Assembly (NCBI GenBank): GCA_964636755.1
Contig: CAZWSU010000048.1
Span: 1 to 62,533, forward strand
Reading direction: 5' to 3'
Source of the DNA: an uncultured Desulfurococcaceae archaeon
Lineage (GTDB): Archaea; Thermoproteota; Thermoprotei_A; Sulfolobales; NBVN01
Length of the DNA: 62,533 nt
The position numbers were made by a program, and so were the translations under genes. Positions 1-62,533 of the stretch are shown one piece after another; positions within the stretch are counted from its first letter, which is position 1; every line of letters begins with the position of its first letter. Below the pieces are notes generated by a model. It made no database searches, had not been told where the DNA came from, and worked only from the letters and a program-made list of their open reading frames with translations.

Positions 1-965
1 CCTCTTCCGATCCCCACCACGATTAAAAGCCCTACTATAACCCACCTCAAGTAATCTGGCGATATAATAGTAATACCTAGTAAGGGAGTTATGAAAGTTA
101 ACATCCTATCTACAAATGTTAATATCGCGGCACCAACTAAAGAGCCTTTCAAATTACCGAAGCCTCCCAAGATTATCATAGCCCACACGTTGAAGGTTAC
201 TGCAGGCACAAACATATTAGGATTAACCGACGTCAAGTAATAAGCTAGGAGGACCCCCGCCATCCCGGCGAATCCGGAACCTATGAAGAGAACTGTTGCC
301 TTAATTCTAGGTACGTGCTTACCCAAGCAAAGCGCCGCTATCTCATCATCTCTAAGAGCTCTAAGAGATCTTCCCAGAGGCGAGTTAACTAACCTGTAAG
401 TCACTACGTAAGTTAGTGCGAGAAAACCTAGTACTAAGCATAGGTAGGCTGCCTCACGCACCCTACTCTCAGCTATCCATCCAAAAGGTGTTGGGATAGC
501 CATTAAGCCCTTACTAGCGCCCACAGGCTCATAATGCTGTAGGAATATCCTCAGGAGTTCTCCAGAACTAAGTAGGGTGAATCCCACAAACGCCGGACCT
601 ACCCTGAGGATAGGATACGTTAGTAAGTAGCCGAGAATCCCTGCAATTATGAAGGCTAACACAAGCGAGAGCGTTAGCAAGCCAATATTTAATAAGGGAT
701 TCTTATTACCTAGCTCTCCAAGCAATATTATCCCGTCTATACTATAGGGCGGCTTCTCACTGACGTTAATGCCATTCAATACTAAGACTAGATAGGTTGT
801 TAAGGTTGCGCCGATATATGCTCCAATACCATAGAAGACTACCTTACCGAAGTTAGTTATCCCGGCCGTACCCGATTCTAAGTTAAGTGTGAGCGAGAGT
901 ATCGCGTATATCCCGAACAAAGTTAACCAACTAATCATGAAGCCTACTACGTCGAATTCGATCAT
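1..965 (-). CDS. Liv-type (HAAT family) ABC transporter permease, LivM-like; 3' end runs off the window
   Basis: Not in the supplied ORF track because it is open to the window edge. My minus-strand translation from ATG 965-963 reads MIEFDVVGFMISWLTLFGIYAILSLTLNLESGTAGITNFGKVVFYGIGAYIG...RSLRALRDDEIAALCLGKHVPRIKATVLFIGSGFAGMAGVL, which is LivM-like. It has an ATGA start/stop overlap with the upstream LivH-like gene. Confidence 0.8.
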   Translation of the reverse strand, partial: MIEFDVVGFMISWLTLFGIYAILSLTLNLESGTAGITNFGKVVFYGIGAYIGATLTTYLVLVLNGINVSEKPPYSIDGIILLGELGNKNPLLNIGLLTLSLVLAFIIAGILGYLLTYPILRVGPAFVGFTLLSSGELLRIFLQHYEPVGASKGLMAIPTPFGWIAESRVREAAYLCLVLGFLALTYVVTYRLVNSPLGRSLRALRDDEIAALCLGKHVPRIKATVLFIGSGFAGMAGVLLAYYLTSVNPNMFVPAVTFNVWAMIILGGFGNLKGSLVGAAILTFVDRMLTFITPLLGITIISPDYLRWVIVGLLIVVGIGR

Positions 966-1918
966 TTCCTACTCCCCCTTCTCAAAAACCTGTAGGGTAG
1001 CCCGCCTCCGGCACCCAGCGGCGGGAACGCTATCAGAGTGGTTATTAAGGTTGCAAACGTGAGGAAGGGTCTGAAACTCACGGGGACTCCGAAGAATGAG
1101 TTAAGTATCGCTATACCTACATTCTCTATTGTGGCTATGAGTACAGCCCCTATTCCGGTTCTCAGTAAGGAAACTAACCCACCTATGAAACCTACCGTGA
1201 ATACTTGGAGAATCATGGAATCACCTGCTTCAGGCGTTATGGCTCCAGAGAAGGAGGTCCATATAACTCCGCCCACACCCACGAGACCACCGCAGATAAA
1301 CCACGTCAGATTTACGATGAGCGATCTCGGTATCCCCGAAATTTCAGCGAGTGACGGATTATCAGCGACCGCTCTTATGGCTCTGCCAATCTTGGTTTTC
1401 TCTAAGAGTATGTAGAGAAGCACTACGGTGATTGATGCGGCCACTAAACTCGCTACGAGTGCTTGACTAAAGTCAACGCCTCCTACAATACCTCTGGGCA
1501 CGTCCGAATACGTGATCTTACCGTAGGACACGAAATTCTTAGTTGTATAGTAATGCGCTATATCAGTGATCATGTAGAGTAAGTACTTGTAAGCTATCCA
1601 TAAACCCATTGAGGATATCATCACTATAGCTGGTGAGGAACCTCTCTTCTGAAGAGGTGTGAAAACAAGTTCGTTATTTATGACAGCTATAGAACCCGTC
1701 AACGCAAAAGCAACGATCACAGCTAATGACATGAGATTTAATCCCAATATCCCATGCAGGAATATAGCTACGTACGCACCATAAGTTATGAAGTTCGCGT
1801 GCGCGAAGTTAATCACCTTAGTAGTTCTATAACTTAATGTTAATGGTAATGAAAAAATTAGGTAGAATAAAGAGTATTGAAACGCGTTCATCACTGCTTG
1901 CTGCATGCCGGGTATCAA
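962..1918 (-). CDS. Liv-type ABC transporter permease, LivH-like
   Basis: 318-aa polytopic membrane protein with an INFAHANFITYGAY motif region. It sits between a substrate-binding gene and a LivM-like gene on the same strand. Confidence 0.8.
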   Translation of the reverse strand: MIPGMQQAVMNAFQYSLFYLIFSLPLTLSYRTTKVINFAHANFITYGAYVAIFLHGILGLNLMSLAVIVAFALTGSIAVINNELVFTPLQKRGSSPAIVMISSMGLWIAYKYLLYMITDIAHYYTTKNFVSYGKITYSDVPRGIVGGVDFSQALVASLVAASITVVLLYILLEKTKIGRAIRAVADNPSLAEISGIPRSLIVNLTWFICGGLVGVGGVIWTSFSGAITPEAGDSMILQVFTVGFIGGLVSLLRTGIGAVLIATIENVGIAILNSFFGVPVSFRPFLTFATLITTLIAFPPLGAGGGLPYRFLRRGSRK

Positions 1919-1994
1919 TCTCCCACCCCATACCTCCTTAACTCATTTAATGTGAGTTAAACTTATATTTAGAAATAATTACTTGTTTTAAAAA

Positions 1995-3320
1995 TTATGG
2001 GTATGCTTGCTCAAGGAATATTATCGTGCCTCTCTCATAGAGACCAACGTCTTTAAATTGATAACCCTCAGGTCCTCCGGGAATTATAGCCCAAACACCG
2101 TAGTCTTGCTGTGCTTTATCGCCTGCGGAGTCGAATATAGTCCACCCGCTAGGACCGTAGTAAGTCTTAGCTACCTCTATCAAGGCGACTCTTATAGCTT
2201 CCCCGTCGTAGGTTCCTGCTCTAAGTATCGCCCAGCCAGCAAGCTTCACAGCGTCATACAGGTTCTCACTAAACACGCCTGGCTCAACACCGAATCTCTG
2301 TACCATCCTATTCTTGAAGTCTTCGTAGAGCGGATTAGCTATGAATAGAGGCCTAGTCCCGAATAATTTTACCTTAGATGCAAACTGCCCGATGGTAGGG
2401 GAGAGCAATTCTCCCGCGCCGTGCGGTCCCTCAGAAACAAACCACCTCACACTAGAAAGTATGTCTGACTCAGCAGCATGTGAAAGTATGTTAGCTCCGT
2501 CAGTATCGAAAGCTATTAACACTACAGCGTCAGCTCCCTCACTCTGAACCTTGCTTGCTAAAGTAGCTACCTCCGACGCATAGTCTGATAAGCCTGTCTG
2601 ATAAGGCAACTTAATCACAGATCCACCCATATCCTTGAAGTAGTTCTCGAAGAAGTCCGCAAACGCTTTACCATACTCGTCGTTTCTATGGAATACTACG
2701 ACCTTCCTAGCACCCTCTTGATACGCTAGGGCAGCCAACGCCTTAGCCTGACCAGCGTCAGAACCAACAGTCCTGAAAACGTAGTCGTTAGGTATAGCTA
2801 GAGTAGGTGCGGTGGAAGACGGTGATATAAGAACTATCTTATTGCTATCAACATAGCTCTTAACAACCTTAACTTGAGCGCTGGCAGCAGGTCCTATAAC
2901 AACCTTAATACCTTGTTGAGCAAAACTCTGCACGTTCTGCAACGCTTTCTCTTCGAGAGTACCGTCATCCAGAATCACGGCACGGAACTCAACGTTGAAG
3001 CCGTAAGCCTGAACCTCCTTATTCAAGTCTTCGATAGCTAGCTGAACTACCTTCTCCCATATCTTACCGATCGAAGATAGTTCTCCAGAGAGTGGTAGGG
3101 TGAAGCCTATATTATATATCTTCTTTTCAGGAGTTACGGTCACGGTGGTAGCTGCGCCACCGCCACTCATCACGGCTATACCGTAACCTGCTGCTAGACC
3201 TATTATTAGAGCCACTATTACTAAGGCAATAGCTCTCATATCGAACGCCATGTGAGTGGTACCCCAAATATTTTTCCCAGAAACCTTTTTAAGCTTTTCA
3301 TATATATCAAGAGTAAACAT
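1995..3320 (-). CDS. Liv-type ABC transporter substrate-binding protein (type-1 periplasmic binding fold), membrane-anchored
   Basis: The N-terminal TM helix (IALVIVALIIGLAAGYGIAV) is followed by a PBP1-like body. It is the first gene of the operon. The real start is probably the internal Met near 3251 or 3239 (MAFDMRAIAL...). Confidence 0.75.
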   Translation of the reverse strand: MFTLDIYEKLKKVSGKNIWGTTHMAFDMRAIALVIVALIIGLAAGYGIAVMSGGGAATTVTVTPEKKIYNIGFTLPLSGELSSIGKIWEKVVQLAIEDLNKEVQAYGFNVEFRAVILDDGTLEEKALQNVQSFAQQGIKVVIGPAASAQVKVVKSYVDSNKIVLISPSSTAPTLAIPNDYVFRTVGSDAGQAKALAALAYQEGARKVVVFHRNDEYGKAFADFFENYFKDMGGSVIKLPYQTGLSDYASEVATLASKVQSEGADAVVLIAFDTDGANILSHAAESDILSSVRWFVSEGPHGAGELLSPTIGQFASKVKLFGTRPLFIANPLYEDFKNRMVQRFGVEPGVFSENLYDAVKLAGWAILRAGTYDGEAIRVALIEVAKTYYGPSGWTIFDSAGDKAQQDYGVWAIIPGGPEGYQFKDVGLYERGTIIFLEQAYP

Positions 3321-3480
3321 GATCGTGAATCCGCTAACGGCGTGAATATTTCTTCAATTTTTATCTGGTGACACTATGATTTAGCGTTAATATAACATTA
3401 ATCACATTAACTTTTAAGAAAATAGCTTCACTTAGCAGACGATCATCATCTTGACTTAACACTTAGTTACGTGTAGGTCA

Positions 3481-4254
3481 TTACGTTAAGTGTATCACGT
3501 CGCCCGCGTAGATAAAGCGTTTAACGCCTGCTAAGTCTTCTACTATTAATGAGCCGTCTGATGCTACGTCAACCGCTACGCCCTCAATAACCCCCTCCCC
3601 AGTAACTACCTTAACCTTCCTACCTAGAGTTTCCGTAAGACCACGCCATTCTTCCAGGATCTTATCTGTCTCCCCATCGAGTAACTTGAGGTATGTTCCC
3701 TCAATCTCTTGAAGGATCTTCGATAGTAGAGGGGTTCTAGGGACTTGACGCTTAAGAACTTCCTTAATACTTATCGCTTTCTCTCTCAGCTCACCTGGTA
3801 TTTCGTTATTAACATTGATTCCAACACCTACGAAGAGAGCTGTTTTGAGGTTTTTCTTTCCTTCAATTAAAATACCGGCGATCTTCCTCCCGTTTACTAA
3901 GACGTCGTTAGGCCACTTAACCACCGCTTTAACCTCGTAGAGCTCTCTCAGTGTCTTAGCTACTGAAGAACCTATCCCTAAGCTGAGTATCTGGAGATTA
4001 GTTGGTTTAGGGGGTGTGAGAACTAGAGTGAACCAAAGACCTCCTGAGGTAGCTAACCAGCTCCTCCCTAACCTCCCCCTACCAGAACTCATCTCATCTG
4101 CGACGACTACTAAGCCTTCACCATAGCCTTGCTCGAAAAGCTTCATAGCCAGGTCTTGAGTAGATGAGCAATTCCTTACATAATAGACCACATACCTTAG
4201 CTTACTACCTACCATACTTAAGTAAGTCTGCAAATCGCTGAAATCTTCAATCAA
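3481..4254 (-). CDS. birA: Biotin--protein ligase (group I, no N-terminal HTH)
   Basis: Carries the GRGRLGRSW biotin-binding signature, KWPNDV, and a C-terminal SH3-like tail. Length is 257 aa. Confidence 0.85.
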   Translation of the reverse strand: MIEDFSDLQTYLSMVGSKLRYVVYYVRNCSSTQDLAMKLFEQGYGEGLVVVADEMSSGRGRLGRSWLATSGGLWFTLVLTPPKPTNLQILSLGIGSSVAKTLRELYEVKAVVKWPNDVLVNGRKIAGILIEGKKNLKTALFVGVGINVNNEIPGELREKAISIKEVLKRQVPRTPLLSKILQEIEGTYLKLLDGETDKILEEWRGLTETLGRKVKVVTGEGVIEGVAVDVASDGSLIVEDLAGVKRFIYAGDVIHLT

Positions 4255-4313
4255 GTGCTGTTACCTCACCTAAGCAATAAGTGCTTTGGTTTTTAACTTA
4301 GCCAGAAAGAAAA

Positions 4314-4739
4314 CTATGTGAAAACCTTAATAAACGTTAGTACCGCATCAATAACGTCTCTCAGAGACACCATACCCACGGGTTTCTTCTCTGAATTGAT
4401 TACTGGTAAATGCCTTATGTTATTCTCACGCATCTTCTGTAGAGCCTCATCTACCGGAGAACCAGGCTCTATGGTTACGGGGTTTTCAGTCATTATCATG
4501 TAGGCCGGCAGATTCTTACCTATCTTCCCGTCAGCTATAGCGTATATGAGGTCTCTCTCAGTTATTATGCCTGTCAGAAACCCTCCTGAATCCACTATCA
4601 TTACACTACCTATGTTGTTCTCGTTCATGATCTTAGCGATCTCCTCAACGGGAGTGTCTTCCGTAGCGGTTATTGGCGGTGTACTCATGATGTCAGCTAC
4701 TCTTATAGGGAACTTCCTACTACGCCTAATTACAGGCAT
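4314..4739 (-). CDS. CBS-domain pair protein
   Basis: 141 aa with two CBS-like repeats (VADIMSTPPITAT... and ITERDLIYAI.../HLPVINSEKKPVGMVSLRDVI). Confidence 0.8.
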   Translation of the reverse strand: MPVIRRSRKFPIRVADIMSTPPITATEDTPVEEIAKIMNENNIGSVMIVDSGGFLTGIITERDLIYAIADGKIGKNLPAYMIMTENPVTIEPGSPVDEALQKMRENNIRHLPVINSEKKPVGMVSLRDVIDAVLTFIKVFT

Positions 4740-4796
4740 CTCATTAACGCCTCCGTAATATCACTTTGGTGATGGGTTAATAAGCCTTACGCGACC

Positions 4797-6245
4797 CTAC
4801 ATCCTTAGCGTCTTCCTTACCGCGTAGGTGATTATGAGGGTTGCCAGGTTTGTCGCAAGACCCCACATTATGAGGTGTATGCTGAACGGTTCTAGACCCC
4901 AGTAAGCATTCATTACGAGCACCGTTAACTCCCCTACTAGTAAACCGCTTAAAACCTCGTATTTCTGGAGAGATCTCCAGAAAATACCTATGAAGAGTCC
5001 TGGAAGCAACTGAGTCACGCCAGCGTAACCCATTAGGAGTAAGTCGACTAAGAGTGCGGGGGATGTGTAGGCTAGGATCGTTGAGATTATCCCTAATCCT
5101 ACCACAGCTACTCTAGTCAGGGTTACTAATCCCTTATCACTTAACCTGTTCCTGAAGACCTGCTGTACTAGGTTTCTGGATATCGTGCTCGCCTGATCTA
5201 GTAGGAGGCCTGCGGCCGTGGAGAGGGATGCTGCTGCCCCGCCAGCGGCTACGAACCCCAACATTACGGGTCCGAAAGCCTCGCTAATGAGTGTGATGAA
5301 GGCGTAGTCACTACCTCTTAGTTGCGTCCCTAGAGCGAGAGCTACTAAGCCCATGTGAGTAACCCAGAGTGATCCTAGAACCAGATACCAAGAGTTGAGG
5401 ACCATGCCCTTCTTAATAACCTTAACGTCCTTAGCTGTGAAGAGCGTCTGGACTCTCTGAGACCAGCACCAAAAACCTATCCCAGTACCTATGACTGAAG
5501 ATATGAACCAAGTCTCAGGTCTTAAGCCGCCGGGTCCCGGGAGAGTTAGGTGAGCTGGCGAGACCGAGGAAACCGCTTCGTAAAGACCCGGCAACCCGCC
5601 GAAATACTTAAGGATTATAGCCCAACTACCACCAAACATTGTAACAAGCATTAAAGCACCTAGGAACACGTTAGTCAACGCTATAGACATCATGCCGCCT
5701 AAGAACACGTAGAGAATCACTAAACCAAAAACGATTACTGACAGATGTAGTGATGGTAATGAGCCATAGGATGTTGTATCAATTATTATCGATACTGCCT
5801 GAATCTGTAACTGCACGTAAGGTATTTGAAAAACTACTGAGATTATCGCGGCTAAGATCATTAATACCTTACTATTATACCTCCACATAATGAAGTCAGA
5901 TAGCGTTAGTAGGTTATGCTTCTTAGCTAAGCTCCATACTCGAGGAGCTACTAAGTACCCCACAACGTAGCCTAAGAGTGAAGTACCCCAGACAAATATC
6001 GTTGCGGCGCCGTATTTGTAGGAGTAGCCCGCCGTACCTAGGAATGTGTAGCCACTATATATCACAGCGGCAGAGTTTAAGAAGAAGACGAGGGTCCCTA
6101 AAGTCCTGCCAGCAACTATGTAGGTATCTGCTCTAAGAATCCTGACTTTCAGTCTCGAGACTAGAACGCCTATAAACACCGACATAGCTATAACGGAGAA
6201 AACTATGGAGGAAGCCAATAATGCTTCAGCCCTCAATAACGTCAC
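4797..6245 (-). CDS. Sodium:solute symporter family (SSS) transporter
   Basis: 482-aa polytopic membrane protein of about 13 TM with SSS-like organisation. It is translationally coupled (4-nt overlap) to a small 2-TM protein upstream. Confidence 0.7.
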   Translation of the reverse strand: MTLLRAEALLASSIVFSVIAMSVFIGVLVSRLKVRILRADTYIVAGRTLGTLVFFLNSAAVIYSGYTFLGTAGYSYKYGAATIFVWGTSLLGYVVGYLVAPRVWSLAKKHNLLTLSDFIMWRYNSKVLMILAAIISVVFQIPYVQLQIQAVSIIIDTTSYGSLPSLHLSVIVFGLVILYVFLGGMMSIALTNVFLGALMLVTMFGGSWAIILKYFGGLPGLYEAVSSVSPAHLTLPGPGGLRPETWFISSVIGTGIGFWCWSQRVQTLFTAKDVKVIKKGMVLNSWYLVLGSLWVTHMGLVALALGTQLRGSDYAFITLISEAFGPVMLGFVAAGGAAASLSTAAGLLLDQASTISRNLVQQVFRNRLSDKGLVTLTRVAVVGLGIISTILAYTSPALLVDLLLMGYAGVTQLLPGLFIGIFWRSLQKYEVLSGLLVGELTVLVMNAYWGLEPFSIHLIMWGLATNLATLIITYAVRKTLRM

Positions 6246-6451
6246 CTCTCAAGCAAGTACATGAAAGTTATCACTAGAGTCGTAGCTATGGATAGCAATA
6301 TGTAGTAGAACCAAAGCAAGGGAATACCTAAAACCTTAATATCAGACCTGTTAACCAGAGGTAGTAAAGCAACCCACAAGGTAAAGATAATCAAGCCAAT
6401 AACGACCTGATGTTTTCCGGGTTCCGTAGGCTCCTCCAACACACCACCCAC
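6242..6451 (-). CDS. Small 2-TM membrane protein, DUF3311-like accessory subunit of the SSS transporter
   Basis: 69 aa with two hydrophobic helices. It overlaps the symporter start by 4 nt, the usual arrangement for DUF3311/SSS pairs. Confidence 0.55.
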   Translation of the reverse strand: MGGVLEEPTEPGKHQVVIGLIIFTLWVALLPLVNRSDIKVLGIPLLWFYYILLSIATTLVITFMYLLER

Positions 6452-6541
6452 AAAATAGCGATTATCAGATTAAAAGTCTTCAACGTGAACTATTCCAAGG
6501 AATAAAGACCCATGGAAAGATTAGAGAGTTTTATGATTGCG

Positions 6542-7270
6542 TTATATTATTAAGTAAGCTTTCCGCAATCTCTCATCATTTATTAAGGCCGGGCTCTCCC
6601 CCTCCAATACTATCTTACCTGACTCCATCACGTAAGCCCTGTGCGAGATCTCTAAAGAGTTCTTGACGTGTTGCTCTACTAGGAGTAAAGTGACCTTCCA
6701 TTCCTCGTTTAACTTCTTAAATATTTGAAAGAGTTCTGAGACTATCTTAGGTGCTAAGCCGAGACTTGGCTCATCTAATAGCAGTATCTTAGGTCTCGAC
6801 ATCAAGGCCCTACCTATAGCGAGCATCTGCGACTCCCCTCCAGAGAGCGTGCCGGCTATCTGGTTCTTCCTTTCCTTAAGCTTAGGGAATATAGTGAACA
6901 CCATCTCAAGAGAATCATTAAGTTTTTGCCTAGCTTCCTCATGATAAGCACCTAAGTAGAGATTCTCAAGCACTGTTAGGGGTGCGAAGATCCCCCTACC
7001 CTCAGGCACTAACGCCAACCCCTTCTTGATCCTATTATATGTTGGGACCTCATTAATTCTTGATCCATCAAACATTATCTCACCCTTGAAGAGATTTGTG
7101 AGACCCACAATAGTCTTTAAAGTCGTTGTTTTACCGGCACCGTTAGGACCTACTAGAGCCACGATCTCCCCTTTATCTACCCTAAGACTCACACCGTGAA
7201 GAACCCTGAATACCCCGTAGCCTGCTTCCACGTTCATTAACTCAAGTAACGTGTTCCTCACATTCATCAC
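6542..7270 (-). CDS. livF: Liv-type ABC transporter ATP-binding protein, LivF-like
   Basis: Walker A GPNGAGKTT, signature LSGGESQMLAIGRAL, Walker B LLLDEPSLGL. It is the last gene of a 5-gene operon. Confidence 0.85.
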   Translation of the reverse strand: MMNVRNTLLELMNVEAGYGVFRVLHGVSLRVDKGEIVALVGPNGAGKTTTLKTIVGLTNLFKGEIMFDGSRINEVPTYNRIKKGLALVPEGRGIFAPLTVLENLYLGAYHEEARQKLNDSLEMVFTIFPKLKERKNQIAGTLSGGESQMLAIGRALMSRPKILLLDEPSLGLAPKIVSELFQIFKKLNEEWKVTLLLVEQHVKNSLEISHRAYVMESGKIVLEGESPALINDERLRKAYLII

Positions 7271-7271
7271 C

Positions 7272-8006
7272 TCAAATAGGTTTAGTGCCCAAATAAGCTT
7301 CCACTACTAGAGGGTCTCTCGCGATCTCAGCGGGCTTCCCCTGCGTTAACAATCTCCCTTCATGTAATACCACTATCCTGTCGCTAATGTTCATCACGAA
7401 CCTCATGACATGCTCTATCACGCCTAAAGTTATGCCCATCTCCCTATTAACCTTCTTAACTACGTCAGCTATAACGTCGACTTCGTGAGGTCTCAACCCA
7501 GCCACCACCTCATCTAGGAATAGTAGCTTGGGTTTAGTGGCTATAGCTCTAGCAAGATCCACTAACTTATGCTCTATCAAAGCGATGTTCTTACCGAGAG
7601 CCTCGAACTTACTTCTAGGGATGCCTACAAACTCAAGCACCTCCGCAGCTTCCTCCCTAGCTTTAAGAACATCCTTAGTTCTCAGCAAGGCCCCTGCAGT
7701 AACCGCTTCAATCACCGTCATGTTATAGAATGGCCTTATCTTCTGCCATGTCCTCGCAATACCTTTCAGCGCTATGAAGTGAGGTTGCTTACCGGTTATA
7801 TCCTCCCCTAAGAAGAGAACCTTCCCACCATCAGGCTTGTAAATACCAGTCACACAGTTTACGAGCGTTGTCTTGCCCGCCCCGTTAGGACCTATTATGC
7901 CCAGAATCTCGCCTTTAGTTATCCTCATACTCACGTTATTGAGTGCCGTAATACCCCCGAAACGCTTACTAAGGTTAACTACCTCAAGTAAGGTTGCGTC
8001 ACTCAT
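7272..8006 (-). CDS. livG: Liv-type ABC transporter ATP-binding protein, LivG-like
   Basis: Walker A GPNGAGKTT, LFLDEVVAGL, and a C-terminal LivG-type extension. I prefer ATG 8006-8004, which makes an ATGA overlap with the LivM stop. The ORF track extends to 8021. Confidence 0.85.
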   Translation of the reverse strand: MSDATLLEVVNLSKRFGGITALNNVSMRITKGEILGIIGPNGAGKTTLVNCVTGIYKPDGGKVLFLGEDITGKQPHFIALKGIARTWQKIRPFYNMTVIEAVTAGALLRTKDVLKAREEAAEVLEFVGIPRSKFEALGKNIALIEHKLVDLARAIATKPKLLFLDEVVAGLRPHEVDVIADVVKKVNREMGITLGVIEHVMRFVMNISDRIVVLHEGRLLTQGKPAEIARDPLVVEAYLGTKPI

Positions 8007-8986
8007 GAGGTACCACCCCATATCTTAGCCTTAACCCTCCTAACCAGAGTGTCCGTAAGTGTTGAGAGTCCTTCAGGCCTTAAGATACCCACGGTTATTA
8101 GTAACACACCGAATAAGAGTAGGTGGAGGCCTGGCAAAACACCACCTAAGTAACCCCTTAAATACTCCTCAACGATCTTAAGTATTATAGCAGCAGTAAA
8201 CACCCCGCTCACGGACCCTAACCCACCCACTATACCTATTATAGCTATGTAGGTTGATTGAGGACTGCTGAAGGTGTTGTAAGAGAACGTTCTCTGCGAG
8301 ACTATGTATATATACCCGATGAAGCCTAAGATAGACGCGTAAGTCATTAAAGCCAGTAACTTATACTTCCTTACATCTATACCTACGGCCTCGGCAGCCA
8401 CCTCATCCTCTCTTATGGCTTTCAGGTAGTACCCTATCTTACTCCTACTTATGTAGAGGTTTAACGAGATGACGAAAGCTAATATTATTAAACTAAAGTA
8501 GTAGAGATTTTCCCAAGTCCTAAACCTGAGGTAGTACCAGCCCTCAACGAGCTGTATGTAGTAATCAGAAGGTCCCAACACCATTATGGAGGTTTCATGC
8601 AGAATTACTACTAAAGCAGCAGTTGATAAAGCGTACCATACCCCTCTTATGCCAAAACGGAAGAGAGGATATCCTATAATGAAAGCTAAAGCCGCTGAGA
8701 TCCCGGCACCTAAGAACATGCCGGCCCACGGCGTTATATTATATTCCATCATGAGCATTGTCGCTAATATCCCTCCGAGACCTATGTAAGCGAATGAAGC
8801 TAAATCTAGTTGTCCTGCATAACCACCAATTATGTTCCACGCTAAAGCTATCGAAGCTACTATAACGGATTGAAGAGCTAACAATATGTAGTACTGATTA
8901 AAACCTACTAAGAACGGTATAGTCGCTCCAGCAACCACTACGACGAGAGCCGGTAAAATTATAGAGAATGAATCTCTCGACCTCAC
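8003..8986 (-). CDS. livM: Liv-type ABC transporter permease, LivM-like
   Basis: 327-aa polytopic protein with the LKAIREDEVAAEAVGIDV motif typical of LivM. Confidence 0.85.
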   Translation of the reverse strand: MRSRDSFSIILPALVVVVAGATIPFLVGFNQYYILLALQSVIVASIALAWNIIGGYAGQLDLASFAYIGLGGILATMLMMEYNITPWAGMFLGAGISAALAFIIGYPLFRFGIRGVWYALSTAALVVILHETSIMVLGPSDYYIQLVEGWYYLRFRTWENLYYFSLIILAFVISLNLYISRSKIGYYLKAIREDEVAAEAVGIDVRKYKLLALMTYASILGFIGYIYIVSQRTFSYNTFSSPQSTYIAIIGIVGGLGSVSGVFTAAIILKIVEEYLRGYLGGVLPGLHLLLFGVLLITVGILRPEGLSTLTDTLVRRVKAKIWGGTS

Positions 8987-8991
8987 TTAAA

Positions 8992-9864
8992 TCACCCCTT
9001 ACCGAAAAGCCCCTGCGGTCTAAACCATAACACTACTATGAAGACCACGTAAGGTATTGCTAGACTAACCGTCGGCGAGACTAAGGTCATCGTTAAAGAC
9101 TGTATAATCCCCACTATGATGCTTGACGCCAAAAGACCTGAAACCCCACCTAAACCTCCTAACGCTATTATAACCCAAGTCAGCAGACCGAAGGAAGAAC
9201 CTATGTAAGGATCGGCTTGCCCGAAAGTCATCCAGAGAGACGCTGCAAGACCTGTGAGAGCTATTCCAAGACCGAAAACCAATAAAAATATTTTACCTAC
9301 ATTAATACCCATTAAAGACGCTACCTCCCTATCATAGGCAGTCGCTCTAATAGCTAAGCCAACCCAAGTCTTGGTCAGGAGATAGTGAACCCCTAACACT
9401 ATAAGGAAACTAAGTAGCGCGGAAGTTAGTTTAGCTGCGTGAACGCTGACTAAACTCAAATCCACGTAAAAGTTCAAGTAAGAGATCTGAACAGCTCTAG
9501 GCTCCGCCCTAAACGTCATTAAAGCGAGGTTTTGTAGGACATACCCCACTCCAACAGTAACTGCTATCTGTATTAATGGTTCCTTACCCAAAACAGGTCT
9601 TATGATAATTGTGTAAATAGCCGCGCCAATCACAAAGAAGAGAGGTACTGTAATTACGGACATCAACGAGGGATCTGATCTCAGGTTATTAGCCAGTATC
9701 CATACTAGGTAGGAACCTAACATGATGAAGTCTCCGTGAGCAAAGTTTATTATCCCCATGACGCCGAATACTAGCGAGAGTCCTAGAGCCATGATGGAGT
9801 ATAGAAAGCCTAGAAAAATCCCGTCTAGGACGCTCTGAAGTAATAGGTTAAGACTAGGTAACAT
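8992..9864 (-). CDS. livH: Liv-type ABC transporter permease, LivH-like
   Basis: 290 aa with INFAHGDFIMLGSY and IRATAYDREVASLMGINV motifs. Confidence 0.85.
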   Translation of the reverse strand: MLPSLNLLLQSVLDGIFLGFLYSIMALGLSLVFGVMGIINFAHGDFIMLGSYLVWILANNLRSDPSLMSVITVPLFFVIGAAIYTIIIRPVLGKEPLIQIAVTVGVGYVLQNLALMTFRAEPRAVQISYLNFYVDLSLVSVHAAKLTSALLSFLIVLGVHYLLTKTWVGLAIRATAYDREVASLMGINVGKIFLLVFGLGIALTGLAASLWMTFGQADPYIGSSFGLLTWVIIALGGLGGVSGLLASSIIVGIIQSLTMTLVSPTVSLAIPYVVFIVVLWFRPQGLFGKG

Positions 9865-9922
9865 TCTAGCTTCACCTGCTCACGTTAAAAGAATTATTCT
9901 TAAGCTAAAAAACCTTTAAGGT

Positions 9923-11245
9923 TTAAGGTCTCGGGAAAACTGGGGTTACGCCCTCCTCAGCTTCAGGCCATACTACCTTAGGCTGACCTCCAATGACTTG
10001 AAGGATCGCAGTACCTCCGTAAAGGTTCTCACCGTTAGATGCTAGCTTTACTCTACCAGTTGGGTATAATTGAGCCGCTATACTGTTAGAGTCGTTTAGA
10101 TCTAGTGAGAGGAAGGCAGCTCTCAAATTATCTGGGTTTAGTGGGTCTTCAGGAAACATTTGCCCTGCTTTCTCCAGTCCCTCGTAAACGAACATTAGTG
10201 AGTAGAATATTATGCCTGCTGCTTCAGTAGGTAGCTTGCCATACCTTTGCTGGAATGCTTGAACGATACGTTTATTCCACTCAGTCTGGCGGGCCGGGTT
10301 GTAGCTGTACGTGTTAGTGAAGTATTCTACGGCTTCACCAGCTTCTCTTATGGAGTCTGGATCCGTATAACCACACCCACCAGCACCAGCTATGAACTTG
10401 ACCTTAATTCCTGAAGCTTGTAAGGCTTTAGCGAAGAGTATCCCGTCACTGAAGTAAGGAACACTAAATATCACGTCCGGGTTTAAGTCTCTAATCTTAG
10501 ATATTATCGGACCGAAATCTGTTATGGTGTACGCGTAGGTTATGGTCTCGTTAGGTATCACGCCATTAGCTATTAATTGCGATCTCACACCGTTAGCTAC
10601 GGTGGTACCGAATATAGAGTCTTCGTGAAGCACTACCACGGTACGTATCGTCACGTTAGTTTTCTGAGCCATCTCTAGGACGAAGTCTACGGCGGCCTTA
10701 CCGTGTGTGCTTGCTCTAGGAGCTAACCTAAAAACGTAGTTCCAGCCTTTCTCGGTTAGCCAGTCTACTAAGGCGTCCATAACTAAAGGTATCTTCTCCC
10801 TCTCAGTTACCTCAGCTACTGCAGCCGTAAGCCTACTTATGTAAGCTCCTAATATTACGTGAGGTCTGTAATTAGAGATGAGTCTCTCAGCAGCTAAAGC
10901 TGCTGAGTCAGGGCTTGTTCCCGCATCCTCAACGTATAACTCCAGCTTAGCACCACCTAACGAGCTAATACCGCCTAACTCGTTATTTATTATATCAACT
11001 AAGAGTCTGGCGGCGTCAACCGCTTCCTGACCAAAGACAGCGTAACGTCCTGTTAAAGGCTCTATAATACCTATCTTAACTTTCTCTATAACAGGCTTAG
11101 TAGTCGTGGGTGTTGTAGTTGTTGGTGTTGGTTGGCTAGTCAAGTAGATTATGACACCAGCTACAACCGCGATAATTATTACAAGACCTATTACAAGACT
11201 CATAGTTTTAGAAATAGCTCTTTTAAATGAACATTTTGACATCAT
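9923..11245 (-). CDS. Liv-type ABC transporter substrate-binding protein, TM-anchored with Thr/Pro linker
   Basis: An N-terminal TM helix is followed by a QPTPTTTTPTTTKP linker and a PBP1 fold. It is the first gene of the operon. Confidence 0.8.
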   Translation of the reverse strand: MMSKCSFKRAISKTMSLVIGLVIIIAVVAGVIIYLTSQPTPTTTTPTTTKPVIEKVKIGIIEPLTGRYAVFGQEAVDAARLLVDIINNELGGISSLGGAKLELYVEDAGTSPDSAALAAERLISNYRPHVILGAYISRLTAAVAEVTEREKIPLVMDALVDWLTEKGWNYVFRLAPRASTHGKAAVDFVLEMAQKTNVTIRTVVVLHEDSIFGTTVANGVRSQLIANGVIPNETITYAYTITDFGPIISKIRDLNPDVIFSVPYFSDGILFAKALQASGIKVKFIAGAGGCGYTDPDSIREAGEAVEYFTNTYSYNPARQTEWNKRIVQAFQQRYGKLPTEAAGIIFYSLMFVYEGLEKAGQMFPEDPLNPDNLRAAFLSLDLNDSNSIAAQLYPTGRVKLASNGENLYGGTAILQVIGGQPKVVWPEAEEGVTPVFPRP

Positions 11246-11448
11246 AGTACACCTTACAATTAAATTCTAACGCAAAGGTTTTTAAGCTTTTCCAATGCCT
11301 CGAAGTAGATGTAGCTTGTTCTCTCAATTAAGATGCTTTAATCGAACTCCCCATCTTTATTTGTTTTAGTGTTTCCGACGCTATGACTGTAAACACTTAT
11401 AAACGTGGTGCTAGGTTATGACTTTCGTTGGTGTGGTGGGAGATAAGC

Positions 11449-12273
11449 ATGCGTAGTGTGGGGGTCTTAGGTGCTGGCAGAATAGGTTCAGCTATTATTA
11501 GAGCTCTTAAGTCGTGCATACCTAACTTAGAGATTTACGCGAGTGGTAGGAGTGAAGAGACTTTAAGTAGAGCTTTAAGGTTTGGTGCTAAAGTGAGTAA
11601 GGATAACGCCTACGTAGTACGTAATTCTGATTTAGTAATCGTGAGTGTTAAGCCTCATCATTTCCTAGACGTCTATAATCAAATCCCGCTTGATTTCTGG
11701 TTAGGTAAGTTAGTGGTTTCCGTGATGGCTGGTGTTAGGTTAGAGACTTTAAGTAGGGTTCTGCATGGAGCTAAGGTCTTCAGAGCTATGCCGAATATTA
11801 ACACGCTAGTAGGTAAGTCAGCTACCGCTATAGCAACCAATAATAACGACTCAGAGGATCGCTCTCTCGTAGAGAGGGTTTTTCAGTGTTTTGGTAGCGT
11901 GTACTGGGTTCCTGAAGAATACCTAGATATTTGGACGAGTCTAGTCGGTAGTGGGCCTGCGTTCATGGCTGAAATAATAGATGGGCTGGTTCTGGGAGCT
12001 GTCTCGTCAGGGATGACCAGAGACATAGCTTACAAAGCAACGCTAGACATGATTGAAGGGACCGTGAAATTATTGAGGGAACTAGGTACGCACCCCATAG
12101 AAATCAGGGATGAGGTAACGACACCCTCAGGAACTACGATCCAGGGACTGAAGATCTTAGAGAGCAAGGGAATAAAAGCAGGCTTAATAGAAGTAGTGGA
12201 GACTTCGTTTAGAAGATCTAGGGAGATAGGGGTAGAGATAGATAATTCCATAAGAGCAAAACTAAATCGTTAA
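11449..12273 (+). CDS. proC: Pyrroline-5-carboxylate reductase
   Basis: Rossmann motif GVLGAGRIGSAI and C-terminal VTTPSGTTIQGL, the P5CR signature region. ATG 11449 is preceded by GGTGGGAG. The ORF track starts at TTG 11428. Confidence 0.85.
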   Translation: MRSVGVLGAGRIGSAIIRALKSCIPNLEIYASGRSEETLSRALRFGAKVSKDNAYVVRNSDLVIVSVKPHHFLDVYNQIPLDFWLGKLVVSVMAGVRLETLSRVLHGAKVFRAMPNINTLVGKSATAIATNNNDSEDRSLVERVFQCFGSVYWVPEEYLDIWTSLVGSGPAFMAEIIDGLVLGAVSSGMTRDIAYKATLDMIEGTVKLLRELGTHPIEIRDEVTTPSGTTIQGLKILESKGIKAGLIEVVETSFRRSREIGVEIDNSIRAKLNR

Positions 12274-12350
12274 CTCACCTCCGCTCTAAAGAGTTATACA
12301 CTCATCAAGAGTCAAGCACGGGAGTGTCAGCTACCACCAAGAATTTAGCG

Positions 12351-13013
12351 TCATGTTATAATACTCTTACTAATACTTCTAGCAAGTATTTTCAGAGACC
12401 CAAACAATTCACTAACCGAGCCTAGCTCAGCCTTAGAAACTATTTCGACAGCGTTGTGATCCTTATAAGCTGATAATTTTAGTATGGGCTTAGTCCTTGA
12501 GTCTATTATCTTCCTAATTAAATCTAGGTCTCTGGGTTCCTCATAAAAAACCTCATAATCACCCTTACTAGTCTTCACTGTGATTCTATTTAATTTTTCT
12601 GCTTGTCTCTCAAGATCCTTCAATAAGACTTTGAGTAGTCTAGACTCGTTCTTCCTAACCGCGTGGAGATTTCTTAAGATGCTCCGCCCAGTGAGTTCTA
12701 GCATTATAGTTACGCGGTCCTCATGCTTTAAAGCTTTAGCTATCGGGTAGTAGAAGAGGGAGTGCTTTGGTGCGGTGGTTAAGAGAACGTAGACGTTCCT
12801 CCCATCCTCAAGCTTATACCTAGCTCTGTACCCGACTAGATATCCTAGGAGGACGTACTCCTTATCACTAGGTCTTAACTCCCTCTCAAGTTCGTTAGTG
12901 AATTCCTTAATAAACCTGAGCATCTTCCTCCTAGCTCTGAAGTACCAGACTACTGAAGCGGATGACGCAACTACTAATATGGTGAACGCTATTACCTCTA
13001 TAGCCAAGGTCAC
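12351..13013 (-). CDS. Hypothetical N-terminally membrane-anchored protein (third gene of the ArsA-like module)
   Basis: 220 aa with a single N-terminal TM helix (LAIEVIAFTILVVASSASVVWYF) and then a charged soluble domain. Its GTG start overlaps the stop of the ArsA-like C-terminal fragment (GTGA). Confidence 0.6.
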   Translation of the reverse strand: MTLAIEVIAFTILVVASSASVVWYFRARRKMLRFIKEFTNELERELRPSDKEYVLLGYLVGYRARYKLEDGRNVYVLLTTAPKHSLFYYPIAKALKHEDRVTIMLELTGRSILRNLHAVRKNESRLLKVLLKDLERQAEKLNRITVKTSKGDYEVFYEEPRDLDLIRKIIDSRTKPILKLSAYKDHNAVEIVSKAELGSVSELFGSLKILARSISKSIIT

Positions 13014-13420
13014 GCACCTTTAATTATTGATACTACTTCCCTCAGCCTCAGAATATCCTCTATTCTCGACGGGGGATTACTTACGTAAGGTATTATAATG
13101 GATCTACCAGGCAAGCTCAGGAATTCCTCAATAATAGCTTTCTGTTCTTCGTAAGTTCCTAGCTTAACCGCGATATCTTCTGGGAGAACTTTATTCATCA
13201 CCAACAACTTAGGGGAAGTTAAGAGCTCCCCACTCAGGAATTTAAGGACTTCCTTCAACTCGTGCATGGGGAGGGGCTCAGGATTCGTTACGACTATGAA
13301 GGAGGTTCTTGATGGATTTACTAAGGCTTCCTTAACTCTGCTGTATTTTTCTCGCATCTCATATAATTTGATTAGAGCTGGGTCACTAATCTTGAGTTCC
13401 CTACCTAAAGTCTTAGCTAT
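13010..13420 (-). pseudogene. ArsA/Get3-family ATPase, C-terminal half only (separated from its N-terminal half by an inversion)
   Basis: Family similarity starts at ...IIAKTLGRELK and continues with RTSFIVVTNPEPLPMHELKEVLKFL and LLVMNKVLP. The upstream 66 codons of track ORF 13010..13618 are just antisense of cstA sequence. Confidence 0.8.
13414..13420. repeat. Left inversion junction core TAGCTAT
   Basis: This is the exact reverse complement of ATAGCTA at 15983-15989. Homology to CstA and to ArsA switches strand at this heptamer. Confidence 0.75.
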
Positions 13421-13421
13421 A

Positions 13422-14927
13422 ATGGCCAGCGTGAGGCACGGCGGGGTATCCATAATGAGTATAAGTGAGAATGTGATGGGCAGGAAAGCTAAGTACATAT
13501 TCCTTGCATACGTTTGGTTTGCTTTAGTGCTGGTTTTAGCAGCGTTCCTCAGCGTGGCTTCCTCAACTTTTGTGGGTACCCCTACCGCGGCAACCATATC
13601 CGTTCTATTCATGCCCATAGCCCTATTCTTCGGGTTGCTGGTTTACAGAACCGGGGTAAATGTTAGGACGGGAACAGTAATAGCGATAGCACTACTAATA
13701 TTAGCGTTCTTCTACTCCTTAAGAGTTCCCCTCTATCTGACATATGAGGCTTGGGTAGTGATTCTCTCACTCTACGCTATAATAGCGGCGGCTCTGCCTG
13801 TCTGGTACCTCCTGCAACCCAGAGACTACATAAACGCGTACCTGCTATGGGCATTCGTAGCCCTAGCTATTATAGGTGCGTTCCTAACATTTAATTACGG
13901 TCTCACAGGCCCAACATACGTGAGCTTCGTGGGTCCAGGTACCATAATAGGAGCGTTGCCAGGTACCGCGACAGGTGGGGCACCCATAGCTTACTTCTGG
14001 CCAACGGTTCCATTAGTCATCGCGTGCGGTGCTCTCTCCGGTTTCCACTCAGTAGTTGGTTCTGGAACCACTTCTAAGCAATTGTCTAGCGAGCTAGATG
14101 CTTTGTTGGTTGGTTATGGAGGCATGTTAACTGAGGGAGCCGTTTCCTCGCTCGCTGTGATCGTACCTATAGCACTTGCCTGGAACTTTGCGGCGTTAGC
14201 TTCCGCTACAGGTCTTCCAGTATCTGAGGCACTTCTAAAGGTGGGCGTAAACGCCACGGCAACCCCGTTCATCGTAGGACTTGGAGCAGTAGATAGGTTT
14301 ACTGTTGGTTACGGTTTGGAGCAGGCAGTAGCTTGGTCGAGAGTTTTAGGTCCCGGAGTATTTGAGAGCACGTTCATAACCTTCAAGACATTCGCTGCTT
14401 GGGCTCTCACAGGATTCGTGTTAACTACTCTAGACACCTCTAATAGACTAGCCAGATTTGCTTGGAGAGAACTTTTTGACTGGCTTAAGCCTAAGAGCGA
14501 GTCAGCTTATAAAGTGATAACGAATAGGTGGGTTGCTTCAGTAATTCCGGTAATTCTGGGTGCTCTCATGGCTTATCCTCAGATCTACATACCAGAGATT
14601 AAGAAACCAGTCTACGCGTACTCAGTTATTTGGCCAGCATTCGCGGGTACTAACCAGTTACTAGCTGCTTTAGCTTTGCTCACAGCAGCTTTATGGGCTT
14701 ACGCGATACAGAAAGTTAGGGGAGGTACTTCATTGCTGATAATGATTCCAGCACTCTTCCTGTGGGTAACTGTTACTGTAGCCCTCATATGGTGGCTCTA
14801 TGCAGTAGTCCCCGGATTACCGCTACTCTATCAGGTCGGTGCAGGAACTATAGTAGCTATATCGATAGTGCTTGACTTCCTACTAATAGGACTCTTCATC
14901 TCAGGACTCAAGAGAGCTAGATTATAG
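13422..14927 (+). pseudogene. cstA: Carbon starvation protein CstA, C-terminal ~500 codons only (N-terminus lies on the opposite strand at 15982..16317)
   Basis: MASVRHGGVSIMS..., LPVWYLLQPRDY, ACGALSGFHSVVGSGTTSKQ and GYGGMLTEG match the E. coli CstA core from about residue 120 onward. The first 52 codons of track ORF 13266..14927 are antisense of the arsA fragment. Confidence 0.85.
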
Positions 14928-15143
14928 AGATCAAGATCAATATTTTTAGTAATTTTTAAAAAATCTATAATAAACGCATCGTATTGAAGGTGGGGACAGG
15001 CTCAGAAGGCACTCTAAGTTTCCTAGACTCTCAAAACTCAAAGCATTTACTCAAGGTTTCCTTTGACTATTTCCGCATCTCCATGATTTATTTCTCAATT
15101 TATTAGGTGAGTCGCTTAAGTAGGTTTATGGGGTGGTGGGAGG

Positions 15144-15437
15144 GTGTTTAAGACTTTTAAGAAGATTTTGAAGGAATTCATGGACTTCATTAAGGGAATT
15201 AATCAAGCGATAATTGAGGATAGTGTTAGTGCTCTCGAGCTGGAGCACAACGAACTTGAAGCAGCTTTCTTAACTATGGTTCTAGGCCCCCTAGTAGGGG
15301 TTACCACGCTATCCCCTATCCTCAGTCTGGAATTACTTGAAGCACTTAAGAATGAGATCAAGATTCTTGAGAGCAGAGCTGTGAGAGGGGAAGACGTGTT
15401 AGGAGACTTAATGGCTTCCTTAGGTGGTGAGTGGTGA
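15144..15437 (+). CDS. Hypothetical small helical protein (first gene of the ArsA-like module)
   Basis: 97 aa, predicted alpha-helical, with a GGTGGTGGGAGG purine-rich tract 5' of its GTG start. Its stop overlaps the GTG start of the ArsA-like N-terminal fragment. Confidence 0.55.
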   Translation: MFKTFKKILKEFMDFIKGINQAIIEDSVSALELEHNELEAAFLTMVLGPLVGVTTLSPILSLELLEALKNEIKILESRAVRGEDVLGDLMASLGGEW

Positions 15438-15994
15438 TTAATTTAATTGACTTACTGAAACCTATTGAGGGAACTCCTCATGTAGTCATGGTTTTGGGTA
15501 AGGGGGGTGTGGGGAAGACCTCAACATCCATACTGATATCCAGTGAGTTAAGTAGGTTAGGTAAGACACTCCTAGTAAGTTTTGATCCAGCCAAGCATAT
15601 ACTCAAATACCTAAACGTAAGTAGGCCAGCAGAAATACTTGAAGTAGGCGATGATTTCTTCGTAAGCCAATTAGATATTGAGGTTTCTGTTAAGGAGTTA
15701 ACGTCTAGATACTCAAGCTTGATCAGCGATTTATTTCCGTCACTCTCAGTTCTTAATTTAGAGGACATTACTAAAGCTCTTAAGTATGCTCCGGGGGTTG
15801 AAGAGGAGGTATTCCTTAACTGGCTAGGCAGTGCTTACGAGAATAAGAACTTTAAATTCGTAGTTATAGACACTCCGCCCACAGGCATCTCCTTAAGGAC
15901 CTTGACGTTGCCGAAACTCTACCTCCTATGGCTTGAGAAATTAATTAACATAAGAGAAAGGATTGTGTCACTCAGGTATGTGATAGCTAGGTAG
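15431..15994 (+). pseudogene. ArsA/Get3-family ATPase, N-terminal half only
   Basis: Deviant Walker A GKGGVGKTS and a DTPPTG switch motif. The frame terminates two codons after ...SLRYVIA, exactly at the inversion junction. Confidence 0.8.
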
Positions 15995-16317
15995 TCGTGG
16001 ACAGCACCTATGAACACGTTACCGAAGAGAACCCATATGAGGGGTAAGCCCCATCCCCACGCCATCGCTGTTGCAGGACCTATTATGGGACCCGCCCCAG
16101 CTATTGATGCGAAATGATGTCCGTAAAGCACGTACTTGTTAGCTGGAACGTAATCAATCCCGTCAAATTTCTCGTAAGCGGGAGTCACCCTATCCGGGCT
16201 TGCTCCCGCAACCTTTCTCTCAAGTATCCTCTTCCCGTAGAAGATGTAAGCTAAACCATACACGACGAGAACTATTACCAAAATGAATATTACCGGCATG
16301 ACATCCATGACAAACAC
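15982..16317 (-). pseudogene. cstA: Carbon starvation protein CstA, N-terminal 112 codons only
   Basis: DYVPANKYVLYGHHFASIAGAGPIIGP and GNVFIGAVHDYLAI match the CstA N-terminus. Residues after ...LAI (down to the stop at 15919) are antisense of arsA. The GTG start lies 2 nt after the upstream gene stop. Confidence 0.85.
15983..15989. repeat. Right inversion junction core ATAGCTA
   Basis: Reverse complement of TAGCTAT at 13414-13420. Both interrupted reading frames lose family similarity here. Confidence 0.75.
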
Positions 16318-16319
16318 CC

Positions 16320-16565
16320 CTAACTCAGCTTCCTCCCTGTCTTAGCCTCAACTAATTTCTTAATGTTTGTAGGCACTTCACCGAGCCACAGCGCGGGGCC
16401 TAAAATGATTAACAGGAAGCCCATGGAAATTAGCATGGCATCAGTGGTTACGACACCCTTATCTCCCATCCTCCCAGTCGTTAAACCGACATAGAGAATC
16501 TCGTAAGCGAATATCAAGAGGCTCAGGACTGTTATTATTAGACCCAAAGCCTCTTTAGCCTTCAC
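16320..16565 (-). CDS. Small 2-TM membrane protein immediately upstream of cstA
   Basis: 81 aa with two hydrophobic helices. The GTG start has GAGGTG 9 nt upstream (plus-strand CACCTC 16575-16580). Its stop is 2 nt from the cstA start. Confidence 0.5.
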   Translation of the reverse strand: MKAKEALGLIITVLSLLIFAYEILYVGLTTGRMGDKGVVTTDAMLISMGFLLIILGPALWLGEVPTNIKKLVEAKTGRKLS

Positions 16566-16601
16566 TTAAAGAGACACCTCACATATTATATATTATGAAA
16601 C

Positions 16602-16609
16602 ATTTAAAA
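16602..16609 (-). promoter_or_regulatory. Candidate TATA box (TTTTAAAT on the minus strand) for the 16565->12351 gene string
   Basis: AT-rich box about 40 nt upstream of the GTG at 16565, in a 256-nt AT-rich intergenic region. Confidence 0.3.
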
Positions 16610-16821
16610 GCTTTACCATTGTTTGCTAACATATATTTTTAGGAGACCCCTGAGGTATAATAATTTCTGATTTGAAAGCAATAAATGTGAGTTCTAGTTT
16701 TATCACAGCGGAGAGGCGATGATCTTAACCTTGAGAGGAAAATTATTTCACGATATGTTTATGGCGATGTAGTAGCGTGTATTTGGAAAGATAAAAAGCT
16801 TAGTTGTTTGACTTTCAATAA

Positions 16822-17091
16822 TTAACGTATTAGACCCATATTAATTAAGACTCTCTTAGTCAAGCCGACGAGCCACTTACTTTCATGGGTAGACTTTCCT
16901 GTAATCATCAACTCACTAACGATCTTCCTCTGTTCCTCGTCAAGCATCATCAGACCTAGCATAAAAGCTTTCTCTTCTGTCGTTAGCGGAGCTCCTAATT
17001 CTCCTGGTAGTTTAATTAAGGCCTTCCCTAAATCGCTTAAGTCCCAAACATCATCCTCTATTCTCGTCACTAACGGATTCCACGTAAGCAA
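16822..17091 (-). CDS. Winged-helix-like DNA-binding protein, possibly start-defective or frameshifted (frame open up to 17274)
   Basis: The track ORF starts at TTG 17091. The same frame stays open for 61 more codons (..LLDVRCRDIARILVEGPKTRKEIGAKLREKYPKL..., wHTH-like) with no ATG/GTG/TTG. The only nearby ATG (17273-17271) is one nucleotide out of frame. Confidence 0.45.
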   Translation of the reverse strand: MLTWNPLVTRIEDDVWDLSDLGKALIKLPGELGAPLTTEEKAFMLGLMMLDEEQRKIVSELMITGKSTHESKWLVGLTKRVLINMGLIR

Positions 17092-17351
17092 TACGTACCT
17101 GACCCAAGCACCGCGCGCTCTAAGTTTAGGATATTTCTCACGTAACTTAGCACCTATCTCTTTCCGTGTTTTAGGACCTTCTACAAGTATTCTAGCTATA
17201 TCCCTACACCTAACATCTAGTAGAGGCGTAAGGATCCCCGTAGCATTCTCTACTACAGAGTTATTAAACCCATCTCAACACGTTATTAACTCACAGAAAT
17301 TTATTAATCCCTTCACAAGGTATTCATGTATGAATCCTTGAAATCTGTGAG

Positions 17352-17735
17352 GTGTGTTTAGTGAGCGTGCCTGCATTCATTCTAAGGAGACTTTACGTTA
17401 AAGGAAGTCTCAGGAACGTTGAGAACGGTTTTGAGTTCTCACTAAGGAACGTTCTTGCAGACGCTGAGCTAATTAAGCCGCTGGAAATATACGTTGACGA
17501 CACACAAATACCCTTAGAAAATGTTACGTTAATTGCTGGAACAACTAGCATCTCAAACAAAGACATAGCAGAATCGAATCCCGTTAAATTCTCGCTAAAC
17601 ATGACGGCGACTATAAGAGTAGACGGAGCGAGGCTTGAGCCAGGGGAACATAAAATAACTCTCGTTGTTACGGTTAAGGGCTACGGCACGATAAAATTCG
17701 ACATAAGAGACGCCCTAAGTTCTCCCACGTCTTAG
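17352..17735 (+). CDS. Hypothetical small protein heading the glycoside-utilisation operon
   Basis: 127 aa with a beta-rich look (ITLVVTVKGYGTIKFDI). There are several GTG start options (17352, 17361, 17367). It is on the same strand as the GH1 gene, 68 nt upstream of it. Confidence 0.45.
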   Translation: MCLVSVPAFILRRLYVKGSLRNVENGFEFSLRNVLADAELIKPLEIYVDDTQIPLENVTLIAGTTSISNKDIAESNPVKFSLNMTATIRVDGARLEPGEHKITLVVTVKGYGTIKFDIRDALSSPTS

Positions 17736-17802
17736 AATATGTTTTCACTAAATAGCATCTTGTTTTTTCTTGTAAAGTTTTTATCTTTTTGATTGATATA
17801 TA

Positions 17803-19269
17803 TTGAGGTCGTTAACTATGATGAAGTTTCCGCCGAACTTCTTACTTGGTTTTAGTGAATCAGGTTTTCAGTTTGAGATGGGTTTCCCTGATCAGACAGA
17901 CCCCAATACTGACTGGTGGATATGGGTTCACGACCCTGATAATATCGCTTCAGGTATCGTAAGCGGTCATTTACCTGAGGAAGGTCCTGGCTACCTAACA
18001 CTTTACAAGATAGATCACGAAATAGCCGATAGATTAGGTGCTAACACGTTAAGACTAGGTGTAGAGTGGAGCAGAATCTTCCCTAAATCTACTAAGCAAG
18101 TACCGGTTACTATAGAAAGAGATGAGGAGGGAGTCATAACTCACGTTGAGATGAACGAGAATACCTTAAACTTGCTTCGAGAATTAGCTAATAAGAAAGC
18201 GATAGAGACCTATAGGTACTTGTTTAAAGACTGGGTTAGTAAGGGAAAGAAATTGATACTCAATTTAAACCACTTCACTCTCCCGTCCTGGCTTCATAAC
18301 CCGGTAGAGCTAAGGCTTCGGGGAGTCGCTTCAGCACCCTCAGGTTGGTTAAGCGAGGATTCTATTATAGAGTTCACGAAATATGCTTACCTAGTAGCAC
18401 ACGAATTTTCCGATCTAGTAGATATGTGGAACACGCTTAACGAACCTAACGTAGTAGCTACTGCAGGCTACTTAAACGTCAAGTCCGGCTTTCCCCCAGG
18501 ACTCGCAAGCATGGAGTATACCATGATCGCGTTGAGAAACCAGATGATCGCTCACGCAAGAGCTTACGATACGTTAAAAGAGGTCACTAAGAAACCTGTT
18601 GGCATAATACATAACTTCATGTGTTTCGAGCCTTTGAATCCTGAGAATCCAGACGATGTTTCCGCAGCGTTTAACGCGTCACTATTGTATAATCACTTAT
18701 TCATAGACTCTGTCACTCAGGGGTCATCCATGTTGGTGTCATCAGATTCGCTGAGGAACAGGCTTGACTGGATAGGCGTGAACTACTACACACGAATGGT
18801 TGTTACGTCAGATAGGAAGCTAATGACTGGGTGGAGGTATATTCCGGGTTACGGATTTCTCTGTACGCCTGACGAGCTGAGTAAGGCTGGTAAGCCCTGT
18901 AGCGACTTCGGTTGGGAAACCTACCCGGAGGGCCTGGAGAAGGTGTTGCTCGAAGTATATGAGAGGCATAAACTCCCGATAATTGTGACCGAGAACGGCA
19001 TAGCGGACTCCGCAGATAAATACAGGTCTTCCTACATCTTAACACATCTCCTAAGTGTTTTGAGAGCTTTAGAGAAAGGAATTGATATTAGAGGCTACCT
19101 GCACTGGGCTTTAATAGACAATTATGAGTGGGCCATGGGCTTCAACATGAGATTCGGCTTAGTTAAGGTAGACTTCTCGACTAAGAAGAGGTATCTAAGA
19201 CCTAGTGCGTTATTCTTCAAGGAAATAGCGACGAGGCACGAAATACCTGAAGACCTACTATTCGTTTAG
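17803..19269 (+). CDS. GH1 beta-glycosidase (LacS-like)
   Basis: N-terminus FPPNFLLGFSESGFQFEMG, acid/base motif TLNEPN and nucleophile motif VTENGIAD. The likely start is ATG 17818. Confidence 0.9.
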   Translation: MRSLTMMKFPPNFLLGFSESGFQFEMGFPDQTDPNTDWWIWVHDPDNIASGIVSGHLPEEGPGYLTLYKIDHEIADRLGANTLRLGVEWSRIFPKSTKQVPVTIERDEEGVITHVEMNENTLNLLRELANKKAIETYRYLFKDWVSKGKKLILNLNHFTLPSWLHNPVELRLRGVASAPSGWLSEDSIIEFTKYAYLVAHEFSDLVDMWNTLNEPNVVATAGYLNVKSGFPPGLASMEYTMIALRNQMIAHARAYDTLKEVTKKPVGIIHNFMCFEPLNPENPDDVSAAFNASLLYNHLFIDSVTQGSSMLVSSDSLRNRLDWIGVNYYTRMVVTSDRKLMTGWRYIPGYGFLCTPDELSKAGKPCSDFGWETYPEGLEKVLLEVYERHKLPIIVTENGIADSADKYRSSYILTHLLSVLRALEKGIDIRGYLHWALIDNYEWAMGFNMRFGLVKVDFSTKKRYLRPSALFFKEIATRHEIPEDLLFV

Positions 19270-19295
19270 AATCTCAAGGACCGAGTTGATTAAGC

Positions 19296-21443
19296 TTGAT
19301 TAAACTAATTAGTAATAAAAACGTTGATATCTGGATTGAATCAATAAAGATTCTGGGAGTTGGCGAAGAACGCGAGATCAAGCATCGCCCTACACTTATT
19401 CAGGGAGTTAATAAGTCCACGCTCTACGTTTTCGAGGATGACGGTTATAACCTAAAATTAAGAATTGACGAGAACGAAGGAATTTCAGTGCTTGGCGCGG
19501 AAATACCCACGTCCTTACAGAAACTGGGTATTGAGCCCTTAGAGATCAAGACCTCAATAAAACCATCACCAGAGAAAACACTCGTCTTAACGAATCTAAA
19601 CTTCCTAGGGAAAACGTATGAGACCGCTATGAGGTATTACAATATGAGGGTACTAGGTGTTGAGGAAGGGGTTCCTCCACCAGAGGATATATCCATCCCT
19701 TCCCAGCACGCGCCCTTAGACCTGATCCAACATTATGGCTCAGTACCTGCGTGGTTATACCCTATTCACGTTGACGACATCAACAAAATACCCTCATTTA
19801 CTATCATGATCTTATCGAGAGTTAGAGAATATTACTTCGCGGCGTTAGGGCTCGCGGATAACTCAGTAACGTACTTTCATCCAGGCATGTGTATTAAGTC
19901 GTACACAGGATTTGAGGAAGACACGTTAAGGTTTACCTGGCTCGCTGCTCTAGGTCTCGGGGACAGCCCGTACGAGCTAATTGAAAGATTATTTGAGCAA
20001 GCTAGTTTAAGACTTAACTTTAAACTACGTGTTCATAAAGAGAAGCCTAAAAACTTTAACGGTCTTGGTTGGTGTTCTTGGAACGCTCTAGGATTGCGTG
20101 ACTTGACTTCAAAGAACGTACTCAGCGTAGTTAGAGACTTAATAGTAAGAGGGGTTAAGCTCTCGTACGTCATAATAGATGATGGCTGGCAAGCAGAGAA
20201 GGAAGAAGAGCTCCGAATACCTGGATACGCGCCCATCAAGCTTAGAGTACTTGAAGATCTAGAACCAAACAGTGAAAAATTTGAGGGAGGGTTCCCCACT
20301 CTAGTAAGGGAACTAAAGAATCTAGGAATACGTCATGTAGGTTTATGGCATACTTTAAATCTCCACTGGGGAGGTTTCTCTGAGAGAGTAGCTAACGAAC
20401 TTAGTGTGACGGCGATTAAATCGTTAATTCAGCCAGGATGTGCGTTATCTCCTTCATTTAGTGAGTACTTCAGAGCGTATAAGAACCTCTACAGCAAACT
20501 TAATAAAGAGGGGTTTTCTTTTGTTAAAGTAGATAATCAGTGGATTATTGAGCCACTTTACTTGGGTGTGGAGAATGCAGGGTCTGCAGCTAAGAAAGCT
20601 CAAAACGCGTTACAGGAAGCTTCCGTTGAGTCAGGACTGGAAATACTTAACTGTATGTCGATGACCCCCTCCTGCCTCTTCAATTATTGGAGAAGCAACG
20701 TAGTGAGAGCTTCAATAGATTACGTTCCTTTCTGGCGTTCCGGAGCTAAATTACATAATTATTTCTGCCTCTACAATAGTTTGCTAGTGTCTCAGATAGC
20801 TTACCCCGACTATGACATGTTCATAACCTATGACGAAGCCTCACTCCTCCACCTAATTTTCAGGGTCTTGAGTGGAGGACCTATATACATCACGGACAGG
20901 GAAGTAGACAAGACTAACTTTGACTTACTGAGGAAAATTCTCTTACCAGATGGTGATGTTGTGAAACCGGATGAGCCGGCCCTACCCACCCTAGACATAT
21001 TATTCAAGAACCCCTACATGGAGCCCGTACTACTCAAGGCTTTTACAAGGATAGGAAAACATTTCGTAATAGGAGTTGGTAACGTATACCGTCATGGCGG
21101 CGTAGTCAAGGACACCGTTTCACTGTCTCATACCAAGTATTACGTACCCGGCGGTAATTACCTAGTGTATAGAGTGTTAACTAACGAGAAATTCCTCGTA
21201 AGCGGTCCGGATGAGAAGGTAGAGATAGAATTAGATGAGTTAGAAGCTGATGTCTTAGTGTTTACTAGGATAGAGGACGGGTTAGGCGTGGCAGGTCTTA
21301 GGGATTATCTTCTACCACCATACCCCATCAGGATAAAGGATGAAACCAGCGTTGAAACAAGAGCTCCAGGTACGCTTATTTATTATAAAAATGGTGATAT
21401 TATTGAGTTAAGTCTGAGAGAAGGAGTTCTACACAAGCTGTGA
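19296..21443 (+). CDS. GH36-type alpha-galactosidase (raffinose-synthase/Sip1-like, GalS-like)
   Basis: YVIIDDGWQ and FVKVDNQW motifs and a 715-aa length. It is adjacent to GH1 and to galactose-metabolism genes. Confidence 0.75.
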   Translation: MIKLISNKNVDIWIESIKILGVGEEREIKHRPTLIQGVNKSTLYVFEDDGYNLKLRIDENEGISVLGAEIPTSLQKLGIEPLEIKTSIKPSPEKTLVLTNLNFLGKTYETAMRYYNMRVLGVEEGVPPPEDISIPSQHAPLDLIQHYGSVPAWLYPIHVDDINKIPSFTIMILSRVREYYFAALGLADNSVTYFHPGMCIKSYTGFEEDTLRFTWLAALGLGDSPYELIERLFEQASLRLNFKLRVHKEKPKNFNGLGWCSWNALGLRDLTSKNVLSVVRDLIVRGVKLSYVIIDDGWQAEKEEELRIPGYAPIKLRVLEDLEPNSEKFEGGFPTLVRELKNLGIRHVGLWHTLNLHWGGFSERVANELSVTAIKSLIQPGCALSPSFSEYFRAYKNLYSKLNKEGFSFVKVDNQWIIEPLYLGVENAGSAAKKAQNALQEASVESGLEILNCMSMTPSCLFNYWRSNVVRASIDYVPFWRSGAKLHNYFCLYNSLLVSQIAYPDYDMFITYDEASLLHLIFRVLSGGPIYITDREVDKTNFDLLRKILLPDGDVVKPDEPALPTLDILFKNPYMEPVLLKAFTRIGKHFVIGVGNVYRHGGVVKDTVSLSHTKYYVPGGNYLVYRVLTNEKFLVSGPDEKVEIELDELEADVLVFTRIEDGLGVAGLRDYLLPPYPIRIKDETSVETRAPGTLIYYKNGDIIELSLREGVLHKL

Positions 21444-21455
21444 GGTGCGTGAAGT

Positions 21456-22799
21456 ATGGCCGTCAAAAAGTTTATGGTTCTATTCTTTATCACCATGCTG
21501 ATGATGCTTTACGCGGATCAGAATCTAATAGCTCCGATGTTAAGAACTTTAAGAAATGATGGTATGATCATAGGCGGGGAGGAAGACTGGTACTATTATG
21601 CAGGGTTGCTAGGAACTATCCCGGTACTGTCTGGAATAATCACAACGTTTGTGTGGGGATATCTCGCAGATAAATTAAGTAGGAGATTACTGTTTGCGGT
21701 AGCAGTGCTTGTTGGCGAGATACCGTGTTTTCTGACCGCTTTCGCAAACGACTACTACCAGATGTTAGTCCTTCGGGCGTTGACGGGTGTTGGGATAAAT
21801 GGAGCGGCACCAGTAGCTAGAGCGTTGATCTCCGATCTTTATCCCCCCGAGGAGAGGGGGAAGGGCTACGCGTTATATAACTTCGGTTCTGGTTTCGGAG
21901 TGCTTCTCGGGATGCTATTAGCCGGGATAGTCCTAAGCACGGGTCTGAGTTGGAGGGTTCCGTTCATGCTAGCAGCAGCGCCTAATTTCATCCTAGTCCC
22001 GCTATTTTTGTTGACTGTCAAGGAGGTGAAGCTAGGGTACGCTGAGCCGGAGATAAGGAAGTTCTACGAGATGGGTTACGAGTACAGGTTTAAGATAAAT
22101 CTAAGAGAATTCTTCATGGCACTAGTCACTACCCCGACACTGATATTTATGTACCTTCAAGGGGTTCCTGGGACTTTCCCGTGGGGCGCGATACCTTATT
22201 GGGCACCCACGTTCTTCCAGGAAAAGTGGGGATTATCTGAAGCTACAGCAACTTTCATAGTATTCGTAGCTGGCATGGGGATGATGATAGGGTACTTCGT
22301 AGGCGGGCTCCTCTCAGACAAGCTTATAAATAAAGGCCTGTCTAAGGGTAGACTGATAGTGCCTTTCACCGGTATTCTCATAGGTACCTTCACGGTAATA
22401 ATGCTTCTCTCATATCCCTATCCTTACGGTGAGGAGACACTTACCGCGCTAATCCCGGTAATCATAATTAGTTTGCTTGGAATGATCTTCGTGACTTTCG
22501 CAGCCCCGAACGTCCCCGCAGTCCTCAGCGAGGTATCGTTACCGGAACACAGAGGAACTATTTTCGGGATGTTCAACATAACGGATAATATAGGCTCTGC
22601 TTTCGGTCCAGTAATAGCTAGTGCTTTCATGATATTCTTCCAATCAAACGGTGTTCCAGAACCAGACAACATGTTACTTGGTCTGATAGCAGTAAGTCTT
22701 TTATGGATTCCTTGCGCGTTATTATGGCTTCCTGCATTCAGAACATACGAAAAAGACAAGAAGAAGTTAAGGAAGACTCTAGCTGAAAGAAGTGTGTAG
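21456..22799 (+). CDS. MFS transporter (probable sugar/glycoside importer)
   Basis: 447 aa, about 12 TM, with an MFS loop motif region GYLADKLSRR. It lies 12 nt downstream of the alpha-galactosidase gene. Confidence 0.75.
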   Translation: MAVKKFMVLFFITMLMMLYADQNLIAPMLRTLRNDGMIIGGEEDWYYYAGLLGTIPVLSGIITTFVWGYLADKLSRRLLFAVAVLVGEIPCFLTAFANDYYQMLVLRALTGVGINGAAPVARALISDLYPPEERGKGYALYNFGSGFGVLLGMLLAGIVLSTGLSWRVPFMLAAAPNFILVPLFLLTVKEVKLGYAEPEIRKFYEMGYEYRFKINLREFFMALVTTPTLIFMYLQGVPGTFPWGAIPYWAPTFFQEKWGLSEATATFIVFVAGMGMMIGYFVGGLLSDKLINKGLSKGRLIVPFTGILIGTFTVIMLLSYPYPYGEETLTALIPVIIISLLGMIFVTFAAPNVPAVLSEVSLPEHRGTIFGMFNITDNIGSAFGPVIASAFMIFFQSNGVPEPDNMLLGLIAVSLLWIPCALLWLPAFRTYEKDKKKLRKTLAERSV

Positions 22800-22820
22800 G
22801 TTTAGGTGAAGTTTGAGATA

Positions 22821-24125
22821 TTAACTCGTGTTCTCCTCTTCGTAATCTATTCTAGCCCCCTCATCAACCGAGACAACCCAACCTCTCCTCACGAGACTCC
22901 CGGTTTGGTGCAGAACTCTGAGCCCTCCCTCATCACCCTCAACTAAAGCAAGTAAAGAACCTCCCATACCTGCGCCAGAGATTTTCACACCTAAAGCACC
23001 TGCTTCTAGAGCTCTCGCTCTAATCACCTCCAGCTCGGGAGTGCTCACCTCGTAGAGATCTCTTAGTAAGACGTGTTGATAATTTATTAGTCCGCCGAGA
23101 AGTCTCAATACCTCATTGCTAGACTTAGAAGAAGCTATTAAGCAATCAGGACACTCCATCTCTAGAAGATCCTCTATTAACGCGCCTAAACTCCTGGTCC
23201 AGCCTTCCTCGATTAATCTCAGCGCTAATATGGTTGATGCGTGCATCTTCAGCGTGAACACTATTCTCTTTCTTGACGTTGGGTTCACGTCCTCTAATAA
23301 TGGCGTGAGGTACTCTAACCTAAGATTACCCCAGTCCGTTTCGTAAACGTCTTCTTTCAGGAGAGTTCTGATGTTTTCCGGAAGCTTCGAAGACTTCAGT
23401 AAGTCACGTAACCCGCTAACAAGTTCTTTTACCCTTGCTGAGTGAACATCTCTGGTAGAGTGTCTAATACCTGAATCTAAGACTACGAACTCTAACGGGA
23501 ATCCTTTGAAGGTCTTAGTTCTAAAAGGGGGTTTCGTTTCTATTAACGTAATGCCACCCATCACGGAACCGTACTGGTCTAACCTCCCGCAAGGAATACC
23601 CATCACATCATGCTCGCTCTGGTAAGCTAGCTCAGCGATTTCCTGCCTAGATAACCCTAACCCAAACAACTTGTTTAAGCCGGTAATAGCGGCTACTTGC
23701 AGAGCAGCGCTGCTAGCTAGTCCGGAAGCTATAGGTACTTCACTATAGATGAGCATGTTAAAGTTCCTCACTCTTAATCCTTTCTCACGGAGAGCTATGG
23801 CGATAGACCTAACGTAGTCACCGAACCACTCCCTACCCCTCAGCGAAACATCATTGACGTTGAAGATATCCACACACTCACTGCCTTCCTCACACAAATT
23901 CAGGGAGATCGCTCTCGAAGTAGCCTCGGCTTCGGATACGGCTATGTAAGCTCTCTTATTAATAGCTACTGAAACAACCGGCAAACCCTTGTAGTCCTGG
24001 TGTGTATTAAGGAAGTCCAGACGCCCCGGCGAGGACGCGATCAGGGAAGGCGAATTATTAAAGAACTTCCTAAACTCTTTCAAGGATTTAGTAAGAACAT
24101 CAGAAGCAATAGCCAAGCACATCAC
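22821..24125 (-). CDS. galK: Galactokinase-family GHMP sugar-1-kinase (divergent signature)
   Basis: GHMP motif PIASGLASSAALQVA and N-terminal GRLDFLNTHQDY in place of the canonical GRxN[LIV]IGEHxDY. It overlaps galT by 26 nt. Confidence 0.7.
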   Translation of the reverse strand: MMCLAIASDVLTKSLKEFRKFFNNSPSLIASSPGRLDFLNTHQDYKGLPVVSVAINKRAYIAVSEAEATSRAISLNLCEEGSECVDIFNVNDVSLRGREWFGDYVRSIAIALREKGLRVRNFNMLIYSEVPIASGLASSAALQVAAITGLNKLFGLGLSRQEIAELAYQSEHDVMGIPCGRLDQYGSVMGGITLIETKPPFRTKTFKGFPLEFVVLDSGIRHSTRDVHSARVKELVSGLRDLLKSSKLPENIRTLLKEDVYETDWGNLRLEYLTPLLEDVNPTSRKRIVFTLKMHASTILALRLIEEGWTRSLGALIEDLLEMECPDCLIASSKSSNEVLRLLGGLINYQHVLLRDLYEVSTPELEVIRARALEAGALGVKISGAGMGGSLLALVEGDEGGLRVLHQTGSLVRRGWVVSVDEGARIDYEEENTS

Positions 24126-25119
24126 CTAACTTCTTAACACTCTCCCTACAAGCACTTCTTAATTCCTTGACTCTCTCCTCAGGCACCCCGTCGTAAGTGA
24201 AAGTCCAGTAACCCCATTCAATTCCTGCAGCATACTTCAACTTATCTCGATCCCTGTACGGCTGGTAAAACTCCACGTGGAAATGATATGGGTAGTCCCC
24301 CTTAGAGGGGTGGTTATGTAGTACCATAATGTAGGGGGCGTCACGGTCCAGAAGCGCGTTGTAGGTAGCTGTCACTACCCTCAAAGAATCCGCGAGGAAC
24401 TTCAAGTCCTCATCACTGAGCTCATTAATAGACCTCACGTGCTTTTTCACGTAGACATGTAGTTCGTAGGGCCACATAGCGTAATAAGGTAGTAAGATCG
24501 TGAAAACAGAGTTCTCATATACGAGCCTAGACTTACACGTAAGCTCATACTCCAGTATGTCGCAGAGAACACACTTAAAAAGCTTGTTCCAGTAATCTTG
24601 GAAAACCTCTATTTCTGCCTCAATCTTAGGCGGTATGAAGGGTAAAGCATATATTTGTGAGTGTGGATGCGTCAAAGAAACACCTACTTCTTTTCCTTTA
24701 TTCCTGAATATAGCGATATACTCCACGTAATTAAGCTTGGAGAGCTTCTCGTACTCCTCCCTATAAGCTTTAACAACCTCCCAAACGTGCTTGAGACTGA
24801 GTGTGTGTAGATCTCCTTCATGATCCGGGGTTTCAATAACGACCTCAGACACACCCCTAGCATCTAACACCTTGTAGAGAGGAAAGTCCGGCTTAGGTGC
24901 TGGGGTAGGGTTAGGGAGTAATGCGGGGTATTTATTAGGCAGAACCACCACGTTCCAGGACTTTAAATCCTTGAGTTCTGGCGCACCAGGACAGAAGGGG
25001 CAAGGAAAGCTTTCCTTCTCATCTGGTCTCCAGGGCCTAACAGCTCTGTGAGGAGCTACGATAATCCACTGCTTAATGAGGGGGTTCCAACGGATCTCAT
25101 GCATGTACCTACCCAACAT
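24100..25119 (-). CDS. galT: Galactose-1-phosphate uridylyltransferase (class I, HIT superfamily)
   Basis: CPFCPG zinc motif and the active-site motif LTHPHSQIY (His-Pro-His). Length is 339 aa. Confidence 0.85.
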   Translation of the reverse strand: MLGRYMHEIRWNPLIKQWIIVAPHRAVRPWRPDEKESFPCPFCPGAPELKDLKSWNVVVLPNKYPALLPNPTPAPKPDFPLYKVLDARGVSEVVIETPDHEGDLHTLSLKHVWEVVKAYREEYEKLSKLNYVEYIAIFRNKGKEVGVSLTHPHSQIYALPFIPPKIEAEIEVFQDYWNKLFKCVLCDILEYELTCKSRLVYENSVFTILLPYYAMWPYELHVYVKKHVRSINELSDEDLKFLADSLRVVTATYNALLDRDAPYIMVLHNHPSKGDYPYHFHVEFYQPYRDRDKLKYAAGIEWGYWTFTYDGVPEERVKELRSACRESVKKLGDVLGYCF

Positions 25120-25194
25120 ATATTTCTTGATTATCGTTAAATCTTCATTAATTCTTGATTCGTAAGCGTGGAGGGTCTTCCTTGAGACAAGTGA

Positions 25195-26934
25195 TTAAGT
25201 CGTTGAGGGTTCCCTGCCCTGAGGAGCAGAGCCTTCACGTGCGGGTGATCTACCTAAGATGTTTGTTAGAGCTTTCTGGCTTAGAGCTCTTTCTCTTATC
25301 TCGTTAATCAGTTCTCTTATAAACGTGTCGAGAGGTACGTTGCTTGCTTGTAGGTTTCCTCTACCTCTAATCGTTACGGTTTTCTGTACTACTTCCCTAC
25401 GCCCGACCACTAATACGTAGGGTATTGCTTGCTCGTAAGCCATCTTTATTTTCTTTTGGAGTGTCTCATCACTTAAGTCTTCTACAGCTCTAATACCTGC
25501 GTTCTTAAGTTTCTCCGTGACTTCTAACGCATATTCGGCCACATCCTTAGACACGGGCACCACAACTACCTGGACAGGGCTTAGCCAGGTCGGTAGCCTA
25601 CCCTCAAACTCTTCTATGATTATGGCCATGAATCTCTCAATACTCCCTAATATGGCTCTATGGATCATGACAGGTCTTTTCTTACTCCCGTCGCTATCTA
25701 CGTACTCTAGGTTGAATCTCTCAGGTAATGCGAAATCTACCTGTATAGTGCTACATTGCCACCACCTGCCTAGAGAGTCTCTAAAGTGAACGTCTATTTT
25801 CGGCCCGTAGAAGGCTCCCTCACCTTCCTTAACCTCATACTGAATACCTAGCTTGTCGAGCGCGCGCTTAAGCGACTGAGTTGCTTTATCCCATGCTTCA
25901 TCAGAACCTATGTACTTCTCCGGCTTGGTTGAGAGGTATATCCTGGTATTTTCCCTAGCTATGCCAAACAAGGAAAGAAGGTTGAAGACCTCCCTAAGAA
26001 TGTTCCCAACCTCTAACTCAATCTGGTCTTCCCTCACGAAGGCGTGTCCATCGTCTTGCGTGAATCCTCTAACTCTAAGTAAACCGAATAACTCCCCTCT
26101 CTTCTCCCACCTATAAACAGTGCCAAACTCAGCAAGCCTTATGGGGAGGTCTCTATAGCTCCTGGTTCTGCTCTTATATATTAAGATATGTCCGGGGCAA
26201 TTCATCGGCTTAACCCCGTACTCCTCGCCGTCAACATCCGCTAAGACCATCTTATCTCTGTAGAGGTCGTAGTGACCGCTAATCTTCCATAATATGGATC
26301 TGTAGACGTGGGGCGTGTAGACCTCGCTATAGCCTAGCCTGCTGTTTATTTCCTTAACTAGCTTTATCAACTCCTCCCTTATCAACTGCCCTTTAGGATG
26401 GTATATGACTAGGCCGGGACCTGCCTCCTCATAAAAATCGAATAAGTCTAGCTTCTGACCGAGGACTCTGTGATCTCTCTTAATAGCCTCCTCGTAATAC
26501 TCAACCCACTCCCTATACTCACTTAAGTCATCGAAAGCCACACCAATAAGTCTAACCAAGCTGACGTCCTTAGCCGGGTTATGAGCAGAGATATTCCTTA
26601 TCAAGACAGCCTTAACCACTTTTTCAGAAGGCTTTACCTCAGACTCCAGAAAAACATCGACACCGTTGACTTCATAGGTAGCGCTTCGCCCAAGCAACCT
26701 AACGAGCTCGTCACTCACTAAACCAACATACTTGGGGACGACGCCGCCAGAACTCTCTAACTCCACGATAGCTTTCTCAATTTTCCTCACCAAACTCTCG
26801 TTAGGCCACTCACCTGAAGTCGATATAAAGTCGCATTTAAAACCGTCCTCGCTAACACTACAACCTACAGGCCTCAACCAAGGCACATCCCTAGAAATCA
26901 CGTACTGGAGTAGTAACCCAGCCCTCGCGAGCAC
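25195..26934 (-). CDS. thrS: Threonyl-tRNA synthetase, apparently catalytic-type without an archaeal N-terminal editing domain
   Basis: MIHRAILGSIERF, class II core motifs (RVRGFTQDDGH), and a C-terminal anticodon-binding domain. It has a GTG start. The N-terminus begins inside an N2/SAD-like region (LARAGLLL...GFKCDF). Confidence 0.85.
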   Translation of the reverse strand: MLARAGLLLQYVISRDVPWLRPVGCSVSEDGFKCDFISTSGEWPNESLVRKIEKAIVELESSGGVVPKYVGLVSDELVRLLGRSATYEVNGVDVFLESEVKPSEKVVKAVLIRNISAHNPAKDVSLVRLIGVAFDDLSEYREWVEYYEEAIKRDHRVLGQKLDLFDFYEEAGPGLVIYHPKGQLIREELIKLVKEINSRLGYSEVYTPHVYRSILWKISGHYDLYRDKMVLADVDGEEYGVKPMNCPGHILIYKSRTRSYRDLPIRLAEFGTVYRWEKRGELFGLLRVRGFTQDDGHAFVREDQIELEVGNILREVFNLLSLFGIARENTRIYLSTKPEKYIGSDEAWDKATQSLKRALDKLGIQYEVKEGEGAFYGPKIDVHFRDSLGRWWQCSTIQVDFALPERFNLEYVDSDGSKKRPVMIHRAILGSIERFMAIIIEEFEGRLPTWLSPVQVVVVPVSKDVAEYALEVTEKLKNAGIRAVEDLSDETLQKKIKMAYEQAIPYVLVVGRREVVQKTVTIRGRGNLQASNVPLDTFIRELINEIRERALSQKALTNILGRSPAREGSAPQGREPSTT

Positions 26935-27049
26935 TTCAGGTTTTAAAGAGACAGTGTTTGGCGTTGCATTACCACCAACCTCTTACTGAACATCACTTAA
27001 TAAGCGCAGACAACCCTAATATAGTTTTGACTAGGTAAACGATCCTCTA

Positions 27050-28135
27050 TCAACTCGGCATGAAGCGTATCTTGACAAGATCTTTATGTAGGTAAGCGTA
27101 TACAACGTCACCCACGCTGAAGTCATTTACCTTCAAATAGCTCTTACTGATAGGCAACCTTAACTCCTGCGAGCAATTGCTAATTATTAAGCAATAACCT
27201 TCAGGACTTGCCTTAATATCTCTCACTACCCCATGTAACTCCAGTAACTCATTGCTCATGAAACGCTTTTTCGTTAAGAAGATATCGTCAGTTTTGAATA
27301 TTATTAAGACATGCTTGAAGCCTGACTTATCTTGAGTGATGAGAAGGTCTGACATGATGTTTTCCAGGCCTGAAACACACCCACTTCTGAGTTCCTCAGG
27401 GCTTAGAAACACGTAAGATAATCCTAGAACGTCCTTAAACTCGTTGTTTTGAATTAGTAAATCACTTAACTCACGTATTTGGGAATTAATTATTACGAAG
27501 ACTTTATCAGTGTAGAAGTTGATGTCTTCCACGTCGTGCGTGGTCATTAAGACTGTGATATCTAGTTCTGAGATTATTTCACGTAATTCTCTCCTAATGT
27601 TTTGCTTGAATATAGGGTCCACGGACTTAAAGGGCTCATCTAATAACAGAATTTTTGGCTCGTAAGAAATAGCTCTCGCAATAGCTACTCTCTGCTTCAG
27701 TCCTGAACTTAAGGCGTGTGGCTTATAATTCCTGTAATTACCTAATTCAAATAATGTAATCAAGTAATCAACCCTGTTTTTTATGACTTGACGAGACCAC
27801 CCCCTAGCCTTCAACGGGAGGGCTATATTTTCTTCAACCGTTAAGTGTGGATAGAGTGCGTAATCCTCCGGAACCAAGCCCACAAGTCTTTCCGCGGGCG
27901 GTACGTAAACCTCTACCTTCCCGTTAGCCATACCCCTGAATACTACTTCATCATCAATCATTATCTCACCTTCATCAGGGTTTAAGATCCCGGCAATTAT
28001 GTTAAGTAATGTGGTCTTGCCAACCCCGTTCGGACCTAGTAACAAGGCTGAATCTCTTCTCGAGAGTTCTAAGCTAACTCTATCTAGAATTACTCGTGTA
28101 CCGAAAGACTTTGTGAGACTTGATACTTTAAGCAA
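27050..28135 (-). CDS. ABC transporter ATP-binding protein of a molybdate/tungstate-type importer, with C-terminal regulatory (TOBE-like) extension
   Basis: Walker A GPNGVGKTT, signature LSSGLKQRVAIARAI, Walker B LLLDEPF, and a ~130-aa C-terminal extension. It overlaps the permease gene by 8 nt. Confidence 0.75.
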   Translation of the reverse strand: MLKVSSLTKSFGTRVILDRVSLELSRRDSALLLGPNGVGKTTLLNIIAGILNPDEGEIMIDDEVVFRGMANGKVEVYVPPAERLVGLVPEDYALYPHLTVEENIALPLKARGWSRQVIKNRVDYLITLFELGNYRNYKPHALSSGLKQRVAIARAISYEPKILLLDEPFKSVDPIFKQNIRRELREIISELDITVLMTTHDVEDINFYTDKVFVIINSQIRELSDLLIQNNEFKDVLGLSYVFLSPEELRSGCVSGLENIMSDLLITQDKSGFKHVLIIFKTDDIFLTKKRFMSNELLELHGVVRDIKASPEGYCLIISNCSQELRLPISKSYLKVNDFSVGDVVYAYLHKDLVKIRFMPS

Positions 28136-28928
28136 CTACTTTCTCACCTTCCCACGACTGAATAATTAGAAGTAACGTAGCTGAAGCAAGCAACGATGCT
28201 AGTATTATGGATGATGTAAGCCAGAGATCCCCGGAGTTAAACGCTAGGTAAAGAGCTATCGGAATAGTTTCAGTTTTGAATCTAGTTGCGCCGGCAAGCA
28301 TTACTGAAGCACCGAACTCCCCTAAAGCCCTACTGAATAGTAACGCGTAAGTTGATATAAGAGGATTCCTAATCATGGGTAAGATTACCTTAAGCAGGGC
28401 TTGCAACCTATTAAATCCTAGAACGAGTGCTAAGTTCTCGTAACTAGGGTTTAAGGAACTGAAAACACTAGCTAAAACCCTGATGCTAATAGGTAGTATT
28501 ACGGCGAACTGAGCGATGACCAAGCCCTTCACATCAAAGACCACACTTAAATAGTTATTTATGAGCACGCCTAGAGGAGACTTCGTAAAAAAGATGAAAA
28601 GAAGAATGCCTAAGGCTACCGGAGGTAAAGCTAAGGGTAACAGAAGCAATGTCTGAACAAGCTTCTTACCTCTGAATTCACGTCTAGCTAAGTAGTATGA
28701 GATAGGTATTGAGATTATTAGAGCGAGCGATGATGAAGCTCCAGCAGTCCCTATCGAGAGAGTCAAAGCATAGAGTAACTCACTAAAGTTCACTTCACCG
28801 GAGTACATTACGGTAAGACTCCAGGTTATGGAGGAACCGAACACGTACACCAATAAGATGACCGTGATTACCGTGAGACCCCCGAATAATGTGTTGATAG
28901 AGTCTCTTACCTCACGATACCTAAGCAT
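28128..28928 (-). CDS. ABC transporter permease, ModB/WtpB (CysTW) family
   Basis: EAA-loop region SRALGEFGASVMLAGATR closely resembles the ModB consensus RALGEFGATLM.AGN. Length is 266 aa, about 6 TM. Confidence 0.8.
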   Translation of the reverse strand: MLRYREVRDSINTLFGGLTVITVILLVYVFGSSITWSLTVMYSGEVNFSELLYALTLSIGTAGASSSLALIISIPISYYLARREFRGKKLVQTLLLLPLALPPVALGILLFIFFTKSPLGVLINNYLSVVFDVKGLVIAQFAVILPISIRVLASVFSSLNPSYENLALVLGFNRLQALLKVILPMIRNPLISTYALLFSRALGEFGASVMLAGATRFKTETIPIALYLAFNSGDLWLTSSIILASLLASATLLLIIQSWEGEKVVA

Positions 28929-29773
28929 ATTTCAGGCACCTTATCAGCTAAGTCATATGTTCTTAGTTCCTCGATTGACGTTATGTAGCCTATGTCCTTC
29001 CAAACATCATCTCTCTTTAAAGACTCAATTACGAAATCAACGAATTTCTTAGATAGTTCTGTATTGCTTGTATTTTTAGCTATTCCTATTAACTGGCAAG
29101 CGACTTCAGGAACTTCCTGTGGTTGTAACCATATGATCTCGGTCTCGTTAGGATACCAATAATGCATAACGTGAAAACCTATCGCCGCATCCACGGCTCC
29201 CAGAGCTACTAAAGAAGCCAACTTACTTATGCTTTCAGCGTACACAACTATGTTGTTTTTGACTTCCTCGTAAATGCCCGTATTGATTAATACAGTTATA
29301 GCATACCTTCCTGCAGGAGATACTTCAGGGTTTGCTATAGCTATCTTGAGGTTGGGTTTGGTTAAGTCTTTAAGGTTCGTTATGTTAGCTGGGTTATTCC
29401 TAGGAACTATTATCGCAGGTATTAAATACGTGAGCACCCTAACAGAATCACCAATTACTAAGCCCTCCTCAACCGCTTGTTGCATGAACTCGTGGTCAGC
29501 CGTCACCAAAACATCCCCCCTACCGCTTAACCTCAACTTATTGATTAGAGAACCCGTAGGCTCGTAAGAAGTCTTAACCAATACCCCATACCTCTCCGTA
29601 AACTCACTTATTATAAGGTCTAGAGGTTTCTGAAGAACAGGAGGTGCTAGAATGAAGAGCTCTTCTAACTCACCAGTTCTTAAGTTATTAGTGATTAAAA
29701 CATAGATGGTTGAGGCAAGCAATAATAGCGTCAACACCGCAATCAACCTTGCATTGATCATGGTTTTCGCCAC
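28907..29773 (-). CDS. Molybdate/tungstate-binding protein (ModA/WtpA family), TM-anchored
   Basis: An N-terminal TM anchor followed by a PBP2 fold (LFILAPPVL...SPAGRYA...). It is the first gene of the operon and is divergent from a tungstoenzyme-type AOR gene. Confidence 0.7.
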   Translation of the reverse strand: MAKTMINARLIAVLTLLLLASTIYVLITNNLRTGELEELFILAPPVLQKPLDLIISEFTERYGVLVKTSYEPTGSLINKLRLSGRGDVLVTADHEFMQQAVEEGLVIGDSVRVLTYLIPAIIVPRNNPANITNLKDLTKPNLKIAIANPEVSPAGRYAITVLINTGIYEEVKNNIVVYAESISKLASLVALGAVDAAIGFHVMHYWYPNETEIIWLQPQEVPEVACQLIGIAKNTSNTELSKKFVDFVIESLKRDDVWKDIGYITSIEELRTYDLADKVPEICLGIVR

Positions 29774-29826
29774 TCACATCACCGTAAACTAGTTGATTTC
29801 ATATTCTTATAAGTTTTGGTTTTGTT

Positions 29827-29846
29827 TGTAAATAAATTTATTTACA
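29827..29846. promoter_or_regulatory. Perfect 20-bp palindrome TGTAAATAAA|TTTATTTACA in the divergent transporter/AOR intergenic region
   Basis: Read directly from the sequence. It sits near the centre of the 140-nt divergent spacer, upstream of both nearer TATA-like boxes (29802-29814 and 29887-29900). Confidence 0.4.
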
Positions 29847-29913
29847 TTAGGACAAAAGAATATGTTATTTAATTATTATTACTGTGTATCTATATTAGAT
29901 ATTGGTGGTGTGA

Positions 29914-30342
29914 TTGAGCGCCGTTCCTGAAACCAAGCTTAAGAGGCTCGTCGTTGTTGATCCTGATCTTTGCGTTGGCTGTATGTCATGCATGTTTGCT
30001 TGCTCGCGCAGGTATGTTGACGCGGGGCTGGGTTACACAGCGATTCACGTGAGGAGTGTGGGTGGTGTTGAGAGAGGGTTCTCAGTCATAGTTTGTAGAG
30101 CTTGTAAGGACCCGTCGTGTGCTAAGGTGTGTCCTACTAAAGCTCTTCTCTTGAGGAGAGGTGGTGGCGTCATACTGAATCCTAATCTGTGCATTGGGTG
30201 CGGTAATTGCAGGATTGCGTGTCCTTTCGGAGCTGTTCAGTGGAATGTCTACTTAAATAAGCCGGTCATATGCACTTACTGTGGTTACTGTGTTGATTTC
30301 TGTCCTTACGGGGTTCTAGCACTTGAGGAGGTTGATTCTTGA
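29914..30342 (+). CDS. 4Fe-4S polyferredoxin-type electron-transfer subunit
   Basis: Four Cys clusters: CVGCMSCMFAC, CRACKDPSCAKVCP, CIGCGNCRIACP and CTYCGYCVDFCP. It has a TTG start preceded by GGTGGTG, and its stop overlaps the aor start (TGATG). Confidence 0.85.
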   Translation: MSAVPETKLKRLVVVDPDLCVGCMSCMFACSRRYVDAGLGYTAIHVRSVGGVERGFSVIVCRACKDPSCAKVCPTKALLLRRGGGVILNPNLCIGCGNCRIACPFGAVQWNVYLNKPVICTYCGYCVDFCPYGVLALEEVDS

Positions 30343-32120
30343 TGAGTGCACGCGCAGTAATTGACGAAGCCTTGAGTAAGGTGCTCTACATAGACCTAAC
30401 CAGAAAGATTTTCTGGGTTAAGAGCAGGCCTGAGTTATTTACTAAGTACTTAGGAGGGACCGGAGTCGCTACACAGCTACTTAAGGAAGAGTTAAATCCT
30501 GAGATAGATCCTCTCAGTCCCGAAAACGTTGTCGTGCTGGCCGTAGGGATCTTCACGGGGGTTTACCCCACTGCTTCCAAGATTGTGGCAATGTTTAAGT
30601 CTCCCCTGACAGGTAATTTAGGCGAGTCTCACGCCGGGGGGAGAGCCCCGGTAGCTATGAGGATGGCCGGCTTCGGTGCGATAGTTATAAAAGGAGGTAG
30701 TGAGACCCCTGTGTACTTATCGATTCATGACGGTAAGGTAGAGTTCAAGGACGCTAGCGCTTTATGGGGTGTGAGGAGTTCTCTCACCATAGGTAAGGTT
30801 TTGAGGGAGAGGGAGCCGTGGCCTGGGTTAAGGTCTATAATGAGGATTGGTAAAGCGGGGGAGATGCTCGTTAGGTACGCGTCAGTCATTCTTGAGACGT
30901 ATAGACATTTCGGTAGGTTAGGGTTAGGGGCTGTCTGGGGAGCTAAGAAACTTAAGGCGATAGTGATAGGCGGGAAGAGAGATATCCCGGTAGCCGACAT
31001 ATCTAATTATAGGAGGGTCTACAAGGAATTATTCGATGAGATTACCAGGAGTCCGGCGATGCAGAAATATCATGACTTAGGAACTCCAGTCAACGTACTG
31101 CCTCTCAACAAGATAGGGGGGCTGCCTACAAGAAACTTAACGTCCAACGTTTTCGAAGGTGCTGATGAAATAAGTGGTGAGGCTTTCGCTGAGTACTCAC
31201 TAGCTAGGAGGGTTGCTTGTGCTCACTGCCCGGTAGCTTGTATTCACATAGCGGTCATAAGGGAGAGATACCCGCATGAGAAATACTTCTATACCACCAG
31301 GTATATAGGATACGATTACGAACCTATATACGCTCTCGGCACTATGCTAGGAATTAAAGATAGGGAGGGCTTACTTAGACTCATAGAGGAGGTTGATGTA
31401 GTGGGTCTTGACGCTATGAGTACTGGGGTCGCGCTGGCCTGGACTACCGAAGCTTTCAAGAAAGGATTGATTAGCGAGAAAGACACGATAGTAAGGCCTG
31501 AGTGGGGTGATTGGAAGACATACATAGAGATGGTTAAATACTTAGTTACGCAACCAAATAACTTCTACAAGACGTTAGCTATGGGCCTCAAGAAAGCTTC
31601 GGAAGTTTATGGTGGTTCGGAGTTCGCGCTAGTGTTCGGAGGTAATGAGATGCCCGGCTATCATACAGGGCCTGGAGCACACATAGGGTATTTAATAGGG
31701 CTTAGGCACAGCCACCTAGACAACGCCGGATACTCAATAGACCAGAAATACGTTGGCAAAGAATACCCTCAACCAAGAAAGTTAATAGATGAGTTAATTG
31801 AAGAAGAGGCGTGGAGGCAGGTCCTCTCCTCCCTAGTCGTGTGCTTCTTCTCAAGAGGCGTTTACAAGCCTTCCACGGTTTCAAGAGCTCTGGAACCACT
31901 CGGATTAAAGATGAGTGAGGAAGAGCTAAGGAAACTTGGTCTCGAGATCTACAAAGAGAAACTCAAACTTAAACTAAGGCTGGGTTATAGTCCAGAAGAC
32001 CTCAAACCACCTAAGAGAATCTTCGAAACCCCATCACCCTTCGGCAACATAAGTGAAGACTACGTGAAGGAAGCTCTCAACTACTACAAAGAAAAAATAT
32101 TAAACCTTTTAAGCACTTAA
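30342..32120 (+). CDS. aor: Aldehyde:ferredoxin oxidoreductase family tungstopterin enzyme
   Basis: N-terminus YLGGTGVATQLL, cluster ligands CAHCPVAC (CxxCxxxC), and the pterin-binding-type motif GLDAMSTG. About 592 aa. Confidence 0.85.
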   Translation: MSARAVIDEALSKVLYIDLTRKIFWVKSRPELFTKYLGGTGVATQLLKEELNPEIDPLSPENVVVLAVGIFTGVYPTASKIVAMFKSPLTGNLGESHAGGRAPVAMRMAGFGAIVIKGGSETPVYLSIHDGKVEFKDASALWGVRSSLTIGKVLREREPWPGLRSIMRIGKAGEMLVRYASVILETYRHFGRLGLGAVWGAKKLKAIVIGGKRDIPVADISNYRRVYKELFDEITRSPAMQKYHDLGTPVNVLPLNKIGGLPTRNLTSNVFEGADEISGEAFAEYSLARRVACAHCPVACIHIAVIRERYPHEKYFYTTRYIGYDYEPIYALGTMLGIKDREGLLRLIEEVDVVGLDAMSTGVALAWTTEAFKKGLISEKDTIVRPEWGDWKTYIEMVKYLVTQPNNFYKTLAMGLKKASEVYGGSEFALVFGGNEMPGYHTGPGAHIGYLIGLRHSHLDNAGYSIDQKYVGKEYPQPRKLIDELIEEEAWRQVLSSLVVCFFSRGVYKPSTVSRALEPLGLKMSEEELRKLGLEIYKEKLKLKLRLGYSPEDLKPPKRIFETPSPFGNISEDYVKEALNYYKEKILNLLST

Positions 32121-32200
32121 TTAAATACTCATCATTAAAAACAAAAATTCGAAAGCCTTATTAGGTTTAATAACAATTAAATACACGAGGTGTTATCATA

Positions 32201-32620
32201 GTGAGCGAAAGACCTACTGCGGCATTCGTCCTATCGTTAATTAGCGGAATATTAATTCTCTTAACAGGTATATTGATGCTTGTTGCCGCCGGTCTTATAG
32301 GTTCAGTAAGTGAAGGACTCATACCTGGGATGCCTTATCCGCTAGAACTATTAGGATCCTTAATTATGGTTATCGGCGTTATCGGCTTGATTTTTGGGAT
32401 CATAGTATTGGTTGGTGCTTCTATGATCTACTCAGGAGAACCTAGTAAGGTAAGAATAGGTTCTATCTTGGTTTTAATCTTCTCGATATTAAGTCTCTTC
32501 ATAGTGGGTGGCGGGTTTTTCATAGGCTTCATACTAGGGTTGATCGGGGGAATACTTGGACTTACTTGGAAGCCTCCAATAAAGCAAGAAACTCCTACGT
32601 CAGGTTTTCAGCAAGTATAG
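32201..32620 (+). CDS. Hypothetical 4-TM membrane protein
   Basis: 139 aa with four Gly/Ile-rich hydrophobic helices and a GTG start preceded by GAGGTG. Confidence 0.5.
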   Translation: MSERPTAAFVLSLISGILILLTGILMLVAAGLIGSVSEGLIPGMPYPLELLGSLIMVIGVIGLIFGIIVLVGASMIYSGEPSKVRIGSILVLIFSILSLFIVGGGFFIGFILGLIGGILGLTWKPPIKQETPTSGFQQV

Positions 32621-32641
32621 CTTAGTTTTAGCTCAGAGGGA

Positions 32642-33010
32642 TTAAAAGTTTTTCTCGTAAACGTTTTCCCAATACTCTACTATGTCATAGCCGTATAACT
32701 TCTTAAACAGTTCCCTACCTTCGGGAGTCATCTTATTAGGGTTCCATGGAGGATCGAAAGTTAACTCTACCGTAACGTCCTTCACGCCATCAACACCTCT
32801 TATAACGTCTTCTACGTTGATCGTTAAGGTATTCGCTAGGGGGCATCCAGGCGCTGTCAGCGTCATCAAGACATAAACGTTCCCCTCATCATCGACTCTC
32901 ACGTCATACACGAGCCCCAAATCCCATATGTTGATAGGTATTTCCGGGTCGTAAACGTTCTTTAAAGCTTCAATTATTTTCTCCCTTAACTCGCTACTCA
33001 CGTCTACCAC
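32642..33010 (-). CDS. DUF59/MIP18-family Fe-S assembly protein (SufT/PaaD-like)
   Basis: VYDPEIPINIWDLGLVY followed by LTAPGCPLA, the canonical DUF59 core. Confidence 0.75.
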   Translation of the reverse strand: MVDVSSELREKIIEALKNVYDPEIPINIWDLGLVYDVRVDDEGNVYVLMTLTAPGCPLANTLTINVEDVIRGVDGVKDVTVELTFDPPWNPNKMTPEGRELFKKLYGYDIVEYWENVYEKNF

Positions 33011-33293
33011 CCTTACTTATACGTTAACAGAGTTAAAATATTGGGCTCTGGCTTTTATATCGATTTGTATGGTCTTGAGATAGTTACTTCGTTCCCCTCC
33101 TTCATCTCTTCTTAGGCTTGCACCTGCTCGGGGTGTTCGTGGCTACCTCAGGGAATCCTGCATCTTGAGCGTTTAGATAGGGAATTCGTCTAAAGGACGA
33201 GGCCTTTAGTTGTAATAATAAATAGAACCTGAAACAGTCTGTCTCAGCTGTTTTAAGTTATAAATCGGTAAATCGTGTAGTATTTGGTGTATT

Positions 33294-33695
33294 ATGTTGA
33301 TTAGGGTTGGTATGTTTGACTTTGCTAGCAGGTATGTTGTTCCAGCTATTAAGCAGAGGATAGTGAAGATACTGTATTTTGAGTATGGTTATAATCAATT
33401 AAAGATTTCTGAGTTGCTAGGTATTTCACAATCTTCTATCTCTAAATATGTTTCAAGACGTAAGAAGCTAGATATTGATTTAGGTAGTATACAGTTCGCT
33501 GAGTCTAGGATTAGAGGCATCATCAACGAGATCGAGAAGAAGTCTTTGGAAGGTGAGAGTTTAGAGTTAGCTATCAGTAAGTTAGCTGTGGAGCTGCTTC
33601 GTGGAGGTTACTTGTGTGGGTATCATTCGTTAGTGGATGAGGGGCTCAAGACAGGCACGTGTAAGATATGTTCAGAGCTCTTTAAGGAGGTTTGA
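33294..33695 (+). CDS. HTH transcriptional regulator with C-terminal Cys/His cluster
   Basis: HTH segment LKISELLGISQSSISKYVSRR and a C-terminal CGYHSLVDEGLKTGTCKIC. The next gene starts 1 nt after its stop. Confidence 0.55.
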   Translation: MLIRVGMFDFASRYVVPAIKQRIVKILYFEYGYNQLKISELLGISQSSISKYVSRRKKLDIDLGSIQFAESRIRGIINEIEKKSLEGESLELAISKLAVELLRGGYLCGYHSLVDEGLKTGTCKICSELFKEV

Positions 33696-33696
33696 G

Positions 33697-34245
33697 GTGG
33701 TTAGGTTGTCCTTGAGTAAGTACGTAGCTCGAATTATGCATCCAAGGCCTGTGTCAGTCATCGTGAGTAGGTCAAGAACCGGGGAAGTCAACGGTTGTAG
33801 CGTGTCGTGGTTTATGCCAGTGAACGTAGACCCCTTCATCTTCTCCGTGTCTTTAAGTCCTAGGAGATTGACGTACAGCTACATCAAAGAAACTAGAGAA
33901 ATAACTCTGAACATAATGCCGTTTAAGTTTGTTGAGGAGGTTCATCGCGTAGGCAGTATTTCTGGCAGGGAATTAAAGAATAAGTTGATTGAGCTAGGTT
34001 TTGAGCTTGAGGAATCTTCTGTGGTGAAGGTACCACACATTAAAGGAGCTTTAGCGTACGTCGAGGGAGTGCTAATCAATGAGTTACCGTTCGAAGACCA
34101 CTCCTTAATGGTTTTTAAGAGTCTTAAAGTTCACATAGACGAAAAATACTTCAAGGAAAACGTCTTCACGGAAGAGGCCGAGATATTGCTTCACGTAGGA
34201 GGAAACATATACGCTAAACCCAGTAATTACGTCAGGGTGGGCTAA
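33697..34245 (+). CDS. Flavin reductase-like (FMN-binding split-barrel) protein
   Basis: RPVSVIVSRSRTGEVNGCSVSWFMPVNVDPFIFSVSL resembles the Flavin_Reduct domain. Start is GTG 33697 (or ATG 33736). The track ORF start at 33637 overlaps the upstream gene. Confidence 0.65.
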   Translation: MVRLSLSKYVARIMHPRPVSVIVSRSRTGEVNGCSVSWFMPVNVDPFIFSVSLSPRRLTYSYIKETREITLNIMPFKFVEEVHRVGSISGRELKNKLIELGFELEESSVVKVPHIKGALAYVEGVLINELPFEDHSLMVFKSLKVHIDEKYFKENVFTEEAEILLHVGGNIYAKPSNYVRVG

Positions 34246-34265
34246 GACCCAGCCATCTCGTCTAG

Positions 34266-34859
34266 CTACGTTAGAGCGGGCACGATAATAGGTATTAAGA
34301 GAGTTAGGAAAGCCCCGTGAACGAAGGCTAAAACCCCTGCTTCAGGACCTCCTACAGACGTTATTACCGGTAGCGTCGTGTCCATGGTCGTGGCGCCTCC
34401 TAAGCTGATCGAAGAATATTTCAGTTTCTTGCCTAGCAGTGGGTACGTGATGTAAGTGTAGACCTCGCGTAAAACGTTAGATAAGTACCCAAGAAACCCG
34501 AGGTACGGGTCTATACCAGTCAGGTAAGTCCCGGTAAAACTATACCAGCCCATACCAGCGGAAATAGCTAGCGAGTACTTTAAGGATGGCTCACCAAGCA
34601 AGAAATAGGTTACTACGCCACCAACTAAAGAACCAGTGATAGTGGCTAAGATTAGCTTAAGTCCCTGAAAGATTCTCTTCCTACTCGTTGAAATAATCTT
34701 ATCAACTTCTAAACCCATGGAAACCCCTACTCCAAATATTAAGCATAGTAGAACAACCCATAGGAATTCCTCGCTCACTTTGATGTTCGTGGCTAAACCA
34801 GTCAACGATCCTACTACGAAGAATAAGGTAAGGGTTGAAGCCCCGAATTTTTCGATCAT
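34266..34859 (-). CDS. LysO/YbjE-family (DUF340) exporter, C-terminal-half protein
   Basis: ISAGMGWYSFTGTYLTG...ISLGGATTMDTTLPVITSVGG...FVHGAFLTLLIPIIVP aligns by eye with E. coli YbjE ASGFGWYSLSGILLT...GLCGATSMDFTLPVLQRTGG...IVHGFILSLLVPILI. Confidence 0.75.
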   Translation of the reverse strand: MIEKFGASTLTLFFVVGSLTGLATNIKVSEEFLWVVLLCLIFGVGVSMGLEVDKIISTSRKRIFQGLKLILATITGSLVGGVVTYFLLGEPSLKYSLAISAGMGWYSFTGTYLTGIDPYLGFLGYLSNVLREVYTYITYPLLGKKLKYSSISLGGATTMDTTLPVITSVGGPEAGVLAFVHGAFLTLLIPIIVPALT

Positions 34860-34864
34860 GACAG

Positions 34865-35191
34865 CTAACCTCTCAACACTAAGTACGAGATCATAAAACT
34901 AAGTAGGGTAGGTATTGCTGAGAACGCTAGCAGAGCTAAAACAACGTGCTGCCCTCTTGACAGTATGTCCGGCAGAACCTGTGAGATCCCCAATCCAATA
35001 AGGAATACTAAAGCGTAGGTTAAGAAAAGCGTTAGCTTCCCCACAAAGCTCGTGAACCGCTGATGCCTCCTCTTAGAACTAAGTGTCTTGTTGAGAACCA
35101 GGCCTACGAGCATCCCAGCAACAAGTGCTATGACGACCTCCAAACAGACCCCCAACATTATGGTTAAGGACTTGCTTAAAACATAATTCAC
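34865..35191 (-). CDS. LysO/YbjE-family (DUF340) exporter, N-terminal-part protein
   Basis: 108 aa, 3-4 TM. Its stop lies 5 nt before the start of the larger DUF340 gene, and it corresponds to the N-terminal third of single-chain YbjE. Confidence 0.55.
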   Translation of the reverse strand: MNYVLSKSLTIMLGVCLEVVIALVAGMLVGLVLNKTLSSKRRHQRFTSFVGKLTLFLTYALVFLIGLGISQVLPDILSRGQHVVLALLAFSAIPTLLSFMISYLVLRG

Positions 35192-35247
35192 GTTAGCTGA
35201 TAATTAATTTTAATATTAATTATTCTTGTTAAGGGTAGGGCAGGAAA

Positions 35248-35985
35248 GTGGGTGGTGATGCCGCGAATATAATAATGCAATTAGTTGATGTGTGGAAGGC
35301 TTACAGAGTGGGCGATATAGTTACCTGGGCTTTGAGGGGGGTTAACTTAAGTATATTGAGGGGTGAATTCATAGCTATAATGGGTCCTTCAGGCTCCGGC
35401 AAGACCACGCTACTAAATATTATAGGCTTGCTGGACAGGCCTACTAAAGGTAAAGTATATATAGACGGTGTTGACGTGTCAGCACTGTCCTCAGACTCTC
35501 TAGCGAGGCTTAGAAATAAGAAAATCGGTTTCGTCTTCCAGCAATTCAACTTAGTTGCCCGCATGTCAGTTTATGAGAACATTGAACTACCCCTCATACC
35601 TGCTGGAATACCCCCGCGCTTGAGGCGTGAAATGGTTTTAAAAGCTCTTAAAGCGGCTGGCGGTGAGGAAGAATGGCTTACTAAGAAACCAACCCAGTTA
35701 TCAGGAGGACAACAACAAAGAGTAGCTATAGCGAGGGCCTTAGTGAACAACCCTGAGATAATACTAGCGGACGAACCCACGGGGAACCTCGACAGAGCGT
35801 CGGCTAGAACGGTCGTAGAAACCTTCACGAAATTAAACTCCGGAGGCCAAACCATCGTGGTAGTAACGCACGACCCTGAAGTAGCCAACTGCTCTAACAA
35901 AATATATCTGATAAGAGATGGGGTCATCAAAGACATGAGATCGCCTTCTAAGAGTGAATGCCTCTTAAGCAAAGAGATTAAGTAG
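35248..35985 (+). CDS. MacB/LolD/FtsE-type ABC transporter ATP-binding protein
   Basis: GPSGSGKTT, LSGGQQQRVAIARAL and ILADEPTGNLD. The probable true start is ATG 35275. Confidence 0.85.
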   Translation: MGGDAANIIMQLVDVWKAYRVGDIVTWALRGVNLSILRGEFIAIMGPSGSGKTTLLNIIGLLDRPTKGKVYIDGVDVSALSSDSLARLRNKKIGFVFQQFNLVARMSVYENIELPLIPAGIPPRLRREMVLKALKAAGGEEEWLTKKPTQLSGGQQQRVAIARALVNNPEIILADEPTGNLDRASARTVVETFTKLNSGGQTIVVVTHDPEVANCSNKIYLIRDGVIKDMRSPSKSECLLSKEIK

Positions 35986-36202
35986 GTGGTTACCCGGACA
36001 CGTGGATGAAGGGAGAGCTGTGGCAGGAATCATTCTGAGCGGGCAGAGCCCCATGATATGGGCTCCGATGAAGAGGGGCCTGAGAGCTACGAAGCCAATG
36101 GCAGAGGAATCCATACAAAACAACATAAACCCCTATGATGTCCAGACCCCTTTAATCACCTCTTTTTTACCTTTAAAATGGTAACTACTTGAGGTGACCT
36201 GA

Positions 36203-39200
36203 TTGAGGAAGTCTAGATTAATTAACGCTTGCGTGTCTTTAGCTTTGTTAACTTTCTCGATTATCTCAGGTCTGTTACTCGCTATAAACGTTTCAGGAGA
36301 TTCGCCGGGACTCACTCTCGTAGCCGTAACACAGCGTAACACGGCGGGCAGCACCTCAATCTATCCCGGTAGCAGAAACGTTGAGGTTTCTGTAGAGATA
36401 AGAAACGATGTATCTTTTAGTATAAGAGGTGTTCAAGGATGTTTTAATTTGCCTGAAGGCTTCCACTTCTCAACTGGGTTCCAGTCATGCGTCCCCGCTT
36501 ACTCAGTCAACGGGTCTTGGGCTTACGAGTTCGCTCCAGGAGAGGTTTTCTTACTGAGAACCAGACTTAACGTGGATGAGTACGTCTTACCGGGTAGTTA
36601 TAGCCTAGGACTTAACGTTACTTACAGGGTCTTCGACGGATTTAACGAGACTTTAAATCACGCGGAATTCGCCGTACAAGTTAACGTGAGTGATTACCCT
36701 GTAGTAGAGCTATCCGTAATTGACGTCTGGTGGTCTTCTCAAGTCTTTCCCGGGACACAGGGCGCTACACTGAACATACGCATAAAGAATTTCGGTGATT
36801 CAGACGTGTTGAGCGGTTACGGGATCTTAACGCTTCAACCCCCTCTAATGCCTGAAGAGACCAGGATCGAAATACCTACGATTCCTGAAGGCAGTACTTA
36901 CGTTTTAGTAGTCAGCGGTGTTGACGTCCCGCCAACAGCGAATCCAGGTTCTTACGAGGGATTCATGAGAATTAACGTTACTTCCAGAACCGAGGACGGG
37001 GTTACCTACGAGCAGGAAACTAACCTGAGTTTTGCAGTGGTTGTTAACACGCCTGAAACACCGAATATAGTGGTTGTTGATAGTGGATGGAGTTACGGCG
37101 TCGCGTATGACGAAAGCCTCTCAGCAATCATTTTCGTAACACTACAGAACAGAGACTTACCGACAATAAATTCCCTTATCGCGGTACTTAAGCTCCCAAG
37201 AGGTTTCACGTCAAGAGACGGCAGAGACTACGTGATAGCAACTCTCGAGACCCCCATGAGTTACGGTAGTATCGCTACGTTAACTTTCGATAATATAGTG
37301 ATTAACGTGTCCGACTCCCCAGAAGACACTATCGTTACTGAAGTCTACCTTGAGGGCTTAGCTACTTACAGAGGGTCTGAGTTCTGGTTTAACCTCACCT
37401 TAAACGTTACCGTGACGTTAGTGTCTGAAGACGTGTTGAGGATTAGTCAAGTTGAGTGGAGTTATCAGGGGGGTACAGCCGGGGCACTCCCTTCATCGAG
37501 AGACGTAACCTTAAATATCAGATTAAGTAATTTCGGACAAGACGTCTTAACGTTGGTGAATGTACGTCCGACATTCCCGGACTTCATACAAGTTAAATCT
37601 ATTGGGGGTACTTGCTTAGCTGGGGTGCAACCAGGGAGTACCTGCGTTCTCCAATTAATAGTTGACGTGGGTTCAGAGGCGGAGCCAGGCTTCTATGACG
37701 CGACGATAGCATTAACTTACGACATTAGAGTGGGTACGTCGATCTTATACAGGACTACCGCTCTAGATTTTCAGATACTAATATCAAACCCGTATGATTA
37801 CGCGGCGAACCTAGTATTGAGCAAGGTTTGGTGGGGGGTTACAACCCCCACCACTTCCTACGGTTTAGAGAAGCTTTACCCACTACACGTGGAGCTGACG
37901 AACTTGGGTAGGTATGGGGCTAGCTACGTTTATTTAAGGGTGACCGGACATAATAACGTAACTATTATCGACGGTGAAGGTGTGTGCTCAACATATCTAG
38001 GCCCTGGGACTTCATGTAGATTAGTTCCCTACGTAAGCTTTAGTGGGGCTGAGTTCAACGAGCTAGTCTTAAGTATTGAGGTTACCTACTACATAACAAT
38101 GTATGGTTCCTACGTGCCCGTTACTACGAGCTACGTGGTTAGGGTACCGCTTAATACATATCCGCCAAGTTCTTTAGGCGGGTTGAGCTTAATTAATTTC
38201 GGGTGGGCAAACAATAATCCCGTGTATCCCGGCACACAGAACGCTACTTACGTAGTTTACCTCATAAACCACTACCCATACACGGTATCCTCTGTTTATG
38301 CTGAGTTATTGTTGCCTGAAGGTTTCTCGGCTAGTAAGGGCATTAACAGGGCTTACGTCGCGGGTCCAATACCTTCAAACCAGGTTCTCCAGCTAAGCTT
38401 CACCCTGAATGTAGGTGATGTGAAACCCGGTTGGTACGAGGGTTTCTTAAGGCTTTTCTATCTAATTAACTCAGGCGGTGAGGGGTTAGGGTTAGCTGAG
38501 GAGGTTGAGCTACCTATCTTGGTCAATGACATCGTCGCTGGTCTAGAGTTGGTGAGTACTTCATGGGTTGGGAGACCTGCGGAACCTGAGACTTACGGGA
38601 ACGTACTAGCGATAGTTATGAGGAATTCCGAATACCCGTCGATCAGAGGTCTCGTAGCTGACGTGACGTTACCTGAGGGTCTTGTTTCCTCATTAAATAA
38701 TGAGAGTAGAGTTAGAGTAGTCGCGACTTCGACACTGCCTCAAATCCCCGTGCAACAGCTTGGTAACGTGCAAGATTTGCTGAGATACTACACCCAGCTG
38801 CTAGGAACTCAAGCACCTATTCAGGTCCAGTTTAGTAAAGGAGACTTCATATACTTCACAATCCCTGTCAACGTGCTTTCCGTGAGTCCAGGCACCTACT
38901 ACGCCAACATGACCCTATCGTTCGTTGACCACTGGGACAACATTAGATCACAGAAGCTGAGGTTCCCCATAAGTATTCTAGGCTCGCCTATACTTATTCA
39001 AGTATGGAGTGAGAGCTCCTTAAACTTCAAGGATTCTAGAGAGGTCAACATGTCATTAAAGATACTTAACTTGGGCACCGCACCCGCCTACAACGTGTAT
39101 CTAGCCGTCTATCCGTATGGTAGTTACGTACTCATCCCTAAAACAAGTCCAATCTACATTAGTAGACTGGAACCCGGCATCATCACCTCGGTTAACGTGT

Positions 39201-39796
39201 CTGTTTACCTGAATCCATTGCCTTCAGCCCAGGTCCCCATCCCAATAACCTACGGTAATATACCTTTCATGGCTACGGTGATCTACACTACGTCTAACGG
39301 GTTAAGACAAGTTATTAACACCTCCTTCACCGTAAGCATCGAGCCATTCATTAAGTTCATGCTATCTGACGTTAAAGTATCGTACGCTAATGGGTTAGTG
39401 AGACTTTCCTGCACCCTAATAAACGTAGGTAACGCACAAGCACAAAGAATAACAGCTAAGCTGGTGAGCGGTGATAGAGAGGGTGAGGAAGTCTTCATAG
39501 GGGATCTAGACCCCTCCTCGCAAACTAGCTTCGCAGTCTATCTCGAAACAGGAACCTTCGTCGACACAGTTAAATTATTACTGAGTTACAGAAATCCGTA
39601 TAATGAGGTTGAGGTCTTAAGTAAAGAGTTTGGAGTAACTCCCTCGGTCGTTCAAACAACCACGACACCTCCGCAACAACCTCCTGACACACTTAGATAT
39701 GGCATAATGATTGCCGTGATAGTGTTCTTAGGCGTCGTGGCTTTCCTTCTCTACAGGTACTTGAAGACGCACCCCGTCCCTCAAGTGAGGGAGTAG
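36203..39796 (+). CDS. Giant (1197 aa) secreted, C-terminally anchored surface glycoprotein with ~9-10 CARDB / S-layer-domain-like repeats
   Basis: TTG start with GAGGTGA at 36191-36197 and an N-terminal signal/TM. A ~110-130-aa module recurs (e.g. VELSVIDVWWSSQVFPGTQGATLNIRIKNFG, LSLINFGWANNNPVYPGTQNATYVVYLINH, LELVSTSWVGRPAEPETYGNVLAIVMRN). It has more than 15 N-x-S/T sequons and a C-terminal TTTTPPQQPP linker plus TM helix. Confidence 0.75.
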   Translation: MRKSRLINACVSLALLTFSIISGLLLAINVSGDSPGLTLVAVTQRNTAGSTSIYPGSRNVEVSVEIRNDVSFSIRGVQGCFNLPEGFHFSTGFQSCVPAYSVNGSWAYEFAPGEVFLLRTRLNVDEYVLPGSYSLGLNVTYRVFDGFNETLNHAEFAVQVNVSDYPVVELSVIDVWWSSQVFPGTQGATLNIRIKNFGDSDVLSGYGILTLQPPLMPEETRIEIPTIPEGSTYVLVVSGVDVPPTANPGSYEGFMRINVTSRTEDGVTYEQETNLSFAVVVNTPETPNIVVVDSGWSYGVAYDESLSAIIFVTLQNRDLPTINSLIAVLKLPRGFTSRDGRDYVIATLETPMSYGSIATLTFDNIVINVSDSPEDTIVTEVYLEGLATYRGSEFWFNLTLNVTVTLVSEDVLRISQVEWSYQGGTAGALPSSRDVTLNIRLSNFGQDVLTLVNVRPTFPDFIQVKSIGGTCLAGVQPGSTCVLQLIVDVGSEAEPGFYDATIALTYDIRVGTSILYRTTALDFQILISNPYDYAANLVLSKVWWGVTTPTTSYGLEKLYPLHVELTNLGRYGASYVYLRVTGHNNVTIIDGEGVCSTYLGPGTSCRLVPYVSFSGAEFNELVLSIEVTYYITMYGSYVPVTTSYVVRVPLNTYPPSSLGGLSLINFGWANNNPVYPGTQNATYVVYLINHYPYTVSSVYAELLLPEGFSASKGINRAYVAGPIPSNQVLQLSFTLNVGDVKPGWYEGFLRLFYLINSGGEGLGLAEEVELPILVNDIVAGLELVSTSWVGRPAEPETYGNVLAIVMRNSEYPSIRGLVADVTLPEGLVSSLNNESRVRVVATSTLPQIPVQQLGNVQDLLRYYTQLLGTQAPIQVQFSKGDFIYFTIPVNVLSVSPGTYYANMTLSFVDHWDNIRSQKLRFPISILGSPILIQVWSESSLNFKDSREVNMSLKILNLGTAPAYNVYLAVYPYGSYVLIPKTSPIYISRLEPGIITSVNVSVYLNPLPSAQVPIPITYGNIPFMATVIYTTSNGLRQVINTSFTVSIEPFIKFMLSDVKVSYANGLVRLSCTLINVGNAQAQRITAKLVSGDREGEEVFIGDLDPSSQTSFAVYLETGTFVDTVKLLLSYRNPYNEVEVLSKEFGVTPSVVQTTTTPPQQPPDTLRYGIMIAVIVFLGVVAFLLYRYLKTHPVPQVRE

Positions 39797-39798
39797 TA

Positions 39799-41013
39799 GT
39801 GCTTAGAGACGTCTTTAGATACGCTATGAAGGTCCTGACCGAGAAGAAGTTCAGAGCCGTCTTAACGATTATAGGTATATCTATAGGGCCCCTAGCACTA
39901 GTAATGATGACCTCTACCGTGAGGGGTTACGCCAACTACGTAGAAGGAGCGATACTAGCTTTAGGTCAGAACACTGTTGTCATACTACCTTCTGAGAGGT
40001 ACAAGCTAACTAGCAGTGACTTAGACTACATAAGAAGTCTTGAAGAAGTCAGTGAGGCTGAGCCTTTCTACACCACGCAAGGCTACGTACAGACCGTTGA
40101 GGGGAGGAGAAACGTTTTCATATACGCTGTAGACTCCTCAATCCTAGTTAAAGCTATAGGTAATCTAGAGCTTGAGGAAGGTGATTTCCCTCTCGACATG
40201 GAGATTACTTACTGCGTAATAGGTCATTCAATAGCTTACTCGACCGTCTCGAATACTAGGCTTTACGAGATCGGGGACGTCATCACCGTTAACATCGTTG
40301 AGGTGTTGAGTGGAGGCAAACTTAATTTAAGGAAGATCTCACTCAGGATTAAGGGGATCCTCAAAGAATTTGGTGGCGCGGCCTTCGTCTCACCAGATCA
40401 AACAATCTTCTTGCCTTTAAGGAGCGGCCCTTCCATACTTAACATGAAGGACATGTCAGGTATTTTCATAGTAGCTAAAGACCCTTCACTCGTTGACTCA
40501 TTGACAAGGAGGATTAGGGAGACGTATCAAGACAAGGTAACTGTGGTAGCTTTTCAGCAAATAGCTAGGACTGTCGCTTCAGTCACTGCTGCTCTAGACT
40601 TCATAGTCTTCTCAGCCTCACTCTCAGCTTTCGCCGTAGCTGTAGCAGGCACCGCATCAACCATGATAACCTCAGTTATTGAGAGAACACGTGAAATAGG
40701 GGTTTTAAAAGCTCTGGGCTTCACGGACAAACAAGTAGTCATCATGATACTAGCTGAGTCAATAATAATGTCCTTAATAGGCGGTGCTATAGGTATGACG
40801 GCCGGCGTTATAGGAGCTCACATTCTTTCATCAAGAGGCCTCACTGTAACCGCCGGTAGTAGCGGGTTAATCATAGTAGCTAACCCTGAAATCACCGCTG
40901 ATTTAATATTAACCACGGTTTTAATAACTGTCGCTGTCGGCGTTGCCGGCGGGACACTACCTGCTTACAGGGCCGCTAAGATACCTCCAGCAACAGCTCT
41001 GAGGTATGAGTAG
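39799..41013 (+). CDS. FtsX/MacB-type ABC transporter permease with large extracytoplasmic domain
   Basis: TM1, then a ~230-aa external domain, then 3 C-terminal TMs with ERTREIGVLKALGF and LPAYRAAKIPPATALR motifs. The GTG start lies 2 nt after the giant gene stop. Confidence 0.85.
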   Translation: MLRDVFRYAMKVLTEKKFRAVLTIIGISIGPLALVMMTSTVRGYANYVEGAILALGQNTVVILPSERYKLTSSDLDYIRSLEEVSEAEPFYTTQGYVQTVEGRRNVFIYAVDSSILVKAIGNLELEEGDFPLDMEITYCVIGHSIAYSTVSNTRLYEIGDVITVNIVEVLSGGKLNLRKISLRIKGILKEFGGAAFVSPDQTIFLPLRSGPSILNMKDMSGIFIVAKDPSLVDSLTRRIRETYQDKVTVVAFQQIARTVASVTAALDFIVFSASLSAFAVAVAGTASTMITSVIERTREIGVLKALGFTDKQVVIMILAESIIMSLIGGAIGMTAGVIGAHILSSRGLTVTAGSSGLIIVANPEITADLILTTVLITVAVGVAGGTLPAYRAAKIPPATALRYE

Positions 41014-41080
41014 GTAGTTCATCATAAAGTGTTTTCATAAACTGAAATATCGATCTTTAGCGTGGATAAGATAGAGTTAA

Positions 41081-41992
41081 TTAGCCACGACGTTTTCTTA
41101 ACCAAATTACGTAAACAATCAGTAACGAGAAAGCTGTTAAGATTAATGCTAGTCCTAAGTTTATGATCGTTTGATTACCTCCTGGCGTTGTTTGTGTGTC
41201 AGTAGCTGTTCTCTGAGTCAGAATCTCTCCATTATCAGCTAAAATAATCACGTTCTTGTAAGGTGTTACAGCAATTACGTATGCAGGTCTAAGCGTCTCG
41301 TGTAGCATCACGTAAGACTTCGTGATTCCCTTGTACTCCGTGATGTTTAGAGTGTTCTCAAGTACTTCCCTCACTTCCTCCTCGCTTAAATTAAAGTCAG
41401 GGATCTGAGCGAGTAATTTCTTGATTGTCGGGAAGTAATTAACGAACGAGTAGATTATTATAGGCGGTGATGGATAAATAAAGTACCTAACGGTGATTGG
41501 GGCTATCGTGACGTAGGTAGGGTTTAGGAAGTAAATCGGTGTGTCATTAACCACTACCTGTCCTCCAAGAACTTCAGCTATTGAAGTAGTGCTGATGAGG
41601 TTTTTGGTGTCGCTGTACCAATCCTTAACACTTGCCTCCAACCTACTCAGCAAGGTGTTAAGAGTTGATTCGTTAATATTCCTTGAGTCAACGACCACCT
41701 CAAAGCGTATCACGTCGCAGGTTTCCTCAACGGCCTGAACTTCGACAGAAACTCCCTGAGAAACCCATTTATAAACAAGTATTTTCAAGTCCGTATAATT
41801 GAGACTAGTACTTACCACACTATAGTTGCTCAAGTTCATGTAATCACCTAATTCAGGAAAACGAGAAATTAGAACATACCTCACTGAAGAATAGCAAGTA
41901 GAACCAACACGCGGTGAGGAATACGTAATGGCTAGTAGGGAGAAGGCTATAAGAAGTAACGTGAAAACACTTAAGCCACCGTATCTACCCAC
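41081..41992 (-). CDS. Hypothetical extracellular protein with N-terminal signal/TM and C-terminal Thr-rich linker plus TM anchor
   Basis: 303 aa with many N-x-S/T sequons. The C-terminus is TDTQTTPGGNQT followed by LGLALILTAFSLLIVYVIWLRKRRG. A possible PepSY-like segment lies near the C-terminus (weak). Confidence 0.5.
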   Translation of the reverse strand: MGRYGGLSVFTLLLIAFSLLAITYSSPRVGSTCYSSVRYVLISRFPELGDYMNLSNYSVVSTSLNYTDLKILVYKWVSQGVSVEVQAVEETCDVIRFEVVVDSRNINESTLNTLLSRLEASVKDWYSDTKNLISTTSIAEVLGGQVVVNDTPIYFLNPTYVTIAPITVRYFIYPSPPIIIYSFVNYFPTIKKLLAQIPDFNLSEEEVREVLENTLNITEYKGITKSYVMLHETLRPAYVIAVTPYKNVIILADNGEILTQRTATDTQTTPGGNQTIINLGLALILTAFSLLIVYVIWLRKRRG

Positions 41993-42142
41993 TACGCATC
42001 AACTCCTATAAGTTATGGCTTCAAAGAATTAAATACGTGGACTGCTTCTCAGCGGATAGTTCCTATAATAAAGTTTTCGGGGCTAGGCATTAATTACCTC
42101 GACAGACTGTTAACTACTAGGAGGGGAACACCCTCTGCGTAA

Positions 42143-42976
42143 TCACGTAGTGCTTAGTGGATGACTATGTACGAACCCGATTAGTAAGTAATTAGTGATG
42201 GTCGGTTTCTCTATTACTACAGCGTGACCGGCGTCATTAATTATTATATAGGTTGAGTTAGTTATGTTCTTAGCTATTATCTCTGAGTATTTAGGGGGTT
42301 TAACCCTGTCTTTTTCAGCAGCTATGATTAATGTTGGTTGGCTTATATTTCTTAGTCTAGGGGTTAGTGGTTCCTCAGCCATCTTAAGAAATGATTTGAG
42401 AAGATATGCGGCACTCTTAAAATCAAATCCGCTTGAGTATATGCTCACCAATCTCTCAAATAGTTGCGGCCCCGACCTCTCTATGAAGGAGTCTGAGTAG
42501 ACGTCGTTGATCCAGGAGAGAACGAATTTTCTGGGATCATTACTTAGCGCACCCTCCAACCACCTTAAGGCAGTAATTTTTAACTCTTCATGTACTTCAC
42601 TGACAGAGGTTATTAGCGTTAAGTCGTTCACGTACTCAGGATACTTGATCGCGAAACACATCCCAACCTCACCACCGTATGAGGTCCCGATAACGTGTGC
42701 TTTCCTAACGTTGAGTTCGTCTAGGAGGTGCTTGAGGTCGTCTGCGTGGATTTCTAGACTGTAGCATTCGGCACAATCAGGTTTTCCCGAATTCCACTGG
42801 CCCCTCATGTCATGCAATATTACCCTGTAACCTCCGCTCACTAAGGACTTTAGCTGTAGGTACCAGCTCTTAGTGTTCATGAATATACCGTTAAGTAAGA
42901 CGACGGGTTCTCCGGACCCGTGATCCTCATAATAAATATCTACATCACCTATTCTCACGTAGGACATCTCAATCAC
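42143..42976 (-). CDS. Alpha/beta-fold hydrolase
   Basis: Nucleophile elbow GTSYGG and catalytic His region NDAGHAVVIEKP. It overlaps the CoA-transferase gene by 4 nt. Confidence 0.8.
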   Translation of the reverse strand: MIEMSYVRIGDVDIYYEDHGSGEPVVLLNGIFMNTKSWYLQLKSLVSGGYRVILHDMRGQWNSGKPDCAECYSLEIHADDLKHLLDELNVRKAHVIGTSYGGEVGMCFAIKYPEYVNDLTLITSVSEVHEELKITALRWLEGALSNDPRKFVLSWINDVYSDSFIERSGPQLFERLVSIYSSGFDFKSAAYLLKSFLKMAEEPLTPRLRNISQPTLIIAAEKDRVKPPKYSEIIAKNITNSTYIIINDAGHAVVIEKPTITNYLLIGFVHSHPLSTT

Positions 42977-44265
42977 TCACAACACACGTCGTTACCCTTA
43001 ATTAGTTCTTCTATTTCTTCCGTGGTATAATCAAGTAACTTATTTAGGATTAGTCTCGCGTCTTGGCCTAATCTAGGCGAGCCCCTCCAAACTCTCGGTT
43101 CTTCCCCCATCTTGAATTTAGGGACTACACCCCACCCCCTAATGTTTTTCTTAATGCTTTCGTCAAACCATTCTATGAAGTCTTTCCTAGCGTTATAGTG
43201 TGGGTCACTTAAAGCATCTCTAAGAGTGTAGACCTTGAAACAAGGCACGTTATGCTTCTTAAGAATCTCGATCACTTCGTCGGAGGTTTTCCTCGCTACC
43301 CAATCCCTCAATAATGAGTCGAAAGCCTTCCCTTTCTCTGTGTGCATTCCCGGCGCGTAGTGGACGTCCCTCCACTCACTAAAATCAATCCCGATCGCGT
43401 CACACAATCTCCTGAAGACATCGTAGCCTAAAGCACCTATAAAGACATACCCGCCATCCGACGTCTTAAATATGTCGTATGGCTGGAAGTAAATATCTTT
43501 ATTTCCCCTCCTAGTGGGCGTGTCACCGAGCTCTATTGTCTGTATCCAGAGACCACCAAAAGTATTCGCGACGGCCTCGAACTGAGCCACGTCTATAGAA
43601 ATCCCCCTGCCTGTTTTCTTAGAGTATATGTATCCAGCTAGAGCCGCTGACAACGCGTGAAGAGCCGTTAAGTAATCTCCGGTATAGGGGAACGGCTTAT
43701 ACGGGGGTGTTTCCGGGAAGCCGTTCAAGCTCATCCAACCACTGAAAGCAGCAGCTATAGCGTCGTAGGCCGGTAAACCTAAGTAATTCTCGTCCCCCCA
43801 ATGCCCGAAGCCTGAGATATGCACTATAGTTAATTCCGGGTTGATTTTATGGGCTATCTCGTCAGTTATTCCTAGCTTCTCGTACGTGCCTGGCATAGAA
43901 CTCTCCATCCATATATCGGCTTGCTTCAACAACTTAAGGAATACTTCCTTCCCGCGCTCCGACTTCAGATTTACGACTATCGAGAACATGTTGCGTCTCT
44001 CCTGAGCCCACCAAGTATTCACTTTCCTCCCTTCATGCTCTATGAAGGGTGGTGAGTACCTGTACGTGTCCCCACCCGGTCTCTCAACATGTATTACCTC
44101 AGCCCCCCAGAGCGCCGCTAGGTAAGCTGCGAAGGGTTCCGCGATTAAAATACCTGAGGAAACCACCCTCACCCCACTTAAAGGACCGAAGGATTTAGGC
44201 ATTAAGGTAGGGGCAGGCTTCCTACTACCCCTAATAATACTATTTAAAACGTCATCTGATAACAT
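42973..44265 (-). CDS. Family III CoA-transferase (CaiB/BaiF/Frc type)
   Basis: The N-terminal GVRVV..S.IIAEPFAAYLAALWGAEVIHVERPGGDTYRY pattern is typical of CaiB/BaiF enzymes. Length is 430 aa. Confidence 0.8.
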   Translation of the reverse strand: MLSDDVLNSIIRGSRKPAPTLMPKSFGPLSGVRVVSSGILIAEPFAAYLAALWGAEVIHVERPGGDTYRYSPPFIEHEGRKVNTWWAQERRNMFSIVVNLKSERGKEVFLKLLKQADIWMESSMPGTYEKLGITDEIAHKINPELTIVHISGFGHWGDENYLGLPAYDAIAAAFSGWMSLNGFPETPPYKPFPYTGDYLTALHALSAALAGYIYSKKTGRGISIDVAQFEAVANTFGGLWIQTIELGDTPTRRGNKDIYFQPYDIFKTSDGGYVFIGALGYDVFRRLCDAIGIDFSEWRDVHYAPGMHTEKGKAFDSLLRDWVARKTSDEVIEILKKHNVPCFKVYTLRDALSDPHYNARKDFIEWFDESIKKNIRGWGVVPKFKMGEEPRVWRGSPRLGQDARLILNKLLDYTTEEIEELIKGNDVCCE

Positions 44266-44375
44266 CCTTTACTCACTCCTTAAGGAATGTAGTCTAGCAC
44301 TAGATAACGTTAGTAGTTAACATTGTTAACTCTTTGATTACATCCCCATCATAAAAAGTTTCGAACACGTATTGT

Positions 44376-45365
44376 TTAGACCCACCTGAAGGCTATAGCG
44401 CCTTGCTGATAACCGACTCCGGAGGCAACTAATATGACGACCTTACCTCTCTCTACCTTACCTTGTTCTAGAGCATCGTGTAAGGCCATGTACACACATG
44501 CCGAGCCCGTGTAGCCGTATTTATCCATTACCCAATGCGTCTTGTTCTCCGGCAGGCCAAGAGACTTAGTCACGTCTAGTATGGTCTTAAGTCTTACCTG
44601 AGTGTAGATTATTTGAGTTATGTCATCTAAAGATATCTTAGCTTGCTCCATGACGTTCTTAACTAGTACTGGCCAGAACTGGTCGTTAACCGGAGGGTAA
44701 GCCCTCCTCAAGTCTAGGTAGGGGAGTGTGTCATCAACCACCTGCTCGGATATCGGTCTCCAAGCACCCATGAAGATACCCCAGTAGTCCCAGAAAGTCC
44801 CGTCAGCCCTCAACTTACTTGCTAGGTAGCCTGGTTCCTCAGACTCAGAAAGTATTACCGCGCTAGCACCGTCAGAGAATATCCACTCCCACATAAACTT
44901 CCATCTCAAGAATCTAGTCATAGCGTACGTGCCCACGAGTAACACGTTCCTATACTTAGTGTTACCTTTAATCATTGAAGTACCTAACTCAAGCATGTAC
45001 GCGGGGTTCGCGCAAGAAGCGTTCACGTCGAAAGCAGGTATCTCCTTCTTACTACCGTTGAGGAGGGCCTGAACCTTGGGCGCTGTGGGCGGTGATATCG
45101 CCTCCGGGGTGTCAGTACCCACTATTATCAAATCTATCTCATCTATAGACATCTTAGCTCTCTCTAAAGCCATTTCCGCCGCTTTAGCAGCCATTGTCGC
45201 CGGGGTTTCCTCAGGAGGAGCAATCCTCTTCACCTTAAGGCCTGTCCTCTCTATGAACGTGGGATCCACCTTAATACCCGTCTTTTTCTCAAAATCTTCG
45301 GGAGTCATTATTATCGGCGGGACATAAATACCTGTTGAAGAGATCTTAACGTGCCTCTCTCCCAT
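44376..45365 (-). CDS. KAS III (FabH)-like thiolase-fold protein with non-canonical active site
   Basis: It aligns gaplessly by eye to E. coli FabH around PAFDVNASCANPAYML (Cys112 retained). The His244 position reads Thr (IIYTQVRLK vs LVPHQANLR) and the Asn274 position reads Tyr (KYGYTGSAC vs RHGNTSAAS). Confidence 0.7.
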   Translation of the reverse strand: MGERHVKISSTGIYVPPIIMTPEDFEKKTGIKVDPTFIERTGLKVKRIAPPEETPATMAAKAAEMALERAKMSIDEIDLIIVGTDTPEAISPPTAPKVQALLNGSKKEIPAFDVNASCANPAYMLELGTSMIKGNTKYRNVLLVGTYAMTRFLRWKFMWEWIFSDGASAVILSESEEPGYLASKLRADGTFWDYWGIFMGAWRPISEQVVDDTLPYLDLRRAYPPVNDQFWPVLVKNVMEQAKISLDDITQIIYTQVRLKTILDVTKSLGLPENKTHWVMDKYGYTGSACVYMALHDALEQGKVERGKVVILVASGVGYQQGAIAFRWV

Positions 45366-45450
45366 TAACTCACCTCCAAGAATAACGATACTAAACTTAA
45401 AGTAAGTTAGCGTTAACAGAGTAAATTAAGTTCTAACTACAGCGATTATT

Positions 45451-46158
45451 TCATAATCCGAGATAATGCTCTCTTAAGATTTCTGTTTTCACGATCTCGT
45501 CAGGCCTCCCGCTCCGCACGAAGCTTCCCCTCTCCATAACGTACACGACGTCTGACAGGACAGTTACCAAGCTAGGATCTTGCTCAGCTATGAGTAGTGA
45601 GAGTCCTAGGTTGTTTGTGATGTTCTTGAGCATGCTTGAGAGTTTTTTCCTAGCTACCGGGGCTAGCCCGGCGGAAGGTTCGTCCATTACGAGCAGTTTC
45701 TTAGCTGTCAGTAACCCTAGAACTACAGATAAGATTTTCTGCTCACCACCACTTAAGGTCCCGGCTACCTGGGAGGCTCTCTCATCTATTAGTGGGAAGA
45801 GCCTACGGAGATCTCTCAGCCTCTCGGAAGCCTCCTTAAATATCCCGGCAACTAACTCTATGTTCTCCCTCACGGTAAGGGTCTTCAGCACCCCACCCCT
45901 CTCAGGCACATAACCTATGCCTAACTGCACGATTTTCTCAGTGCTTAACCCATTTATTCTCTTACCCAGGTAGATTACGTCACCGCTCCACGGCTTTAGA
46001 TAACCTAATATGGTCTTAAGTAAGGTCGTTTTACCAGCACCGTTAGGTCCTATTATGCCGACGACCTCGTTAACTCCTACAAGGAGACTCACGTCATTTA
46101 TGATTAGAACACTCCCGTACCCGGATTTAAGGTTCTTTATTTCGAGAACGTTGCTCAC
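45451..46158 (-). CDS. Liv-type ABC transporter ATP-binding protein, LivF-like
   Basis: GPNGAGKTT, LSGGEQKILSV and LVMDEPSAGL. Confidence 0.85.
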   Translation of the reverse strand: MSNVLEIKNLKSGYGSVLIINDVSLLVGVNEVVGIIGPNGAGKTTLLKTILGYLKPWSGDVIYLGKRINGLSTEKIVQLGIGYVPERGGVLKTLTVRENIELVAGIFKEASERLRDLRRLFPLIDERASQVAGTLSGGEQKILSVVLGLLTAKKLLVMDEPSAGLAPVARKKLSSMLKNITNNLGLSLLIAEQDPSLVTVLSDVVYVMERGSFVRSGRPDEIVKTEILREHYLGL

Positions 46159-46162
46159 CTTA

Positions 46163-46888
46163 TTAACTCACCCCCAAGTATACCTCAATGACTTGAGGGT
46201 TCCTGGCCACATCCTCTGGCTTTCCCTCAGCTATCTTCACTCCTTGGTTAAGGACTACGACTCTATTAGCTATCCTCATCAGATACCTTAGCTTATGCTC
46301 TACTATCACGAAAGATATCCCTAATGAGTTAAACTTCCTTATTAAACCTATCATCGTTTCAGCCTCGCCTGACGTGAGTCCGGCGAACGGTTCGTCAAGT
46401 AAAGCTATTTTAGGGTTAGAAACTAAGATCCTGGCAAACTCAAGCATCCTCAACTTATACGGTGTTAACCTGATAGGCAGCTCACCGGCTTCAGGAAGTA
46501 ACCCACTCATCGTGAGCGCCCAGGAAGTCTTCGCCCTAGCCAACCTAACGTCGCCGTAGATAGACCTAGCCACGAGTTCCACGTTGAGGTAGACTGGGAG
46601 GTAAGGAAATACCCTCATCCCTTGAAACATTCTCGCAATACCTAACTTAACCCTCTCATGAGGTTTAAGCCTGGTTACGTCCTTGCCGTCTAGTAAGATC
46701 CTCCCCTCATCAAGTCTCAGAAGACCTGTGATTACGTTGAGTAGGGTGGTCTTGCCTGAGCCGTTAGGCCCTATTATGCCGAGTATCTCCCCCTTAACGA
46801 CGCCTAAGCTCACCTTATTAAGTGCTGTAAGACCTCCAAACCTCTTCGTTACTTCCTCACACCTAAGTATCTCACTCACTGAAAACAC
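46163..46888 (-). CDS. Liv-type ABC transporter ATP-binding protein, LivG-like
   Basis: GPNGSGKTT, ALLDEPFAGL and the LivG-type tail ...VIEVYLG. Confidence 0.85.
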   Translation of the reverse strand: MFSVSEILRCEEVTKRFGGLTALNKVSLGVVKGEILGIIGPNGSGKTTLLNVITGLLRLDEGRILLDGKDVTRLKPHERVKLGIARMFQGMRVFPYLPVYLNVELVARSIYGDVRLARAKTSWALTMSGLLPEAGELPIRLTPYKLRMLEFARILVSNPKIALLDEPFAGLTSGEAETMIGLIRKFNSLGISFVIVEHKLRYLMRIANRVVVLNQGVKIAEGKPEDVARNPQVIEVYLGVS

Positions 46889-47885
46889 CTCTCAAAAACT
46901 TCTTCGCTTCCACGTAAGCCTTGAAAATGATTCCCTGCGGCTTAATAGTTATTATGATTATGAGGAGGAGCATGTAAGCTATCACCCTCCACCTCCCTAT
47001 AAGCCCCCACAAGAATTCGTAGGTGAGTAAGAGTAGGTAGTTAGCTATGGCAGGCCCTATCAAGGTCCCTAAACCCCCTACTATAACTGACGTGAGTGGA
47101 GGTATCAACGTATTTGCTGGCACGACGAGGTCTACCGTTACTGGAGGCCTCATAGACGCGTAGAGTGCTCCGGCGATACTCACGTAGGTACTAGATATTA
47201 AGAACCCTATCACCTTCACTTTAAGAGTGTTTATCCCGGTACCCTCAGCTAGCTCCTCGTCCTGACCCACAGCCCTTAACATAAAACCGAACTCGGAGAA
47301 ACTTATCTTGTAGGCTATTATGTACCCGACTACCGCCGCTGTCAAGGAGATGTAGTAGTAAGAGTACTGCAAGAACGTTAATCTAACTCCGGGTGGTAGA
47401 CTCCTAGCAAAGTCTAGGAATAACTGTTTGAATCTCAGACCGCCCTCACCGCCTAAGTAAAGAGAAAACGGTTGCGCAGTAACTATCCCTATGAAAACTA
47501 TTGGAACGAGTAAGGAGAGTATCGCGAAGTAAACCCCCCTTATTTTAAGACTAGGTAGTAGGATCGTTAAACTAAAGAATATTGATATAGGTATTGCTAA
47601 GAGCAAGGAATACTCAGTTGGTATACCGTAGTAAACATTTAGTAGAGCTAGGGAGTAACCTGCGAACCCGAAGGTGAAGGAAACTCCTAAGTTGAGGTAG
47701 TAGGTCGTTCCCGAGTATAGGTCGATCGCTAGCGTGACTAGCAAGAATAGATTTACCATAGTCAAGACATCAAGCCAGAAACCCCCAACGTTCAGGAAGG
47801 GTAGCAAGGCTAGTACTGCTAGCACTGTAAGGAAAGGTATTTTACCGATGATTAAGTCCTTAGCACTACGTTTAGCGAAGACCAC
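46872..47885 (-). CDS. Liv-type ABC transporter permease, LivM-like
   Basis: 337-aa polytopic protein with the LRAVGQDEELAEGTGINT motif. Confidence 0.8.
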   Translation of the reverse strand: MVFAKRSAKDLIIGKIPFLTVLAVLALLPFLNVGGFWLDVLTMVNLFLLVTLAIDLYSGTTYYLNLGVSFTFGFAGYSLALLNVYYGIPTEYSLLLAIPISIFFSLTILLPSLKIRGVYFAILSLLVPIVFIGIVTAQPFSLYLGGEGGLRFKQLFLDFARSLPPGVRLTFLQYSYYYISLTAAVVGYIIAYKISFSEFGFMLRAVGQDEELAEGTGINTLKVKVIGFLISSTYVSIAGALYASMRPPVTVDLVVPANTLIPPLTSVIVGGLGTLIGPAIANYLLLLTYEFLWGLIGRWRVIAYMLLLIIIITIKPQGIIFKAYVEAKKFLRGVFSE

Positions 47886-47887
47886 GT

Positions 47888-48748
47888 CTACTCCACCCTC
47901 CCCATAAGACCTTGAGGTCTAAACACTAACACCAATATTATCAGCACGAGTGGTGAGATACTAGCCACACCACTTCCCAGGACATAAGTCATTGATTGTT
48001 CAAAGAACCCGTATATGAAGGAAGCTATTAAAGTACCTGTCACGCTCCCTACACCCCCCAAAGCAACTATAGCGAAAGCCGTGAATAAAGGACCCCAACC
48101 AGCTGTCGGCGTTAGCGCTTTAAGCGGTGTTAGCAAGACTCCTGTAGCGCCTGCGTAAACCCCTGACACAAAAAACGTTACCCTTAAGACTTTCAGGGGG
48201 TCTATACCTAGGCGTCTAGACTCATCCCAGCTCTCAGCAACTGCTCTTATAGATCTCCCTAACACTGTGTACTTCAGGAAGACTGTTAATAGCAGAAACA
48301 TTAGTAAACTAGCTGAGAGGATTAAGAACCAGTGATTGCTCACAGGCACTCCTAGGACGTAAGTCACGCCAGGATATAGGGGGAGCGTTATGGGTCTTAA
48401 ACCCATCTCAATACGGAAAAACTCTTCGAAGATGTACGCAACGGACAGAGTAGTTATGAACACGCTTACAGGCATTTTCAAACCTGGTTTAACCACTAAC
48501 TCACCTATCAGTAAGCTTGCGAGCCCGGCAACCAATATAGCTACTAACGCAGCTATTAACGGTTCTAGACCTAAATGCATCATAAGAGCGTACATGACGT
48601 ATGAAGATAATATGTAGAGAGAACCATAAGCTAGGTTAGGTATCTTAGCCACACCAAACAACATCGAGAAACCTAGAGAAAACGTTAAGTAGGTTGAGGA
48701 ATGAAATATGCTAAAAAGTAATATATACTTATATATATCACCATCCAT
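47888..48748 (-). CDS. Liv-type ABC transporter permease, LivH-like
   Basis: 286-aa polytopic protein with the IRAVAESWDESRRLGIDP motif region. Confidence 0.8.
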   Translation of the reverse strand: MDGDIYKYILLFSIFHSSTYLTFSLGFSMLFGVAKIPNLAYGSLYILSSYVMYALMMHLGLEPLIAALVAILVAGLASLLIGELVVKPGLKMPVSVFITTLSVAYIFEEFFRIEMGLRPITLPLYPGVTYVLGVPVSNHWFLILSASLLMFLLLTVFLKYTVLGRSIRAVAESWDESRRLGIDPLKVLRVTFFVSGVYAGATGVLLTPLKALTPTAGWGPLFTAFAIVALGGVGSVTGTLIASFIYGFFEQSMTYVLGSGVASISPLVLIILVLVFRPQGLMGRVE

Positions 48749-48758
48749 CTTAACCAGC

Positions 48759-50129
48759 CTATGGCCATGGTATGGCTCTCCAAGTCCTCGTCCCGTTAAC
48801 TATCTCCGGTAGCAGTAGTTTAGTCCCGGTTTCAACGACTCTGAAAGGCCATACGACTACCCTCTTCCCTCCCTGCCACTGGAAGAATATCGGGTATATT
48901 CTGTTAGGTGCTAGAACTGACGTGTGACTCCTAGTGAACTCGTAAACCCCTGCCGTTCCCACGAAAACGTTGGTTTCCAGAGCGTTAATCACCGCGTTCA
49001 CGTCGAAGCTGCCTGCCTTCCTAACCGCCTCAGCCCACATATGTACTGAGTCATATGCATACCACGTAGTGAATATTGGTTCAGTACCGTAAGCACTCTT
49101 GTACTTGTTGTAGAAATTCATGGTCTTATCGGTTATCGGTATTGGGAACCCCCAAGAAATACATATGAGTCCTTCCGCAGCACCGAATGTCTGGTTATAG
49201 AACGCGTCAAGCATTGCGAAAGTGCCTCCCCCGACTGCCAGGAGTGGTACCTGACCCAAGCTATAGTCTCTGGCAAACACGTAATCCTCAGTGCCTGAGA
49301 ATTGCCACGTTATGTACTGAGCACCTGAAGCAATTGCTTGAGCGAATATGTCTGTGAACGACCCTATATCTGTAGGAACTCCCTGAACGTAGGTTATGTT
49401 CACGCCTTCCTGAACAGACCTGTTTTGCCCGTAGAGAGCGTGCGGTATGACCCACGGCAGGTCCTCGTATATCCAAGCTAGCTTAGTCCAGCCGAATCTC
49501 CTAGAAAGGTAAGCCAGCAGATCCCAAGTAGCTGCCGCCTGCGAAGTCGCGTTGACGTATGCTCTAAACCAGTACTTATACGCGTCGTAATTTTGAAGAA
49601 CCATGGAGTCTATCGCATCGCTAACGGCTCCTGAAGCGATGACGGGGACCTCGTAGAGCTGAAGTAAATCCATTATAGCCAGGGCTTCATGCGAGCCGAA
49701 GACTCCTACAACCACTTTCACCCCCTGCTCAGCAAGGTATTTGTAGCCGGCGTTAGCTTTATCGCCTGTCCACTCAGTATCGTACGTGATTACCTCCACT
49801 TTATAACCTAACACACCGCCCTCAGCATTGATTTCATCGACCGCCATTTGAATAGCACTAAGCATCATCTGACCTATCGGTAAGTTCAACGGTAGTAGAG
49901 CACCAATCTTAACTGTGCCAATAAAGCCTGGGGTTGTGGTAGGGGTGGGTGACGTCGTTACGTAAGACGTCACAATTTGGGTTACTGTTTGTGTTGTTAT
50001 TTGGGTTGTAGTCACGACTCCTCCAGGAGGGACAGACATCTGGCCTGCCAGGAAACCTACCACACCAGCTACCACTATGAGGACAACTAACACAGCCATT
50101 AATGTGGTTGGCTTCAACTCATGTAACAC
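48759..50129 (-). CDS. Liv-type ABC substrate-binding protein, TM-anchored with Thr-rich linker
   Basis: TM helix, then a TTTQITTQTVTQIVTSYVTTSPTPTTTP linker, then a PBP1 fold. It is the first gene of an 8-gene same-strand string. Confidence 0.8.
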   Translation of the reverse strand: MLHELKPTTLMAVLVVLIVVAGVVGFLAGQMSVPPGGVVTTTQITTQTVTQIVTSYVTTSPTPTTTPGFIGTVKIGALLPLNLPIGQMMLSAIQMAVDEINAEGGVLGYKVEVITYDTEWTGDKANAGYKYLAEQGVKVVVGVFGSHEALAIMDLLQLYEVPVIASGAVSDAIDSMVLQNYDAYKYWFRAYVNATSQAAATWDLLAYLSRRFGWTKLAWIYEDLPWVIPHALYGQNRSVQEGVNITYVQGVPTDIGSFTDIFAQAIASGAQYITWQFSGTEDYVFARDYSLGQVPLLAVGGGTFAMLDAFYNQTFGAAEGLICISWGFPIPITDKTMNFYNKYKSAYGTEPIFTTWYAYDSVHMWAEAVRKAGSFDVNAVINALETNVFVGTAGVYEFTRSHTSVLAPNRIYPIFFQWQGGKRVVVWPFRVVETGTKLLLPEIVNGTRTWRAIPWP

Positions 50130-50248
50130 CTCACGATTAATGAGTTTAAACAGCTAAAAATAATTATGTTATCATATGTAAACATCCCCTAAAATCCCTT
50201 CCTACGCTAAAGAGCTGGGCGCCTCATCTCCTCATAACGTTCGCATAA

Positions 50249-50962
50249 TCAGATTATTTTATGTGTCTTCAGGAACTCTAGAGAAATCCTTACCACTTCC
50301 TTTTCCTTACCGGTAAACAGGTAGTCAGCATCCTCGATCACCTCCAGCTTAGCCTCAATATTATGCTCTCTTAACCTCTCAAGTAGTTTCTGGGATTGTG
50401 TTAGGGGGACCATCGTATCCCTACCTCCGTGTATTATCAAGACCTTACCAGTGACTTTCTCGACGTAGGTTATGGGGCTTGAGAGTGTGTATATTTCGGC
50501 GTTCTCCTCAGGCGTTCCTATGGTTGACTTGACTAACTCAGCTATGTATTTCTGCGGCGTCCCCGCAGGGAATTTAGAGAGGTGGTTGTAGAGATCTGCT
50601 AGATCTACCCAACCACCAACGTCAATAACGAAATTAACTGGTTCCTGAGTAGATGCTAGCAGAGCTACGGTACCGCCAAGTGATATACCGAAAACCCCTA
50701 TCCTCGACTGATCAACACCCTTAAACGTTTTGAGATTCCTTAATGCATTCACAGATATCACGACACCATCACTCGCGTCAGTATATCTAGGAACAAAGAC
50801 TAAGATTCCTGACTCAGCAAAACCTTTAGCTATCTCATAGATAGCTTCAGGGGTTTGATTAAACGCGTGTAAGGCAACTAGTCCTGGGTAGGTCTCAAGC
50901 CCCTCCGGGATTAAGGCATACCCGACCATGCCCTGCAGTTTTGTTTTGATGAAATTGTACAT
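50249..50962 (-). CDS. Alpha/beta hydrolase (dienelactone hydrolase / S9 peptidase-like)
   Basis: Nucleophile elbow GISLGG and C-terminal HGGRDTMVP / ...DADYLF regions. Confidence 0.7.
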   Translation of the reverse strand: MYNFIKTKLQGMVGYALIPEGLETYPGLVALHAFNQTPEAIYEIAKGFAESGILVFVPRYTDASDGVVISVNALRNLKTFKGVDQSRIGVFGISLGGTVALLASTQEPVNFVIDVGGWVDLADLYNHLSKFPAGTPQKYIAELVKSTIGTPEENAEIYTLSSPITYVEKVTGKVLIIHGGRDTMVPLTQSQKLLERLREHNIEAKLEVIEDADYLFTGKEKEVVRISLEFLKTHKII

Positions 50963-51070
50963 TATGAAACACCTGAGAAATGTTCGTTGGTGAGTTAAAA
51001 AGTTAGTAAGTTAAAAATGAAAACTTTGAGAAGAAGTTCGTAACACTATTCTTTGAAGTTTCCTAAGCCC

Positions 51071-52180
51071 TCACTTAATCCTGCGTTCTTTCAGCGAGCT
51101 TACCCACTCGTAAGTAGTTTTCTCCGCGAATGCCTTGGTTAGCTTAATAGCGTTTAACACGTCCTTAAGGTCTATGACCTCAACAGGTGAGTGTATGTAG
51201 CGTGAAGGTATTGAGATAACCCCCGCCGGCACCCCCTCCTTATTCAAAGCTATCACCGAGGCGTCTGTCGTCCCCCCAGCTAAGACCTCTACCTGGTAGG
51301 GTATACCGGATTCTTCAGCCACCTTCATCAACATCTTGACTATCTCAGGGTGTGCTATGAGTCCCGAAGCCGACCTACCGTCAGCTACCTTTATAGCAGG
51401 GCCCTTACCTAACTGAGTACACCACTCATGCTCGGAGACCCCGGGGAAATCGCTTGCTACGGTTACGTCGAGAGCGAGCGCTACGTCAGGGGTTATCGAG
51501 TACGCGGCTACCTCAGCACCCTTAAGCCCTACCTCCTCTTGAACCGTCGCCACCGCGTACACGTCTAGCTCCGGTGACTCAATGATTTCGAAAGACTTTA
51601 ACATGACTGCCAGACCCACCCTATCGTCTATTGCTTTACCCGTAACTCTATCACCAGTCAGTAGGGTTAACTCCCTGTCGAACACAGCTATATCACCTAC
51701 CCTGACACCCATGTTGAGGACTTCCTCCCTTGAGGAAGCACCTATGTCCACGAAGAATTCCTTCATCTCGGGTATTTGGCGGAGTTCTTCAGGCTTTATG
51801 ACGTGAGGAGGTTTTAGGCCTAAAACACCTCTGTAGATCCTCCCATCCCTAGTCTTGATAACAACTCTCTGATAAACTAGCGATCTTTCCGGAACGCCTC
51901 CTATGGGTAATATCCTTAAGAATCCCCTATCGTCTATGTGTGACACGAACAACCCTATCTCATCCATGTGTGCGGCAAGCATTAGCTTACCGCTACCTCT
52001 AGATCCTTTCTTAACTGCTATCACGTTACCTAAGGTATCGATTCTTAGCTCATCAGCCACCTTCTTGACCTCGTCTATGACTAACTCCCTAATACTCCCC
52101 TCATTACCTGAGGGTCCTATACTCTCGGAGAGTTTCTTAAGCAATGAGAAGACTTCTTCTTTAGAGAGACTTAACTCCAT
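51071..52180 (-). CDS. M42-family (TET/FrvX-type) aminopeptidase
   Basis: LAAHMDEIG motif, DDRVG, VQEEVGLKGA. Length is 369 aa. Confidence 0.85.
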   Translation of the reverse strand: MELSLSKEEVFSLLKKLSESIGPSGNEGSIRELVIDEVKKVADELRIDTLGNVIAVKKGSRGSGKLMLAAHMDEIGLFVSHIDDRGFLRILPIGGVPERSLVYQRVVIKTRDGRIYRGVLGLKPPHVIKPEELRQIPEMKEFFVDIGASSREEVLNMGVRVGDIAVFDRELTLLTGDRVTGKAIDDRVGLAVMLKSFEIIESPELDVYAVATVQEEVGLKGAEVAAYSITPDVALALDVTVASDFPGVSEHEWCTQLGKGPAIKVADGRSASGLIAHPEIVKMLMKVAEESGIPYQVEVLAGGTTDASVIALNKEGVPAGVISIPSRYIHSPVEVIDLKDVLNAIKLTKAFAEKTTYEWVSSLKERRIK

Positions 52181-52353
52181 GTCTGTGCACCACCTACATA
52201 ATCTTTAAGTAATACCTAAAAAACACGTTTAGTATCCTAAAAACCGTTCCTTGGACATGCGTTAGTTAATCTAAGCGATCACTATGATATTCTAAAGTAA
52301 TTCGCTAGTAGTTTTTATTAACTAAGTTACTTATTTTTAGTTAGGTGTAGTGG

Positions 52354-52665
52354 TTGAGTGAGGGTATCCTACTAGAAAAACTAAGGTTGGTTGAAGATTT
52401 GTTGAGGAAGGTCATAGTTCCCGGATTTGACGTAGACGTCATTTCCTCAGGTGTTGTAAGCAGATTTAGAATATCTAAGGATGGAAGGAAAATAATCGTT
52501 TACTTAAACTTCTCAAGTAGTGACCCCGGCTGTCCTTTCTGCAAATTCATAAACCATACTTTATGGACTACTATTGCTAGGAACATACGTGATGTCTTGA
52601 TCAGCACTTCTCTTTTTGATGAGGTTTATGTAGTAGATGAGTTTACTAGGTCTCCCTTAACCTGA
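52354..52665 (+). CDS. DUF59-like small protein
   Basis: VIVPGFDVDVISSGVVSRFRI...DPGCPFC resembles the DUF59/Mrp N-terminal domain. TTG or GTG start. Confidence 0.45.
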   Translation: MSEGILLEKLRLVEDLLRKVIVPGFDVDVISSGVVSRFRISKDGRKIIVYLNFSSSDPGCPFCKFINHTLWTTIARNIRDVLISTSLFDEVYVVDEFTRSPLT

Positions 52666-52764
52666 CCGGTTTAGACTCAAATTCTTTGACCACTTATTAA
52701 TCACTCAAACGATTTCATGACTTATTTTAGTGGTCGTTGCTAGATCGTTTAGTAGGTGCCGTGA

Positions 52765-54126
52765 TTGGATGATAAGGACTGGGTGCTGAAAGAACCTATA
52801 GTTAAGGTCATGCTGAAGTTAGGTCTCCCCATAGGTGTGATGCAAGCACTTCAAGTAGTTTACAATATAACGGATATGTTCTGGTTAGGGAGGCTGGGTA
52901 GGGAGGCTCTGGCAGCCGTTAACGCTACGTGGCCTGTAGTGTTCTTAGTGGTTGCGAGCCTAGTAGGTGTTTTTCAAGCCGGAATATCATTGGTCTCGCA
53001 GTACTGGGGTGCTAAGGATTATGAGTCAGCCATGAGTGCTGCCGGACAGCTATTATTGATGGTTTTACTCCTAGGCTTACCTTTCGGTTTACTTACTTAC
53101 TTCTTACTGCCTTCAATGATGGCTCTGATAGGGGTGCCTGAGGAGGTAATCCCTGACGCTGTAACCTACGGGAGGTACTTCTCGTTGGGTTTCACCATAT
53201 TTGGTTTAATGAACGCCACGGTATCTATCTTCAGCGCTGCAGGAGACACGATGACCCCCATGAAGATAAGGGTTGTGGGTGTATTACTGAACGTTGTTCT
53301 AGACCCGGTCTTAATCTTCGGTTTTGGATTAATCCCTCCTATGAGGGTTGCGGGAGCTGCTATAGCCACGCTACTGAGCGATTTAGTAGCTTCACTCATA
53401 GCAATACGTGTGTTAACTAGAGGTATTAGAGGTGAGAAACTACGGGCGCATCACCTGAAGCCGAAGCTGCAGTTAATAAGTAAGCTAGTTAGGATAGGGT
53501 TACCCCTATCCATATCGTCTGTTGGTGAGGCAGGGGGCTTCACTCTTCTAACAGCAATAATAAGCATGTTAGGTAGTGTGGCATTAGCTTCTTGGGGGAT
53601 AGGTGATAGACCCCTAGGACTTCTCGACATATTCGTCGCTAGTCTGCTCGGAGCTACCGCCACAATAATTGGTCAAAGTCTGGGAGCCGAGATGCGTGAT
53701 AGAGCTAAGGCGACAGCTCTTAAAGCAGTGCTATACTCAGCCCTAATAACTGGGTTAGGGGTATCCGCCTACATTGCTTTCAGGTACGAGATAGTCTCCG
53801 TGTTCGCCCCCTCAGATCCTGAAGTCATTCAATATGCGGCGGATTTCCTCCTGTACATGGGCCCGTCAATAATATTCTTCGTGATATTACGAGCAGCTTT
53901 CTCTGTAGCCAGCGGATCCGGACATACCAAGACAGTCATGTACTTGAGTCTCTTCAGGTTATGGGTTTTAAGAAACGTGCTAGCTTACTTGTTTGGCCCA
54001 GGACCGCTTGGGATGGGCGTGAGAGGACTTTGGATCGGCATGTCCGTAAGTAACGTGGTGACCGGGTTATTAGCCCTCCTATGGATAATGAGGGGTACTT
54101 GGTTAAAGCCAGTCATAAAGTCTTAA
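52765..54126 (+). CDS. MATE-family efflux transporter
   Basis: 453 aa, 12 TM, with a two-fold internal repeat and an N-terminus (ILKLGLPIGVMQALQVVYNITDMFWLGRLG) typical of the MATE/NorM-DinF family. Confidence 0.8.
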   Translation: MDDKDWVLKEPIVKVMLKLGLPIGVMQALQVVYNITDMFWLGRLGREALAAVNATWPVVFLVVASLVGVFQAGISLVSQYWGAKDYESAMSAAGQLLLMVLLLGLPFGLLTYFLLPSMMALIGVPEEVIPDAVTYGRYFSLGFTIFGLMNATVSIFSAAGDTMTPMKIRVVGVLLNVVLDPVLIFGFGLIPPMRVAGAAIATLLSDLVASLIAIRVLTRGIRGEKLRAHHLKPKLQLISKLVRIGLPLSISSVGEAGGFTLLTAIISMLGSVALASWGIGDRPLGLLDIFVASLLGATATIIGQSLGAEMRDRAKATALKAVLYSALITGLGVSAYIAFRYEIVSVFAPSDPEVIQYAADFLLYMGPSIIFFVILRAAFSVASGSGHTKTVMYLSLFRLWVLRNVLAYLFGPGPLGMGVRGLWIGMSVSNVVTGLLALLWIMRGTWLKPVIKS

Positions 54127-54133
54127 GTCCCAC

Positions 54134-55009
54134 TCAACTAAGAAGTGCTGCAGTCCCTATACCCAAGGACGTTAACCCAGCACCTAAGACCAGCCTATAA
54201 CTATGGGACTCTCCCGCAACACTCCTTGTAGTAATCATGGAGAGTATGGGGGTCAGTGCGGTCGCGAGAACTGTTGAGGCGGTGCCTACAGTAGCTAGAG
54301 ACAGTAAGAAGAAGTACATCCCGCCAAACCACCCGATAACGCCTGTCAGACCAGAGCACACGAGTAATCCCCTAATGTTGTCGCGTATGTCGTAATCCCT
54401 CCTCACGTAAACGCTTAATAACCCTGCAGGTATGAAGACTGATACTAAGACCCCTAACCTAATCACCAATAGTGAGACAGGGTCTGAGTAGTGGAGAGAC
54501 ATAGTACTCAACACTGTTCCCGTCCCCCAGCACACTGAAGCTGTTGCCGCGTAACCAAAACCTCTAAACGAGCTCCTTGACTTGCCGGAGTTTCTAGGGG
54601 TTGAGATAAAGAGTCCTAGGAATGCCAGGACCGCGCCGACCACAGTACCCGGTTTTAGAGCCTCACCTGCTATTACGGAAAGAGCTTGAGCGACGAATAT
54701 GTAGGTATACGCCACCACCACCGCCCTCCCGCCGCCGAGGATTTGAATAGCTTTAGTGTAAGCGGCGTCACCCACGCCGGGCCCTATTAGAGCGGACGCT
54801 ACGAATAAGACTAAGCTGTAGGAAGTTACCTCAACGTCTAAACCTACGAGAGAGCAGAACACTAGTGCCGGGGGCAATGCTAGCAGAGCTCTAAGCCCTG
54901 TGAATAGGGTGGGCTGCAAGAAGTTCCTGTACCTGCTTATGAAGGCCGGATTAAGAGACCATAAGAGAGCCGTGATCAACGCGTACCCGAAGCTCAGCAG
55001 TCTCAACAC
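54134..55009 (-). CDS. EamA/DMT-superfamily transporter
   Basis: 291 aa, about 10 TM, arranged as two EamA-like halves. Confidence 0.65.
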   Translation of the reverse strand: MLRLLSFGYALITALLWSLNPAFISRYRNFLQPTLFTGLRALLALPPALVFCSLVGLDVEVTSYSLVLFVASALIGPGVGDAAYTKAIQILGGGRAVVVAYTYIFVAQALSVIAGEALKPGTVVGAVLAFLGLFISTPRNSGKSRSSFRGFGYAATASVCWGTGTVLSTMSLHYSDPVSLLVIRLGVLVSVFIPAGLLSVYVRRDYDIRDNIRGLLVCSGLTGVIGWFGGMYFFLLSLATVGTASTVLATALTPILSMITTRSVAGESHSYRLVLGAGLTSLGIGTAALLS

Positions 55010-55136
55010 CGATATGAGAGCAAGGAAGGATTAAAAAGCTATCCATCACTAAATTAAAGCAAATCCGTCCTAACTAGCCTGGGAGCGGGTTGCGTGCTTA
55101 TATTAACGCTACGTCATCATTTAATTAGGTGGTTTA

Positions 55137-56630
55137 ATGTATTTCGTGAATGAAGCGGTTAAAGACCTCTTAAAGCTTTATAGGAGGATCTGGGCTTTAT
55201 CGCACGCGATGTCGGTCATGGGCTGGGATTTAGAGACTTACATGCCCCCTGAGGGTATTGAGGAGAGGAGTGTTGCCCACGCAGAGTTAAGCCTTATGGT
55301 TCAGGAATTACTACTCCGCAAAGAATTTCTCGAGGCTCTTGAGAAAGCTTCTAAGCAGGAATCGTTGAATGATTATGAGAAGGGTGTGGTAAGGGTTCTT
55401 GAAAGAGAGGTTAGGATCGCTAAAGCTCTACCCCCGAGACTCGTCGAAGAGTTAGCTAGAGTGACTCAGGAGGGTAGGATAGCGTGGAAGGCTGCTAGAG
55501 AGAAAAACAACTTTGAGATTTTCAAGCCATACCTAGAGAAAATAGTCGACTTAACTAAGGAGAAAGCGAATTACCTAGGTTTTAGAGAGCACCCGTATGA
55601 TGCGTTGGTGGATCTGTATGAAGAGGGGATGACTACTAGAGACGTGGACATGATGTTCAGCTACTTAGAGCCTAACATAAGGAGGGTGTTAGATAAGGTT
55701 TTGAGTGAGGGTAAATACTCGGTAGACCACCCATTAGAGAAAGAGAAGTACCTGAGAGAAGAAGCTGAGAAACTTAACCTAGCGGTACTTGAGGCTTTCG
55801 GATTCCCATTAGGTAAGAGAGCAAGGCTCGACGTATCAGCACATCCGTTCACGATAAACATGGGTGTGAGAGATGTCAGGATAACCACGAGGTATGAGGG
55901 TTATGACTTCAAGAGAACCTTGTTTGGTGTGATACACGAGTTCGGACACGCGCTTTACGAGTTGCAGGTTGACGAAGAACTCAGGTATACCCCCGTAGGT
56001 AGCGGGGTCTCACTAGGCATTCACGAATCTCAGAGCAGGTTCTGGGAGAACGTGATCGGCAGGTCTAGAGCGTTTGTTCAAGCGTTCATAGACTTGATCA
56101 GGTACGTGAGCCCGGCCAGAAACAGGGACCCTGAAGACATATACGTCTACTTCAATACCGTGAAGCCGTCGCTGATCCGTGTAGACGCGGATGAAGTGAC
56201 CTACAACCTCCACATAATACTCAGGTTCAAACTGGAGAAGCTGATGGTTTCCGGGGAAGTAAAGGTCGCTGATCTGCCCGAGCTATGGAATTACGAGATG
56301 GAGAGGTTAGTGGGCGTTAAACCCAAGAACTACTCAGAAGGAGTGCTCCAGGACATCCACTGGAGTATGGGTTCTATAGGTTACTTCCCAACATACACGT
56401 TGGGAACACTGCTAGCTTCTCAAATAGCTCACTACATGGAGAGAGACTTAAACGGGCTTTACGACCACGTAATCAACAAAGACTTCCAGAGAATCAAGAG
56501 CTACTTGAGAGAGAAAATACATAGATGGGGTGCAGTCTACACACCGAAAGAACTACTTCTCAGATCATTCAACGAAGCTTATAACCCGGAATACTTCGTG
56601 AAATATCTAGAGAGTAAATTCTCGAATTAG
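55137..56630 (+). CDS. M32 carboxypeptidase (carboxypeptidase Taq-type)
   Basis: HEFGHALYE zinc motif, HESQSRFWEN, and IRVDADEVTYNLHI. Length is 497 aa. Confidence 0.9.
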   Translation: MYFVNEAVKDLLKLYRRIWALSHAMSVMGWDLETYMPPEGIEERSVAHAELSLMVQELLLRKEFLEALEKASKQESLNDYEKGVVRVLEREVRIAKALPPRLVEELARVTQEGRIAWKAAREKNNFEIFKPYLEKIVDLTKEKANYLGFREHPYDALVDLYEEGMTTRDVDMMFSYLEPNIRRVLDKVLSEGKYSVDHPLEKEKYLREEAEKLNLAVLEAFGFPLGKRARLDVSAHPFTINMGVRDVRITTRYEGYDFKRTLFGVIHEFGHALYELQVDEELRYTPVGSGVSLGIHESQSRFWENVIGRSRAFVQAFIDLIRYVSPARNRDPEDIYVYFNTVKPSLIRVDADEVTYNLHIILRFKLEKLMVSGEVKVADLPELWNYEMERLVGVKPKNYSEGVLQDIHWSMGSIGYFPTYTLGTLLASQIAHYMERDLNGLYDHVINKDFQRIKSYLREKIHRWGAVYTPKELLLRSFNEAYNPEYFVKYLESKFSN

Positions 56631-56671
56631 TTTTTGTGGAATTAGCCATTAAGTCTCGGGAGATGAGAGAC
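56631..56671 (+). terminator. Candidate terminator: T5 tract immediately after the stop, plus a 7-bp hairpin
   Basis: TTTTT at 56631-56635. AAGTCTC (56651-57) and GAGACTT (56665-71) form a stem with a 7-nt loop. Confidence 0.3.
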
Positions 56672-56773
56672 TTGCTTAAGAGTTAATGACCGGTTTGCTG
56701 TAGCGTTTCATGTTGGTGTTGCGTGTTACGTTTTTAAATGTGCCCTCAGTAATATATAATTAAGTGATGTGAG

Positions 56774-57259
56774 TTGGTGAGAGAGTCATTACTCAGGGTT
56801 CTCACTAAGATTGAAAGAGAAGTCGGTTTCGATGAGTTGAGCGAGTTAGTTGGACTTAGCAAGAGTACTTTGAGGAAGTATGTGAGGGAGTTGCTCGAGG
56901 AAGGCTTTGTGGTTGAGGTTTCCAGAGGTGTTTACGCGTTGACTGATAAGGGTAAGAGAGTTAAGGAATCTCTTAAGAGTGTTTTAACCGAGGTTAGTGA
57001 GGAGAAAGCTTACGTGTTAACGGATCCTAGCACGGGGACCCCTGTCCCCCTCAAGATCAGGAGCTTAAAACACCTATACGTGGTCATCAAGTATGGTTTA
57101 GTGCCTGAGGGAATATTAAGGGAACACCTGAGGAGAGGGTATGTTTCCGAGTGGGTTAAGAATGTCTTAGGAGATGAGGGGTTAGCTAAGAAATTAAGTA
57201 CTGAGGATTTAAGTGAGGTCGTTAAAACTCTTGAGGAGTTGATTGGATTAACCGAGTAG
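56774..57259 (+). CDS. Winged-helix DNA-binding protein upstream of glycogen genes
   Basis: An N-terminal wHTH (FDELSELVGLSKSTLRKYVRELLEEGFVVEVSRGVYALTDKG) plus an uncharacterised ~90-aa C-terminal domain. Confidence 0.6.
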   Translation: MVRESLLRVLTKIEREVGFDELSELVGLSKSTLRKYVRELLEEGFVVEVSRGVYALTDKGKRVKESLKSVLTEVSEEKAYVLTDPSTGTPVPLKIRSLKHLYVVIKYGLVPEGILREHLRRGYVSEWVKNVLGDEGLAKKLSTEDLSEVVKTLEELIGLTE

Positions 57260-57317
57260 GGATTTCTTAATATAGTTAACACGCTCAAGCCCAGGCTTGC
57301 TTAGAGTGTAGAGACCT

Positions 57318-59231
57318 ATGAGTGACGGCGTGGTCGAGTATAGTTTAATTACTGACTATGACGTGTACTTGTTTAAGGAAGGGAAACACTACCGGATTTA
57401 CGAAAAGTTAGGTGCTCACCCGTTAGTTGTTGACGGGGTTTCAGGCGTTTACTTCGCTGTATGGGCTCCTAACGCGGCCGAAGTACACGTAGTCGGGGAC
57501 TTCAATGATTGGAAGCCGGGGACCCATAAGTTAATCCCGCGTAAGGACTCTTCCGGCATTTGGGAGGGTTTCGTGGGGGGTGCTAGAGTAGGTGATAGGT
57601 ATAAATACTACATAGTCTCTAAGTTCGGGAATTACAGGGCTTTTAAGGGCGACCCATACGCGTTCTTGTGGGAAGTACCTCCTAAAACAGCGTCCGTTGT
57701 TTGGGACTTAAGTTATGAGTGGAGGGATGATGAGTGGCTACGTGTTAGGGTGTTGAGGAATTCTTACGAAGCCCCCGTATCCATATACGAGGTTCACTTA
57801 GGTTCGTGGATGAGGGTTCCAGAAGAAGGTAACAGGTTCTTAACTTACCGCGAGCTCGCGGTGAAGTTGTGTGATTACGTGAGTTACATGGGCTTCACGC
57901 ACGTCGAGTTCTTACCGGTGATGGAGCACCCATTCTACGGTTCCTGGGGCTATCAAGTAGTAGGGTACTACGCTCCCACTAGCAGGTATGGGAAGCCCCA
58001 AGACTTCATGTACTTAGTTGAGAGACTTCATGAATGCGGTATTGGGGTGATAGTTGATTGGGTACCCTCACACTTCGCTACCGACGAGCATGGGCTGGCG
58101 TTCTACGACGGCACACACTTATACGAATATGAGGACTGGAGGAAGAGAGTACACCCTGATTGGGGTAGCTACATATTCGACTACAGTAAGGGTGAGGTTA
58201 AGTCTTTCCTAATAAGTAACGCTCTCTTCTGGATCGAGAAATACCATGTTGATGGGCTACGAGTTGACGCCGTTGCTTCAATGCTTTACTTAGACTATTC
58301 TAGAAAACCGGGTGAGTGGGTACCCAACGTGTATGGTGGTAGGGAGAATTTAGAAGCTATAGAGTTCATTAAAGAATTCAATGAAGCTATTCATAAGTAC
58401 TACCCAGGGGTTCTAACCATAGCAGAGGAATCTAGCGCGTGGCCTAAAGTATCGAGACCTGTCAGCGAGGGTGGGTTAGGGTTTGACATGAAATGGAATA
58501 TGGGGTGGATGCACGACACACTCTACTACATGTCTAAGGACCCGATATACCGTAAGTACCATCACGACATACTGACGTTTAATGTCTGGTACGTGTTTTA
58601 CGAGAATTTCGTTAATTCCTTATCTCACGACGAGGTAGTGCACGGTAAGAAGTCCTTGATAAATAAGATGCCGGGCGATGACTGGCAAAAATTCGCGAAT
58701 TTAAGACTTCTTTACGGCTACATGTACGCTCACCCAGGCAAGAAGTTGCTGTTCATGGGGGATGAGATCGCTCAATGGGATGAGTGGAGCCACGAGAGGA
58801 GCATCGACTGGCACATCCTCAAATATCCTGAGCACGCAGGACTTCAGACATGGGTGAGGGATCTCAACAACGCATATAGGAGAGAACCCGCGCTACACGA
58901 ACTCGATTTCAAACCTGAGGGTTTCGAATGGGTTGACTTCAGAGACAGGGATCAGAGCGTTATATCGTTCCTCAGGAAGAGTTCTAGAGGTGACGTGATA
59001 CTAGTAGTACTTAACTTTACCCCGGTAGTGAGGGGTGGGTACAGGGTTGGCGTCCCGAAGGAAGGTTTTTGGGAAGAGATATTAAATAGTGATTCAAGAG
59101 TCTACGGGGGTTCAGGAATCGGCAACGCTCCCGGCGTGAAGACTGAGAAGATTCCGTACCATGAAAGACCACACTCTATAGTATTAACACTCCCCCCGTT
59201 AGCCGCCCTATTCCTTAAGTATAGGGGTTAA
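57318..59231 (+). CDS. glgB: 1,4-alpha-glucan branching enzyme, GH13 (bacterial short type)
   Basis: GH13 conserved regions [29 protein letters not shown] and [10 protein letters not shown], with an N-terminal CBM48-like region ([10 protein letters not shown]). Confidence 0.9.
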
Positions 59232-59316
59232 GGACTGTCACTGGATTCAGTCATGGCAATTCCAGTCTTAACGATGCCTAGCTAAGAATTAAAAGGAGTT
59301 CCGTGAGGTTTATCTG

Positions 59317-61755
59317 GTGCTTGAGATGTCGAGCTCGAATAAGTATGTGGTAATTCACGCACATTTCTATCAGCCATCGAGAGAGGATCCGTGGCTCTTC
59401 CAGATACCTCAAGAAGAGGGTGCTTACCCCTACCACGACTGGAACGAAAGAATCACCGAGGAATGTTATAGGCCTAACGCCTTAATCCCCATAATTGATA
59501 GTGAGGGCCGAGTGATCGACGTAATCAACAACTACTCTTGGATTAGTTTTAACGTAGGTCCTACGCTGCTCAAGTGGTTTCAGGAGAAAGCCCCTGACGT
59601 CTACGAAGCGATTGTGGAAGCCGATCACATCAGCAGGAGTAGGTTCTCAGGCCATGGATCTGCTATCGCGCAAGTCTACAACCACATGATAATGCCTCTC
59701 GCTAACAGGGAGGACAAGTACGTAGCTACTTATTGGGGGATAGAGGTTTTTAAAGAGGCTTTCGGTAGATCGCCTGAGGGCATGTGGCTCCCTGAGACTG
59801 CCGTAGATGACGAAACTCTTGACGTGTTAGCGGAGTTAGGCATTAAATTCACTGTGTTAGCACCGCACCAAGCACGTGAGGTGAGGGGGCCTGACGGTGT
59901 GTGGGTAGATGTGAGTGGTGGCAGGATAGACACCAGGCAACCATACACCTATAAAACCTCTTCCGGGAGAAGTATTGTTTTGTTCTTCTATGACGCAAGA
60001 CTCTCGCACGGTGTCGCGTTCGGTGATTTACTAAGTAATGGCGACACTCTCGCTAAGAACATTCTTAAGGCTTTCAGCAACTCAGGCAACGTAGAGCTAG
60101 TCACTATAGCTACCGACGGAGAGACGTACGGTCACCACAAGAAGTATGGTCACTTAGCGCTCGCTTACGCGTTAAGAGATCTTAACGCTAAGAAACTAGC
60201 TAGAATCACTAACTTCGGTGAATTTCTGGAGCTTAACCCGCCCAGACAGGAAGTCAAGATATTCGAGAAGACTTCCTGGAGTTGTGTGCACGGAATTGAG
60301 AGGTGGAGGAATAACTGTGGGTGCAGGATAGACGTCAACAGGGCTTGGAGCCAGGAGTGGAGGAAGCCTCTCAGGAGTTCTATGGATTGGTTACTCAATG
60401 AGGTTAAGGGAATTTTCCTTAGTGAAGCTCGTGAAGTCTTCGCAGATCCTCTCAACGCCCTACTTAATTACGCGTCATTTATGGGTAAGCCTGAAGAATC
60501 AGTAACTAATTACTTAAGTAAGTTAATTAAAATCCCTGCCACCAAGGATGTCATGATAAGAGCGCTTAAGCTCCTGGAGATGATGAGACACGCTTACCTA
60601 GCTCTCTCCAGCGATGGTTGGTTCTTCGACGACATATCTAATATCGAGTCTATTCAAGTCATGAAACACGCTGCTAGATCCATGCAACTCGTTAAGGAGT
60701 TAGCTGGCGTGGATTTAGAATCTACGTACTTGAAGTTCCTTGAGAGTGCTAGGAGCAATATACAGGATCTAGGGAGCGGCGCGGAAATATACGAGCGTTA
60801 CGTGAAGAAAGCCTTCGTAGACTTTCATGATGTATGCATACTATACTCTATGTTGAACCTAAATAACAACTCCTCAGAACGCGTTAGAAGAGTCTTCGGC
60901 TACTTGATTGAAGACCTGGGTAGCGAGTCCCACGTCCTAGGGAGTCTTAAGTATTCCTTTGGTAAGGCGCGAGTCACGTTCCTGGCAACCTTGGAGAGTC
61001 GTGAGTGTGTTCATTATTCTCACTCAATAAGTGGTCGTGTCTTAATCGGGGCTTCAACACCTCCTGAGGGACTTGATTTGAGGGCTATGCATAACACCTT
61101 AAGAGATTACGTCAGCAACAACGACTTCACAGAGCTCGAGAAATTTATTTTTCGAAGCTTTAGTAAGGTTAGGAGTTTTAGTGAGTTACGTAGAGATTTT
61201 CAGAACGTCATCATAAGTAGTTACTTCAGCAACTTACTCGATAGGGTTCATGAGAAGGTTAAGGAAATACTAACTACTAACTACTCAATAGCTAGGAGCG
61301 CCGTCCTCTCTAGAGCACCGTTCCTCGATTACTTCAAGGAGTTTATTAAGTTGTACGTGACTTACGAGTTACGTGAGTTACTCAACAAGCGGCTACTAGA
61401 CTCCTCCAACTTAAGTGACGTTCTCACGATGATTAAAGAGTTCGGTGTTGAGTTACCTAACGTGTTGAGTGAGTTAGATATCGGGATCTCCAATCAATTA
61501 CGTTCGCTTGTTAAGGACTTGAATAACTTGAGTGTCTTAAAGAACGCTGAGAAAAGTGTTTCTGTGTTGAAAAACCTCATAAGTGCTTCAGCTCTCAGAA
61601 ATCTATGGAAGACTAGAGCTACGGTATGCTTATTGATGAGAAAGTATGGGGGCGGTCTGAGAGAAAGGGTTGAAGAAAGGGATGAGACAGCTGTCGAGGT
61701 TCTGACAATTCTTAAAGAGTTGGGCGACATTCTAGACGTTAAGTGCCTGGAGTAG
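59317..61755 (+). CDS. GH57-family glycoside hydrolase with long C-terminal (DUF3536-like) helical domain
   Basis: N-terminus VVIHAHFYQPSREDPW (GH57 region 1), and WLPETAVD and TDGETYGHH regions. Length is 812 aa. Confidence 0.8.
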   Translation: MLEMSSSNKYVVIHAHFYQPSREDPWLFQIPQEEGAYPYHDWNERITEECYRPNALIPIIDSEGRVIDVINNYSWISFNVGPTLLKWFQEKAPDVYEAIVEADHISRSRFSGHGSAIAQVYNHMIMPLANREDKYVATYWGIEVFKEAFGRSPEGMWLPETAVDDETLDVLAELGIKFTVLAPHQAREVRGPDGVWVDVSGGRIDTRQPYTYKTSSGRSIVLFFYDARLSHGVAFGDLLSNGDTLAKNILKAFSNSGNVELVTIATDGETYGHHKKYGHLALAYALRDLNAKKLARITNFGEFLELNPPRQEVKIFEKTSWSCVHGIERWRNNCGCRIDVNRAWSQEWRKPLRSSMDWLLNEVKGIFLSEAREVFADPLNALLNYASFMGKPEESVTNYLSKLIKIPATKDVMIRALKLLEMMRHAYLALSSDGWFFDDISNIESIQVMKHAARSMQLVKELAGVDLESTYLKFLESARSNIQDLGSGAEIYERYVKKAFVDFHDVCILYSMLNLNNNSSERVRRVFGYLIEDLGSESHVLGSLKYSFGKARVTFLATLESRECVHYSHSISGRVLIGASTPPEGLDLRAMHNTLRDYVSNNDFTELEKFIFRSFSKVRSFSELRRDFQNVIISSYFSNLLDRVHEKVKEILTTNYSIARSAVLSRAPFLDYFKEFIKLYVTYELRELLNKRLLDSSNLSDVLTMIKEFGVELPNVLSELDIGISNQLRSLVKDLNNLSVLKNAEKSVSVLKNLISASALRNLWKTRATVCLLMRKYGGGLRERVEERDETAVEVLTILKELGDILDVKCLE

Positions 61756-61813
61756 CGTGCTTAAGAGCTGAACGCTGTTTTGTGGCATGGATTTAAACTT
61801 AAAAATCTCTAGC

Positions 61814-62527
61814 TTAGATGTTTATCAATCCTACGTATGAGAGTAGAAGAAGTGATAAGAAGGAGGTAGCGCTGATTAACAGGTTACCATCTATCGGGTT
61901 GAACTCGTAGTGTTCTATATATGAAGACAGCGCGGCTACCGGAATTCCCCAAGCCCCTATGAAGTAGTATGCTATGGGCATACACACCAAGAACATCGCG
62001 AAGTTACCCCACCAAGACTTTGTTCTCCTCCTGTATATTAGGTTCCTGACCACTCCTGTGGCGGCATCGCCGAAAGACATGAAGAGCACGGGTATTAAGC
62101 CGTATATGGGTGTGTTGAAAATAAGCCATGAAGCTAATAGTATGGTTCCCCAAGCTATGCAGAAGTTTACTTCATAAGCGTTATCCGGTACCTGAAACCA
62201 GGTCAGGAGTTTCCCTCTCTTATGCGGTATCCAGGTTATGAGAGCTAACACTAACGCTAGAACAAAAGGTATTGTAGGTGACGTGAACACGAACGGCACT
62301 ATAAGAGCTACCACACCCCCCGCCAGCACATGTATTAGCTTCCTGTTAAAGTACACGACCACGTTATGTGTGAGTCCCTTCTTAACCATTAAATCATACG
62401 TGTACTTAGTCCCGTAAACCACCCCTAAGACATAGATAAAGAGCACAGTAGCGATCGCAGCCTCCGCAACGGGGTTCGCAGGTAATAAACTCTCTAAGTG
62501 CAACCCCAGGTTCATCTGCCGAAGCAC
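61814..62527 (-). CDS. Polyprenol/dolichol (phytol)-kinase-like CTP-dependent membrane protein
   Basis: Polytopic protein. NRKLIHVLAGG and FGDAATGVVRNL...TKSWWGNFAMF resemble the RK..H...G and GD..A..VG...KS..G motifs of the CTP_transf_1/dolichol kinase family. Confidence 0.5.
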   Translation of the reverse strand: MLRQMNLGLHLESLLPANPVAEAAIATVLFIYVLGVVYGTKYTYDLMVKKGLTHNVVVYFNRKLIHVLAGGVVALIVPFVFTSPTIPFVLALVLALITWIPHKRGKLLTWFQVPDNAYEVNFCIAWGTILLASWLIFNTPIYGLIPVLFMSFGDAATGVVRNLIYRRRTKSWWGNFAMFLVCMPIAYYFIGAWGIPVAALSSYIEHYEFNPIDGNLLISATSFLSLLLLSYVGLINI

Positions 62528-62533
62528 CTCACA

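Follow-up and report, generated by a model that had tools for sequence, protein, structure and literature searches.

An apparently recent 2.56-kb inversion between 7-bp inverted repeats splits cstA and an arsA/get3-like gene in a Zestosphaera-like hot-spring archaeon

In a Zestosphaera-like hot-spring archaeon, cstA and an arsA/get3-like ATPase gene are each divided by a 2.56-kb inversion, which in all likelihood arose spontaneously through short homology, very recently and in one sub-lineage. The inversion was studied in a contig of 62,533 nucleotides (from here on referred to as the window) and is polymorphic within the species, the majority of the sampled populations retaining the intact arrangement. 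The original prediction had read the arrangement as a true inversion that arose through illegitimate recombination at an inverted repeat of 7 bp, and this is supported by the blastn alignment blocks and by the recurrence of the junctions in other assemblies, although the enzymology that we propose is tentative. It had also sought the relatives of the organism among the Thermoproteales, while the organism is Zestosphaera-like (Desulfurococcaceae).

Alignment of the window with uninverted contigs using blastn gave three blocks, both flanks being colinear and the region in between, 13421..15982, being exactly reverse-complemented relative to the ancestral order (reverse-orientation alignment to contigs L001, L002, L004, L005, L011 and L045). 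The inverted segment is 2562 bp long, or 2576 bp including both repeats, and carries the 3' part of cstA, a 216-bp spacer, the DUF7990 gene and the 5' part of arsA. The blocks overlap by exactly the two 7-bp repeats, TAGCTAT at 13414..13420 and its reverse complement ATAGCTA at 15983..15989, one copy of which falls in codons 107–109 of cstA and the other in codons 184–186 of arsA. One repeat copy is retained at each junction, no base is gained or lost and both junctions are exact and reciprocal. At random breakpoints the chance of a junctional microhomology of at least 7 bp is about 5e-4, using the approximation (n+1)/4^n. These are the junctions originally proposed, and their flanks do not align, as had been stated; the 7-bp repeat itself is present but consists of a 6-bp palindrome, TAGCTA (13414-13419 and 15984-15989), which is a common hexamer, plus one base.

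On the minus strand, the ORF 16317..15919 corresponds to positions 3–105 of the Pfam CstA profile (PF02554). The 5' fragment of cstA (15919..16308, minus strand) consists of codons 1–109 (16308..15982) followed by an out-of-family tail of 20 aa and a stop, and codons 110–610 are found on the plus strand at 13421..14927, where the ORF 13266..14927 covers profile positions 90–557 of 560. The arsA/get3-like gene is divided in the same manner. Its 5' fragment (15434..15994, plus strand) contains 185 native codons, with the P-loop GKGGVGKT and the motif DTPPTG, then Arg and a stop, and the ORF 15431..15994 matches positions 3–166 of Pfam ArsA_ATPase (PF02374); the same 186-aa product is called on contigs L007 and L009. 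The 3' fragment, codons 186–319, is located on the minus strand at 13010..13414, within an ORF (13618..13010) that matches positions 182–267 of the 305 in the profile. Each of the two pieces scores above the Pfam cut-off of 24.3 bits. The inversion thus knocks out both genes, with CstA cut after residue 109 of 610 and the ATPase after residue 185 of 319.

When 13421..15982 was flipped in silico, one CstA ORF of 613 aa (610 from the ATG) and one ArsA ORF of 320/319 aa were obtained, so that the predicted split of both genes and the restoration of both frames hold. The rejoined CstA is identical at every residue, across the junction at residue 109, to an intact natural protein (P0122), and the rejoined ArsA/Get3-like ATPase is likewise identical throughout to P0127, which is found on eight contigs of 10 kb or more. 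The two pieces of each gene are thus exactly contiguous parts of a single natural protein, and the joined cstA pieces cover the CstA profile once and contiguously. With 192 bits, the rejoined CstA falls far below the NCBIfam cut-off of 1188 bits for the equivalog of the E. coli pyruvate/H+ symporter. The rejoined ATPase reaches 132.1 bits against a cut-off of 135 for TIGR00345 (ArsA/GET3/TRC40 ATPases); with just one ATPase domain, it does not qualify as a genuine two-domain ArsA of an arsenical pump.

After the flip five genes lie on the same strand, not seven as had been counted from the ORF pieces. The first gene of this conserved cluster, p81 (16320..16565, minus strand), encodes a small protein that appears hydrophobic by eye, and the last, p218 (12351..13007, minus strand; 218 aa), encodes a protein without family match but with, by eye, a hydrophobic N-terminus; the start of p218 abuts the stop of arsA. 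The DUF7990 gene (15144..15437, plus strand; 97 aa, PF25952) lies intact within the inverted segment. The arrangement is also a trap for annotation, as had been foreseen: antisense frames make both 3' halves look like intact genes, the 553-aa ORF from 13266 beginning with 49 aa of antisense read-through of arsA and the 202-aa ORF from 13618 with 68 aa of antisense read-through of cstA. Neither of these two ORFs was found in protein records on look-up, because the gene callers picked other starts, and the junctions in other assemblies were located by way of the adjacent genes. In all, four truncated ORFs, two of them stretched by read-through, have been called as proteins in the record of the contig (P0125, P0128, P0131).

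The ancestral, uninverted order p81-cstA-DUF7990-arsA-p218, all on one strand, is carried by ten other assemblies, which are conspecific or nearly so. Nine of these (ERZ27245611, ERZ27289261, ERZ650669, SRR16936465, SRR34097024, SRR5468518, SRR7787884, SRR16936464 and Ga0065719) are 99.1–99.9% identical to the window at the DNA level, and the tenth, the MAG GCA_053489815.1, is 93–98% identical and gives the same three-block alignment. Among 22 more distant species-level relatives the intact colinear order was found in 19, with CstA identities of 56–88%, and the inverted arrangement in none. A scan with exact patterns of the segment end gave no match among GTDB species representatives and a single contig, uninverted, in JGI. 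The split is thus not a native state shared by relatives, and of the two conditions earlier proposed for the inversion, fixed or heterogeneous, the former does not hold, the inversion being polymorphic within the species. Compared with the closest uninverted contigs (L001, L004, L005 and L011), the broken genes of the window show only 1–3 mismatches in 2.58 kb and no private substitutions, which indicates that the inversion is recent. A signature of relaxed selection was considered, as the SNPs private to the inverted contigs are mostly nonsynonymous, whereas every SNP that also occurs in uninverted strains is synonymous, but it was rejected: the private SNPs occur in low-coverage contigs, two of them at a contig end, and errors explain the pattern equally well.

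When analysing the repeat itself, little was seen to set it apart. The window contains 62 copies of TAGCTA, 22 of TAGCTAT and 17 of ATAGCTA; the hexamer is over-represented compared with the approximately 15 copies expected from length alone, and Markov models give 33–64. Within the 4.3 kb from 12300 to 16600 there are 188 inverted-repeat pairs with an exact seed of at least 7 nt, the junction pair ranking outside the 25 longest. No extended or imperfect inverted repeat was found at the junctions, where the aligned 7-mers match at 9 of the 11 central bases and similarity then decays immediately. The two 7-mers occur together only in this species and its 93–98% identical relative. In agreement with the original prediction, a Pfam search of all ORFs in the window revealed no domain of a recombinase, integrase, transposase or IS element. 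The repeat being abundant and unremarkable, the event seems to have been stochastic rather than programmed, and the 7-mer does not appear to be a programmed site.

We propose that the event started from the same-strand cluster p81-cstA-DUF7990-arsA/get3-like-p218 and that a single reciprocal exchange between the two inverted copies of TAGCTAT would have flipped the intervening DNA without any base change. The exchange may have been guided by the short homology, through illegitimate or short-patch recombination or through a double template switch during replication, and would have left cstA and arsA disrupted and p218 probably deprived of its upstream transcription or promoter. Spontaneous inversions between short inverted repeats offer the closest likeness, with a flip on the kb scale and a reciprocal, base-perfect exchange in which neither a mobile element nor a dedicated recombinase site takes part. 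The repeats in the earlier work on such inversions are reportedly longer than 7 bp, and the present case differs in its hyperthermophilic archaeal host and in being a natural polymorphism in metagenomes instead of the outcome of laboratory selection. Template switching, MMBIR and NHEJ are listed as alternative mechanisms of inversion (PMC11040001). Microhomology at the two junctions is common to these routes and our case, and a double switch during replication could give the same product. Frequently, however, such routes introduce small deletions, duplications or insertions, in contrast to the exact and reciprocal junctions seen here.

An artefact of assembly, scaffolding or library chimerism, the organism itself being intact, is very improbable. 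The window is a contig from a MAG, and the three other assemblies with inverted junctions have low coverage, may partly share one DNA sample and contain contigs with nearly coinciding ends (14362/14363; 11832/11840). However, Logan SRR4027954 and ENA ERZ27289263 each contain independent assemblies of both reciprocal junctions, and the left junction is further present in JGI 3300005298 from Great Boiling Spring. The right junction is crossed by L007 (SRR4027954) and L009 (ERZ27289263) and the left by L013, L014 and L041, the last of these (JGI 3300005298) reaching 653 and 906 nt away from the junction on its two sides. SNPs distinguish all these contigs from the window and from one another; four assemblers, including Logan k=31, MEGAHIT k141 and the JGI assembly, recovered the junctions on differing SNP backgrounds. 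A de Bruijn graph at k >= 31 is not misled by a 7-bp repeat, which the original prediction had likewise considered too short to cause an assembler error by itself. Chimeras formed during amplification yield single, non-reciprocal junctions, unlike the balanced and base-perfect inversion seen here. As the junctions were reproduced by other assemblers, the artefact, including the chimeric clone or scaffold previously left as a possibility, is largely refuted. Somewhat less remote, though still improbable, is that two double-strand breaks at TAGCTA palindromes, made by a restriction-type or other palindrome-cutting nuclease, released the 2.6-kb piece, which was then religated in reverse. The same 6-bp palindrome stands at both breakpoints, breaks there would leave self-complementary ends, religation would yield exactly the base-perfect junctions observed and the seventh matching base would arise by accident in about 44% of cases (an estimate from two chances of 1/4). 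On the other hand, TAGCTA is over-represented and not avoided, unlike the target of a host restriction system, two further TAGCTA sites within the segment (13864 and 14854) are unused and no nuclease or methylase gene is present in the window. Its product would be the same as that of short-homology recombination, and by sequence alone recombination, template switching and cut-and-religate are indistinguishable.

Repeated or reversible flipping, either as inverton-like phase variation or at a mutational hotspot, would toggle cstA and arsA off and on in populations. It is unlikely. All three SNP haplotypes of the left flank are found in both orientations (the window with L004/L011, L013/L014 with L001/L006, and L041 with L005/L018), so that a single origin requires at least two later recombinations approximately 200–450 bp from the breakpoint, or consensus contigs that are mosaics of mixed strains. 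The SNP haplotype of the segment itself is uniform across all inverted contigs, which fits one origin, and the flank haplotypes are explained by homologous recombination within the colinear flank or by consensus assemblies of mosaic nature. The lack of private mutations in the broken genes of the window is also compatible with flipping, and contigs from the inverted-state samples are fragmentary, mostly ending just beyond the junctions: with the exception of L041, the short contigs end 23–102 nt past the junction they cross. Such ends could mark a branch in the assembly graph caused by mixed orientations instead of low coverage. The end of L014 at 13443 is the last junction-specific 31-mer, as a graph branch predicts, but the ends of L007 (16028), L013 (13478) and L009 (16091) do not match this prediction and the coinciding far ends at 14362/14363 point to low coverage; moreover, long contigs from the ten uninverted assemblies cross the uninverted junctions unbroken. 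Archaeal invertons are little explored, only 12 having been reported in 42 genomes (bioRxiv 10.1101/2023.03.11.532203). As in the invertons described with PhaseFinder and PhaVa in that study, which include intragenic and partial-intergenic ones, the inversion here has its breakpoints within coding sequences, alters the predicted ORFs, introduces premature stops and is polymorphic among close genomes. Programmed inverton repeats are usually at least 10 bp long and unique to the element, the example mutated in the same study (bioRxiv 10.1101/2023.03.11.532203) having an 11-position repeat, whereas the present repeat has 7 bp, the 7-mer and its complement together occurring 39 times in the window, and shows no extended or imperfect symmetry in the flanks. 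Relatives do not conserve the repeat, the junction pair is one among the 188 similar local pairs and of approximately 12 equal TAGCTAT/ATAGCTA pairs in the 22 kb compared none is inverted in any assembly. Nor is there an invertase nearby or a recombinase elsewhere in the window, and the inverted state gives truncated products only, with no alternative coding output. That the 7-bp repeat with its palindromic TAGCTA core should act as a minimal-site switch, toggling the cstA/Get3-like cluster in a hyperthermophilic archaeon, is similarly doubtful, although it would account for the occurrence of each flanking SNP haplotype in both orientations; repeated flipping, if true, would represent archaeal phase variation that is independent of a recombinase or uses a minimal site.

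A young inversion through short homology is an ordinary mutation and reveals no new molecular system. It does show that "split genes" in MAGs can be true structural variants and not assembly errors. For the organism, it provides a clean, base-resolved case of a natural 7-bp short-homology inversion in an uncultivated hyperthermophilic archaeon, still polymorphic and with the ancestral allele present in sister populations.

Mapping the open reading frames between 11.5 and 17.5 kb of the window gave the same layout and junction sequences as the original prediction. CstA is encoded in two pieces, an N-terminal ORF of 132 aa (16317..15919, minus strand; Pfam CstA profile positions 3-105) and a C-terminal ORF of 553 aa (13266..14927, plus strand; positions 90-557), and the ArsA/Get3-like ATPase is likewise divided into an N-terminal ORF of 187 aa (15431..15994, plus strand; ArsA_ATPase positions 3-166) and a C-terminal ORF of 202 aa (13618..13010, minus strand; positions 182-267). 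The left junction is formed by TAGCTAT (13414-13420) and the right by ATAGCTA (15983-15989). Reversing 13421..15982 in silico restored, as proposed, one CstA ORF (613 aa counted from the first GTG, 610 aa when begun at the ATG that relatives use) and a single ArsA-like ORF (320/319 aa), identical to the protein records P0122 and P0127, the latter encoded on eight contigs of at least 10 kb. The minus strand then carries five genes, p81, cstA, DUF7990, arsA and p218, while the seven counted earlier are a tally of ORF pieces.

When the reconstituted CstA was used as a protein query, 99-100% identical full-length 610-aa proteins emerged from other public assemblies, and the next relatives carry the names Zestosphaera or Desulfurococcaceae, so the organism does not belong to Thermoproteales. 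All contigs encoding the 610-aa CstA, and one JGI contig found through an exact DNA pattern, have the uninverted order. When uninverted loci were aligned to the window with blastn three blocks appeared; in contig L001 positions 1-10326 match window 26308-15983, 10320-12897 match 13414-15989 in opposite orientation and 12891-21833 match 13420-4478, at 99.8% identity and with an overlap at each boundary of exactly the 7-bp repeat. The pattern is repeated in ERZ27289261, ERZ650669, SRR16936465 and SRR34097024, is partial in SRR5468518, SRR7787884, SRR16936464 and Ga0065719, and is also found in the more distant MAG GCA_053489815.1, 93-98% identical to the window. Compared with window 4469-25142, the locus of this MAG (JBRCGZ010000005.1) reaches 97-98% identity across the A flank and the segment but 92.8% on the B side, an uneven divergence that suggests a mosaic history via recombination among strains.

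Among 22 loci of GTDB species representatives harbouring a CstA relative at 56-88% identity, 19 show the order p81-cstA-DUF7990-arsA on a single strand, with cstA and arsA unbroken, ranging over Zestosphaera, other Desulfurococcaceae, Acidilobaceae and Thermodiscus. This synteny agrees with the original prediction, and the arrangement in the window is therefore the derived state. The conserved module (window 12351-16565; loci L019-L040) consists of p81, by eye small and hydrophobic, cstA, DUF7990 of 97 aa and the single-domain ATPase; in near relatives p218 follows downstream with the same orientation, in distant ones it is upstream and divergent.

The window corresponds to the whole of one contig (62,533 bp) in an NCBI MAG, and the inverted junctions were also found on five other contigs, reached through the truncated 186-aa ArsA product (called on two further contigs), the neighbouring p218 gene (two) and a 147-aa ArsA C-terminal product (the fifth). 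The right junction is crossed by L007 (Logan SRR4027954; window 14362-16028, 100% identical) and L009 (ENA ERZ27289263, MEGAHIT; 14363-16091), the left by L014 (Logan SRR4027954; 13443-11832), L013 (ENA ERZ27289263; 13478-11840) and L041 (JGI 3300005298, Ga0071330_1068729; 14073-12508), which extends 653 nt and 906 nt either side. The sample behind JGI 3300005298 was enriched in situ on corn stover at Great Boiling Spring, Nevada (bioRxiv 10.1101/2022.12.01.518715). The orientation of every locus was confirmed by exact 36-37-nt junction strings. An assembly error or chimera is thereby largely removed as an explanation, since the contigs come from different assemblers and differ by SNPs from the window and among themselves, graphs at k of at least 31 are not confusable by a 7-bp repeat and chimeric reads do not yield a balanced, base-perfect reciprocal junction pair. 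On these grounds we consider the DNA itself to be inverted. The Logan and MEGAHIT contigs have nearly coincident far ends, which suggests that these two data sets share reads and may not be physically independent.

The 7-mer consists of a palindromic hexamer, TAGCTA, and one extra base, and the window contains 62 copies of TAGCTA, 22 of TAGCTAT and 17 of ATAGCTA, two additional TAGCTAT copies being situated inside the segment. In 62.5 kb the hexamer is about fourfold commoner than length alone would predict, but its count fits a 4th-order Markov model and so reflects local oligonucleotide or codon usage. Within 4.3 kb around the locus 188 inverted-repeat pairs with an exact seed of at least 7 nt were found, and the 25 longest do not include the junction pair; no extended symmetry was seen in the junction flanks. 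One or other 7-mer is lost in relatives through synonymous or conservative changes, and both occur together in this species and the 93-98% identical relative alone. About a dozen further TAGCTAT/ATAGCTA pairs in the comparable 22 kb showed no inversion in any assembly. As claimed earlier, none of the window ORFs showed a recombinase, integrase or transposase domain (precomputed Pfam for 4.5-26.3 kb and our own scans).

At random breakpoints, junctional homology of at least 7 bases has a chance of about 5e-4, which argues for a homology-guided exchange. Most likely, a single reciprocal exchange took place between the two inverted 7-mers, either through illegitimate, short-homology recombination or through replication that switched template twice to the same effect. 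Bacteria are known to undergo inversion between short inverted repeats (Schofield et al. 1992, as cited in PMC11040001), and routes to inversion also include template switching, MMBIR and NHEJ (PMC11040001). Cutting and religation at the two palindromes would give an identical product but is rated lower than the single exchange, since TAGCTA is present in excess instead of being avoided and neither internal site was used. Window 11832-13413 was compared with L001, L004, L005, L006, L011, L013, L014, L018 and L041. This 1.6-kb flank to the left of the breakpoint has three SNP haplotypes, each in both orientations: the inverted window with uninverted L004/L011, inverted L013/L014 (12966T, 13130G in L014 only) with uninverted L001/L006, and inverted L041 (13106G, 13202T, 13208T) with uninverted L005/L018, a four-gamete violation. 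Within the segment a single haplotype is common to all inverted contigs, consistent with a single origin, and given this the flank pattern needs near-breakpoint recombination, mosaic mixed-strain consensus contigs or recurrent inversion. Recombination close to a breakpoint is plausible in hot-spring archaea. Recurrent or reversible flipping of the segment appears improbable. The end of L014 coincides exactly with the position predicted for a graph branch, but those of L007, L013 and L009 do not. SNPs private to the inverted contigs are mostly nonsynonymous, but these contigs are of low coverage and sequencing errors explain them equally well. L018 (Logan SRR16936464_5907, 1945 bp) has many single-base indels against all other strains and frameshifted ArsA and p218 products (P0129, P0137), and is probably an error-prone low-coverage contig, not biology.

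The inversion breaks CstA after residue 109 of 610 and the ATPase after residue 185 of 319, separating its nucleotide-binding half from the C-terminal half. DUF7990 is intact, with its upstream 216-bp spacer within the segment. Antisense cstA sequence is now located upstream of the arsA C-terminal part and p218, and the promoter of these two has probably been lost. No substitutions private to the window were seen in the broken genes and the closest uninverted contigs (L001, L004, L005, L011) differ by 1-3 mismatches in 2.58 kb, indicating that the inversion is very young. For window 13266-13420 and 13421-13618, database gene calls made on this contig include the broken products P0125 (490 aa), P0128 (186 aa) and P0131 (147 aa), so sequence collections list such fragments like any other protein.

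ABC transporters of the branched-chain-amino-acid (LIV) type form three separate clusters in the window (1-3320, 6542-11245, 45451-50129), which also encodes peptidases (M42, M32, S9) and proteins for sugar use (GH1, raffinose synthase-like, GH57, amylase), a gene content that fits a peptide- and polysaccharide-fermenting lifestyle.

Taken as a whole, the 2.6-kb inversion splitting cstA and arsA was confirmed and its reading as a genuine rearrangement supported; of the two states proposed, fixed or heterogeneous, the former is to be dropped, the inversion being polymorphic within the species. It adds one more example to a known class of mutation, is not a new system, and serves as a warning for annotation and as a natural case of 7-bp-guided inversion in Archaea.
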